64,000 bases of DNA from Centroscyllium fabricii (Eukaryota), in NCBI GenBank assembly GCA_051313645.2, contig JBNRSN020000008.1:82088001-82152000 (forward strand). Direction: 5' to 3'. Numbering within the stretch: position 1 is the stretch's first letter; each line of letters begins with the position of its first letter. Both the position numbers and the translations under genes were made by a program. Positions 1 to 64,000 of the stretch are shown here, one piece after another. The notes below the pieces were generated by a model that made no database searches, was not told where the DNA came from, and saw only the letters and a program-made list of their open reading frames with translations.

Positions 1-3000
1 CCTGGTCGGTAAAGAATGTCATACTCGTAAGTCGAGAGTTCGATCCGCCACCGCAGGATCTTATCATTCTTGATCTTACCCTTCTGTTTATTATTAAACA
101 TAAACGCCACCGACCGTTGGTCGGTGAGAACGGTAAAATGCTTACCGGCCAGGTAATGACGCCAGTAGCGCACGGCCTCCACGATGGCCTGGGCCTCCTT
201 TTCCACTGCTGAGTGGCGAGTTTCGGGTCCCTGTAGGGTGCGGGAGAAAAACGCTACGGGCCTGCCTGCCTGATTCAGGGTGGCAGCAAGGGCGAAGTCC
301 GAAGCGTCGCTCTCCACCTGGAAGGGAATGGATTCATCAACAGCGAGCATGGTCGCCTTGATGATGTCTTCCTTTATCCGGGCGAATGCCGTTTGGGCTT
401 CTACCGAAAGGGGGAAAACGGCAGCCTTGAGGAGTGGTCTAGCCTTGTCCGTGAACTGTGGGACCCATTGTGCGTAATAGGAGAAAAATCCTAGGCATCT
501 CCTCAAGGCTTTAGGTTTGTGAGGTAGGGGCAGTTCTTGAAGGGGTTGCATACGCTGTGGGTCGGGGCCGAGGACCCCGTTCTCCTCCACGTATCCGAGG
601 ATGGCGAGCCGGTCTGTATTAAATACGCTTTTGTCTTTGTTATACGTGAGGTCCAGCTTATCCGCCGTGTCGAGAAATTTGGCCAGATTGGCATCGTGGT
701 CCTGCTGGTCGTGGCCGCAGATGGTCACGTCCAGGTAGGGGAAGGTGGCCTGCAACTTGTTCTGGTCAACCATGCGGTCCATCTCCCGCTGGAACACTGA
801 CACTCCGTTGGTCACGCCGAAGGGGACCCGGAGGAAGTGGTAGAGCCGACCGTTCGCCTCGAAGGCGGTGTAGGGGCGGTCGGCTTTCCGGATCGGGAGT
901 TGGTGATACGCTGACTTACGGTCGATCGTGGAGAACACCTTATACTGGGCGATCTGATTGACCATTTCCAAGATGCAGGGGAGGGGGTAGGCGACGAGCC
1001 CGGTGTAGCGGTTGATGGTCTGGCTGTAATCGATCACCAGCCGTTGTTTCTCGCCAGACTTTACCACTACAACCTGGGCGCGCCAGGGGCTGGTGCTGGC
1101 TTCAATTATCCCCTCCTTCAGCATACGCCCGACCTCCGACCTGATAAACGTGCGATCCCCCACACTGTACCGCCGACTCTTGGTAGCAATAGGTTTGCAC
1201 TTGGGGTCGAGGTTGGCGAGCAGTGAGGGGGGGTCGATTTTCAGGGTGGAGAGGCCGCAGGCCGGGCTCCGCTTTGGGAAGGGACTGTCCCGGCTACTGA
1301 CGGTGAGGGGGGGCAAGGTCCTGCCGAACTCCATTGTCACGCTCTTGAGGTGGCACTGGAAATCCAGACCTAGTAAGGCTGGGGCACACAACTGCTGGAG
1401 GGTGTACAATTTAAAATTACGGTACACGCACCCCTTGACTGTGAGCGTGACGGAGCAGTAGCCGGTGACGTCCGCGGTGTGGGACTTTGAAGCAAGGGAG
1501 ACTTGGTAGTTTGTGGGCATGATCTGCAGTCCGCAGCGCTGCACTGTATCAGGGTGCACAAAGCTCTCCGTGCTTCCAGTGTCAAATAGGCAATTAGTAG
1601 TATGGCCGTTTATTTTGATGGGCATTATTGAGTTAGACAGGGTGTGTGGCCTGTCCTGGTCCACTATGGGTATGGCTGAAGCCGACGTGTGCTTTTGTGT
1701 GTGTGTGTCCCCTGCTGGTTGGGGCTGCACACAAAATGGCGGCGCCCCTGGCTCGCACATGGTGGGGCCCTGGAGACAAAATGGCGGCGCCCCTGGCTCG
1801 CACATGGTGGGGCCCTGGAGACAAAATGGCGGCGCCGAGGGGTCGCACATGGCGGGCCGCTGGGGACCAGATGGCGGCACTGGGGGGTCGCACATGGTGG
1901 GCCGCTGGGGGTGAGATGGCGGCGCCCGTGGTTCGCACGCGGCTGACCGCTGTGAGCGCGCTGGCGGCGCCAGTGGTTCGCACGCAGCGGACTGCGGTGA
2001 CTGGGTTGGCGCCGCCCGTGGTTCGCACGCAGCGGGCCGCGGTGGCTGGGTTGGCGGTGCCCGTGGTTCGCACGCAGCGAGCCGCGGTGGTCGGGTTGGC
2101 GGTGCCCGTGATTTGCACGCAGCCGGCTGCATTGGGTCTGCTGCTGGCGTTGGGGGGTCGCGCTTGGCCAGCCTTTGCCGCCTCGGGGTGGGAGATGGGG
2201 GCGCTTTCCTTCTACCCCCGGACCGTCGCTGGATCGCGCTGCTATTGCAGCTTACCTGAGGTCTGTCGGAGCTTTCACAGGCTGCGCTGTTGTACCTGGA
2301 GTTGGGCGCTGTTGGTGCTGATCTGCAAGCCTTTGCGTAATGTCCCTTCTTGGCGCACCTCTCACAGGTCGCGGTCCTTGCTGGGCATCTCACTCTCGGG
2401 TGCAGTCCCTGGCTGCAGAAGTAGCAGCGTTTGTCTTTTGTGGCTGTCGCAGCCATCGTGGGGGTCTCGACCCGTTGTGGTGCTGCCCAGGCCTGGGTCC
2501 GTTGTGGCGCGGCCCACATGTCGTAGACCTGCAGGTTTGTGCCGCTGTACGCTTGTAGTTTGTTGCGTGCTCCTTCCACGGAGTTAGCTGTAGCAATCGC
2601 ATCTTCGAGAGACAAAGTGTCTTTTTCGAGCAGCCGCTGGCGGGCTTCCACGCACCTTAGGCCAGTTACATACGCGTCTCGGACGAGGAGGTTCGCCTCC
2701 TCTCCTGCTGTCTGGGCTTGGCAGCCACAGACCCGTACCAGGGCCTGGCGCGCTTGCTCAAATTGTTCATTAGTCTCACCCGGTAGTTGTGGTCTGGTCG
2801 CGAGCACATGTCTGGCGTAGACCGAATGGACCGGACGCTTGTAGCATTTCCTCAGCTTTTCCACTGCCCCTGGGTAGGGTTTGGCGTCTCGGATGAGGGA
2901 GAATACTCAGCTGGAGATCCTGGACAGGAGAACCTGTAGCTTGTTCCCTTCGGTTGTAGCCTTGGCGGCGTCCATGTAGGCCTCCAGGAGACCGAACCAG

Positions 3001-3382
3001 TGTTCGAACGTGGTGGCGGCGGCAGGGTCTTGTGGACTGATATCCAGCTTTTCTGGCTTTACTGCGCCGCTCTCCATTTTAAAAACTTTAAGTGATTAAA
3101 ATTGACGTATCGTCAATATCTCAGAGTAAAAGACTCAACGAGTAGTTACCGTAACTATAGGCTTTTAATCACTTACTTAGGAGCTACCCTCCGAACGAAC
3201 ATCTGAGCAGGAATGAGGGAGCCTCAGTCAGTCTCCACCTATAAAGGCCTCACCTGGGGGAGGAGTTAGAGGTGTGGCTGACCTGGCTCCCGACAGTGTT
3301 ACAGGGCTGTGTATCACACATACACAGCCAATTATTGGCAACAAGAATACAGTGGTACAACATAACATTATGGGTTACCACA
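1..3382 (-). mobile_element. Ty3/Gypsy LTR retrotransposon, family B copy B0 (5' part; runs off the window start), disrupted gag-pol
   Basis: Minus-strand gag start ATG at 3077 (MESGAVKPEKLDISPQDP), then protease, RT and RNase H segments homologous to the elements at 27366 and 43099; stops and frameshifts present. Confidence 0.93.
3103..3382 (-). repeat. 5' LTR of element B0 (280 bp)
   Basis: Reads TGTGGTAACC...GATACGTCA on the minus strand like other B LTRs; poly(A) hexamer is the ATTAAA variant. Confidence 0.9.
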
Positions 3383-3400
3383 CCCCCTCCTGACTTCTCC

Positions 3401-3437
3401 AGTTCTGAAGAAAGGTCATCGACCTGAAATGTTAACT
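3401..3437 (+). ncRNA. Minimal type I hammerhead ribozyme motif in a Penelope-like remnant (about 3385-3525)
   Basis: AGTT-CTGAAGA-a-AGGTC atc GACCT-GAAA-TGTT-AACT: stem I AGTT/AACT, both core boxes, 5-bp stem II; stem III palindrome appears decayed from AACGTT. Confidence 0.7.
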
Positions 3438-3603
3438 CTGTTTCTCTCTCCACCGATGCTGCCTGGCCTGCTGAGTTTCTCCAGCGTTTTCTGTTGTTAT
3501 TTTGGATTTCCAGCATCCACAGTATTTTGCTATGGCCCTGGAAGAATGTTATATGTTTCAATGAGATCACCTCTCATTCTTCTAAATATATATATATAGG
3601 CCT

Positions 3604-3820
3604 TGTGGTAATATTGAACAGACTTCCAGGGGAAGGCTAAGGGGTGAACTCTGTACATGTCACTTCCTGTTTTCTGTTAGTATAAATACTGGAACTGCTC
3701 AGTATGGGGGAACGCTTCACCTGGAAGCATGGTAAAACCTGTCTTTTTTACATAGTGATAATGTAGTGGATTAAAGCTTTGCCTTAAGTTATTGATGTGT
3801 CAGACTCCATTATTACATCA
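3604..3820 (+). mobile_element. Solo LTR (217 bp) with 5-bp TSD GGCCT
   Basis: TGTGGTAAT...TTACATCA termini; GGCCT at 3599-3603 and 3821-3825; TATAAATA near 3681 and ATTAAA near 3770. Confidence 0.85.
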
Positions 3821-4189
3821 GGCCTAGTCTACTCAATCTCTTCTCCTAGGACAATACCCCCATCCAAACAACCAATCTGGTGAACCTTTATTGCTCTCCC
3901 TCTATGGCAAGTATATCCTTCCTTAGCTAAGGAGTCCAAAACTGTACATACTGCTCCAGGTGTGGTCTTACCAGGGCCCTATATAATTGCAGTGAGATGC
4001 CACTTGCTAGTCAGAGCAGAAATAGAAGAATATTTCAAATGAATATGTGGCTAGAGGAATGGTGCAAGGAGGAGGGATTCAAATTCCTGGGACATTGGAA
4101 CTGGTTCTGGAGGAGGTGGGACCAGTGCAAAACGGACAGTCTGCACCTGGGCAGGGCCGAGACGGAGGTCCAAGGGAGAGTGTTTGCTA

Positions 4190-4545
4190 GGAACAACTCC
4201 AAGACCTGCACTGCGACGGTCGACTCGGCAGACCAGACCACCAGAAAGACTTAATCTTTGAGAATATCATTTGAAAGATTGTTCACCCCCGCCTTCATTT
4301 TTTAAACAGGGGGGTGAATGTGGTAAACCACTGTATATATTGTATATATGTCTCCCCCTTGGGTCCCCTCCCTGTAACGCCTCCTTGCCAGGGAGGACTC
4401 ACCTGGGAGGACTCTGCTCCTCGGCTTCCTCCCCAGGCTCCGCCCACTGGGTATGAAAGTGCCAGCACTCCTGAGTGCTCTGACTTCGGCTTGGAAGATC
4501 ATCGGACCTGTGTCCACTTCTATGTTAATAAAAGCCTCGATTACA
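4190..4545 (+). mobile_element. 3' end of a related Gypsy element (family C): integrase tail, PPT and truncated 3' LTR starting at 4319
   Basis: Encodes ...PRPALRRSTRQTRPPERLNL* like the A-family C-terminus; PPT AAACAGGGGGGTGAA then TGTGGTAAAC. Confidence 0.85.
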
Positions 4546-5476
4546 GCTTTTCCTGCCTCTCCCTTGAGCTGGCCATCTCCGCTGGAAAGTCAACCTCTTC
4601 CTCCATGGCTGACCCTCTCCTCTTTCCTTTGGCACCTCTGGAGCTGCTGGCGGTGGTGATGGTGGAGCTTGGGGTGATGGCGAGCGGTGGCGTGGTCACA
4701 GTTGCTTCCTGCTGGTCCACGTCATGGTCCTTGTACTCAGGATCTCCTAGAGCCGGCAGGGTGGTAGCAGCCTTGAGGCTCTGCACGTTCCTCCTCATGA
4801 CCTGGCTGATGTGCGGTATGAGGAACTGGAAGCGGTTCCAGATCCACTGCTGCCTCTCCGTTAACTCCTTGGCTGCCTGGCCACTCTTGTTCCGCCTCAT
4901 CTTGCCCATCTGTGTCCTGATGCTGTCAAAGAAGGTGGTCAGGGCCTTGACCTGCTTGCCCAGCCTCTTGGCCAGGTCCTCCCACGCCCTGTTCTTCCTG
5001 TCGGCGAAGCAGTGGTCCGCACGCCTCTTATTGAAGATGAAGTCATTGTCTTCGAGGAAAAGGGCCACCTAGAATAAAATTAATATAGTTGTATACAAAA
5101 TCAAATTGACGATAGTGATTATTAATAAAGGAATATCACATATAAATATAACAGTTACCTCCTCTTGTTCTCCGTCACTTAGTTGTGACAGGAGCCTCGC
5201 CTTCTTTGGCTTGGACCCCTGGGACCCCGGGGATGGAGTAGCTTCCCCGTCGGCAGCATCGTCGGGCTCCTGGTCGACCACGTGCGGCTGGTCTTCCTCC
5301 TCCTGAGGACGCTCTTCCTCTGTCGAGGGAAGATCTGGGTCGGCTCCATGTGCTGGAGGGATGTGTTGAGGTACAGCTGTTGGTTCCCTCGGGCTGTCCT
5401 CTCTCAGGTCTTGGGCGTGCTTGGTGGCTTTGCCGCGTCCCTTGCCCTTGCTGGAAGGCCCTGCTTTTCGTTTCAT
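4546..5476 (-). CDS. MADF/Myb-SANT-like DNA-binding protein of the Harbinger element; 2 exons (intron 5069-5158), 3'-truncated
   Basis: ATG at 5476 (MKRKAG...); 90-bp GT-AG phase-0 intron joins ...DGEQEE|VALFLEDNDFIFNKRRADHCFADRKNRAWEDLAKRLG...LTERQQWIWNRFQFLIPHI; no stops in the exons. Confidence 0.75.
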
Positions 5477-5984
5477 CCTTGAAGATGTGCACTGTAGCAC
5501 TCAGTGAACTCTGACCTGATCAGTTTGGCGCCTCCTCTCGAACCTGATTCGTGGCTGATTCCTGACCGATTCGTACTTGATTCGTAATACATTCTGGACA
5601 TTCGTGCCTGTTTGGTGATGTATTCGGCGTGGGTCCACAAATTTGAGGGAGTCACGAATGCCCAAGAATAGGTCCAGAATGCAGAAGAAGCGATTACGAA
5701 GCGGTTACGGACGATAAGAAAGGTTCACGAAGTGTTTACGATGCATGTACGAATTTGAAATTCGTGAACCCTCCCACGAAAGTTTTTGACAAGCCAAAAC
5801 ATTCGTGCCGGATCGACGAACTCACGCGAACTCACGCGAACTGTACGAATGTTTAGGAATCAACTAAGAATCAACAAAGAATCATTTAAGAACTGCAAGA
5901 AACGTTTCAGAATTATCTACGAACCGGACAAATTTCAGATTCGGGACGATTCGGGATATTCGTAGCCTCAGTGAAAGCGGGGCT
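4546..5984 (-). mobile_element. PIF/Harbinger DNA transposon, one end only
   Basis: Minus strand starts AGCCCCGCTTTCACTGAG (Harbinger-like terminus); dense subterminal ACGAA/TTCGT motifs at about 5520-5965; carries a MADF-type gene. Confidence 0.7.
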
Positions 5985-6234
5985 TATATATGTCTCCCCC
6001 TTGTGTCCCCTCCCTGTAACTGTACTGTAATGCCTCCTTGCCAGGGAGGACTCACCTGGGAGGACTCCGCTCCTCGGCTTCCTCCCCAGGCTCCGCCCAC
6101 TGGGTATAAAAGTGCCAGCACACCTGAGTGCTCTCACTTCGGCTTGGAAGATCATCGGACCTGTGTTCACTTCTATGTTAATAAAAGCCTCGATTACATC
6201 TGACCATCGACTGGTAGTAATTGATTGTGCATCA
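5985..6234 (+). repeat. Second, 5'-truncated family C LTR
   Basis: Near-duplicate of about 4343-4545, continuing to the terminus ...GTGCATCA; CR1 sequence resumes at 6235. Confidence 0.85.
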
Positions 6235-7477
6235 CTGGGGGAGGGTTTAAACTAAAATGGTAGGGGGTTAGGAACCTGAGTGGGAGAAATCAAGGGTTTA
6301 AATCAAAAATGGCCGCAACAAATAATAATTCTAAAAGATTTAAGAGCGTCAAAAAACAAGCCTGAAGGCTTTGTGTCTTAATGCAAGGAGCATTCGGAAC
6401 AAGGTGGATGAATTAGCTGTGCAAATAGAGGTAAACAAATATGATTTGATTGTGATTACAGAAACATGGCTCCAGGGTGGCCAAGACTGGGAACTCAACA
6501 TCCAGGGGTATTCAACATTTAGGAAGGATAGGCAAAAAGAAAGGGAGGTGGGATAGCACTGATGGTGAAAGAGGGGATTTTAATTTTAATTTTAATCCAT
6601 TGATGGGATGTGGGCGTCGCTGGCTGGCTAGGCCTGCATTTAGTGCCCATCCCTAATTGCCCTTGAGAAGATGGTGGTGAGCCGCCTTCTTGAACCGCTG
6701 CAGTCCATATGGTGTAGGTACACCCACAATGTTGTTCGGAAGGGAGTTCCAGGATTTTGGCCCAGCGACAGTGAAGGAGCGTCGATACAGGTCCAAGTCA
6801 GGATGGTGTGTGGTTTGGAGGGGAACTTGTAGGTGGTGCTGTTCCCATGCGTCTGCTGCCCTTGTCCTTCTAAGTGGTAGAGATCGCGGGTTTGGAAGGT
6901 GCTGTTGGAGGAGCTTTGGCGAGTTGCTGCAGTGCATCTTGCAGATGGTACACACTGCGCCGGTGGTGGAGGGAGTGAATGTTGAAGGTGGTGGATGGAG
7001 TGCCAATCAAGCGGCCTACTTTATCCTGAATGGTGTCGAGCTTCTTGAGTGTTGTTGGAGCTGCACTCATCCAGGCAAGTGGAAAGTATTCCATCACACT
7101 CCTGACTTGTGCCTTGTAGATGGTGGAAAGGCTTTGGGGAGTCAGGAGGTGAGACACTCGCCGCAGAATTCCCAGCCGCTGGCCTGCTCTTGTAGCCACA
7201 GTATTTATATGGCTGGTCCAGTTCAGTTTCCGATCAATGGTAACCCCCAGGATGTTGATAGAGGGTGATTCAGTGATGATAATGCCATTGAATGTCAAGG
7301 GGAGATGGTTAGAGTCTCGCTTGTTGGAGATGGTCATTGCCTGACACTTGTGTGGTGCGAATGTTACTTGCCACTTGTCAGCCCAAGTCTGAATGTTGTC
7401 CAGGTCTTGCTGCATATGGACACGGACTGCGTCAGTATCTGACGAGTCTCGAATGGTGCTGAACAGTGTGCAATCAT

Positions 7478-7569
7478 CAATTCAATTCAATTCAATTCAA
7501 GTTTTATTGTCATTGCAGAGTACTAGTACAATACAACGAGACGAAGACTCGACTCTCCCGAGAGTAGTG
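7478..7569 (-). mobile_element. Very short 3' stub of a Rex1/Babar LINE with (TTGAA)n tail
   Basis: Nearly identical to about 61912-61995; short CATCA-like duplication at the flanks. Confidence 0.75.
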
Positions 7570-7598
7570 CATCAGCGAACATCCCCACTTCTGACCTT

Positions 7599-7963
7599 AT
7601 AGAAACTAGGAGCAGGAGTAGGCCATTCGGCCCTTCGAGCCTGCTCCGCCATTCAATGAGATCATGGCTGATCATCCAAACCCAGCACCCCACCCCTACC
7701 CTCTCCCCATATCCCTATCGAGCCTGCATCAACACATCCCCGTAACCCCACATATTCAATCCCCCTAACACTAAGGGTCAATTTATCATGGCCAATCAAC
7801 CTAACCCGCACATCTTTGGACTGTGGGTGGAAACCAGAGCACCCGGAGGAAACCCACGCAGACACGGGGAGAATGTGCAAACTCCACACAGATAGTACCC
7901 GAGGCTGGATTTGAACCCGGGTCTCCAGTGCTGTGAGACAACAGTGCTAACCACGTGCCACCC
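7599..7963 (-). mobile_element. V-SINE (HE1-like)
   Basis: tRNA-like head, V domain GTGTGGAGTTTGCACATTCTCCCCGTGTCTGCGTGGGTTTCC and CR1-derived tail on the minus strand. Confidence 0.85.
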
Positions 7964-10900
7964 ATTCATGATGGAGGGAAGGTCATTGATGAAACAGCTG
8001 AAGTTGGTTGGGCATAGGACAATGCCCTGAGGAACTCCTGCAGTGATGTCCTGTGGTTGAGATGAATGACCTCCAACAACCACAGCCAACTTCCTTTGTG
8101 CTAGGTATGATTCCAACCAATGGAGAGTTTTCCCCTTGATTCCCATTGACTTCATCTTTGCCAGGGCTCCTTGGTGCCACACTCGATCAAATGCTGCCTT
8201 GATGTCAAGGGCAGTCATTCTCACCTCACCTCTTGAGTTCAGTTCTTTTGCCCATGTTTGGACCAAGGCTGTAATGAGGTCAGGAGCTGAGTGGCCCTGG
8301 CGGAACCCAAACTGGGCGTCAGTTAGCAGGTTATTGCTGAGCAAGTGGCGCTTGATAGCACTGTCGACGATACCTTCCATCACTTTGCTGATGATTGAGA
8401 GTGGACTGATGGGATGGTAATTGGCCGGGTCGGATTTGTCCTGCTTTTTGTAGACAGGACATACTTGGGCAATTTTCCACATTGTTGGGTAGATGCCAGT
8501 GTTGTAGCTGTACTGGAACAGCTTGGCTAGGGGCGCAGCTAGTTCTGGAGCACAAGTCTTCAGTACTATTGCCGGAATGTTTTCAGGGCCCATAGCCTTT
8601 GCAGTATCCAGTGTCTTCAGTCGTTTCTTGACATCACGTGGAGTGAATTGAATGGGCTGAAGACTGGCATCTGTGATGATGGGGACCTCAGGAGGAGGCC
8701 GAGATGGATCATCCACTCGGCATTTCTGGCTGAAGATAGTTGCAAATGCTTCAGCCTTGTCTTTTGCACTCACGTGCTGGGCTCCACCATCATTGAGGAT
8801 GGGGATATTTTTGGAGCCTCCTTTTCCTGTTAACTGTTTAATTGTCCACCACCACTCACGACTGGATGTGGCAGGACTGCAGAGCTTTGATTTGATCCGA
8901 TGGTTGTGAGATCGCTTAGCTCTGTCTATCGCATGTTCTTTCTGTTGTTTGGGATGCAAGTAGTCCTGTGTTGTAGCCTCACCAGGTTGACACCTCATTT
9001 TTCGGTATGCCTGGTGCTGTTCCCGGCATGCTCTCCTGCACTCTTCGTTAAACCAGGGTTGATCTCCCGGCTTGATGGTAATGGTAGAGTGAGGGATATG
9101 CCGGGCCATGAGGTTACAGATTGTGGAACACAATTGAAAGGAAGGATATTAACTCTGATGATGCGGAATCTGTATGGATAGAACTAAGAAATATGAAGGG
9201 GCAGAAAACGTTAGTGGGAGTGGTATATAGACCTCCAAACAGTAATACGGAGTTTGGGGACGGCATTAAAAGGGAAATTAGAGAAACATGCAGTAAGGGC
9301 ACAGCAGTCATCATGGGTGATTTTAATTTACAAATAGATTGGGCTAACCAAATTAGTAAAAATACTGTGGAGGAGGAATTCCTAGAATGTTTACGGGATG
9401 GTTTTCTGGAACAATATGTCGAGGAACCAACCAGAGATCAGGCCATCTTAGATTGGGTATTAAGTAATGAGAGCGGATTAATTAGCAATCTTGTATGAGG
9501 CCCCTTGGGTCAGAGTGATCAGAATATGATAGAATTCTTCATTAGGATGGAGAGTGAAGCAGTTGACTCAGACTAGTGTCCTGAATTTAAATAAAGGAAA
9601 CTACGATGGTATGAGGCGCAAATTGGGTAGGATTAATTGGTGAATGTCACTCAAAGGGTTGACGGTGGATAGGCAATGGCAAACATTCAAAGACCGCATG
9701 GATGAACTACAGAATTTGTTCATCCCAGTATGGCATAAGAATAAAACAGAGAGGCTGATTCAACCATGGCTAACAAGGGAAATTAGGGAAAGCATAAGAT
9801 CCAAGGAGAGGGCATATAAACTAGCCAAAAAAAGCGGTAACCCTGAGGATTGGGAGCAGATTAGGATTCAACAAAGGAGGACAAAGGGATTAATTAAGAA
9901 GGGGAAAATAGAATATGAAAGTAAGCCTGCAGCGAACATAAAAACTGACTAAGAGCTTTTATAGATATGTTGAGAGAAAAAGATTAGCGAAATCAAGTGT
10001 AGGTCCCTTGCAGTCAGAAGCAGGGGAAGTTATAATGGGGAACAAAGAAATGGCAGACCAGTTAAATGCATATTTTGGTTCTGTCTTCACAAAGGAGGAC
10101 ACAAATAACCTCCCAGAGATGTTGGAGAGCATAGCGTCTGATGAAAGGGAGGAACTGAAAGAAATCAGTATTTGTAGGGAAATGGTGTTAAGGAAATTGA
10201 TGGGATTGAAGGCCGATAAATCACCAGGGCCTGATAATCGACAACCTAGGGTACTTAAGGAAGTGGCCCTAGAAATAGTAGATGCATTGCTGATCTTCTT
10301 CCAACATTCACTGGAATCTGGAACTGTACCCATGGATTGGAGGGTAGCTAACATTACCCCAACTATTCAAAAAGGGTGGTAGAGAGAAAGTGGGGAATTA
10401 CAGACTGGTAAGCCTGACATCGGTAGTGGGGAAAATGCTAGAGTCCATTATAAAGGATGTAATAGCTGAGCACTTGGAAAACAGTGACAGGATCGGACAG
10501 AGTCAACATGGATTTACAAAAGGTAAATCGTGCTTGACTAATCTGCTGGAGTTTTTTGAGAATGTAACTGGGAAAATAGACAAAGGAGAACCAGTGGATG
10601 TGGTGTATTTGGACTTTCAAAAGGCTTTCGATAAGGTCCAGCATAAAAGATTAGCGTATAAAGTTAAGGCACATGGGATTGGGGGCAAGGTATTGACTTG
10701 GATAGAGAACTGGTTGGCGGACAGAAAGCAGAGAGTAGTGATTAACGGGTCTTTTTCCAAGTGGCAGGCAGTGACTAGTGGGGTACCGCAGGGATCGGTC
10801 CTTGGACCCCAGCTATTCACAATATACATTAATGATCTAGATAAGGGAACTAGATGTAATATCTCCAAGTTTGCAGAGGACACAAAGCTGAGTGGGCGTG

Positions 10901-12520
10901 TGTGCTGCGAGGAGGATACCGAGAAACTCCAGGATGATTTGGACACGAGTGACTGGGCAGAAGCGTGGGAGATGCAATATAACCTGGATAAATGCAAAGT
11001 TATCCACTTAGGTGTCAAAAACAGAAAGGCAGACTATTATCTGAATGGCAGTAGTTTGGGAGAAGGGGAAGTGCAACGAGACCTGGGTGTCCTTGTGCAC
11101 CAGTCGCTGAAGGTAAGCATTCAGGTGCTGCAGGTGTTGAAGAAGGCAAATGGTATGTTGGCCTTCGTAGTGAGAGGGTTTGAGTACAGGAACAAGGATG
11201 TCTTGCTGCAGTTGTACAGGTCCTTGGTGAGACCACGTCGAGTATTGTGTACAGTTTTGGTTGCCTTATCTAAGGAAGGATGTTCTTGCCATGGAAGAAG
11301 TACAGCGAAGATTCACCAGGCTGATACCTGGGATGGCAGGAATGACCTATGAAGAGAGATTGGGTCGCTTGGGCTTGTACTTGCTGGAGTTCAGAAGAAT
11401 GAGAGGGGATCTAATTGAATCTTATAAAATTCTAGCAGAAATAGACAGACTAGATGCAGGAAGAATGTTCCGGATGGCGGGGGGAGTCCAGAACCAGCGG
11501 CCACAGTCTAAGGATAAGGGGTAAGCCACTTACGACAGAGATGAGGAGGAATTTCTTCACCCAGAGAGTGGTGAACCTGTGGAATTCTTTACCACAGAAG
11601 GCAGTAGATGCCAATTCATTTAAAATATTCAAGAAGGAGTTGGATATATTTCTTAAGGCTAAAGGGATCAAGGGATATGGGGAGAAAGCGGGGACAGGGT
11701 GCTGAATTTGGATGATCAGCCATGATCTCATTGAATGACGGAGCAGGCTTGAGGGGCCGAATGGCCTACTCCTCCTATCTTCTATGTTTCTGTGTTTACT
11801 CTTGTACTCAAATCCTCTTGTAATAAAGGCCAACATACCATTTGCTTTCCTAATTGCTTGCTGTACCTGCATGTTAACTTTCAGTGATTTGTGTACAAGG
11901 GCACCCAGTTCCCTCTGAATGCCAACATTTCCCAATCTCTCTCCATTTAAATACTCCTGTTTTCTATTTTTCCTACCAAAGTGGATAACTTCACATTATA
12001 TTCCATTTGCCATGTTCTTGCCCACTCACTTACCCTGTCTATATCCCATTGAAGCCTCCTTGCATCCTCCTCACAACTTACATTCCCACCCTGCTTTGTA
12101 CCTCAGCAAACTTGGATATATTACATTTGGTCCCCTCATCCAAATCATTGATGTAGATTGTGAATAGCTGTGGTCGAAGCACTGATCATTGTGGTACCCC
12201 ACAAGTTATAGCCTGCCAACCCGAAAATGTCCTGTTTATTCCTATTCTGTTTTCTGTCCGTTAACCAATCCTCAATCCATGCTAGTATATTGCTCCCAAT
12301 CCCATGAGCCCTAATTTTGTTTAATAACCTCGTGTGTAACACCTTATTGAATGCCTTCTGAAAATTCAAATACACCACATCCACTGGTTCCCCCTTATCT
12401 ATTCTACTAGTTACAACCTCAAAAATTCTAACAAATTTGTCAAACACGATTTCCATTTCATAAATCCGTGTTGACTCTGCCCAATCCTATTATTTCTTCC
12501 CTGTTACCACATCCTTTATA

Positions 12521-12866
12521 CAGGTACACAATCCCTTATCCGCAACTCCAAAAACCGAAAAGCTCCAAAAACCAAAGTTTTTCTTCAATTTATTTAAGAA
12601 AAAAATGATTTAAGCTGCAGCAGAAAAAACACGTTCCTACCCTGATCTCGTGCTGTTGATGCCGTGCTGAGGGAAAAAATGGCCGATCTCCTCCTGCAAA
12701 TGGCTGATCTCCCCTGCAAACGGCCGATACACCCTTCCCCGACTGCGAGCTGGGCCGCAAACATGGCATTGCGCATGCACACTGGGGCCAACTCTAAAAA
12801 CCGTATTTATCCGAAAACCAATACCCCTCCGGTCCCGAGGTTTTTGGATAAAGGGTTGTGTACCTG
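12521..12866. mobile_element. Tc1/mariner (pogo/Tigger-like) MITE, 346 bp, TA TSD
   Basis: TIRs CAGGTACACAATCCCTTATCC / GGATAAAGGGTTGTGTACCTG; TA on both sides; interrupts a CR1 remnant. Confidence 0.85.
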
Positions 12867-13165
12867 TAATAGATTCTAGCATTTTCCCTACTACTGATGT
12901 CAGGTGAACTGGTCTGTCGTTCCCTGTTTTCACTCTCCCTCCTTTCCAAAATAGTGGGGTTATATTTGCTACCTTCCAATCCGTGGGAACCATTCTAGAT
13001 TCTATGAAATTTTGGAAAATTAGAACCAAATGCATCCACTATCTCTAGCCACCTCTTTCAAAGCCTGAGGATGTCTTGCACTACCTTCTCTGTGCAACGA
13101 AAATCCGTGTCCCGAAACGCCGGCAGCTTCAGTCTGCCGGCACAAATTGCCCCGACTGCACTGCG

Positions 13166-13467
13166 CGACGTATCGTCAATAGCCTTAATAAAACTAAAGA
13201 CGCGTAGTTACCTTAACTAGAGGCTTTTATTAGCTTACAAAGGAGCTACGCTCCGATCGAACATCAGGTACAGAATGAATGGGGGCAGGTCAGTCCCCAC
13301 CTATAAGGCACTCACCTGAGGGGAGGAGTTAGAGGTGTGGCTGACCTGACCCCGCGACAGTGTCGCAATACAAGGTAGTGTATTATGCACCCGGCCGCTA
13401 TACATGCAATACAATATTGGCAACAATATTGAGGTGGTAAAAGAGTACATATATAACGGTTACCACA
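13166..13467 (-). mobile_element. Solo LTR of family B (closest to the B2 LTRs), no TSD
   Basis: Reverse complement of the 43099-43411 LTR type; flanks CTGCG and AACAA do not match. Confidence 0.88.
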
Positions 13468-14273
13468 AACAACCCCCTGCGTAAAGAAATGTCTCCTATT
13501 CTCTTTCCTCACTCAGTGACAGTTTTAAATTGATGACTCCTCATCACCTCCCCAAGCAGAGGAAATGGTCTTCCCTATTAATACCTTTGATAGTTTTAGA
13601 AAGCTCCATTATACAGGTACAGGTTGTGCACCGAAAATCTGTGACCCGAAACGCCGGCAGCTTAAGTCTGCCGGCACAAATTGCCCCGACTGCACTGCGC
13701 ATGCGCACGATGGCAGCCGCCATTGCGGCTTCGGCGAATGATCTGTGCATGCGCCGCTGAACGGCGAGCGCATGCACAGATCATTCAAAACGGCTGCCGG
13801 GAGTTTTGAATGATCTGCGCATACGTCGCTGGACGACGAGCGCATGCGCAGATCATTCAATACGGCCGCCGGTTATTTTCTCGACAGCTGAGCCCCTTGA
13901 CTGAGGCGACAGTCACCCGGCAGCAGCTGTCAGCCCGAGTCCGGCTCGGCGGCAGCAGCAACCCCAAAGGCGATGGAGAGGGAAGGCGGACCTACTGGGC
14001 CCGACCCGCGCCCGCACAACCCTCCTTCTCCCCTTGCAAGACCGGCCTTTCATTGCTGCCCGACAGCCCTAAAAGACAAACGGAACGCCACAAAAGCCTG
14101 AGCCCCTCAAAAAACTTTGCGGCGGCCATTATTGGATGATCTGCGCATGCGCTCGCCAGCCATTCCCAATGTTGTGCGCATGTGCGCGGCCATTTTTAAT
14201 GGTGCGCGCATGCGCATTGTCCAAATTCATTCTCCCGTTTTTTTCACTTTCCCGGCATGGGCCTGGTCCCGCC

Positions 14274-17200
14274 TGTGGTAAACCACTGTTTTCCTGTATA
14301 TATCCACCCCGTTATGTATATATCTGTATCTCTGTAATCGTACTATTCTCCATGTTGTACATAGCCTATTGTGTGCGATTACCTGGACATGCCCATGCTG
14401 GCTCCACCCGCGACTCCTCCCTCCCAGGAGGAGGTATATAAGCGGCCGTCTCCCATCCCCCGGCCATTCCTGGGGACGGTCGACTAGCTGGTGCATGTCC
14501 ACCATTTAGCGAATAAAAGCCGTATTGTTTCACCTTTCTAACTACTCGTCCACGAGGTCGTTATTTCGGTCACAATTTTATTCGCTAAATTTTGAAGATG
14601 GACGCAATGCTCAAGCTAGCAACGTTTGAATTGGATCCCCGGACACCAGGCGCATCAAACACATTCTCGCACTGGTATGACTGCTTCGATGCATACATGA
14701 GAGCGAACGCAGGGGTCGTCAGGACCGAAGAGGACAAACGGCGACTCCTCAACGCCCGCGTGGGCCCTCAGGTGTACTCCATGATCGTGGACGCATCATC
14801 ATACTTGGATGCTATCAGGATCCTCAAGGCGGAGTACAACCGGGCACCCAATATCGTCCACGCCAGACACATTCTAGCCACCAGAAAGCAGCAACCCGGT
14901 GAGTCCAGCGTGAAATTCCTAAGAGCGCTGAGAGTGCTATCACGGGCCTGTGACTGCAGAGCGCAATCGGCCCAGGTCCATGTGAACAGTCTAATCAGAG
15001 ACGCATATGTTACAGGCCTCAGGTCGGACTATATCAGACAAAGGCTGTTAGAACAGAACGGCCTTGACCTGCAGGCAACAGCGGACCTGGGCAACGCGCT
15101 GGATGTGGCCTCGTTAAACTTATCGTCATACTCTGGCAACTATACGGGCCCAGCCCCGACAACTTGGACGGCGGAAGAAATGATCGCAGCCGCCCACGCT
15201 AAGACGGCAAAATGTTACTTCTGCGGGCAGTCTCAGCATCCGAGACGCAGCTGCCCGGCAAAAGACGCGGCCTGCTCGAAATGCGGAAAGAAGGGACATT
15301 ACGCTAAAGTCTGTAAGGCGACTGCAGCCCCTAAACCGAAACCGGGCAGTGCCACGTGTGGAACATGGGGGCAGCCATATTGGACTCAGCCATCCCCCAC
15401 TCAGCACACCGCGTGGCAGCAGACGCCATATTGGACCCAGCCACCCCCTCTGCAGTACACCGCATGGCGGCAGCCATCTTGGGACCAGGCCCCGGAGGAC
15501 TTCTCGCCGGATCAAGAGGAATCGTCTGATCCAATATTGGCATCGGTGACCCTGGACCAGAACAAGGCTCAATCACTCGGGAAATCGATGATGCCGGTGG
15601 GAGTGAACGGACAGGACGTTGAGTGCCTTTTCGACAGCGGGAGCACGGTGAGTTTTGTTCATCCTGAAACAGTAAGGCGCCTCTCCCTTAAGGTTATGCC
15701 AGCGAGCCAAAAGATCTCAATGGCTTCCAAATCGGAATCTGAGGACGTCTCCGGGCGTTGCGCAGTGGCTCTAATGGTGCGGGGCGTGCACTTTAGTAAC
15801 TTTAACTTTTTCGTGCTGCCGCAGCTCTGCGCTCCATTGCTATTGGGTCTGGACTTCCAGTGCCATCTCCAAAGCGTTACCATGGCGTACGGTGGGCCCC
15901 TTCCCCCGCTCATGGTCAGCAACCGGCGCTCGGCGCAGCACCCCCAGCGCGCTACCTGTGGCTTCTCGACCCTTAAGGTCGCCCCTCCCTCGCTCTTTGC
16001 CAACCTCACCCCAGACTGCAAGCCCATCGCCACCAAGAGTAGGCGCTACAGTGCTGGGGACATGGACTTTATCAAGTCCGAGGTGCAGCGCCTCCTGAAG
16101 GAGGGGGTTATCGAGGCCAGTAATAGCCCCTGGAGGGCGCAGGTAGTGGTGGTGAAGACCGGAGCTAAGAACCGGATGGTAGTGGACTATAGTCAGACCA
16201 TCAATCAGTTCACCCAGTTAGACGCATACCCCCTCCCCCGGATAGCGGACATGGTGAATCAGATTGCGCAGTTCCGGGTGTTCTCCACCATAGATCTGAA
16301 GTCCGCGTATCACCAGCTCCCCATTCGCCCAGAGGACCATCTCTATACTGCCTTCGAGGCTGACGGTCGCCTCTACCACTTCCTCAGGGTCCCGTTTGGC
16401 GTCACGAATGGGGTCTCGGTCTTCCAAAGGGAGATAGACCGAATGGTCGATCAGTACGGGCTGCGAGCCACTTTACCGTACCTCGATAATGTGACCATCT
16501 GCGGCCACGATCAGCAGGACCATGACGCCAACCTCCAGAAATTTCTCCACACCGCCAAAACACTCAATCTGACGTATAACACTGAAAAATGTGTGTTCAG
16601 TACCACCCGCCTCGCCATCCTCGGCAGTGTTGTGGAGAATGGGGTCATCGGTCCCGACCCGGACCGCATGCGCCCCCTCCTGGAGCTCCCCCTCCCCCAC
16701 TCCCCCAAGGCCCTTAAACGGTGCTTGGGTTTCTTTGCCTATTATGCCCAGTGGGTCCCCAACTATGCGGACAAAGCTCGCCCACTACTTAAATCAACCT
16801 CATTCCCCCTGTCAGCAGATGCCCGCGCGGCATTCTGCGGCATTAAGGACGACATTGCAAAGGCAACGATGCACGCCGTGGACGAGTCCGTCCCATTCCA
16901 GGTAGAGAGCGATGCATCGGACTTTGCCCTGGCCGCCACCCTTAACCAGGCGGGCAGACCCGTGGCCTTCTTCTCACGTACCCTCCAGGGCCCCGAAACC
17001 CGTCACTCCTCAGTTGAGAAGGAGGCCCAGGCCATCGTTGAAGCAGTGCGTCACTGGGAGCACTACCTGGCCGGCAAGCGATTTACCCTGCTGACTGACC
17101 AACGCTCAGTCGCTTTTATGTTCAACAACAAAGAGCGGGGTAAAATCAAGAACGACAAGATATTAAGGTGGAGAATTGAGCTCTCCGTGTTCAATTACGA

Positions 17201-18887
17201 TATCTTGTACCGGCCCGGGAAATTTAACGAACCCCCAGACGCCCTTTCCCGCGGTACCTGTGCCAGTGCACAGACAGACCATCTCCAAACCCTACACAAT
17301 GACCTCTGCCATCCGGGGGTCACCAGGTTGGTTCACTTCGTGAAGTCCCGCAACCTCCCCATCTCCATCGAGGAGGTCAAGACCATGACCAGCAACTGCC
17401 AGGTCTGTGCGGAGTGCAAGCTGCACTTCTATCGGCCAGACCGGGCGCACATGATCAAGGCCACCCGCCCCTTTGAACAACTCAGCGTCGACTTCAAAGG
17501 CCCCCTTCCTTCCACCAACAGGAACGTGTACTTCCTCAATGTCATTGACGAGTACTCCCGCTTCCCTTTTGCCATCCCCTGCCCGGACATGACCTCAGCC
17601 ACTGTAATCAAAGCCCTCCACAGCATCTTCTCTCTGTTCGGCTACCCCAGCTACATCCATAGCGACCGGGGGGCCTCTTATGAGTGACGAGCTGTGTCAG
17701 TTCCTGCTAGCCAAAGGCATCGCTACTAGCAGGACTACCAGCTATAACCCCCGGGGGAACGGACAGGTAGAGAGGGAGAACGCCACTGTCTGGAAGGCCA
17801 TCCTATTAGCCCTACGGTCTAAAGGCCTCCCAGTCTCCCGCTGGCAGGACGTCCTCCCTGAAGTGCTCCACTCCATCCGGTCCCTCCTGTGTATGGCCAC
17901 TAATGCCACCCCTCACGAGCGACTTTTTGCCTTCCCCAGGAAGTCGGCTTCCGGGACCTCGCTACCATCGTGGCTGCTATCCCCGGGACCAGTCCTACTA
18001 CGGAAGCATGTGAGGGGCCACAAGGCAGATCCCCTGGTCGAACGGGTCCACCTCCTGCACGCCAACCCCCAGTACGCTTACGTGGCGTACCCCGACGGGA
18101 GGGAGGACACCGTGTCCATCAAGGACCTGGCGCCAGCGGGATCCCCCAAAACCAGCCCCGCCCAGCAGCCCGCGCCCCCAAGGCGGCCAACCACCCCATC
18201 TGGGCCACCGGCGCCAAGGTACGCTCCCCGGCACGAGAACCCAGCACCCCGGTACGTCCACCCGGCACCTGTGGGCAGCACGGCATGGCCTCCAGCATGG
18301 TTCCACAGTACACGCCCCCTAGAGTCAGACGACGAGGGAGAGAGCGCGCCACCTACTGTCACCGCAAGGGCACCAACGAGAAATCAACCGACACTATCTA
18401 CCATCGCTCGCCAACCGGCATCATCACCAACGGTGCAACCTCAACCGGCCACTCCACGACCGCGGACACCATCAGCGGTGCGACGCTCAACCAGGATCAC
18501 CAGGCCGCCTGAGCGACTTAATTTGTAATTTTAAAAGAACTGTCGCGTTCACCCCGCCGGACTTTTGTTTTTAAAGAAGGGGTGAATGTGGTAAACCACT
18601 GTTTTCCTGTATATATCCACCCCGTTATGTATATATCTGTATCTCTGTAATCGTACTATTCTCCATGTTGTACATAGCCTATTGTGTGCGATTACCTGGA
18701 CATGCCCATGCTGGCTCCACCCGCGACTCCTCCCTCCCAGGAGGAGGTATATAAGCGGCTGTCTCCCATCCCCCGGCCATTCCTGGGGACGGTCGACTAG
18801 CTGGTGCATGTCCACCAATTAGCGAATAAAAGTCGTATTGTTTCACCCTTCTAACTACTCGTCCATGAGGTCGTTATTTCGGTCACA
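14274..18887 (+). mobile_element. Full-length Ty3/Gypsy LTR retrotransposon A1 (4614 bp), TSD CCGCC
   Basis: 301-bp LTRs 14274-14574 and 18587-18887 (about 5 differences by eye), TG...CA, PPT AAAGAAGGGGTGAA, domain order Gag-PR-RT-RH-IN. Confidence 0.97.
14598..18528 (+). pseudogene. A1 gag-pol, single frameshift (2-bp deletion near 17679)
   Basis: Two CCHC knuckles, protease LFDSGS, RT IDLKSAYHQ and YLDN, RNase H ESDASD..DALSR, integrase HHCC and D,D(35)E; A2 has TCTTTCATG where A1 has TCTTATG. Confidence 0.92.
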
Positions 18888-19232
18888 CCGCCCGTGCCTG
18901 ATTAATGGTGCACAACCTGTATTACCTTTTTGCTTTCTCTGCTCCAGTCAGTGGAAATAGTCCCAGTATCTCAAGTCTGCTCATAACTTAGTTTCTCATC
19001 ACGGATATCATCCTGGTGATCCTATGCTGTATGTTCTCTATGGCTTTGATGCCCTTTATATAATAGGTGTCCAAAACTGACACAGTACTTAACTGACCTA
19101 ATAATTTGTCTTGTACAAACTTATAACCTTTGCTGTGTCCTTCCTTTTTGGGAAATGTCTTTACTATTTCACGTTGACATATGTACTCCATGAACAGCAT
19201 TGAAATCACTGAAGATGAAATTGAAAGAGACC

Positions 19233-19865
19233 TAGGGCTATCAGTTGGGGGCACTACCTTCGCGGGGGTGCTAATTTTAGCAGCCCAAAAAAGTTAGCGC
19301 CCTTGCGGCTGACTTTCCCTGGTAGTGCCCCAAGTGGGAGGAGGGGTGCTACTGGAAGCACCCCGCATCCCTCTTGGAGTACCGCAGCGCAGGGCCACGT
19401 GCTGCGGCACGTTACCAGGAGGGGCCTGGAGCAGCGCATCCCGGCACCCAGCTGGGCCACCAGGGTTCTGGAGTGCCAGTCTCATGGAGAGCAGCTGGCA
19501 CCCCGTGGGGGGGGGGAGGGGCTTCATGGGGGCCGGGGACAGCAACAGAGCAGGTGCTGGCAGTCGGCCAATAATATAAATAGCCGCCCACCACCTCCCC
19601 TTTAACTAGCGCCGCCACAGGTAGGCCCCCCTGACTCCGCCGGACATAGCGTCGGGGGGGGGGGGTGCCACCCAATGTTACAGCTGGGACCTGAGCGGGG
19701 CGCTGTGCACGGCGATGACGTCATCGGCGGCGTTATGCCGCCGCGAACCACCTGCTGAATTTTGCAGGAGCTGTTAGTGTTGCCGCGCCCAGGCACTAGT
19801 TGATTTGCGTCCCATGAGCGCCCTAGGCTCTAACAGGAGGCGCAAATCAACCGAATTTAGCCCCC
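19233..19865. mobile_element. Harbinger-derived MITE related to the ends of the element at 35007
   Basis: About 19803-19865 is a diverged reverse complement of about 35007-35072; GC-rich island in AT-rich DNA. Confidence 0.55.
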
Positions 19866-22800
19866 CCCCCCCGAGTTTTAATAGACTCGACGCTAAACAT
19901 GCTCAGCAAATGCAGAGCAGCAACCAACAAAACCAATGTAATGTTGAACTATATTTAAAAAAACACAGATTACAAATCAGAAGAAGTCAAGATTAAACTC
20001 TAGTCAGACTGTACCTTGAGTACAGTGTCCAGTGTCCAGTGGGTATCGAGGCACAAGGGAGAATTTTAGCATTAGAGACAATGCAAAGAAGAGACACAAG
20101 ACTGATCTCTAGTCAAAGATCTGAGTTGAAGCTAGATTGCAGAAGCTTGGGCTTCTCAACTTTGAAAAGAGGCATCTAAGTGGTGATTTTATTGAGGTAT
20201 GTTAAAGGCATGTTAAAGGTAACTCTGAAAAATTACTTTAAATTAAAGTGAGATTAAGACAAGGGACTACAGGTTCAAACCAATTAAAGGTAAATTTAGG
20301 ACTGATGTTCGGAAGTTCTTCACACACAATGATTGATGCATGTAATGGATCTCTGGATGGAGTAGTAGAGGTGAAAACCCTGGAGTTATTTAAGATCCAG
20401 TTACATACTACATTATGGACACCTTAGGGTCTTTTTGGAAAATTAAACTAAGGTGGTCCAAATAACCTTCCTCAGCCAAAAATGTCTTGTCATCTTGTGA
20501 TCAGAGTCCTTACTTAATTTTTTGCTTAGTTTTAATCTCTATCCATTGAACTCTATTGTTTGCTATACCTTTTTACCTTTGAGAAAAATATCGGCTTTGT
20601 ACTCTATCCATCTCCTATTTAGCTACACAAAACATGTTTGTTTATTATTTGCAAAATAAAAGTAACTAATGATTGAATTTCTGCATTTTGAATCACTTTT
20701 GTGTAATAATGGTGAGGTGGTTTTGGAACTGTATAGTTCAGAAGCCTCTAGGCCCTCATTTTATAGCAGCATCTTTAAGTAAAGATGTTAGTAATTTAGA
20801 ACTTTCTATTTACCAGAGTCTTAGCACAAACCCTTTCTGTATGTGAGTTAAAACTTAAAGTGAAGCACCTCAAAGTTTCATGTGGTTAAGATAGAATTTC
20901 ACTATAATCTCCACTGGAAGCTTTAATAGAACTTGTAAGATTATGAAGTTGCCCCTACCTGATATGCTCTCAAGGATATTAAATAACTTCATTAAACCTG
21001 TTGCCCGAGTCCCTGTAAATGATTTTGGTGCAGTAGGTTACCTTGTACATCTCCGGCATGTACGTGACTTTATTTGGTAAAATTTCACTTTGCACAGTTT
21101 GGGTCTAAATTAAGGAAGACTGAAAGTCATGTCCAAGAAGATTAAGGCTTTAATTGAATGAAACCAAATAGTTTTGATGAAAATGGCATTCACATGATAT
21201 GAAGGCTGGATGACTTGCAAAAATGTCATTGTTAAGTCAGTAGAAATGGAAGTTTTACTGGAGGCCAGCAGTATGAATTTTATCTTCTAGATATTATCTT
21301 GATCTAAAAGTTATTTTTACCATTTTTAATTTAAACACACAACTAAAATATATGCATCACCATGTTAGTGAAACTTTATTATTAATAAAAATGTTGAGCC
21401 ATCATTATGATACTAATGAGTAAAATGACAACGGGAATTGGCAAATATATTCAAGAAGCAAAGGCAAATCCACTGTTTCCTTAAAATGGTAATTCCAGTT
21501 TCTTTACCTATATATGATGGTGACCATACTATATATTTATGTTTGCAGAATAATTGTTCAAACCAAGATGGTGTTAGTTTTAATGAAGTTTTAATATTGA
21601 TGACATTAAATACAGGATTGGTGAATTTCATTGAAAGCTGTACAGACTGCAGCTGACTTATTTTTCCTTTATATTTGCAAATCGGTGGCCATGTCACCAC
21701 TATTGAGCAGTGCTCTGTTAGGAATATAGCTCATTGCATCTATAACTTTGTACTTTCAAACAAGGGGTTCAATGGCACTCTTCTAGTAGATCATAGCAAG
21801 ACACAGAAAAGTAGTACAGTGCATTGTAAACACTGGCCCAAAATTTCCTGGAAAGGCGCCATTTGTGACTTTTGTCATACATTACCCTGTTTAGTGCCCT
21901 GATCGCCTGTTGTGAACTAACTCCAGAATTTCTTGAAAAAGTAATGTGAATACACTGCAGAAAGCATAATGCTATAGCAGGGACCTCGGAAGCAGGGCAG
22001 CCAATGACTTACTCCATCTGCATCAATTAAGCCGATCAACGTTGGCAGGACTTGAGACATAGGCTTCAATTTTCCCATAGGTGCGGGGAATTGGCAGGTT
22101 TCGGGTGGGTCAGGTTTCTGATGTGAATTTTAAAGGGACTGGGAGCCCCACGCATTTTTGGCTCAATTGGCCAATTAATTCCCCGCTTGTGAGAACCCCT
22201 GCCAATTGACTGATTTAAGACAGAAAGCCGGCGGGGTTCCCACTGTGTAACCACCAGAGCCCTTGATTGACAAGTATAAGTAGTTTCAATTGCTTGTATA
22301 TGTTGACTGAGTGCTTTGTGATGTCATAAAGCTCTGTAACCACAAGCCCTTGATTGACAAGTATAAGTAGTTTGTTTCACTGGCAACCTCTTGATAGCTA
22401 GGGAAGACCTATCTGTCAATCAGTAGAAATCAGCTGGAAGGTGAGTTTTTGAAAGTTTTTTCCCCACTGATCTTGTTCACCCTAGGGAAACAGTTAGACC
22501 TCCAGCATGATGTAGCCCGGGGAGGAATTCTGCTACAGCTGCTTGAATGCCTTGAAGTAGAAAGTCAGCAAGCTGAATGTGTCCCCGCTAGGTTTCACCG
22601 GCAGGGTTTCCGGCTGGCGGGTTATGGGTGGAAAATGCTTCAAAATCACGGGGGGCCCTTGAAATGGTATTATGCATGCCAATTAAGGGTATTTAATATG
22701 CCTTATGACCATTCCCGCCGACCGCCGGCGGGAAAGATTTGGGGCGGCTAGACACGGCAGCGGGAAATCGCAAAACGATGGGGGGGGGGGGGGGGGGCAG

Positions 22801-24788
22801 TTCGGGACCCCCTGGATTTGGTATTTTGTGTCCATCTCCGCCGAAAAGCCTGCCTGATGGCTCACTGAAAATTGACGCCATAGAATTATGAATTTCAAAT
22901 CCTTTCGCTAGCTTGAACTTGATCACTTGCAGAATATTGTTGAGTTATGCACACACTCAGCTGTAGTATTCATTTTTCAGGAATATTCTAAGCGATATTT
23001 AGGCATCCCTGGTGGATATGCTAATGCGGGGCCTGACGTCTGCTTATGGGCCCCGCTCTGAAATTGGTCAGAAACTGAGGATACTGCCGGCTAACTAGCG
23101 GTTCTTACAGGGAATACTGGAGGCTGCCAACATAAAGTTAAGGTTTTCCTTTTTAACTTGCCTTCGTGTGGAGCCAGAGTGGGGAAGGAGTGCTCCTTGT
23201 GGCTCCACAGCACGACTGCGGGCCACTGCCTAACCGTGCTCGTCCCCCTCCTGTTCGCCTCTCCGGACTCCCACCACCTATCTGAGGGGCGCTGCCAGTG
23301 TCACAGCCAGCCCAAATTGGTTCAGTGGAAACCGACGAACTGCCTCAGGAGCCCCGACAGATGCCTGCAGCTCCGCGGAATTATTCAGATGAGGCCTGAG
23401 GTGCAATTTTGAGTGAGTGTGTCGACCATTTTGAGCCCGAAAACAAGCCTAAACTAATTTCTCCCCCACTCCTAATTTCATCAATGGCATGTGAAGGCAC
23501 TTCAGTGCCCTACACCGTGCACACAATAATCACAAAACCTAACGCACAATGACAATGAAGAAGTGTTTTGATGGTTATTAGCTAATATTTAAAAATATCT
23601 AAAGAGCTGAGATTTTATTTTACTTTAAAATCAATTATTTTAAACTCATCAATTTAAATATATTCACCTGCACCATTATTTTTCAGTCTAAGTGACTGCG
23701 TTGATAAACTGTCATAAACTCCAGAAATTTGCAATTGCCATTGACTTAAATGAGAGGTGGGAGGAGCTATGATGATCAATTTTGCACGGTTTTGGCGAGG
23801 GTACTGGAGCAGTGGTGTAAACGTCCCAGAAATTTATGGTGCAATGTAAATAATGGCATAATTCACTTATGACTAATTTCCATGGATCTTTTAATGGTTT
23901 AAAACAAACCCAATGCCGTAGATGCACCATTCCAATGGCGCAAGTCTCCAGGAAATTCTGGGCCACTCTTTTCTCCACACAGATGTGAATTGAAATCCAG
24001 CCCAGGCAATGGAAGAAAAGTATCATCCTCTGATTGGTGATAAGGATCCTAATTCCAAATAAGTCTGAAATATTTCTGAACAAATTTCCAATGTCTATGC
24101 TAGACATGGTTCAAATATACTTTCAAATGTGGCATAGTTAACATTACTTTTACCAGTCTCTGTCACAGACCATGCCTGTAGAAGTTTGCAAATTATATAC
24201 CAGTTCAGGGGTGATGTTCTAGGCATATTATTCACCTAATAATTAGGCGAACTGTGCATTCCATGTATTCCATAGCATATCTAACCTACTGCAAAGGGAG
24301 GAAATTGCTTCATTCCCTAACAATGTACTTTGTATTGACAGCTGCACATAATATGCATGCATGAAAAATAAGAATAAAAAGTCACATTTTGAAGAATTTC
24401 TATAATTTGACTGATTGGAAATAGTTTGATAGATATTTTTTCAGAGATGAACTTCTTTCCCACTTAGCCAAGTAACTTTACATTCAAACCCTCAAAATGT
24501 TATGTATTATAGCCCAGGTATTATAGACATAAGGACCTAGACTTCCTGCTTGTGGTGAATACCCGAATGGAAAGTTGGTGGAGTGAGATTCCTGCCTGCC
24601 GAAATGAGAATTTTCCAGAAAGTGTGTGAGCTTCTGACATCAGGAATGGCACTCATTGGGAGCTTGCCATTGCGGGGACAAAAGCTTGCTAACTGCACAG
24701 GATTTAAAGGTCTGCAGAAGCTTAAAGATTCAGCACAGCAAGATCAGGAATTTCCAGCAGCTCTTGAAAGGAAAAAAGTTCAAGAGAA

Positions 24789-25000
24789 TGGCTGAAAGCC
24801 CTTAGGTTCATAGATGAGGCCATGGAACTGCTTTTAACAAATGTTAAGCAGGGAAAGGAGTGCTCATTTGGAACCCCTCGATGATGTTCAGTAAAGAAAG
24901 CAGCACAACAATAATGGCAGGAAGTGTCCATTGCCAACTCCATTACCTCGCACTGCAGTGCAGAAAAAGTTTAATGACCTCCCCAAAACTGCCAAAGTAG
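24789..25000 (+). pseudogene. Decayed Harbinger-type Myb/SANT gene exon (remnant probably extends about 24530-26460)
   Basis: Fragments resembling RF.DEAMELLL, WQEV and QCRKKFNDL, with frameshifts; similar to 37178-37414. Confidence 0.5.
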
Positions 25001-26718
25001 GAGGAGCCAGCTGCAACTGCCAACATGCACTGAGCTAAATATTCTTGGAAGGTATGGCTGGCTTCTCTTAGATTCAGCTCCCTCTATGTGTTGAAGTGCT
25101 TTAATAGCACACCTCAATATCCGAGGTACTTCAGGGCACTTTACACCTCCAGCCTTTCTCCAAGTGTGCTGTCATTCTTACATGATTTACCTTACTGAGG
25201 GGTGATGAGGTGTGTTTAATCCATGCACATCTTACCATCCCCGTTACAGTCTGCATGCTGACAGTTGGATTGGACTCTATCTCAAGTCAGCTGGTAGCCA
25301 TTTTCACTTTTGTGCAATATTTTTAATATAACACTAAAGAGAGATTGGCCACAGATCTCTAACCTGTGCCTTTTCACAGTTGCTAGAACTCTAAATCTGC
25401 ACCCTGTGAGGAGGAGACTTTGGAGCTTCTTGAAATGGAGGCACTGAAGGAAGTTTGAGTTGGGAAATCAGAGGACAGATGCTTGCTGCAGGTTATTCAG
25501 GACATTATATGCTCCTCTTCCATCTCATGCTATTGGACTGCACTTTACCTGGCAGTAAACTAGATCACACAGCTTCCTGTCACTCCTTCTCCTGACAGTG
25601 ACAAGTGTCTCTTTTCCTCTTCTATGTGTGCCTCATGAACTACTAGTTCCAAAGGCGGAACAAGAAGCAAACCCATCTACATCCAGAATACGCACTATTA
25701 TTCACTCTCAAGCACTAGTCCAGAGACATACACTCGGGAATTAGAGAGCAAGGCAGAGAGGAATGCACAAGGTGATGCACAGAGTACAAGGGGGCAGGAA
25801 GAGCCGGGATCGGAAGATGAGGAGAAAGACATTGCTAACTGGAGGGCATAGAGATGTTGGCCCTTGGCTAAAGAATCTAAGACACATATCATGTGACTCT
25901 TGCTTTAAAAGAAGGATGCTTTCAGAACATCAAGTTTATGTGCAAGTAATGTTGAAAGTCTCTGAGATTGTGTAACAGGCAGCAAGACAATTGGAGGAGT
26001 CCACTACCTGTCTCTGCGGCACAATGATGCATGGCTTCACAGCACTGCAGTCCACACCAATTAGCAGAGGTACCTATGACCGAGGTCCTAAGGACAGCCT
26101 TAGCTTTTGCCATGAATGCTTGGACAGCTGCCATAGAGACTCTGGGTGCCAGAATGGAGAAGGATGTCTCTTCTGGCTTCAACAGGCTTGGTGACCAGTT
26201 ACAGATAACCATTTCTTAGGTCTTCACCAGATAAATTTGCTTTCCTGCTGATCAGTGTCTATGTAGAGCCAGTGTTCTGTACTAGAAGCATTGCAGGAAT
26301 TTGCTCAAAATGTGGGTGTCTTGCAGGATGCCAATATCTGCAAGCCCTCCTACAGCAGCACAAGTGCTCCAGCCAGCAATAGGTACATCTCAACACTCCG
26401 ATACCTTTAGACAAGGACCACCTCAGTCACAAGAGGCTCACCTCCACACACTCCTGCCAGTCAGGGTTAAGACTTCTCAATTTACACACTGGCATTAACC
26501 AAATCAAAAGCTACTCCCTGGTGCAATATATTGGCGCTCTATTGTACGGTGCCACAACACCCCCATGTAATCCCCACTTAACAATAAAAGATTATATTCA
26601 TTAGTATAATACCATTTAAAATAAATACCTGTTGTACATACTGTAGGTGCGTTCCACCTCAGGCAGTTGTAAAGAAATGTCCGGTCTAATTAACTAATCT
26701 CTCATCCTTGCATTACAG

Positions 26719-26826
26719 ATTGTACAACAGACCAGTTTCGCTGTCACAATGGCCAGTGTCTTCCTGCTGACTGGAGATGTGATGGTGTTGTTGACTGTAA
26801 TGATGATTCTGATGAATTGGGCTGCC
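26719..26826 (+). CDS. LRP2: LRP2/megalin-like internal exon (equivalent to exon 2), LDLa repeat 1
   Basis: cattacAG|AT...TGC C|GTAAGT, 108 bp, phase 1-1; translates [35 protein letters not shown] (six Cys, DxSDE). PADWRCDG and the 108/123/117-bp exon series match my recollection of vertebrate LRP2 exons 2-4. Confidence 0.9.
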
Positions 26827-27365
26827 GTAAGTAAACTGAGATCTGACAAAACCTAGAGATTATTCTGCAAAACTGATTTTAATGATTGTTAAAATACTAA
26901 TCTCACATTCATTATGGCTAAGATGTCCAGTCCATCCACATTCACTTAACATCCTAAAGCTTAAAAAAGAGGGAACTATTGTATAGAATTACCCTGGGGA
27001 AAATGTTACTTATATTCAGTATTTTGTGCTCATTGATCTATTTTAATAACTTTCAAAATATTCCAATGATGGAAATGCTTTTTATATAATTCACAAATTA
27101 TTTTTCTTTAAGATGTTCAAATGCTTTTAAATTGTGCAGTTATTTCTGGAAATGAATTTGATGCTAGACTTTTTTTTCTAACACAACCGTACACAATAAA
27201 GCTGTCGCAAGTAATTGGTTCTAACTTGGATGTTACGGATAATGCAGCTGAAAATCTGCAGCCCTATTAGTGATCTATGACGGGTCTTTTGGAAGGGCCA
27301 AAAATTTGGCTAAGACTCGGCGTATCTGGGTCCTTGCCTTCTGTGGCAGTTTCTGCAGGGCCTTA

Positions 27366-30300
27366 TGTGGTAACCGTTATATAGTGTTTATTACCACTGT
27401 AATAGTGAAGCACAATATCAACTAGCATGTATAGCGGCTGGGTGCACTATACACTGTTTTGTATTGCGATACTGTCACGGGGTCAGGTCAGCCACACCTC
27501 TAACTCCTCCCCTCAGGTGAGTGCCTTATAGGTGGGGTCTGACCTGCCCCCAACCATTCTGTACCTGATGTTCGACCGGAGCGTAGCTCCTTTGTAAAGC
27601 TAATAAAAGCCTATAGTTAAGGTAACTACTCGTCTTTAGTATTATTGTATTATTGACGATACGTCAATTTTATTAGCTTTAAAATTTAAAATGGAGAGCG
27701 GCGTTGTGAAACCCGAAAAGCTGGACGTCAGTCCACAGGACCCAGCTGCCGCCAATACATTTGAACACTGGTTCAGTCTCGTTGAGGCCTACATGGAGGC
27801 CGCCAAGGCGACAACCGACAGGAACAAACTGCACGTTCTCACATCGAGGATCTCCAGCCAGGTATACTCCTTCATCCGCGACGCTAAGACGTACACTGAA
27901 GCCGTGGAAAAACTGAAGGCATGCTACGTGCGCCCGGTCCACTCGGTCTACGCCAGACATGTGCTGGCGACCAGACAACAACTAGTTGGTGAGTCCAACG
28001 AACAGTACCTGTTGGTGCTCCAAGCCCTTGTCCGGGCCTGTGACTGCCAGACACGGACGGCACAGGAGGAGGCGAATCTCCTCATCCGGGACGCTTATGT
28101 AACGGGGATCAGGTCCGCCCAGGCCCGCCAGCGGCTGCTGGAGAAAGAGACACTAACACTGGAGGAGGCGATCTCCCTCTCCAACGCTGTGGATGGCGCG
28201 CGCCGCAGATTAGAGGCGTACAGCGGCCAAAGCCCGCACGCCACCTTCGACTCCTGGGCGCCCCCACAACGGCAGTGGCAGCTGCGAAGACGTCGGAGGA
28301 TAAAAGGTGCTATTTCTGCAGCCAGGGACTACACCCGCGAGCAAAATGCCCCGCGAGGACCGCGACCTGCGAGAAGTGTAAGAAAGGGACACAACAGCGC
28401 GGCCTGCGAGAGCTCCAACGCTGGCCCTTGGCCTCAGGTAAGCTGCAGTTGCAGCGCGACCCAGCGACGGTCCGGGGGTAGGGTACAAGCGCCCCCGTCT
28501 CCCACCCTGATACGGCAGAGGCCGGCCGCGCATATGGCAAGCCAAACTCGGCCACGGCCGGCCATGTGCGACCCCCCAACGCTGGCATCTCGCCCAGCAC
28601 GGCCCGCTGCGTGCGAATCATGGGCGCCGCCAACCCAGCCACCGCGGCCTGCTGCGTATGAACCACGGGCACCGCCACCGCGTCCCGCCGCGTGCAAATC
28701 ACGGGCGCCGCCATCTTGTCCGCAGCGACCAGCCATGTGCGACTCCCCGGCGCCACCATCTTGTCTTCAGCGGTCAGCCATGTGTGACTCCCCGGCGCCG
28801 CCATCTTGTCCACAGCGGTCGGCCATGTGCGAATCACGGGCGCCGCCATCTTGTGCACGGCCCCGGCTAGCGGAGGGCTCCCACACAAGCACACACACTT
28901 CGGCCTCAGCCACGGTCGACCAGGCTAGGCCTCACACCCTATCAAATTCCATGATGGGGATTAAAGTCAACGGCCACGCCACTAACTGCCTGTTCGACAC
29001 CGGAAGCACAGAGAGCTTCATCCACCCCGACACAGTGCGGCGCTACGGACTGCAGACCCTGCCCACGCGCTACCAAATCTCCCTTGCTTCACAGTCCCAC
29101 ACAACGGACGTCACCGGCTACTGCTCCGTCACGCTCACAGTCAGGGACTGCGTGTACCGTAATTTTAAATTGTACATACTCCAGCAGTTGTGCGCCCCAG
29201 TCTTACTGGGACTGGATTTCCAGTGCCACCTGAAGAGCGTGACAATGGAGTTCGGTGGGACCCTGGCCCCACTCACCATCAGTAGCCGGGACAATCCCTT
29301 CCTAAAGCAGAGCCCGACTTGTGGCCTTTCCACCCTGAAAGTCGACCCCCCCTCGCTGTTCGCCAACCTCGACCCAAACTGCAAACCCATTGCTACTAAG
29401 AGTCGGCGTTACAGTGCAGGGGATCGGACATTTATCAGGTCGGAGGTCGGGCGTATGGTGCAGGAGGGGATAATTGAAGCGAGCACCAGCCCCTGGCGGG
29501 CCCAGGTCGTAGTGGTTAAGACTGGCGAGAAACTGCGGATGGTGATCGACTACAGCCAGACCATTAACCGCTACACCGGGCTCGACGCCTACCCCCTTCC
29601 CCGCATCTCGGAAATGGTTAACCAGATCGCCCAGTACAAGGTGTTCTCCACAATCGACCTTAAGTCGGGGTATCACCAACTCCCGATCCGAAAAGCCGAC
29701 CGCCTGTACACCGCCTTCGAGGCGAACGGTCGGCTCTACCACTTCCTCCGGGTCCCCTTCGGCGTGACCAACGGGGTGTCGGTATTCCAGAGGGAGATGG
29801 ACCGCATGGTTGACCAGAACGGGTTGTAGGCCACTTTCCCCTACCTGGACAACGTGACCATCTGCGGCCATGACCAGCAGGACCACGATGCCAATCTGGC
29901 CAAATTCCTCCACACGGCGAAACGGCTCGATCTCACGTACAATAAAGATAAGTGCGTCTTTAGTACAGATCGGCTCGCCATCCTCGGATACGTGGTGGAA
30001 AACGGGGTCCTCGGCCCCGACCCACAGCGTATGCGTCCCTTACAGGAACTGCCCCCATCTCACAACCCCAAAGCCCTGAAGAGATGTCTGGGATTTTTCT
30101 CTTATTACGCGCAATGGGTTCCCCAGTTCGCGGATAAGGCCAGACCGCTCCTCAAGGCTGCCGTCTTCCCCCTCTCGGTAGAAGCCCACACGGCGTTCGC
30201 CCGGATCAAGGAAGATATTATCAAGGCGACCATGCACGCCGTTGATGAGTCCATCCCTTTCCAGGTGGAGAGTGATGCTTCGGACTTTGCCCTTGCCGCC

Positions 30301-32237
30301 ACCCTGAATCAGGCAGGCAGGCCCGTAGCGTTTTTCTCCTGCACCCTACAGGGACCCGAAACTCACCACTCTGCAGTGGAAAAGGATGCCCAGGCCATCG
30401 TGGAGACCGTGCGCTACTGGCGTCATTACCTGGCCAGTAAGCGTTTTACCCTGCTCACTGACCAACGGTCGGTCGCATTTATGTTTAACAATAAACAAAA
30501 GGGTAAAATTAATAATGATAAGATCCTGCGGTGGCGGATCGAGCTCTCGACTTACGAGTACGACATTCTTTACCGACCAGGCAAACTCAATGAACCTCCG
30601 GACGCACTGTCCAGGGGAACGTGCGCCAGTGCCCAGCTAGACCGGCTGAAGGAACTCCACGATCGCCTCTGCCACCCGGGTATCACCAGACTTGCCCATT
30701 TCGATAAGTCCCGTAGCCTCCCCTACTCCATCACGGAGATCAAGGCTATGACCCGAGAGTGCCCTGTTTGCGCCGAGTGCAAACCCCAATTTTACAGGCC
30801 AGACACGGCACACCTCATTAAGGCCACCCGCCCCTTTGAACGTCTAAGCGTGGACTTCAAAGGCCCCATCCCCTCCACCGACCGCAACTCGTACTTCCTC
30901 ACGGTCGTAGACGAGTTCTCCCGCTTCCCCTTCACCTTCCCCTGCCCAGATATGACAAGCGCAACGGTGATCAAACACTTCACCACGCTGTTCGCCATTT
31001 TCGGTCTCCCCAGCTACATCCATAGCGACCGGGGGTCGTCGTTCATGAGCGACGAACTGCGTCAGTTTCTGCTTCAGAAAGGGGTTGCCTCAAGCAGAAC
31101 GACCAGTTACAACCCCTGGGGGAACGGCCAGGTAGAAAGGGAGAACGGGATCATCTGGAAGGCGGTCAGCCTGGCCCTGAAGTCCAGAGGCCTTCCAGTG
31201 TCCCGTTGGCAGGCAGTCCTCCCAGATGCGCTGCACTCCATCCGCTCTCTGCTGTGTACGGCTACCAACGCCACACCTCATGAATTGCTCTGTTCCTTCC
31301 CCAGGAAGTCGACTTCGGGGACAGCACTCCCACCATGGCTGATGATGCCGGGGCCGGTCTTACTTAGAAAGCATGTCCGCGGCCATAAGACCGACCCCCT
31401 GGTGGAGAAGGTGCAGCTGCTGCACGCCAACCCACAGTACGCATACGTGCAGTTCCCGGATGGGCGCGAGGACACAGTTTCCATCAGGGACCTAGTGCCC
31501 GCCGGGAGCACCGCAGCAGAGCCCCTGGTCGAGCCTCAGCCCGACCAGCCACCACCTACCGAATACTGGCCTACACACCAACCACAACCCACCGGATTTT
31601 GGCCTATGCACACACACACACCGGAGCCCCCGCCACTACCAGCCGAGGACCAAGAACCGGACGCCGCACCGTAGCCACAGCAGCAGCCGGAGGGCCCACA
31701 GGCACAGCAGCAGCCGGAGGGCTCGGCCCCACCGACACTACTGGCACCAGCGCCGCCGACACTACAGGCACCAGCGCTGCTGACACTACCGGCACCAGCG
31801 CCGCCAACACTGCAGGCACCAGCGCTGCTAACAGAGACCCGGCGGTCCTCAAGACAGACGCGACCGCCGGAGAGACTTATTATGAACTGCTCTGTCCATT
31901 CACCCCGCCGGACTTAATTTTCAAAGAAGTGGTGAATGTGGTAACCGTTATATAGTGTTTATTACCACTGTAATAGTGAAGCACAATATCAACCAGCATG
32001 TATAGCGGCTGGGTGCACTATACACTGTTTTGTATTGCGACACTGTCGTGGGGTCAGGTCAGCCACACCTCTAACTCCTCCCCTCAGGTGAGTGCCTTAT
32101 AGGTGGGGTCTGACCTGCCCCCATTCATTCTGTACCTGATGTTCGACCGGAGCGTAGCTCCTTTGTAAAGCTAATAAAAACCTATAGTTAAGGTAACTAC
32201 TCGTCTTTAGTATTATTGTATTATTGACGATACGTCA
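27366..32237 (+). mobile_element. Full-length Ty3/Gypsy LTR retrotransposon B1 (4872 bp), TSD CCTTA/CCTTG
   Basis: 301-bp LTRs 27366-27666 and 31937-32237 (about 7 differences); gag ATG 27691; in-frame TAG at 29827 and 31672; lesions around the zinc knuckles. Confidence 0.96.
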
Positions 32238-32994
32238 CCTTGTTTGGGAAAGAGTTTCCATCTTCCCCAAGCAAGGTCAGCAGTGTAGGATGGGACATAG
32301 TTGTGGTAGGGACTCACAGCCCAAAGGTTCCTGGGGCCACACCCTGATGGGATGTAGATGGGCTCATACACCAAGAGAGCAGGTGTAATGGCCTGAAGAT
32401 CGTCAGAAGTGGGTCTGGGCCTGGATCATGCCCTGGAACTCCATTGGTAAAAGAGTATGTTGTCGGATATTTTGGCTCCCTCACAAATGAGGCTAGGGGG
32501 CACTTTGGTCTTTTTACTGGGAGCGGGCTTGGTGCCACTCCCCCTGAAGTTACACACTTGGAGTTTCTTAGCCTCTGTGCCATAGTCGGTGCTTGGGACC
32601 TGTGTGGATTGTGTTAATGAGATGGCCCCTCAAACTTTGGTGGGGTCAACATTGGAGGTTAACAGTGGGTAGATCATGACATTTATGCTGGGTCCAAAGG
32701 CCAGTGTGTTTTCAGGTAACCAGGGGCCTTTATTTTCATGCCACACTGGCCCACTGAAGTGCCACAGACTGGGGATGCGGGAATTCCCTGTCCATGATTC
32801 TCTACCCTGACCACTGAGGCTGCAAGCCTTGTTTGGGGTGGGTGGAGGTTCTGTCTTTAGCAAGGCCTATGAAAATTGTTAGGGAAAACTGAATTTTTTT
32901 GGCTTCCAGTCATTTAATCAGGAATCAGCCTATTTTCCTTTTTGAATGGTTATTGTTTCACTCCTGTTCTCCTTTGTTGTTTCACTACCAACTG

Positions 32995-33306
32995 TCTCTC
33001 CTGTTCTTCACTGTTGGGGTGAAGTACAATGAGCAACAATCTCCCTTTGCTACCTCGCCAAAGTTGACAATATTTACGTGCGAGTCTTTATGGCGATTGT
33101 TGTCAACCTATTTGAATGCGGGAAGCACCACCGCTAAGCCCAGTGCTATCCTCATTTGATGTGCGTACAGTGCCATTTTGGACAAAGGTTGCTGGATTGC
33201 GATCAGGAGGGGGACCTTGTCTGATTTCTTTTTTTCTCCAGGGACATTGAAGTCAATTGCAGTGCCTCTACTGAAACCTGACTGAGATCAACTGACTTAG
33301 CCAAGT
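32995..33306 (-). mobile_element. Ancient SINE remnant, AmnSINE2-like
   Basis: Minus strand GGCTAAGTCAGTTGATCTCAG...CTCCTGATCGCAATCCAG...TTTGGCGAGGTA resembles my recollection of the AmnSINE2 consensus; not verified by search. Confidence 0.45.
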
Positions 33307-33685
33307 TCCGCACTCATGAGCACGGCCTCAACCGTGATATTGGCTTCATGTCGCGCTACATGTGACCCCACCTGACGTAGAGTCATCCAGACTCGAGTCG
33401 TCTTTGGCTCGTCCTCACTACGCGGATGCGGCTACAATTTCCAGCTAGAAAAATCTTTTTTTTTTAATCATTCTGTGGGTTTTCACAGAGACACCAGACT
33501 GCAGCATTTGACCCTTTGTGACTGCACCTCATTGATCTCAGGCTGGTGCCTGGCTGACTGATATGTTAAAACACCTTTGATTGCTTTGAATGTCTCTCTG
33601 CTGAGGTGTGATGTTGGACAGTTGAAAAGATTACATTGTTCTCTCCCTCTACATATGCAGTGTTTAAATGAATCTCTTTTACATG

Positions 33686-33720
33686 CACCTGATGATTGAG
33701 CTACGCTCCGAAAGCTTGTG
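33686..33720 (+). ncRNA. Minimal type I hammerhead ribozyme motif in a Penelope-like terminal remnant (about 33686-33810)
   Basis: CAC-CTGATGA-tt-GAGC tac GCTC-c-GAAA-GCTT-GTG: core boxes, stem II, palindromic AAGCTT stem III, stem I CAC/GTG. Confidence 0.7.
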
Positions 33721-34387
33721 ATTTCAAATAAAACTGTTGGACTATAACCTGGTGTTGTGTGACTTCTTACAATTGTCCACCCCAGTCCAACACCGGCACC
33801 TCCACATCATGACTTAGCATAGATTACAGATCTATTACTGATCTGTATGGCTTAATTATTCACTGGATAAGCTTGCTGAACCCCATTTTGAGTGTTTCAA
33901 GTCACTATGCACGGCAGTATGGAATGTAAACTAACAGCTCATGGTGTAACAAGTTGCACCTTAAATTATGTGTTGCTGATTACTTTCTGTACCCCTGTTC
34001 TCAAAACATACCACTCTATTGCTGCTTTTATATTGGTATTGTTTTAATTTGGATGTTGGGAAAATGGTTAGTATAAGAATACTGCCACTGATAACTGTTT
34101 TCAGGTTATAAAGTAAGTCATTACTCTCCAGGTTATAGAACTGACTTGAGATCCAGGGCTTTCTAGCAATTACTTACTCCCTAAATCTTTGAGACAGTTG
34201 TTCACTCCTGTATCCCTTAACTGCAGTGGGGCTGGATTTTCTGTCCATTCATAGTCCTTGGGCAGAGAATCTAGTTCAGTACATTAGAGATTTTGAAATA
34301 TTAAAACTCGGTGTTGTATTTTGGTGTACTAATTTCGAAATGCCCCTTGATCTTCACTTCACCGATACTATATTTATTTGATTTCAG

Positions 34388-34510
34388 CTCTGCCTACCTG
34401 TACAGCAGACCAGTTTCAGTGTGAGGGAAATGGAGAATGTATTTCTCAAAGTTGGGTGTGTGATGATGAAGAAGACTGTGATGATGGATCTGATGAACAT
34501 CAGCAATGTT
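34388..34510 (+). CDS. LRP2: LRP2/megalin-like internal exon (equivalent to exon 3), LDLa repeat 2
   Basis: atttcAG|CT...TGT T|GTAAGT, 123 bp, phase 1-1; [41 protein letters not shown]; splices in frame to the previous exon. Confidence 0.9.
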
Positions 34511-34563
34511 GTAAGTCTGGGGTTTAATTTTGCCATGTTTCATATACAGGAAATGTAGGTGTA

Positions 34564-34966
34564 ACATACAAATATAGAAGATAGGAGCAGGAGTAGGCCA
34601 TTCGGCCCTTCGAGCCTGCTCCGCCATTCAATGAGATCATGGCTGATCATCCAAACCCAGTACCCTGTCACTGCCTTGTCCCCATATCGCTCGATCCCTA
34701 TCGAGCCTGCCCCGACACATATCCCACCCTATCCCTGTAACCCCACATATTCAATCCCCCTAACACTAAGGGTCAATTTATCATGGCCAATCAACCTAAC
34801 CCGCACATCTTTGGACTGTAGGAGGAAACTGGAGCACCCGGAGGAAACCCACGCAGACACGGGGAGAATGTGCAAACTCCACACAGATAGTACCTGAGGC
34901 TGGATTTGAACCCGGGTCTCTGGTGCTGTAAGGCAACAGTGCTAACCACTATGCCACCGTGCCGCC
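34564..34966 (-). mobile_element. V-SINE (HE1-like), full length
   Basis: Same head, V domain and CR1 tail as the other copies; begins about 55 bp after the exon donor. Confidence 0.85.
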
Positions 34967-35529
34967 TCTACATGAGTAGATTTGAATGGTGTATTGTGTA
35001 CTTTATGGGGGAGAAATTCAGTTGTTTGTGCCACTCGTTGGCACCCTAGGAGGGCGCTAATGGGGGCGCAAAGCAATTAGCGCCCGGACGCGGCGAGTTT
35101 AGAGCCGCTCGGCAAATTCACTAGGCGCTCGGCGGCGGCGTTAAACATTAGCGCGCGATCTCCTGCTCACGCAGATTTTGACGTCATTCGAGAGTGCAAC
35201 ACCCTTGGGGAGCCCTGAACCGGAAATTGAGTGGTGCACCCCTCCTTTCCGCCCCGCGCTACCAATGACAGGTAGACTGGAACACATCCCAATCACTGTG
35301 GGACTGGGGGGGGGGTTGCTATTTAAAGGGGGTCTCTTCCTGGATTTGGTGTGGTAGCCATTTTTGCACCACTCGGTCGGAGCGAGAGAGGGAGAGTTGC
35401 AGAGAGACAGAGAGAGAAAGAGAGACTTCTCGTTTGACTCAATACTTTGGGCCTCTGCTCATAACTTTTCAGGTACTGTTGGTTGTTGGCCTTCACTGCT
35501 TTGCTTGCCTCGAGACTATGGGAGCTGCA

Positions 35530-36042
35530 ATGGATGGGGCGTCGTCCTGCTCTATCACATTTGCAGGGCACAGAGACGCCGAGAGAGAGTAGTAATCATG
35601 GCCAGGCGGAGGAGGGCCAACAGGTGTCTGCAAAGGAGACCTTACCCTCCCAGTGTATTCCGCCAGCAATTCTCGTATATTAATATGTCTGAGGAGCAGT
35701 ATTTGCGCAGGCTGCGCTTCAGGAAGGAGGTGGTCACTGAGCTCTGCCACCTGCTTCAGCCAGACCTGCAGTATCAACTGAGGACCAGGACGTCTGTCAG
35801 TGGCAGTGAAGCTAACTGTGGCTCTCAACTTCTATGCCACTGACTCATTTCAGGCAGCTACCGGGGACATAGCTAATATCTCCCAGTTTTCGGTGCAATG
35901 CTGCATCCGTCAGGTAACAAATGCCCTCTTTAAAAGGAGGCAAGAGTATATATCGTTCCCCATGACCCCGGACAAGCAGCAAGAATGCGAAATGGGCTTT
36001 GCGAGGATAGCGGGCTTCCTCATGGTGCAGGGCGCCATTAAC
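35530..36042 (+). pseudogene. Harbinger (HARBI1-like) transposase N-terminal half
   Basis: MSEEQYLRRLRFRKEVVTELCHLL, VAVKLTVALNFYATDSFQ...GDIANISQ, GFARIAGFLMVQGAIN; frameshifted and cut at the GAID motif. Confidence 0.85.
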
Positions 36043-37414
36043 TCATGGCCTCAACGTGTGGCTGCATGCCAGCACCCACTGACTGCACTGCAGCACTAAG
36101 CATCTGCATGGCATCCGCCTCTGCTGCAGCGAAGTGCGCCAGACTCCTTGCCATTAACTCCATGGATTCAGGCAACCTTCCCACTGCACCCATGAGCTCC
36201 GTGTGCCTTTGCCCTGCTTTGGCGCTCATTTCAGCGAGGACCTGCTCCTCCTCTGCAGTCAGTGCAGCAGGAGTCGATGACCTACTCTCCCTCCGGGGAG
36301 AAAGGTCCCGAGTTTCCCTACCCCCATCGCTGCTGCAGCCTGTTGGGGCCTGGAGCATCCCCCTCATCAGACCATTCCTCCCTACTCCCCTCCAGGGAAG
36401 GCGTGTTCCCAGTGTGGGCATGGGCTTCCTCGGGAAAGGGTAGCGGTGATGCTCCGGCTTCCTCTTCCTCCTCACCTTCAGCTTCCCTCCCACTGGCAGC
36501 TTGAGGGCCCGTCTCCTCGCCTGCTGAATCACCATCTGAAAGCAGGGAGGTACAAGAGTGGCTTTAGCGTGAGGACAGAGTGGCAGCAAGGGAGCAATGA
36601 GTGCAGCCAAATAGTTATTTGGATGGGAAGTGACAAAGGCTGGTGTTGTGAGGAACAAGAGGAAGGAGAGAGGACAAGAAGGTGATGACCTCACCATTGC
36701 TTTCCAGAATGGGGTCGGCATCTCCAGTGCCGATGGGAACAGTCACCCGGCTTCCCAGGGCCACTGAACGCGTAGCTCCAGATTACTGAGGGGTTGGAGC
36801 TGAGGCCGCCCTCCACCCGTTTGTTGCTGCTGTCGCCTATTGTGCGACAGTTTGGCCTGGAAGAAAAAGGACGACGTCTGAGTAAAAATACAGCCATGGT
36901 CTTGCCTGATGTGCCTCCCATGGTTGAATAATGTACAGCAATGATGTAATCTGATGTGCCTCCCATGGTTGAATAGCCCTTCCAATGTACAGCAATGATG
37001 TTATCTGATGTGCCTCCCATGGTTGAGTAGCCCTTACTGCATGCAAAGTGTGGAATGTGCATGGATGTTTGATAAAAGGGCCACAGGTGCTCGATGAGTG
37101 TTGGGCATTGGCGTTCAAGACCCTCACGGCCATAGAGTGAGGTTGAGATGGAGAGATGTTGACAGAAAGCCGCTCACCCTGACTACCCTAGTGAGGTTGA
37201 TGAACTTTTTCCTACATTGGATGTGGGTCCTGGGCACCATGCTCCTAGAGGTAACGAGCTGAACCACCTCCCTCCACATTTTTCTGTATTCGCGTGGCAA
37301 AGGCCTCCTGCCACTCTCTGGAAACAGAATGGATCTTCTGGGCCCCACTGCACCAACCAGAACCTCCAAGGCCCGCCCGGTGAAGCGCTGCGCTCGCTCC
37401 CTGGCCCTCTCCAT
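36043..37414 (-). pseudogene. Harbinger Myb/SANT DNA-binding protein gene (exons about 37414-37178, 36877-36695, 36535-36043)
   Basis: MERARERAQRFTGRALEVLV...WREV...RTHIQCRKKFINL; GT-AG introns; about 55-60-bp tandem repeats in intron 1 near 36905-37030. Confidence 0.7.
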
Positions 37415-37949
37415 GGCTGAAAAGTCTAGTCACAGGTCTGTCCAGGCCGCGAATCAAGGCTCCAATGAGCAGGGTGTGGCTGGAGAGCGAGGTCGACCCT
37501 CCCCCTTTAAGAACTGGCCGGCGCCAGTGTGTCTGTTCAGTCGGTAACTGACAGCCCCGTGCTGTGAGGTCGCGCCTCAGTTCTCGGCCTCTGAGCCTTA
37601 GGACAGGTGTGTAGCGCCTGATTTAGCGCTGCAATCACCTCCAGGGGCGAGAAAACCCAAGTTTGCTGTTGGTGGCACTAATTTGCGCCAGGCACTAAAT
37701 TTAGCGCGGCGCCGACTATAGCGCCCCAAATGTGGCGATACCGAATTTTTCCCCCATAACTGTTCTGGGATGCCGCAAAGGTCAGGATCGGCCGAGTGAT
37801 CCTTGCAAATTGGAGGATAGAGGATCCCCTGCAATGAGGACAGACTAGCTAGTGCCAAGATGATCCATCCTCTCCTTTGGAGAATCCTCACTCCTTACCA
37901 CGGGCATGTCCATATGGCCCTCATACGCAAACACCCCCAGCTCTCTCTG

Positions 37950-40900
37950 TTATTTCACTCCTTTAAAACTCCCTTGATTAACTGCTTTGTTAACCTGTCC
38001 TGCCACCTTCAAAGATTTGTGCACAAGCACCCGAAGGTGTCCCTCTTCTTGCACCCCCTTTAAAATTAACATTTAGTGTGTATTGTCTCTCCTTATTCTT
38101 CCTACCAAAATGTATCACCTCTCTCTTTTCTGCATTGAATTTCATCTGCCATGTATCCACCCTGTGGTAAACCACTCTTCTATGTATTCTAAGTATATCT
38201 ATCCACTCTGTCTTGTACATATATGTATGTTTGTAATCGTACTATTCACCATGTTGTATCATAGTTCATTGTACACGATTACCTGGACATGCCCATGCTG
38301 GCTCCGCCTGCGACTCCTCCCTCCCTGGGCCAGGTACATAAGCGGCCGTCTCCCATCTCCCTGCCATTACTGGGGACGGTCGACTAGCTGGTGCATGTCC
38401 ACCTTTAGTGAATAAAAGCCGAATTGTTTTACCCTCTTAACTACTCGTCCATGAGGTCGTTATTTCGGTCACAATTTTATTCACTAAATTTGAAGATGGA
38501 CGCAATGCTCAAACCAGCAACGTTCAAGCTGGACCCCCGGACACCAGGTGCATCAAATACCTTTTCGCACTGGTTTGACTGTTTTGATGCGTTCATGAAG
38601 GCGAACGCAGCGGTCGTCAGGACCGAAGAAGACAAACGGCGGCTCCTCAACGCCCGGGTGGGCCCTCAGGTATACTCCATGATCGTAGATGCATCATCGT
38701 ACTCGGATGCAATCGGGATCCTCAAGGCGGAGTACAACCGGGTACCCAACATCGTCCACGCCAGACACCTCCTGGCTACCAGAAAACAGCAACCCGGTGA
38801 GTCCAGCGTGGAATTCCTACGCGCGCTGAGACTAATTTCCCGGGCCTGTGACTGTAAACAGCAATCGGCCAAGGTCCACGCAGACAATCTAATCAGGGAC
38901 GCATATGTGACGGGCCTCAGGTCGGACTATATTAGACAAAGGCTGTTAGAGCAGAATAGCCTTGACCTGCAGGCAACAGCGGACCTGGGCAACGCGCTTG
39001 ATGCGGCATCACTGAATTTATCTTCATATTCTGGAAACTACGCGGGCCCGGCCCGGACAAATTGGACATCGCCGGCGCCACGGCCGGCGGAAGAAATGAC
39101 TGCGGCCGCTCGCTCTAAGACGGCCAAATGTTACTTCTGCGGGCAGCCTCAGCATCCGAGACGGAGCTGCCCGGCAAGAGATGCGACCTGCTCGAAATGC
39201 GGCAAAAAGGGACACTATGCCAAAGTCTGCAGAGCAACTGCAGCACCGCAACCGAAACCGGGCAGCGCCGCGTGTGGGACGTGGGGGCAGCCATCTTGGT
39301 CACAGCCATCCTCAACACAGCCCACGCGTGGCAGCAGACGCCATCTTGGTCTCAGCCACTCCCTCCGCAGTACACCACATGGCGGCAGCCATCTTGGGAC
39401 CAGGCCCCAGACGACTACTCTACGGATCAAGACGACTCGACCGATCCGGTACTAGCTTCAGTCACCCTGGACCAAAACAAGACACAACCACTTGGGAAGT
39501 CGATGATGACGGTGGAAGTGAACGGACAAGACTTTGAGTGCCTCTTCGACAGCGGGAGCACGGTGAGTTTTGTCCACCCAGAAACAGTAAGGCGCCTCTC
39601 CCTTAAGGTTATGCCAGCGAGCCAAAAGATAGCCATGGCATCAAAATCAGAATCCGCGGACGTCTCCGGACATTGCGCGGTGGCTCTAACGGTACGGGGC
39701 GTGCACTTTAATAATTTTAAATTTTTCGTGCTGCCGCAGCTCTGCGCTCCATTATTATTGGGCCTGGACTTCCAGTGCCATCTCCAAAGCGTTACCATGG
39801 CATACGGTGGGCCCCTTCCCCCGCTCACGGTCTGCAACCGGCGCTCCTCGCAGCATCCACAGCACGCTACCTGTGGCCTCGCGACCCTTAAGGTTGCCCC
39901 TCCCTCGCTCTTTGCTAACCTCACCCGGAATGCAAGCCCGTCGCCACCAAAAGTAGGCGCTGCAGTACCGGGGACATGGACTTCATCAAGTCCGAGGTGA
40001 AGCGCCTCCTGAGGGAGGGGGTTATCGAGGCCAGTAACAGCCCCTGGAGGGCGCAGGTAGTGGTGGTGAAGACCGGAGCTAAGAACCGGATGGTAGTGGA
40101 CTATAGCCTGACCATTACCCGGTTCACCCAGTTGGACGCGTACCCCCTTCCCCGGATAGCGGACATGGTAAATCAGATCGCGCAGTTTCGGGTCTTCTCG
40201 ACCATCGATCTGAAGTCCGCGTATCACCAGCTCCCCATTCGCGCAGAGGACCGTCTCTATACTGCCTTCGAGGCTGACGGTTGCCTCTATCACTTCCTCA
40301 GGGTCCCGTTTGGCGTCACGAATGGGGTCTCAGTCTTCCAAAGGGAGATGGACCGAATGGTCGATCAGTACGGGCTGCGAGCCACTTTCCCGTATCTCGA
40401 TAATGTAACCATCTGCAGCCACGATCAGCAGGACCATGACGCCAACCTCCAGAAATTTCTCCACACCGCCAAAACACTCAACCTGACCTATAACACTGAA
40501 AAATGTGTGTTCAGGACCACCCGCCTCGCCATCCTCGGCAGTGTTGTGGAGAATGGGGTCATCGTTCCCGACCCGGACCGCATGCGCCCCCTCATGGAGC
40601 TCCCCCTCCCCCACTCCCTCAAGGCCCTCAAAAGGTGCCTGGGGTTCTTCGCCTATTATGCCCAGTGGGTCCCCTACGATACGGACAAATCTCGCCCACT
40701 ACTCAAATCAACCTCATTCCACCTGTCAGCAGATGCCCGCACGGCGTTCTGCGGCATTAAGGACGACATTGCGAAGGCAACGATGCATGCTTTGGATGAG
40801 TCCGTCCCGTTCCAGGTCGAGAGCAATGCATCGGACTTCGCCCTGGCCGCCACCCTTAACCAGGCGGGCAGACCCGTGGCCTTCTTCTCACGTACCCTCC

Positions 40901-43020
40901 AGGGCCCCGGGACCCGTCACTCCTCAGTTGAGAAGGAGGCCCAGGCCATTGTTGAAGCAGTGCGTCACTGGAAGCACTACCTGGCCGGCAAGCGATTTAC
41001 CCTGCTGACTGACCAACGCTCAGTCGCTTTTATGTTCAACAACAAAGAGCGGGGTAAAATCAAGAACGACAAGATATTAAGGTGGAGAATTGAGCTCTCC
41101 GCTTTCAATTATGATATCTTGTACCGGCCCGGGAAACTCAACGAACCCCCAGACGCCCTATCCTGCGGTACATGTGCCAGCGCACAAGTAGACCGTCTCC
41201 AAACCCTGCACAACGACCACTGCCACCCGGGGGTCACCAGGTTGTTTCACTTTGTGAAGTCCCGCAACCTTCCCTACTCCATCGAGGAGGTCAAGACCAT
41301 GACCAGCAAGTGCCAGGTCTGTGCGGAGTGAAAGCCGCACTTTTTTCGGCCAGACCGGGCGCATCTGATCAAGGCCACCCGCCCCTTTGAATGACTCGAC
41401 GTCGATTTTAAGGGGCCCCTTCCCTCGGCCAACAGGAACGTGTACTTCCTTACCGTCATTGATGAGTACTCCCGCTTCCCCTTTGCCATCCCCTGCCCGG
41501 ACATGACCTCTGCCACTGTCATCAAGGCCCTCCACAGTATTTTCTCCCTGTTCGGCTACCCCAGCTACATCCATAGCGACCGGGGGACCTCTTTCATGAG
41601 TGACGAGCTGCGTCAGTTCCTGCTAGCCAAAGGCATCGCTACTAGCAGGACTACCAGCTATAACCCCCGGGGGAATGGACAGGTAGAGAGGGAGAATGCC
41701 ATGGTCTGGAAGGCCATCCTGTTAGCCCTATGGTCTAAAGGCCTCCCAGTCTCCCGCTGGCAGGACGTCCTCCCCGAAGCGCTCCACTCCATCCGGTCAC
41801 TCCTTTGTACGGCCACTAATGCCACCCCTCACGAGCGACTTTTTGCCTTCCCCAGGAAGTCGGCTTCCGGGACCTCGCTGCCATCGTGGCTATCATCCCC
41901 GGGACCAGTCCTACTCCGGAAGCACGTGAGGGGCCACAAGGCAGACCCCCTGGTCGAACGGGTCCACCTCCTGCACGCCAATCCCCAGTACGCCTACGTG
42001 GCGTACCCCGACGGGAGGGAGGACACCGTGTCCATCGAGGACCTGGCACCAGCGGGGGCCCCCAAAACCCCCCCCGCCCAGCAGCCCGCACCCCCGCGCC
42101 CGCCAGCCACCCCACCCGGGCCACCGGCACCAAGGTACGCTCCCCGGCATGAGAATCAGGCACCACGGTACGTCCGCCCGGCACCTGTAGGCAGCACGGC
42201 ATGGCCTCCGGCATGGCTCCATAGTGCACGCCCCCTAGAGTCAGACGACGACGGGGAGAGCGCGCCGCCAACTGTCACCGCAAGGGCACCGACGAGGTAC
42301 CAACCGACTCAATCAGCTATCGTACGGCCACCGATATCCTCACCAGCGGTGCGATCAACACAACCGGCTACTTCACGTCCGCCAACACCACCAGCGGTGC
42401 GCTTTTCCACCAGGCTTACCAGGCCGCCTGAAAGACTAAATCTATAAATTAAAAGAACAGTCGCATTCACCCCGCCGGACTTTCGTTTTAAAGAAGGGGT
42501 GAATGTGGTAAACCACTCTTCTATGTATTATAAGTATATCTATCCACTCTGTCTTGTACATATATGTATGGTTGTAATCGTACTATTCACCATGTTGTAT
42601 CATAGTTCATTGTATACGATTACCTGGATATGCCCATGCTGGCTCCGCCTGCGACTCCTCCCTCCCGGGGCCAGGTACATAAGTGGCCGTCTCCCATCCC
42701 CCTGCCATTACTGGGGACGGTCGACTAGCTGGTGCATGTCCACCTTTAGTGAATAAAAGCTGAATTGTTTTACCCTCTTAACTACTCGTCCACGAGGTCG
42801 TTATTTCGGTCACACACCCACTCTACCAGCTTGTTTCTCTCCCCTTGAAAACTATTACTATCTTCCTCACTGTTTACTACACTTCCAAGTTTCGTGTCAT
42901 CTGCAAACTTCAAAATTGTGTCCTGTACCCCCAAGTCCAAGTCATTAATGTATATCCAAAACAGCAGTGGTCCTAGTACTGAACCCTGGAGAACGCCACT
43001 GTATACCTCCCTCCAGTCAT
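37950..43020 (-). mobile_element. CR1 RT fragment split by element A2 (pieces about 37950-38162 and 42815-43020)
   Basis: GVLQGSVLGPLLFWIYINDLD...KFADDTKL on one side, WQMKFNAEK..VIHFGRKN on the other. Confidence 0.8.
38163..42814 (+). mobile_element. Full-length Ty3/Gypsy LTR retrotransposon A2 (4652 bp), TSD CACCC
   Basis: 311-bp LTRs 38163-38473 and 42504-42814 (about 9 differences); gag-pol 38496-42447 with frameshifts near 39320 and 39925 and TGA stops at 41329 and 41392. Confidence 0.96.
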
Positions 43021-43021
43021 C

Positions 43022-46000
43022 AGAAGATAGAAACATAGAAGATAGGAGCAGGAGTAGGCCATTCGGCCCTTCGAGCCTGCTCCGCCATTCAATGAGATTG
43101 TGGTAACCGTTATATATGTACTCTTTTACCACCTCAATATTGTTGCCAATATTGCATTGCATGTATAGCGGCCGGGTACATAATATACTGTAATACACTG
43201 CCTTGTATTGCGACACTGTCGCGGGGTCAGGTCAGCCACACCTCTAACTCCTCCCCTCAGGTGAGTGCCTTATAGGTGGGGACTGACCTGCCCCCATTCA
43301 TTCTGTACCTGATGTTCGATCGGAGCGTAGCTCCTTTTGTAAGCTAATAAAAGCCTCTAGTTAAGGTAACTACTCGTCTTTGTTTTTATTAAGACTATTG
43401 ACGATACGTCAATTTTATTAGCTTAAAAATTTGAAATGGAGAGCGGCACTGTAAAACCCGAGAAGCTGGACATTAGTCCACAGGACCCAGCTGCCGCCAA
43501 AACCTTCGAACACTGGTTCGGCCTCGTTGAGGCCTACATGGACGCCGCCAAGGCTACAACGGATGCGAACAAATTACATGTTCTCCGGTCCAGGATCTCC
43601 AGCCGAGTCTTCTCCTACATCCGCGACGCTACGACCTACACCGCAGCCGTGGAGAAATTGAAGAAGTGCTACGAGCGCCCGGTACACTCTGTCTACGCCA
43701 GACATGTGCTCACGACCAGACCACAGCTATCAAGTGAGTCTAACGAGCAATTCCTGCTGGCGCTCCAAGCTCTCGTCTGGGCCTGTGACTGCCAACCACG
43801 GACGGCACAAGAGGAGGCAAACCTTCTCGTCCGGGACGCCTATGTAACCGGACTCAAGTCCGCAGAGGCCCGCCAGCGGCTGCTGGAAAAGGACACATTG
43901 ACTTTAGACGAGGCGATCTCCGTCTCCAACTCTGTGGAGGGCGCACGCCGCAAACTACAGGCTTACGGCGGCCCAAACCCACATGCTACTTTCGACTCCT
44001 GGGCAACCCCACAACGGGTCGAGACCCCCATGACGGCAGCGGCAGCTGCGAAGACGCCGGCGGGGAAGAGATGCTACTTCTGCGGACAGGGTCTACACCC
44101 ATGGGCGAAATGCCCCGCGAGGACCGCGACCTGCGAGAGGTGCTCAAAAAAGTGACACTACGCCAAGGCCTGCAAATCGGCCCCGGCGTCCAGCTCCAGG
44201 TACAACAGCGCGGCCTGCGAAAGCTCCAGCACGACGCCCTTGGCCTCAGGTAAGCGGCAGCTGCAGCGCGATTCAGCGACGGTCTGGGGGTAGAGTACAA
44301 GTGCCCCCGTCCCCCACCCTGATGCCCAGGGCACGCCAAACTCAGCCACGACCGGCTAGGTGCGACCCCCCAATGCCGGCATCCCGCCCAGCCCGCTGCG
44401 TGCGAATCACGGGCACCACCAACCCAACCACTGCGGCTCGCTGCATGCGAATCACGGGCACCGCCAACCCAGCCACCGTGGCTCGCTGCGTGCGAACCAC
44501 GGGCACCACCACCGCGACCCGCCACGTGCGACCCCCCGGCGCCGCCATCTTGTCTCCAGTGGCCAGGCACGTGCGACTCCCCAGCGCCGCCATCTTGTCT
44601 TCAGCGGCCAGCCATGTGCGAACCACGGGCGCCGCCATCTTGTGCACGGCCCCGGCCAACGGGGGGCCCACACACACACACTTCGGCCTCAGCCACCCTG
44701 AAGGTCGATCAGGCTAGGCCGCACACCCTATCGAACTCAATGATGGGGATTCTAGTTAACGGCCACGCCACTAACTGCCTGTTCGACACCGGAAGCACAG
44801 AGAGCTTCATCCACCCCGATACAGTGCAGCGCTACGGACTGCAGATCCTGCCCACGCGCTACCAAGTCTCCCTTGCTTCACAGTCCCACACCACGGACGT
44901 CACCGGCTACTGCCCCGTCACGCTCACAGTTAAGGGCTGTGTGTACCGTAATTTTAAATTGTACATACTCAGACAGATGTGCTCCCCAGTCTTACTCGGA
45001 CTGGATTTCCAGTGCCACCTTAAGAGCGTGACAATGGAGTTCGGCGGGACCCTGCCCCCCCCTCACCGAAAGCGGGGCCTGACCTGCGGCCTTTCCACCC
45101 TGAAAGTCGACCCCCCCTCACTGTTCGCCAACCTCGACCCCAAATGCAAGCCCATTGTTACCAAAAGTCGGCGTTACAGTGCAGGGGATCGGACATTTAT
45201 CAGGTCGGAGGTCGGGCGTATGCTGAAGGAGGGAATAATTGAAGCTAGCACCAGCCCCTGGCGGGCCCAGGTCGTAGTGGTTAAGACTGGCGAGAAACAG
45301 CAGATGGTGATCGACTACAGCCAGACCATTAACCGCTACACCGGGCTCGACGCCTACCCCCTTCCCCGCATCTCGGAAATGGTTAACCAGATCGCCCAGT
45401 ACAAGGTGTTCTCCACAATCGACCTTAAGTCGGCGTATCACCAACTCCCGATCCGGAAAGCCGACCGCCCGTACACCGCCTTCGAGGCGAACGGTCGGCT
45501 CTACCACTTCCTCCGGGTCCCCTTCGGCATGACCAACGGAGTGTCGGTATTCCAGAGGGAGATGGACCGCATGGTTGACCAGAATGGGTTGCAGGCCACC
45601 TTCCCCCACCTGGACAACGTGACCATCTGCGGCCATGACCAGCAGGACCACGATGCCAATCTGGCCAAATTCCTCCACACGGCGAAACGGCTTGATCTCA
45701 CGTACAATAAAGATAAGTGCGTCTTTAGTACAGATCGGCTCGCCATCCTCGGATACATGGTGGGAAAAAGGGGTCCTCGGCCCCGACCCACAGCGTATGC
45801 GCCCCCTGCAACAACTGCCCCTTCCTCACAAACCCAAGGCCCTGAAAAGATGTCTGGGATTTTTCTCTTATTACGCGCAACGGGTTCCCCAGTTCGCGGA
45901 TAAGGCCAGACCGCCCCTTAAGGCTACCGTCTTCCCCCTCTCAGTAGAAGCCCAAATGGCATTCGCCCGGATCAAGGAAGATATTATCAAGGCGACCATG

Positions 46001-48334
46001 CATGCCGTTGATGAGTCCATCCCTTTCCAGGTGGAGAGTGACGCTACGGACTTTGCCCTTGCTGCCACCCTGAATCAGGCAGGCAGGCCCGTAGCGTTTT
46101 TCTCCCGCACCCTACAGGGACCCGAAACTCGCCACTCTGCAGTGGAAAAGGAGGCCCAGGCCATCGTGGAGGCCGTGCGCTATTGGCGTCATTACCTGGC
46201 CGGTAAGCGTTTTACCCTGCTCACCGACCAACGGTCGGTCGCGTTTATGTTTAATAATAAACAACGTGGTAAAATCAAGAATGATAAGATCCTGCGGTGG
46301 CGGATCGAGCTCTCGACTTACGAGTATGACATTCTTTACCGACCAGGCAAACTCAATGAACCCCCGGACGCACTGTCCAGGGGAACGTGCGCAAGTGCCC
46401 AGCTAGACCGGCTGAAGGAACTCCACGATCGCCTCTGCCACCCGGGTGTCACCAGACTTGCTCATTTCGTTAAATCTCGTAGCCTCCCCTACTCCATCAC
46501 GAAGATCAAGGCTATGACCCGAGAGTGCCCTGTTTGCGCCGAGTGCAAACCCCAATTTTTCCGGCCAGACACGGCGCACCTCATTAAGGCCACCCGCCCC
46601 TTTGAACGTCTAAGCGTGGACTTCAAAGGCCCCCTCCCCTCCACCGACCGCAACTCATACTTCCTCACGGTCGGAGACGAGTTCTCCCGCTTCCCCTTCG
46701 CCTTCCCCTGCCCAGATATGACGAGCGCAACGGTGATCAAACACTTCACCACGCTGTTCGCCATTTTCGGTCTCCCCAGCTACATCCATAGCGACCGGGG
46801 GTCGTCGTTCATGAGCGACGAACTGCGTCAGTTTCTGCTCCAGAAAAGGGTTGCCTCGAACAGAATGACCAGTTACAACCCCCGGGTGAACGGCCAGGTA
46901 GAAAGGGAGAACAGGATCATCTGGAAGGCGGTCAGCCTGGCCCTGAAGTCCAGAGGCCTTCCAGTGTCCCGTTGGCAGGCAGTCCTCCCAGACGCGCTGC
47001 ACTCGATCCGCTCTCTGTTGTGTACGGCTACCAACGCCACACCTCATGATTTACTTTTTTCCTTCCCCAGGAAGTCGACTTCAGGGACAGCCCTCCCACC
47101 ATGGCTGATGATGCCGGGGCCGGTCTTGCTTAGAAAGCACGTCCGCGGCCATAAGACCGACCCCCTGGTAGACAAGGTGCAGCTGCTGCACGCCAACCCG
47201 CAGTACGCGTACGTGCAGTTCCCGGACGGGCGCGAGGACACCGTCTCCATCAGGGACCTAGCGCCCGCCGGGAGCACCGCAGCAGAGCCCTTGGCCGGGC
47301 CCCAGTACGCCCAGCCACTACATTTCGGCCACCTCCAGCCACTACATCTCGACCACTGGCCGACGCATCACCCGCAACCCACCAGAGGCTGGCCGCTACT
47401 ACCGTACGCACCACAGCCCCCGCTATTGCCAGCTGAGGACCAGGAAGCAGACGACCAGCCGCAGGCACAGCAGCAACCACAGGGTTCGGCCCCACCGCCA
47501 TCACCAGCACCTACAGCGCCGGCACCAGCGCCGCCGCCACCACCGACACCAGTGCCGACACTGCCAGCACCTGAACCGTTAACAGAGACCCGGCGGTCCT
47601 CCAGACAGACGCGGCCGCTGGATAAACACATCCTGAACTGCTCGGTCCATTCACCCCGCCGGACTTAATTTTCAAAGAAGGGGTGAATGTGGTAACCGTT
47701 ATATATGTATTCTTTTACCACCTCAATATTGTTGCCAATATTGCATTGCATGTATAGCGGCCGGGTACATAATATACTGTAATACACTGCCTTGTATTGC
47801 GACACTGTCGCGGGGTCAGGTCAGCCACACCTCTAACTCCTCCCCTCAGTTGAGTGCCTTATAGGTGGGGACTGACCTGCCCCCATTCATTCTGTACCTG
47901 ATGTTCGATCGGAGCGTAGCTCCTTTGTAAGCTAATAAAAGCCTCTAGTTAAGGTAACTACTCGTCTTTGGTTTTATTAAGACTATTGACGATACGTCAG
48001 AGATCATGGCTGATCATCCAAACCCAGTACCCTGTCCCTGCCTTGTCCCCATATCCCTTGATCCCTATCGAGCCTGCACTGACACATATCCCACCCTATC
48101 CCCGTAACCCCACATATTCAATCACCCTAACACTAAGGGTCAATTTATTCTGGCGAATCAACCTAACCCGCACATCTTTGGACTGTGGGAGGAAACCGGA
48201 GCACCCGGAGGAAACCCACGCAGACACGGGGAGAATGTGCAAACTCCACACAGATAGTACCCGAGGCCGGATTTGAACCTGGGTCTCTAGTGCTGTAAGG
48301 CAACAGTGCTAACCACTATGCCACCGTGCCGCCC
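43022..48334 (-). mobile_element. V-SINE split by element B2 (pieces about 43022-43098 and 48000-48334)
   Basis: ...CCATTCAATGAGAT | GAGATCATGGCTGATC... rejoins to the intact SINE sequence. Confidence 0.88.
43099..47999 (+). mobile_element. Full-length Ty3/Gypsy LTR retrotransposon B2 (4901 bp), TSD GAGAT
   Basis: LTRs 43099-43411 and 47688-47999 (about 4 differences); gag ATG 43436; several frameshifts or stops; PR-RT-RH-IN recognisable. Confidence 0.96.
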
Positions 48335-49124
48335 TATTGCACATTATTTTAAAAAGTTTCATTTGTAATACATAAAGTACCCAGTTTTATGTATCTAGTA
48401 TTCTGTACATCATGAATTAAGTTATCTTGAAAAGAGAGATTAAGAACTTCATGCAGCTTTTAGGCAATTTCAATTCCTCACACCACAATTTTGACAGTGG
48501 ATTATTGTTCATGATTTAATTCTCAGAAAGGTAACATATTACATCGAAAGTGTCTTTGAGCAAATTTGAATAGATTTCAATGAGAATGTTTACTACTTAT
48601 TGTTGATTATATTAGGCAATAAAATTACAGTAATATGGTTCACTGCATATTAGCACAAAAAGAAATGCTGGAAACATGGAGCAGTTTAGGCTTAAGGTAA
48701 AAAATGTCTTTTGTTTGGAGAACAAAATTAAAATGAGACCCTTGAATTTATAAACTCAAAGAAACTACAGAGAAAAGAAAGTTCTACCTTTCAGTGCTGA
48801 AGGACTGTTGAAATTGCTGTTCATAATGGATTATCTGTGCTCATCATGATAGCTCCAGAATGAACTCTGATCTGCTGTCTGTTAAACACATGCCAAATAT
48901 TTCCAAATACTTCCACATTGCCTTCTTTCTTCAATACTTGGCATTACAGACCGAAGCTGAAGTTCGGGAAGTGTGTCCAACATTGGCAATATTTTCTGTA
49001 AGAAGCAAGGAATATTAAGTAACAGATTGCAGCTACAGCAAGAATTTGAACACATAGACAGATCAATTTAAAATATCTCAACTGTAGCTTTCCTGTTGAA
49101 TTGCATTTACAGTTATCAATTATT

Positions 49125-49837
49125 GGGCCAGAAATTGCAGTCTGCGCATATTGGGTTTAAGCTCTGGTGCGAGTGCACCAGAGCTTAAACCCGCAGGAAG
49201 CAGCCGGTAGCGCAGCTTCGGGTTTTCCTATGCCGCCCAGCAGGAGCGTCTAGTCATTCCGATATTTTTTTAAAGTTTTTCTACGGACCAAGACCAGGAT
49301 TTTCTACGCTGGGAAAAAACAGTCGTAAGTAGCCGTTTTTATCTGGTAAGTGTGTATTTTATTGATTTTAATTGTTGTTTTTTCAGGTTTTTAATTGTTG
49401 ATAACTTTAAAGACAGGTAAGTTTTTTTTAGATCTGTTGGAAGTTGAAACATTTTTCTGCAAATTTTTATTTTTTCTTTAAAATAGGTTATTTGTGTTAG
49501 TTGGGGTAATGTTAAAAAATGTGGTGTTTGTAATTTTTAATTTTTGTGTTTAGATGTCTTTTGGGCAATCTCTCCTTTCAAAACTGGCACAGATTTCTCA
49601 GTGGAAGTTTTGAATGGAGAATTGGTTCCACTGATTGGCTCCCTGCCAATCAGGTGGTCTTAAAAGCCATCTCGCACTAATTACGCCCTTCAGATGCCCA
49701 TGAAGCTCGCACGGAGCTCTGACAGGCTGGGCTAACGGGAATTTCGGAGTGCAAAAAAGCAAAACTGAATATGGGCAATTCAAGTGCGTTAAGCAGGTAC
49801 TGCACCCGCACGAAGGCTCCACTGCAATTTCTGGGCC
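49125..49837. mobile_element. Harbinger-type MITE
   Basis: TIRs GGGCCAGAAATTGCAGT / ACTGCAATTTCTGGGCC; flanks ATT and AAT. Confidence 0.7.
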
Positions 49838-50183
49838 AATGTCTCAAGAATTGTCTTAATGCGCTTTGAAATGACTGGAGTGGCTATTTATTGCTGTAGT
49901 TTGAATTTCTGGTGCTTTCAAAGGAGGATTAATTGATATTGTAGGAAAACATTGTAAATATTTGTGGTGTGGCAGATATAGTGATTCCTAGTGCAGCACA
50001 AGCTTACCTCAGCAATAATGCATTTTCAGGAATGGAACCTACCTAATATGTTCCCTTTTTAGATGAGTGTTTCTGTTAACTATAATTTAGAATTGATCTA
50101 GGAGTGTAATTTTTCCAGTGATCCGCTGGCCATTTCAGATGTTTTATAAAGTTATAACGATTCCCTCTGGGCAGAACAAGACG

Positions 50184-51418
50184 GAGATGATATAGATAGG
50201 TTAAGTGAGTGGGCAAAAATTTGGCAGATGGAGTATAATGTGGGAAAATGTGAGGGTATCCACTTCGGTAGGAAGAATAGAAAAGCAAAATATTATTTAA
50301 ATGGTGAGCGACTATAGAATGCTGCGGTACAAAGGGATATGGGTGTCCTCGGACATGAAACACAAAAAGTTAGCATGCAAGTACAGCTGGTAATTAGGAA
50401 GGCAAATGAAATGTTGGCCTTTATTGCAAGGGGGATGGAGTATAAAAGTAGGGAAGTCTTGCTACAACTGTACAGGGCATTGGTGAGACCACACCAGGAG
50501 TACTGCGTACAGTTTTGGTCTCATAGAAACTAGGAGCAGGAGTAGGCCATTTGGCCCTTCGAGCCTGCTCCGCCATTCAATGAGATCATGGCTGATCATC
50601 CAAACCCAGCACCCCGCCCCTGCCCTCTCCCCACATCCCTCGGTCCCTATATCGACACATATCCCACCTTATCCCTGTAACCCCACATATTCAATCCCCC
50701 TAACACTAAGGGTCAATTTATCCTGGCCAATCAACCTAACCCACACATCTTTGGACTGTGGGAGAAAACCGGAGCACCCGGAGGAAACCCACGCAGACAC
50801 GGGGAGAATATGCAAACTCCACACAGATAGTACCCGAGGCTGGATTTGAACCCGGGTCTCCAGTGCTGTGAGACAACCGTGCTAACCACTGTGCCACCGT
50901 GCCGCCCAAGTATTTAAGGAGGGATATACTTGCATAGGAGGCAATTCAGAGAAAGTTCACTAGGTTGATTCCTGGGATGAAGGGGTTGTCTTATGAAGGA
51001 AGGTTGGGCCTATACTCTTTGGAGTTTAGAAGGTGATCTTATTGAAACATTTAAGATTCTGAGGGGGCTTGACAGGGTAGGTGCTGAGAGGATGTTTCCC
51101 CTCATGGGGGAATCTAGAACTAGCAGGGCATAGTCTCAGAATAAGGGGTCACCCATTTAAGACGGAGATGAGGAGGAATTTCTTCTGAGGGTCGTAAATA
51201 TTTGAATTCTCTAACCCAGAGAGCTGTGGAGGCGGAGTCATTGAATATATTCAAGGCGGAGATAGACAGATATCTGAGCAACAGGGGAGTCGAGGGTTAT
51301 GGGGAACGGGCAGGAAAGTAGAGTTGAGGCCAAGATCAGATCAACCATGATCTTATTGAATGGCGGCACAGGCTCGAGGGGCCGAATGGCCTACTCCTGC
51401 TCCTATTATGTTCTTATG
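50184..51418 (+). mobile_element. CR1 3' fragment containing a V-SINE
   Basis: VIRKANEMLAFIARGMEYKSREVLLQLYRALVRP; typical CR1 3' end and TTCTTATG tail. Confidence 0.85.
50523..50907 (-). mobile_element. V-SINE (HE1-like), full length
   Basis: Same three-part structure as the other copies. Confidence 0.85.
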
Positions 51419-54400
51419 TAAATTACTGTCAATTAAGTTACTGCAATCAAACATTAAAGCAGTTATGGAAGAGAAATGATGAAATAGTTAGTTGAAGATT
51501 ATTCCTGAACATCGTGTTTGGCTCATGCAGACTACTTTTGATTTTAACATGCTTGTTTTTTAAATACAGACAAAAATGTGCATGGAACAGGCTTGAGGGG
51601 CTAAATGGCCTACTCCTGTTCCTATCTTCCCCTGTTCCTATGAGCTCATAAAAAAAAAATTGCAACAACAACAACAAGAGTCACTTTCAGAATGATGGCC
51701 TGGATTTATGATCTCCTTCTGAAAGGCCTCGCACGTTCCGAGTTTCTGCATGCGCGAATACCCGGAACTTGCGATCTGTCAAGGTACGCCTTCGCAGATC
51801 ATCCGAACTGACTAGAAATTCACTTTCGCTGGCGCAGAGTTGGGCTTGCCCAATGACTGCCCAGCAATTGCTCACGAAACTCTTAGCCTGGTAAAAGCCT
51901 GTTTTCATAAGAACATAACATAAGAAGTAGGAGCAGGAGTAGGCCATACGGATCGTGGCTGATCCGAACTTAGACTGACGTCCACTTCCCTGCCCGCTCC
52001 CCATAACCCCTTATTCCCCTATCAGTTAGGAAACTGTCTATCTCCATTTTAAATGTATTTAGTGTTGCAGCTTCCACAGCTCTCTGAGGTAGTAAATTCC
52101 ATCGGTAAGGGTTATTATAAATCTTAAATTAAAAACATTTAAATAAAAAATGATGCACAAACACTGGCCCAGATTAAAATGTTTAAAATTGTTTCAAAAA
52201 ATTTCATTGTTATTGTATTTGCTGTAATGAAGGGACTTTTAATTAAATTTGAAAATCAGAACATTTATTTTAATTACAGTCGTCTAAATTATTTAATTAT
52301 TTGGGGATTCCAGTAGGGTTTATGGGGATTTGTTCAGAAATGGAATCCTCCTTTCTTATTGGAGGACCTGGCCCATGTAATCCCAGGAACGCTTCTGAAC
52401 CGCCTAGGATCCATGGGCCTTTATTCCAGTCTTATTACACTTTGGTTGAAAAGTTCCATTTAATTTCCTTTCTTGCATCAAACATCCAAATTCCTGATTC
52501 TAAGTGTGTCCCTGGTATTTAAAGCCTTCACCATAGTGAACAAATTATTTGGATCACTTTCATCAATTTTCTCTCAATCTTGAATTTCAGTTAGGGCACC
52601 ACAAAGTTTCATCTTCTCCAAAAGGAAACAAGTACAACCTCAAACAGTTTTCCTCCAACTTAAATTCCTGATACCTGGAATCATACGTGTATGCTCCTTT
52701 ATATATCTGTCAATTGCAATAATACCTTTCCCATAATTGGTTTACCTGAACTTCACAGATGAGGTCTGACCAGTGCCATACATAAATAAAAATCATTTGT
52801 ATTGATTTCAAGTGTTGCTCCATCTATTTCCTCGGTCTTGTTACTGCAAAAGATGATGGGGTAGATTTTCCCTCTATACGGTTTTTGGACGGTTGGCCGT
52901 CCGATAGTACCGGCAGGAGGCTCAGTATATTTTGAGGGCCGGTCCTTATTAACATAGAGCCGCCCAGTTGAACACGAAAATGGTATCCGGGTCCTATTAA
53001 TGTCGTAGTGTGGGGAACTGAAAGTTAACCACTTTAAATATCGAAGAATTAGAGGTAAACAGCGGAGCAAACTAAAACACGTCTTTATTCAGCAACAACT
53101 ACACGAACTAACTCTTTGTGGCGCGAAACGGCAGGAAACCATGTGACTCGTGAGTGACAGCGCTATGGGCCTATTAGGTTCCGTGCCCGTTGATTCTATG
53201 GGCCAATGTGGCAACGGGGGCAGGACCAACCTACCAAAGAGGATTCTGTCTTAAAGCGAGGTTGACTGTCCCAGGCTACTGCCTTAAAGGGAGACAGGCG
53301 TGCCTCCCTGGGCAGTTACGCTACACACGCCCCCCCAGAATCATCAAACACGTGGTATGTTAAGCACCGAGGAGGGACGATGCAGCGACCGGAGCGGGTG
53401 TGGTAAGGCGCAGGTGCGGAGGGCAAGACAAGAGGGTTGTCAACCGGGCCGGGCGACCGCGGCGCTGCAGGGGCCGGGGGAGGCGAGGCAGGCGGATCGC
53501 CCGCGGGACTGAAAGACGAAGGCGCCGTAGGTGCCCGAGGAGGCGAGGTTGGGAGAGGAGCTGTACCCGGGGGCGTGGCAACTAAGGTGTCAACCGGGGG
53601 CTTGTGAAAGAAAAAGATGGGCTCCTGATTAGGAGCGGGGAAATGATGCTACTGTGAGGTGGGGTCCAAATGAGCCAGTTTGAGGCGGTCAATGGACACA
53701 CGGTCCTGCCGGCCCCCGACCTCAAGGAGAAAAGATTTGTCCCCAGCCTGCAACACCCAAAAAGGGCCTGTGTACGGTGCCTGTAAAGGCGATCTGTGGG
53801 CGTCATGACGCGCAAAGACAAATTGAGCCCGGTGGAGCTCAGCGGGGACATGAGACGGTTGCGCGCCATGCCGAGAGGTAGGCACCGGGAGGAAACTAAG
53901 CGCCGCGTCATTGTGCTGGGCAAGTTGCTCCCTGGCAGGCCAGTGTTCAGTGGTGGAGGGGAGAAATTCCCCAGGGATGCGTAGGGGCTGTCCAAAAACA
54001 AGTTCGGCAGACGAAGTGCCGGGGTCGTCTTTGGAGGCCGAGCGCAGACTAAGCAAGACCAAGGGGAGCCTGTCTAGCCAATTAGTGTCCACCAGGCTAG
54101 CCCTGAGCGAGGCCTTGAGGGCGCGGTGAAAGCGTTCACAAATGCCGTTGGCCTGCGGGTGATATGCAGTGGTGCGGTGCACCTACGTGCCCAAGTTGGT
54201 GGCCACTGCATTCCAGAGCTGGGAAGTGAATTGCGGGCCCCTGTCGGAAGTAATGTCTGACGACACGCCGAACTGGGCTACCCAAGAGAAAATGAAGGCA
54301 CGTGCAACGTCGGCTGCCGTGGTGGAGGCTAAAGGGACAACCTCTGCCCATTTGGTGGTGCGGTCGATGACCGTAAGAAGATGGGTGAAACCCTGCGACG

Positions 54401-56927
54401 GGGGCAATGGGCCGACCAGGTCCACGTGGACATGGTCGAAGCGCCGTTCAGGTACAGAAAAATCGTGCAAAGGGGCCTTAGTGTGTTTATGAACCTTGGC
54501 GCTCTGACAGGCTTGACAAGTGTTGGTCCAGTCACGCACATCCTTGTGTAACCCGGGCCAAACAAATTTGGTTGACATGAGCTTCTGTGAAGCTCGCATA
54601 CCAGGGTGCGAGAGACCGTGGACCAAGTCAAAAATGCGTCTACGCCAGGAGGCGGGTACTAAGGGCCTAGGTGTGGGCACAGACACGTCACACAAAAGTG
54701 TGGTGCCCGCAGTGTGAAAATGGACATCCGCCAACTTGAGGGTAGTGGATGTGGAATGGAGAGCTTGCAGATCCGTGTCCTGCCGCTGAGCATTTGCCAT
54801 TTTGGCATAGTCAACGCCCACGTGCACTGCCTGTAGGGAAGGATGGGAGAGGCAGTCTGCCACGACATTGTCCTTGCCGGTGAATTCTGACACGAAGTTT
54901 AAATGACGCTGTTGGCATCCGGACCAAGGCTCTGCCACCTTGGACATCGCGAAAGTGAGGGGCTTATGGTCTACATAGGCTGTAAAAGAACGACCCTCTA
55001 AAAGAAAGCGGAAATGGCGCACAGCGAGAAAAAGAGCTAACAGTTCCCTGTCAAAGGTACTGTATGAGAGATCATTTTTCCTCAACTGCCGGCTATAAAA
55101 GGCCTGGGGCTGCCAACAACCGTCCACCCACTGCTGCTGAACGGCGCCAATTGCGTAATCGGAGGCACCCGTTGTCAGTGACAGTGGGGCATCTGGAACG
55201 TGGTGAACCAGTAAGGTGGCCTCCGACAGGGCCGCCTTAGCCAGGCAGAAAGCCTGAACCATGTCGGCGGACCACAGGAGAGGATCCTTCCCGGTCTTAC
55301 CCCTAGTAGCCTCATAAAGGGGGCGCATGATGGAGGCTGCCCGGGGAATAAACCTGTGGTAGAAATGAACCATCCCCAGGAATTCCTGGAGGGACTTAAC
55401 CACCTTAGGTCGGGGGAAATCCGCAACCGCCTGTACCTTGGAACGCATGGGGATAGCTCCCGCCGGGGACATATGGTGTCCCAGGAAATCGATTGTAGGG
55501 AGGCCGAATTGGCACTTGGTAGGGTTGACAATCAGGCCATGCTGGGCCAATCGTTGGAAGAGAGAGCGCAGGTGTAGGACATGTTGAGGCTCGCTCGCGC
55601 TTGCAATTAAAATATCGTCCAAGTATACAAACAAAAAATCTAAGTCTCTTAACACACTATCCATCAGCCGCTGAAAAGCTTGCGCTGCGTTCTTCAGTCC
55701 AAAAGGCATGCGTAGGAACTCGTACAGTCCAAATGGTGTAATGACAGCAGTTTTTTGGACATCATCAGGGTGGACGGGGACTTGGTGGTACCCTCGCACG
55801 AGGTCAACCTTGGAAAAAATGGTGGTGCCAGCCAAACGGGCTGAGAAATCCTGGATGTGGGGTGCTGGATACCTATCCAGTGTGGTAGCCTCATTGAGGC
55901 ATTGATAGTCCCCGCACGGTTGCCAACCTCCTCCGAGCTTGGGGACAATATGGAACAGGGATGACCACGGGCTGTTGGAGGACCTAACGATGCCCAACTT
56001 CTGCATTGCCGAAAATTCCTGTTTGGCTACGGCCAACTTGGTAGGGTCGAGGCGTCTGGCTCATGCGAAGACTGGTGGTCGAAATATGGTGCAGAGCGCC
56101 GTGTTCAGTAGCTCCTTCCGAGAAAGTCGGTTGTGTGATGACGGGAAATTCAGCCAGGAGACTTGTGTACTTATCGCTGGGTAGCGGGGAGCAAGAGCTC
56201 GCGAGCGGGCCATCGCTACTCTGACAGGGGAGCGATGCAAAAGTGGATGCGTCCATCAGGCGCTTGCCGCGGACGTTGACCAGTAGGCCGTGTGCACAGA
56301 GGAAGTCCGCCCCCAATAATGGGTGTGCAACATTTGCAATAACAAAGTCCCATGTGAAGCGTTGTCTGCCTAGCATAATTTCTGCCCACCTCTTGCCGAA
56401 CGTGGCGATGGACGCGCAGTTGACTGCAACGAGAGGTGGGCCCGTGTGGCCAGACCATCGTTCAGTACGCGTGGCCGGTAAAATGCAAAGTTGGGCCCCA
56501 GTGTCGCAGAGAAATTTGCGATTTGATAAAACGTCGGTGACGTAGAGTAGGCGGCCTACTGTGCCTATGGCATTAGCAGCAGCTGGACCCTGGCGACATT
56601 GCGGTTTGGGAGAGCATGGTTTAGGCCGGCTCTCCTTGTTGTCGAAGGCACAGGGTGGTCAACAGCGGTTGGCCTTTGCACCAAAGCGCGCGTGGTAGAA
56701 GCAGAGCTCTGTTTGCGGGCAGGCCGTTGTCTGCTGTGCAGGAGTTGAGGGCTTCGCGGTGGCACACTTGGAGGGCGCGCATTGGCATACCCGATCCGCT
56801 GCGGCTGCCAGTTCTGCATAGTCATCGGTGTGCACGTTTGCCAACGCAGATTGCACGGGTTGGGGCAGGAGGCTGACAAAGAGTGCCCGGAATAAAGGGC
56901 AGTTTCTGTGGTCGCCCAGCAGGGCGA

Positions 56928-58613
56928 TGTAAAAGTTCGCAATTACCGCGATTCAATAACCACAGGAGAAGCCAGTTTAATTGAACATTTTATTAGACAA
57001 AATGGCTGCAACACAGAAAAGGGCTGCGGCTCTTTGAAAGAGGAGAGAGAGAGAGGGGCCTCTAAGATGGCCATCAGACCTCGTGACCAACCGACCAGAA
57101 CTTTCCAGTACATTTCCCGAATTCCAGTAACTGCCGTCCAGACAACATTATGTATTGGCTTTGCAAAAGCCCGCGAAAACCCACCAGCGCCCAGACATGT
57201 AGGCGCTGAGGAATGACACTTCTTTTAAGATTAAACAAAGTCCTACCCGAAACCGATCGCCTGGCCCGTTTAGGCAGACAATGGGGCACATTTTTAACAA
57301 GTTTAAATATAACACTGCCAGAAACCAATTGACTGGCCCGGTTAGCCAGACAATAAAACATCACTATCTTTCAACAGCAAGGCCATCCGGCCCCATCAGT
57401 ACACCATTAGCATAACTACCCGACAAAGGAAAAACACTTCACGGGTAGTTGGGACCGTTCTCGGGCAATCCCGGAACGAGTTAACGGACAAAGGAGGTTT
57501 CAGAGCCATCACTTTTACAAAGACTTATCATGATTTGGGCGGGAGATAAGCCCACATTTTCAATAATATAACAAGACTACAGAGTCCAGGCAGTTCAGTT
57601 CAGACCAGTTCGGGGAGTGCAAGCTCTGCAGAGAGCAGTGTTCACACACGAAGGTGCAGTTCGTGTTCCAGTTCCAGTTCGTTCGAGTACGCAGTTTCAG
57701 AGACACAGTTCGGCAGTTGAGTTGAGTTCGGGATGGGGCAGTGCAGCCCGACGGGATGATCTAGCGAACGGAGAGAGAGCGGGTCGGAAGAGAGCGAGAC
57801 GAATGTTCGATAGAGGCAGACAGTCACAGATCGGCTCGATAGTGCAGGCCGGCTCGACACAGGGCCCGGTTCAGCGAGGAAGACAGCGCAGTCCAGTGCG
57901 CCACACGGCAGGAGTTCCCGAAGGAAGGTAGAGAACGAAGGCCGGTTTCAACACAGGACGGCCTTTTCTTTTGAATTTTACCGATTACTACACGACAAGA
58001 GCGTGTCCCCGCATCTTGTGAAACCTGCCCGGGGCCAGCCCGAGCAGAGCCAACCGCCGCCGCGAGGGAGAAGTAAACAAGTGATCTCCCGAAGCTTCCA
58101 CAGCCACGTGACAACCAGAGCTGCAACGGAAAGAAACGAACCTCGTTGCAATACCCCGAGTTTAGCCGAGTGGTGAGCATGTTTCCCGATCCTACACACC
58201 TGGACATAGTTTAGGCATTAGAGGGGAGGGTGGTTTTTAATAGGGTAATCAGTAATGTATTGCCCCTTTTCGATGTGTCGTGTATTCCCCGTTTGCGAAG
58301 GAAACAGTTTTATAGAGATTTATATTTTTTGATATTGTCGTTCAAGTACAGAACGTGTATGTCCTAACCTGATGATGTATTTTATTATGGTGATTGCAGC
58401 GCAATAAAGATCCATTTAAACTTTTGTCCAAGCCAAGTCTGATCGAGTCGTTTTTCTCTGCATTACTCCTTCCTGCACCTAAGTCCAGCGTATAGAACCG
58501 TAAGGGCGAGTGGGTCGAACCACTCACGGGTGATCATTGCGTGAGGCCTGGCCGGAGACCAGAGCAAGGCAATAGGACCCTAGGTCGCGAAAGCACGGCG
58601 CAAACTCCTTACA
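56928..58613. mobile_element. 1686-bp solo-LTR-like insertion in the CsRN1 gag, TSD GCGA
   Basis: TGTAAAAGTTCGC...GCAAACTCCTTACA imperfect inverted termini; removing it restores gag RMLA|LLGDH; no recognisable coding domain. Confidence 0.85.
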
Positions 58614-58988
58614 GCGAGCATACGGTTCATCAACCGCGTGGGCGAAGAATCGCCTAACATCGGGAGTTCCAGTAGTTGTCGGGCCCGAACGGCCTCTGGT
58701 AGGTCGTGGGCCTGCAGTAAACGTTTAAGAGCGGCGTAACTGTCGGCAGCTGGCGGGTCTCGAAGCAGGTCGATGATGTCGGCAGCCACATGACTCGGTA
58801 GGGCCGCAACGGTGAGAAAGTATTGATCCTCATCGTCCGCGATGTGTTTAATCCTGAACTGCGCCTCTATTATCGAACCAGGCTGTTGCCTGGTTTTCCC
58901 AAAAGCCTGGGAGGCTTGCATTCAACGGCCGTTCTTGTTGCCTGGCCGCGGAGCGCACGTTCTGGGCAGCTGTTTCTTCATCTGCCAT

Positions 58989-59000
58989 TCGGGGTCACCA
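58989..59000 (-). promoter_or_regulatory. Primer-binding site complementary to the tRNA-Trp 3' end
   Basis: TGGTGACCCCGA two nt (AT) after the 5' LTR; gag ATG follows at 58988. Confidence 0.85.
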
Positions 59001-59978
59001 ATTGTGGGGAACTGAAAGTTTCCCACTTTAAATATCGAAGAATTAGAGGTAAACAGCGGAGCAAACTAAAACACGTCTTTATTCAGCAACAACTACACGA
59101 ACTAACTCTTTGTGGCGCGAAATGGCAGGAAACCATGTGACCCGTGAATGACAGCGCTAAGGGCCTATTAGGTTCCGTGCCTGTTGATTCTATGGGCCAA
59201 TGTGGCAACGGGGGCGGAACCAACCTACCAAAGAGGATTCTGTCTTAAAGTGAGGTCGACTGTCCCAGGCTACTGCCTTAAAGGGAGACAGGCGTGCCTC
59301 CCTGGGTAGTTACGCTACAGTAGAGTCCCGAGTTAAATACCTAAATCAGTTGTGTGCTTGTCTCGGGGGGCCACCTATTCTGAAGACCCTGGAAAAGTGG
59401 TGAAGGTCACAGCGCTGGTGGGAACAGGGAGGTAAGTCATTCCTCATCATTTCTGGAGTGTGACTACCCTGTTTCCGTCCAGTGGATAGCGTCTAAACCT
59501 CTCCTCATGACTGCAAGTCCAATTCTTCTTGTGCAAAGCCAAATTTTACCTAAAAGCAAAATAAAGATTTTAATTATTTATACTCCTGCCTAAATTAAGG
59601 CAGAAATTAAGCCCTGGCAGAAAATAATTTACTTTTTTTATAAAGAAGGACATATTCTGTATCCAATGCACCACTGTACACATGCTAGAAGGTAGTGATT
59701 TAAATACAGGCTGCGTATTCATTTCCATGTATCGGCAGGAAATTATTTTAATTGTTTAATGTTGTGGTGCAAGCTGCTATAAATTACTCTATATAACTGA
59801 CATGAACAAAATAAAGGGGAAATGATGTCTGTTGTTTACATTCCATATTCTACAGGCTTAATTTGTTTGATAGATTTCAACATTCAGCCAATGATGAATG
59901 GTGTTTAAGCTCTTTGAGGATGTAAAGTTCAATTCTCGTTTTTAATCATACATTCTTTTCTTTTTTCTCTCGGTGCAG

Positions 59979-60095
59979 CTGCGAAGACGTGCTCTAGTCA
60001 GCAGTATACTTGCACAAATGGAGAATGCATCCCAAAAGAGTACATGTGCGACCATGTCGATGACTGCACTGACAAAATCGATGAAAGAGATTGTC
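59979..60095 (+). CDS. LRP2: LRP2/megalin-like internal exon (equivalent to exon 4), LDLa repeat 3
   Basis: Polypyrimidine tract then gtgcAG|CT...TGT C|GTAAGT, 117 bp, phase 1-1; [39 protein letters not shown]. Confidence 0.9.
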
Positions 60096-60898
60096 GTAAG
60101 TCCTTGATTCCTTATACTGCATTTCCTTCAGCCTTTGTTCCTGTGGCATTTTAGTCAGCTTGTAAGATTAAGGGGCTCACTGATGGAAGGAATTGGCCAC
60201 AATATGCTTCTTGTTATCTGAAATTTGCAGCAGATTCTTCAATGGATTAGAGCAGATATTTAAATACAGATATGTGATTGCAGTGACTTGCTTGGTCCTG
60301 TTAGTGTTACTGATGGCTGTCATTAAGTTGGTCAGATGACTTGAGAGTGCTAATGGAAGCAAACCAGCTGTGGTTCTGTATTTTGAATTTATGTATATCA
60401 TTGTTGATGGCACTATTTGGTGTGATTTGACTGGTTGCATATTCCACATTTAGGCCAGTGTAAAATGCTAGATTACATCCACTTGAGTCTATTAGAAGGA
60501 GTGTGATGGGCCTCTGTGTTTGGAGCTTCAATTTTTATTTCATGCATAGCTGAATTTTAAGGTTTCCAAAGTCAAAATAAACAAAAAGCGATCATGTATA
60601 ACAAACTGTAGCATACTGGGGTGGGAACATATCCCCCTTCTGCAATTATTCCCATTAAGTACCATGTACTGTACCTGGCAAAACATTCCTCTAATACAAT
60701 TACAACTAGAGGTTTGATTGTCATGTCATTGTAAAGGTTAACCACATTCATTCATGTCATATAGGTATGAAATCATTCAGCTTAAATTATTGTTCTGACT
60801 TTGTAACACTGAGCTTATAGCAGTGATTTTACATTAGTCACTTGGCCAAGTTCCTGTATTGTAATTGTTAACGATTACATACTGCAAAAAAATGTATT

Positions 60899-61736
60899 GG
60901 GCCAGAATTTCGGGTGCCTCAAACCAGATGCCCACGCACGAACGGGTCCAAAATGCCCCGTGCGATGAACGCACGGGAGATGCCCACGGATCCGAGATTT
61001 CCGATGTGGAGGGAGAAGGGCCCTCAGCATCAAACGCAGGAGTGAGTTGCACCCAGAATTTGGGCTCCAAAAGGATGATTTTTGGTCAGTGATTCTGTGG
61101 GCAATGGGCCCACAAGCTGCACGGGAGAAAACCAGTTGTCACTCGTGCGTGACGGAGTAAAATGCATTTTTAAACAAGGTAAGTTATTTTTTGACCTTTA
61201 ATTTTAAGTTTTAACAGTTTTGGGGAGTAATGTGGCCAGATCGGTATCAATAAATTTGGATGTTAAAGTTTTAAAAAAAAAATTACAAATCCGATTTTGA
61301 ATTGCTATACCTATTCCAAATCGCTAATTTTTAAATTTAGAGTTCTGAAATTTTTAACTAATTTAGTGAAGTTAAAAAACGAAGAGAAAAAATCGCTGAC
61401 TTACCTTCGGTCAAAAGCTGGTCTGGCCGCGCTGCTCACTGCCGAGTCTGTGAGTGCAGCGCCTCACGTCCCTGCTCTCTAAAAGGTCCGACTCGGGATC
61501 TGTGGGCGTTTTTTAATTTAAATTGGGGATCTGTGGGCGTTTTTAAATTTAAATTAGGGATCTGTGAGCGGGGCATACACTGCGCTCCTAGCGTGGCTGG
61601 ACTGCCACGTTGCGCAGGAAGGGGGCGGAGCCGAGCCGAAATGCTGGGAGTAAAAAAAGTGCGATGTTGGTGCGGTTCATTAGGGATCCGCATGGTCCTA
61701 GTTCCCCACCAACCGGCAAACCCGAAATTCTGGCCC
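60899..61736. mobile_element. Harbinger-type MITE, TSD ATT
   Basis: Perfect 17-bp TIR GGGCCAGAATTTCGGGT / ACCCGAAATTCTGGCCC; ATT on both sides. Confidence 0.85.
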
Positions 61737-61911
61737 ATTATTTATTGTGCTCAAATACATTTTTATAAACAAAGTAATATCAGTAAGCAATCCCAGAGGC
61801 TAATATATTTATTTCTTCCCAACGAGTTGCTGTTTGACATTAAATGATGTTAGTTGAAAAATTTGAGGGTTTCAGATATTAGAGGTTTTGAAGCAAGAAA
61901 AAAAAATCCTC

Positions 61912-62613
61912 CAATTCAATTCAAGTTTTATTGTCATTGCAGAGTACTAGTACAATACAACGAGACGAAGACTCGACGCTCCCGAGAGTAGTGCAAATAA
62001 ATTACATGCAAATTGCATACAGTAAAGTACATTTTCAGGTGTGCAGGTACCAGAGTTTATTTTTAGAGTTCAGGAGGCTGACAGCCCTGGGGAAGAAGCT
62101 GTTCTTAAATCTAGTTGTGCGGGTGCGAATTGATCTGTAGCGTCTCCCGGAGGGCAGGGGGGCGAACAGACTGTGGCTGGGGTGTGTGGGGTCTTTAATA
62201 ATGTTCAGAGACCTCCGTTGGCAGCGTTTGAGGTAGATGCTTTCAATTGACGGTAGCTGGGTGCCGGTGATTCGTTAGGCAGTTTTGACTACCCGCTGCA
62301 GGGTCTTCCGGTCCGAGATGGTGCAATTTCCATACCAGACTGTGATGCAGCTTGTCAGTATGCTTTCGATTGTGCAGCGGTAGAAGTTGGAGAGGATGCC
62401 GGATGACAGCCTGGCTTTCTTCAGCTTCCTTAGGAAGTACAGGCGCTGTTGGGCCTTCTTAACCAGAGAGGAGGTGTTTAGTGACCAGGAGAGGTCTTCC
62501 GAGATGTGGACCCCGAGGTACTTGAAGCTGGACACCCTTCCCACCTCAGCCCCTTGGATGAAGATGGGGGTGTGTCTTCTGCTTTCAGTCCTCCGGAAGT
62601 CCACTATGATCTC
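61912..62613 (-). mobile_element. Rex1/Babar LINE 3' fragment
   Basis: DFRR...FKYLGVHISEDLSW...KKAQQRLYFLRKL...FYRCTIESILTSCITVWYG; (TTGAA)n tail. Confidence 0.88.
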
Positions 62614-62639
62614 CTTAGTAATACCAAGAGGTATTGGTT

Positions 62640-62980
62640 AACGTAGTTATTATAAAACCATTCTTGGGAGGTCTAATATGGAAAGACAGTATACTATAAA
62701 TGGCCCGGTTTTGAAAAGTGTGGATGAACAGCCCATGTGCTGTCCATGTACACAAATCCTTAAAGGGGGCATGGCAAATTGATAAGGTGGTTAAATATGC
62801 ATATGGGTTACTTGGGTTCATAATGAAATTAATAGAATATAAAAGCAAAGAGATCATGTTAGAACTTTATAAATCACTGGTTAGGCCTCAACTGGAGTAT
62901 TGTGGACAATTCTGGGCACCACACTTCAGGAAAGACGTAAAGGCCTTAGAAATGGTACTGAGGAGGTTCACCAGCCTGGA
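62640..62980 (+). mobile_element. Old CR1 fragment
   Basis: IEYKSKEIMLELYKSLVRPQLEYCGQFWAPHFRKDVKALE. Confidence 0.75.
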
Positions 62981-63650
62981 CTATAAGTTGATGATTATGA
63001 GCATGAAGATATATTGTGTCAGTTATATTTAGGTTGTAAATATGGCCTCTAAGCTTATAATCATGTCTTCTGGTTTTCTTGTGTTAGTTTCACACCAAAT
63101 ACATCTTTGCATTCACCTTATTGATTATCCTCAAGACTCAATTATTTAAACAAAAAAATTGCATCCTGTCTTCCTCTGTTAATAGTTCACTATTCTAAAA
63201 CCCAGAATCCTTTTTGAAGCACTGCTTAGAATTCTATCCACTGTCTTTGTCTTTTTGTGAGTATGGTGACCAAACTAGATGCAATGCTTTATTCTTAAAT
63301 TGCTTGTGATTGGCATCATCTTATCCTCCTTTGAAGATATTAATAACACTTGCACAGGGGCGAGGCATGATTTGGGGAATTGCATCTAAAAGAAAGAGGT
63401 TGGATATGACCAAAAGGTGTAAAAAAAATCATATTTCTCCATTTCAAACATGCTGTTTAAAAAACCACTGCTTTAAAAAAAATGCACTTAGCATAAATCA
63501 TGAATCGCCAGCTTACAGGAAACTCTCGTTTAAATGGCACCTCAATATCCAGAATTCTCTATTAACCAGCAAAATTCAGGAGTAAGTTCAGATAAGGTTT
63601 ACTTCATATTAGTAGCCGTTCCTGGATCTGTGGCTGTGTAATTGGGTACC

Positions 63651-63762
63651 TGCACCCGTTGCTAAGCAACAGGGAAGCCTGGATTTGTTCTTGCACCTGT
63701 TGCTAAGCAACAGGGAAGCCTGGATTTCTTGCGGTCGATCTTGCACCAACAGGGAAGCCTGA
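63651..63762. repeat. Short tandem repeat (41-bp unit, about 2.5 copies)
   Basis: TGCACCYGTTGCTAAGCAACAGGGAAGCCTGGATTT at 63651 and 63692, plus a partial third copy. Confidence 0.8.
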
Positions 63763-64000
63763 GTTTAATAATACCTCTCTGTAATCTGGACTTTTTGATA
63801 AACCGGCACCATGGCAGTCCCGTTGGTGCCGGATAAAAAAGAGTTTCCTGTAATTGCTTTTAAAGAAATAACATTTTGGGAATCCAGTTGGCCCTGAATT
63901 TGTATATCAAAACATTGTCTGACAGATAGGACATACTGTACATCCATGACCTTTCAACGGTTATATTTCTGATTTTGCCCAGCCTATCAACAGGGAGTAC

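Follow-up and report, generated by a model that had tools for sequence, protein, structure and literature searches.

The third catalytic aspartate of reverse transcriptase (RT), the last residue of the YxDD motif, is regarded as indispensable to the replication of retroelements, and YxDN is usually taken to mark a dead enzyme. The Ty1 mutant D211N polymerizes with a kpol 223-fold lower, prefers Mn and does not transpose, and RNase H suppressors rescue it to 5-10% (PMC2148107); the Ty3 mutant D214N is still active, though less processive, and the change abolishes transposition (PMC5371799). A defect of HIV-1 D186N, on which the preliminary description of this locus had drawn, is met indirectly in a third report (PMC554778). 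That description knew the substitution only from such mutants, but natural YxDN has already been published for nematode BEL/Pao elements. YVDN is found in Cer7-Cer12 of C. elegans, with enzyme activity called undetermined (PMC554778), and in the Atlas element of the hookworm Ancylostoma, whose LTRs are identical (PMC9094657); these natural cases left the question of activity open. A further point of comparison is Tf1/Tf2 of Schizosaccharomyces pombe, in the Tf1/sushi group, in which the primer-binding site complements the element's own LTR RNA, there is no tRNA site, RNase H is intact and Tf1 primes with its first 11 RNA bases (PMC7175516).

The stretch analyzed here, a 64-kb window of the Centroscyllium fabricii genome, holds five copies of a Ty3/Gypsy (Metaviridae) lineage in two families, A and B. 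One of them, A1, measures 4,614 bp and is flanked by the 5-bp duplication CCGCC (14269-14273, and again after the 3' LTR). Its LTRs are 301 bp long with TG...CA ends (5' LTR 14274-14574, plus strand, TATA at 14435; 3' LTR 18587-18887) and differ at 5 positions (98.3% identity), and a polypurine tract occupies 18574-18586. A single gag-pol frame (14598-17687, plus strand) runs in Gypsy order from two CCHC knuckles (from 15213) through protease (DSG near 15633), RT and RNase H to the start of the integrase, where it is interrupted within the core; the remainder continues in the next frame (17608-18528), with GQVERE at 17761 and a proline-rich tail. The RT motif-A aspartate lies at 16293-16295, in IDLKSAY, and motif C at 16479-16490 reads TACCTCGATAAT, or YLDN, with Asp at position 3 and Asn in place of the third catalytic Asp. 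RNase H (16905-17249) has its acidic residues in ESDAS, EKE, TDQ and PDALS.

A2 (38163-42814, plus strand; LTRs 97.1% identical; duplication CACCC) belongs to A1's family, with 89% identity, and has YLDN at 40393-40404 (plus strand; TATCTCGATAAT). Family B shares about 75% nucleotide identity with A across pol. Its member B1 (27366-32237, plus strand; LTRs 97.7% identical) carries YLDN at 29842-29853 (plus strand; TACCTGGACAAC) with a stop just upstream of the motif; B2 (43099-47999, plus strand; LTRs 98.4% identical; duplication GAGAT) has HLDN at 45607-45618 (plus strand; CACCTGGACAAC); and B0 (1-3382, minus strand, truncated by the window edge, 5' LTR at about 3382-3103) reads YLD-V, the fourth codon having been lost. 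These motifs are as the preliminary description gave them, as is the ordinary YLDD (55625-55614, minus strand) of an unrelated Gypsy element at 53009-59319 (minus strand), whose RT is only 31% identical and which has a tRNA-type TGG primer site; the label CsRN1-like for this element is taken from that description, and we use the element solely as an internal comparison. The further claim that the catalytic residues are retained holds in part. The motif-A aspartate is kept in all five copies (within IDRKSAY in B0) and A1 has every RNase H and integrase residue, but its integrase Glu sits in a different frame past the break near 17,680, and some RNase H and integrase motifs of A2, B1 and B2 were missed by the search patterns used. 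None of the five copies has an intact open reading frame.

Several repeats accompany these elements. Family B contains an in-frame 45-bp (15-residue) tandem repeat between zinc knuckles and protease (1680-1994, 28512-28861 and 44346-44650), where family A has a different short repeat. A solo family B LTR (13167-13468, minus strand) lies about 800 bp upstream of A1, and an interspersed repeat of about 380 bp occurs four times (7596-7962, 34573-34970, 48000-48336 and 50520-50907), one copy abutting the 3' end of B2.

Assignment to Ty3/Gypsy is consistent across features: TG...CA LTRs, 5-bp duplications in A1, A2 and B2, and a Pfam order in pol of protease, RT, RNase H and integrase. The best PDB match of the RT is that of Ty3 (4OL8, E 1e-46), against whose YLDD the YLDN motif aligns, followed by caulimovirus (3e-27) and gammaretrovirus (4e-18) enzymes. 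The nematode Belpaoviridae resemble this lineage in that there, too, Asp has naturally given way to Asn at this motif position, and in an LTR retroelement that seems intact. Those elements have three CCHC knuckles and a DD(45-53)E integrase spacing (PMC554778); membership was rejected, with two knuckles here and about 35 codons from the second integrase Asp to the Glu (17664 to about 17770). The nematode elements belong to another superfamily, which implies an independent origin of the substitution here. The present lineage further differs in being without env, in hosts that span many phyla and in toggling between Asp and Asn, and genomic counts here test for helpers directly. Troyka, considered along with Kuafuorterviruses, was also set aside, since its CG...CG termini and 3-bp duplication, as published (PMC12440569), do not fit the TG...CA ends and 5-bp duplication found here.

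A chromodomain on the integrase is typical of the Tf1/sushi group. In contrast, a Pfam search of the integrase tail of A1 (P0002) gave no chromodomain match, and the A1 integrase is without the GPY/F tripeptide. The Cigr-1 clade shows every one of the features compared here, with two CCHC knuckles, an ILG-type protease, integrase after RNase H, a lost GPY/F and neither chromodomain nor env (GyDB; PMC2774666 supplement 3); this feature code is also that of Osvaldo (PMC2774666) and hence is not unique to Cigr-1. The clade is also recorded in molluscs and annelids in two surveys (PMC6238403, PMC8556966), and neither Cigr-1 nor a named Ciona sequence is among the homologs listed. The string "YLDN" does not occur in the supplements of PMC8556966 (11 of 14 files), PMC6238403 (4 of 5 files) or PMC2774666. 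We found no account of YxDN or of an LTR-leader stem in Gypsy elements in the literature within reach, beyond which lie Repbase Reports, the Cigr-1 paper, subscription papers and some supplements, where the lineage may already be described. Repbase presumably names a self-priming Gypsy group.

The substitution is not confined to the window. Searched over the 7.2-Gb genome, the exact pattern P-Y-L-D-N-[VI]-T-I-C-G gives 214,286 matches and the reversed control pattern none; one-residue variants give 296 for YLDD (0.14%), and 464 for YLDS and 822 for YLGN, the controls that likewise differ by a single A-to-G change. Because these two decay controls both outnumber YLDD, the YLDD copies stand at or below the mutation background. 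Asn is present in more than 99% of the lineage's genomic copies, and YLDN rather than the canonical three-aspartate motif is its norm. Provided that the majority of these YLDN matches belong to nearly full-length copies, the lineage would account for something like a tenth of the genome. Copy-specific decay of the motif, which the preliminary description had argued against, was ruled out by these matches together with the YxDN homologs described below.

Could the Asn enzyme be dead or weak, and the elements be mobilized in trans by a YxDD enzyme? Candidate sources are present, namely the 296 YLDD copies and an unrelated YLDD family, whose CsRN1-type pattern has 58,438 matches (a pattern of different strictness, making comparison with 214,286 rough). 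However, YLDD falls below the control mutations, and the first 30 of the 296 YLDD loci include no young group: they are scattered across A-like, B-like and other subfamilies, their pairwise similarity is at most 96.9% over 1 kb, and a single one is open over its own 3 kb. A sister-family YxDD pattern without the proline has 4 matches. The search for helpers that the preliminary description envisaged thus returned 296 YLDD copies and no amplified helper family among the exact-pattern counts, the first 30 YLDD loci and the non-proline sister pattern, with the proviso that exact patterns would miss any helper with other flanking residues.

The same counts bear on the idea that the codon is Asn while the working protein has Asp, through A-to-I RNA editing or protein deamidation. 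This would take a single A-to-G change from AAY to GAY, and Asn and Asp are the only residues tolerated at the site. Edited RNA would, however, return to DNA as YLDD, and we rule out editing because YLDD is seen at just 0.14%, below background. Deamidation is slow for an Asn that precedes Val or Ile, as it does in the pattern searched, and we regard the whole idea as very improbable.

Homologs extend the substitution well beyond this genome: the database search that the preliminary description suggested shows YxDN in Ty3/Gypsy relatives from multiple animal phyla. The nearest named proteins, at 75-84% identity, come from Scyliorhinus, Hypanus, Narcine and Mobula. Among the best 120 homologs, 93 have YxDN, 26 YxDD and one YLNK; a search of shorter proteins gave 86, 29 and 5 other among its best 120. 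In a library clustered at 50%, where the motif is covered in 147 of 149 new matches, Asn and Asp occur at 18 to 20 (2 other) at identities of at least 50% and at 11 to 30 (1 other) between 38 and 50%, and all 65 matches below 38% have xxDD. The YxDN relatives are found in cartilaginous fishes, cnidarians, molluscs, crustaceans and flatworms (named hosts include sharks and rays, Actinostola, Oculina, Plakobranchus, Petrolisthes, Dicrocoelium and Spirometra). YxDD is found in sister lineages from nematodes (Trichuris and Trichinella), spiders (Trichonephila and Oedothorax) and a sea cucumber (Apostichopus). Scans of viral contigs found no relatives. Two homologs (P0016 and P0032) are labelled bacterial integrases, and genome bins in the prokaryote collection (L125-L131, G001-G004) carry many animal-type LTR retrotransposons, some with LTR pairs; these bins most likely contain host DNA. 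A Hypanus protein annotated as a "PSTPIP1a isoform" (P0366) contains the clade's protease and RT, probably through gene-model fusion or exonization.

We placed 188 clade and 14 outgroup rows on a FastTree tree with the motif column removed and rows of fewer than 300 aligned residues excluded. The fourth motif residue is N in 116 clade rows, D in 69 and something else in 3; with 185 of 188 rows confined to these two residues, the site is constrained, not neutral. The tree requires 18 changes of state, 11 of which cannot be avoided given well-supported branches; shuffled states need 56 on average. It comes with long-branch warnings, and some of the Asp rows are each represented by one sequence and may reflect mutation after insertion. 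Basal branches are nearly all Asp, and some Asp groups are nested within Asn groups, a branch pattern that suggests both gains of Asn and reversions. The other two RT aspartates are conserved in 114 and 116 of the 116 Asn rows, and these and the three RNase H residues are kept in both states.

Selection on the protein is evident from 32 copies in which the RT-RNase H frame is open, 31 of them in this genome and one an invertebrate-type relative. Median pairwise dN/dS is 0.25 at dS below 0.1 (39 pairs), 0.088 at 0.1-0.3 (197 pairs), 0.066 at 0.3-0.7 (70 pairs) and 0.054 above 1.5 (129 pairs), with one pair at 0.7-1.5 and 58 saturated pairs excluded; choosing open frames disfavors stops but does not bias toward low dN between subfamilies. 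With dN/dS at about 0.05-0.09, RT-RNase H evolves under strong purifying selection. Mobilization in trans fits this poorly, because a passenger RT would not hold dN/dS near 0.05 at saturated synonymous distances, nor would it keep its other two aspartates in nearly every Asn row, and we consider it the least probable of the alternatives raised here.

The claim that the lineage was recently mobile also stands. Across 20 long-frame copies the median LTR identity is 98.6% and the maximum 99.67% (two copies were mis-paired by the script), and at least 4 bp of target-site duplication is found in 14 of them; for 16 of 20 copies picked regardless of frame from the start of contig C1, the median is 97.5%. 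Most pairs fall between 95 and 99.7%, and none of the 36 is fully identical. By LTR identity, the YLDN lineage thus appears young and recently amplified.

A second feature of the lineage concerns priming. Next to the inner end of the 5' LTR, each of the five window copies has 13-15 nt that form the reverse complement of a stretch of the LTR itself, one with the polyadenylation signal at its end. The A1 arm (ATTTAGCGAATAAAA, 14504-14518, plus strand), a predicted self-primer, contains AATAAA and finds its perfect 15-nt complement at the primer-binding-site position (14576-14590, plus strand), within a leader that totals 23 nt before the gag ATG and has no TGG site, unlike that of the CsRN1-like neighbor. 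The window has no tRNA gene. Arm and leader read GCGAATAAAA/TTTTATTCGC in A1, GTGAATAAAA/TTTTATTCAC in A2, which has a compensatory change compared with A1, and GCTAATAAAA/TTTTATTAGC in B1; the two sequences vary in concert between copies, and three invertebrate-type families have different sequences in the same geometry. Over stem positions 7-13 of 33 distinct pairs, 218 of 231 cells are paired, whereas 2,000 shuffles average 156 and never exceed 179, with the qualification that the pairs were chosen by a pattern fixing only the A/T-rich first positions and that the shuffles ignore kinship; positions 8 and 9 show several Watson-Crick types. RNA folding pairs the A1 arm, and folding z-scores for the whole region are modest (-1.7 to -2.8). 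Together, a primer-binding site that pairs with the element's own polyadenylation-signal region suggests Tf1-like self-priming, of which this lineage is a probable variant. Tf1 primes from the very start of its RNA, whereas the arm here includes the polyadenylation signal and is predicted to lie about 40 nt inside, judging by the TATA at 14435 and by CCATTCC near 14464, which resembles an initiator.

That signal raises the alternative that the stem only hides the polyadenylation signal of the 5' LTR while priming proceeds otherwise. In HIV-1, a hairpin occludes the polyadenylation signal. Here the arm, which lies some way into the predicted transcript, always holds AATAAA or ATTAAA, and its partner is present next to the 5' LTR alone. 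Yet the partner lies precisely where a primer-binding site belongs, separated from the LTR by one base, and occupies most of the short leader, there is no tRNA-type TGG site, and the 3' end of the arm is geometrically directed into U5. We therefore find an exclusive role in hiding the signal unlikely; hiding the signal and priming are compatible.

The preliminary description had gone further and raised the possibility of a specific co-adaptation, linking Asn to RNase H and to the unusual priming. The partial rescue of Ty1 D211N by RNase H suppressors speaks for such a link, and several columns are associated with Asn in raw counts, the foremost of them being an RNase H column at position 786 of P0001 (seen in 97 of the 116 Asn rows and in 13 of the 69 Asp rows). 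When 11 independent pairs were compared, however, no column among those listed tracked Asn (median sign-test p 0.5-1, at low power). The YxDD sisters share the protein background, in which the state flips repeatedly: 55 columns separate the whole clade, Asn and Asp members alike, from the outgroups, among them DYSQTIN replacing DYRxLN in the fingers, RAQ replacing (A/S)SP, and a basic KIKNDK insert in RNase H. The insert (17142-17159 in A1) is conserved in 80-92% of clade rows, is missing from 11 of 14 outgroup rows and is a candidate for RNA:RNA cleavage in self-priming.

The proposed coupling of Asn to priming has a similarly mixed standing. Clearly self-pairing leaders were recovered only from YxDN families, but a decayed basal-branch element (L156:687-5864) that reads YLED and is nearest to YxDD proteins also self-pairs, with a perfect 9-nt LTR-leader complement in the same place, and two YLDD copies carry an arm-like 3' LTR segment, their 5' ends being missing. 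The decayed element's pair reads GAGGGAAAT/ATTTCCCTC, and its RNase H insert is AVKNAK. Only truncated or decayed copies, none with an intact 5' end, were recovered for YxDD members. On balance, co-adaptation specific to Asn seems improbable, a little more so than a stem confined to hiding the signal.

What remains of the earlier proposal is its core, that this lineage transposes with a two-aspartate RT, which is favored by lineage-wide Asn, recent amplification, lack of a detected helper and selection; Asn-specific co-adaptation is the part without support. Of the refuting conditions that the preliminary description named, those that sequence can address, YLDD in the consensus or in close intact copies and a pol free of purifying selection, did not hold. 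The Ty1 and Ty3 mutants have the same change at the same residue and polymerases active in vitro, and the Ty3 enzyme is the nearest solved structure; in contrast to those mutants, which do not transpose, this lineage has reached more than 200,000 copies. Because the Ty1 mutant loses so much of its kpol and neither yeast mutant transposes, a compensating background would be needed, for which the 55 clade-wide columns supply candidates. Since YxDN is the normal motif of a lineage whose pol is under purifying selection, two aspartates very likely suffice for the enzyme, in what would be a permissive background common to Asn and Asp members. We conclude with considerable confidence, on comparative sequence evidence, that this Ty3/Gypsy lineage polymerizes with two aspartates and drives its own transposition, probably self-primed.

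Mechanistically, the two metals would be held by the motif-A Asp and the first Asp of YxDN. The fourth motif residue would need to provide a side-chain carbonyl rather than a charge, because Asn or Asp alone is tolerated there. The clade-wide RT and RNase H background, common to Asn and Asp members, may absorb the loss that blocks transposition of the Ty1 and Ty3 mutants. For priming, the LTR segment that has AAUAAAA at its end would pair, in the folded RNA, with the 15 nt adjoining the 5' LTR on its inner side. A cut after this segment, likely by RNase H as in Tf1, would place a 3' end at one base from U5, and the stem would also mask the 5' LTR polyadenylation signal. A bolder version, which we put forward tentatively and at somewhat less than even chances, is that in a pan-metazoan Gypsy lineage remodelling of the fingers and RNase H (DYSQTIN, RAQ, KIKNDK) made the third Asp optional, that a dual-role hairpin silences the 5' polyadenylation signal and then, after cleavage, primes in a manner not described before, and that the Asn form outcompeted the canonical one to fill about a tenth of this genome.

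Judged from sequence comparison, YxDN in Gypsy is a new and independent instance of a substitution already known in BEL/Pao, with stronger evolutionary evidence: the copy number, the purifying selection and the mutation-background controls argue strongly that the Asn enzyme supports transposition. Elements with YxDN should not be annotated as inactive, and because nature supplies sister enzymes about 60% identical, some with Asn and some with Asp, the residue's role can be tested directly without engineering. Our findings also suggest that self-priming occurs in an animal Gypsy lineage that does not belong to the chromoviruses, and the third catalytic aspartate, long an "essential" residue, appears to be optional in a widespread animal lineage.
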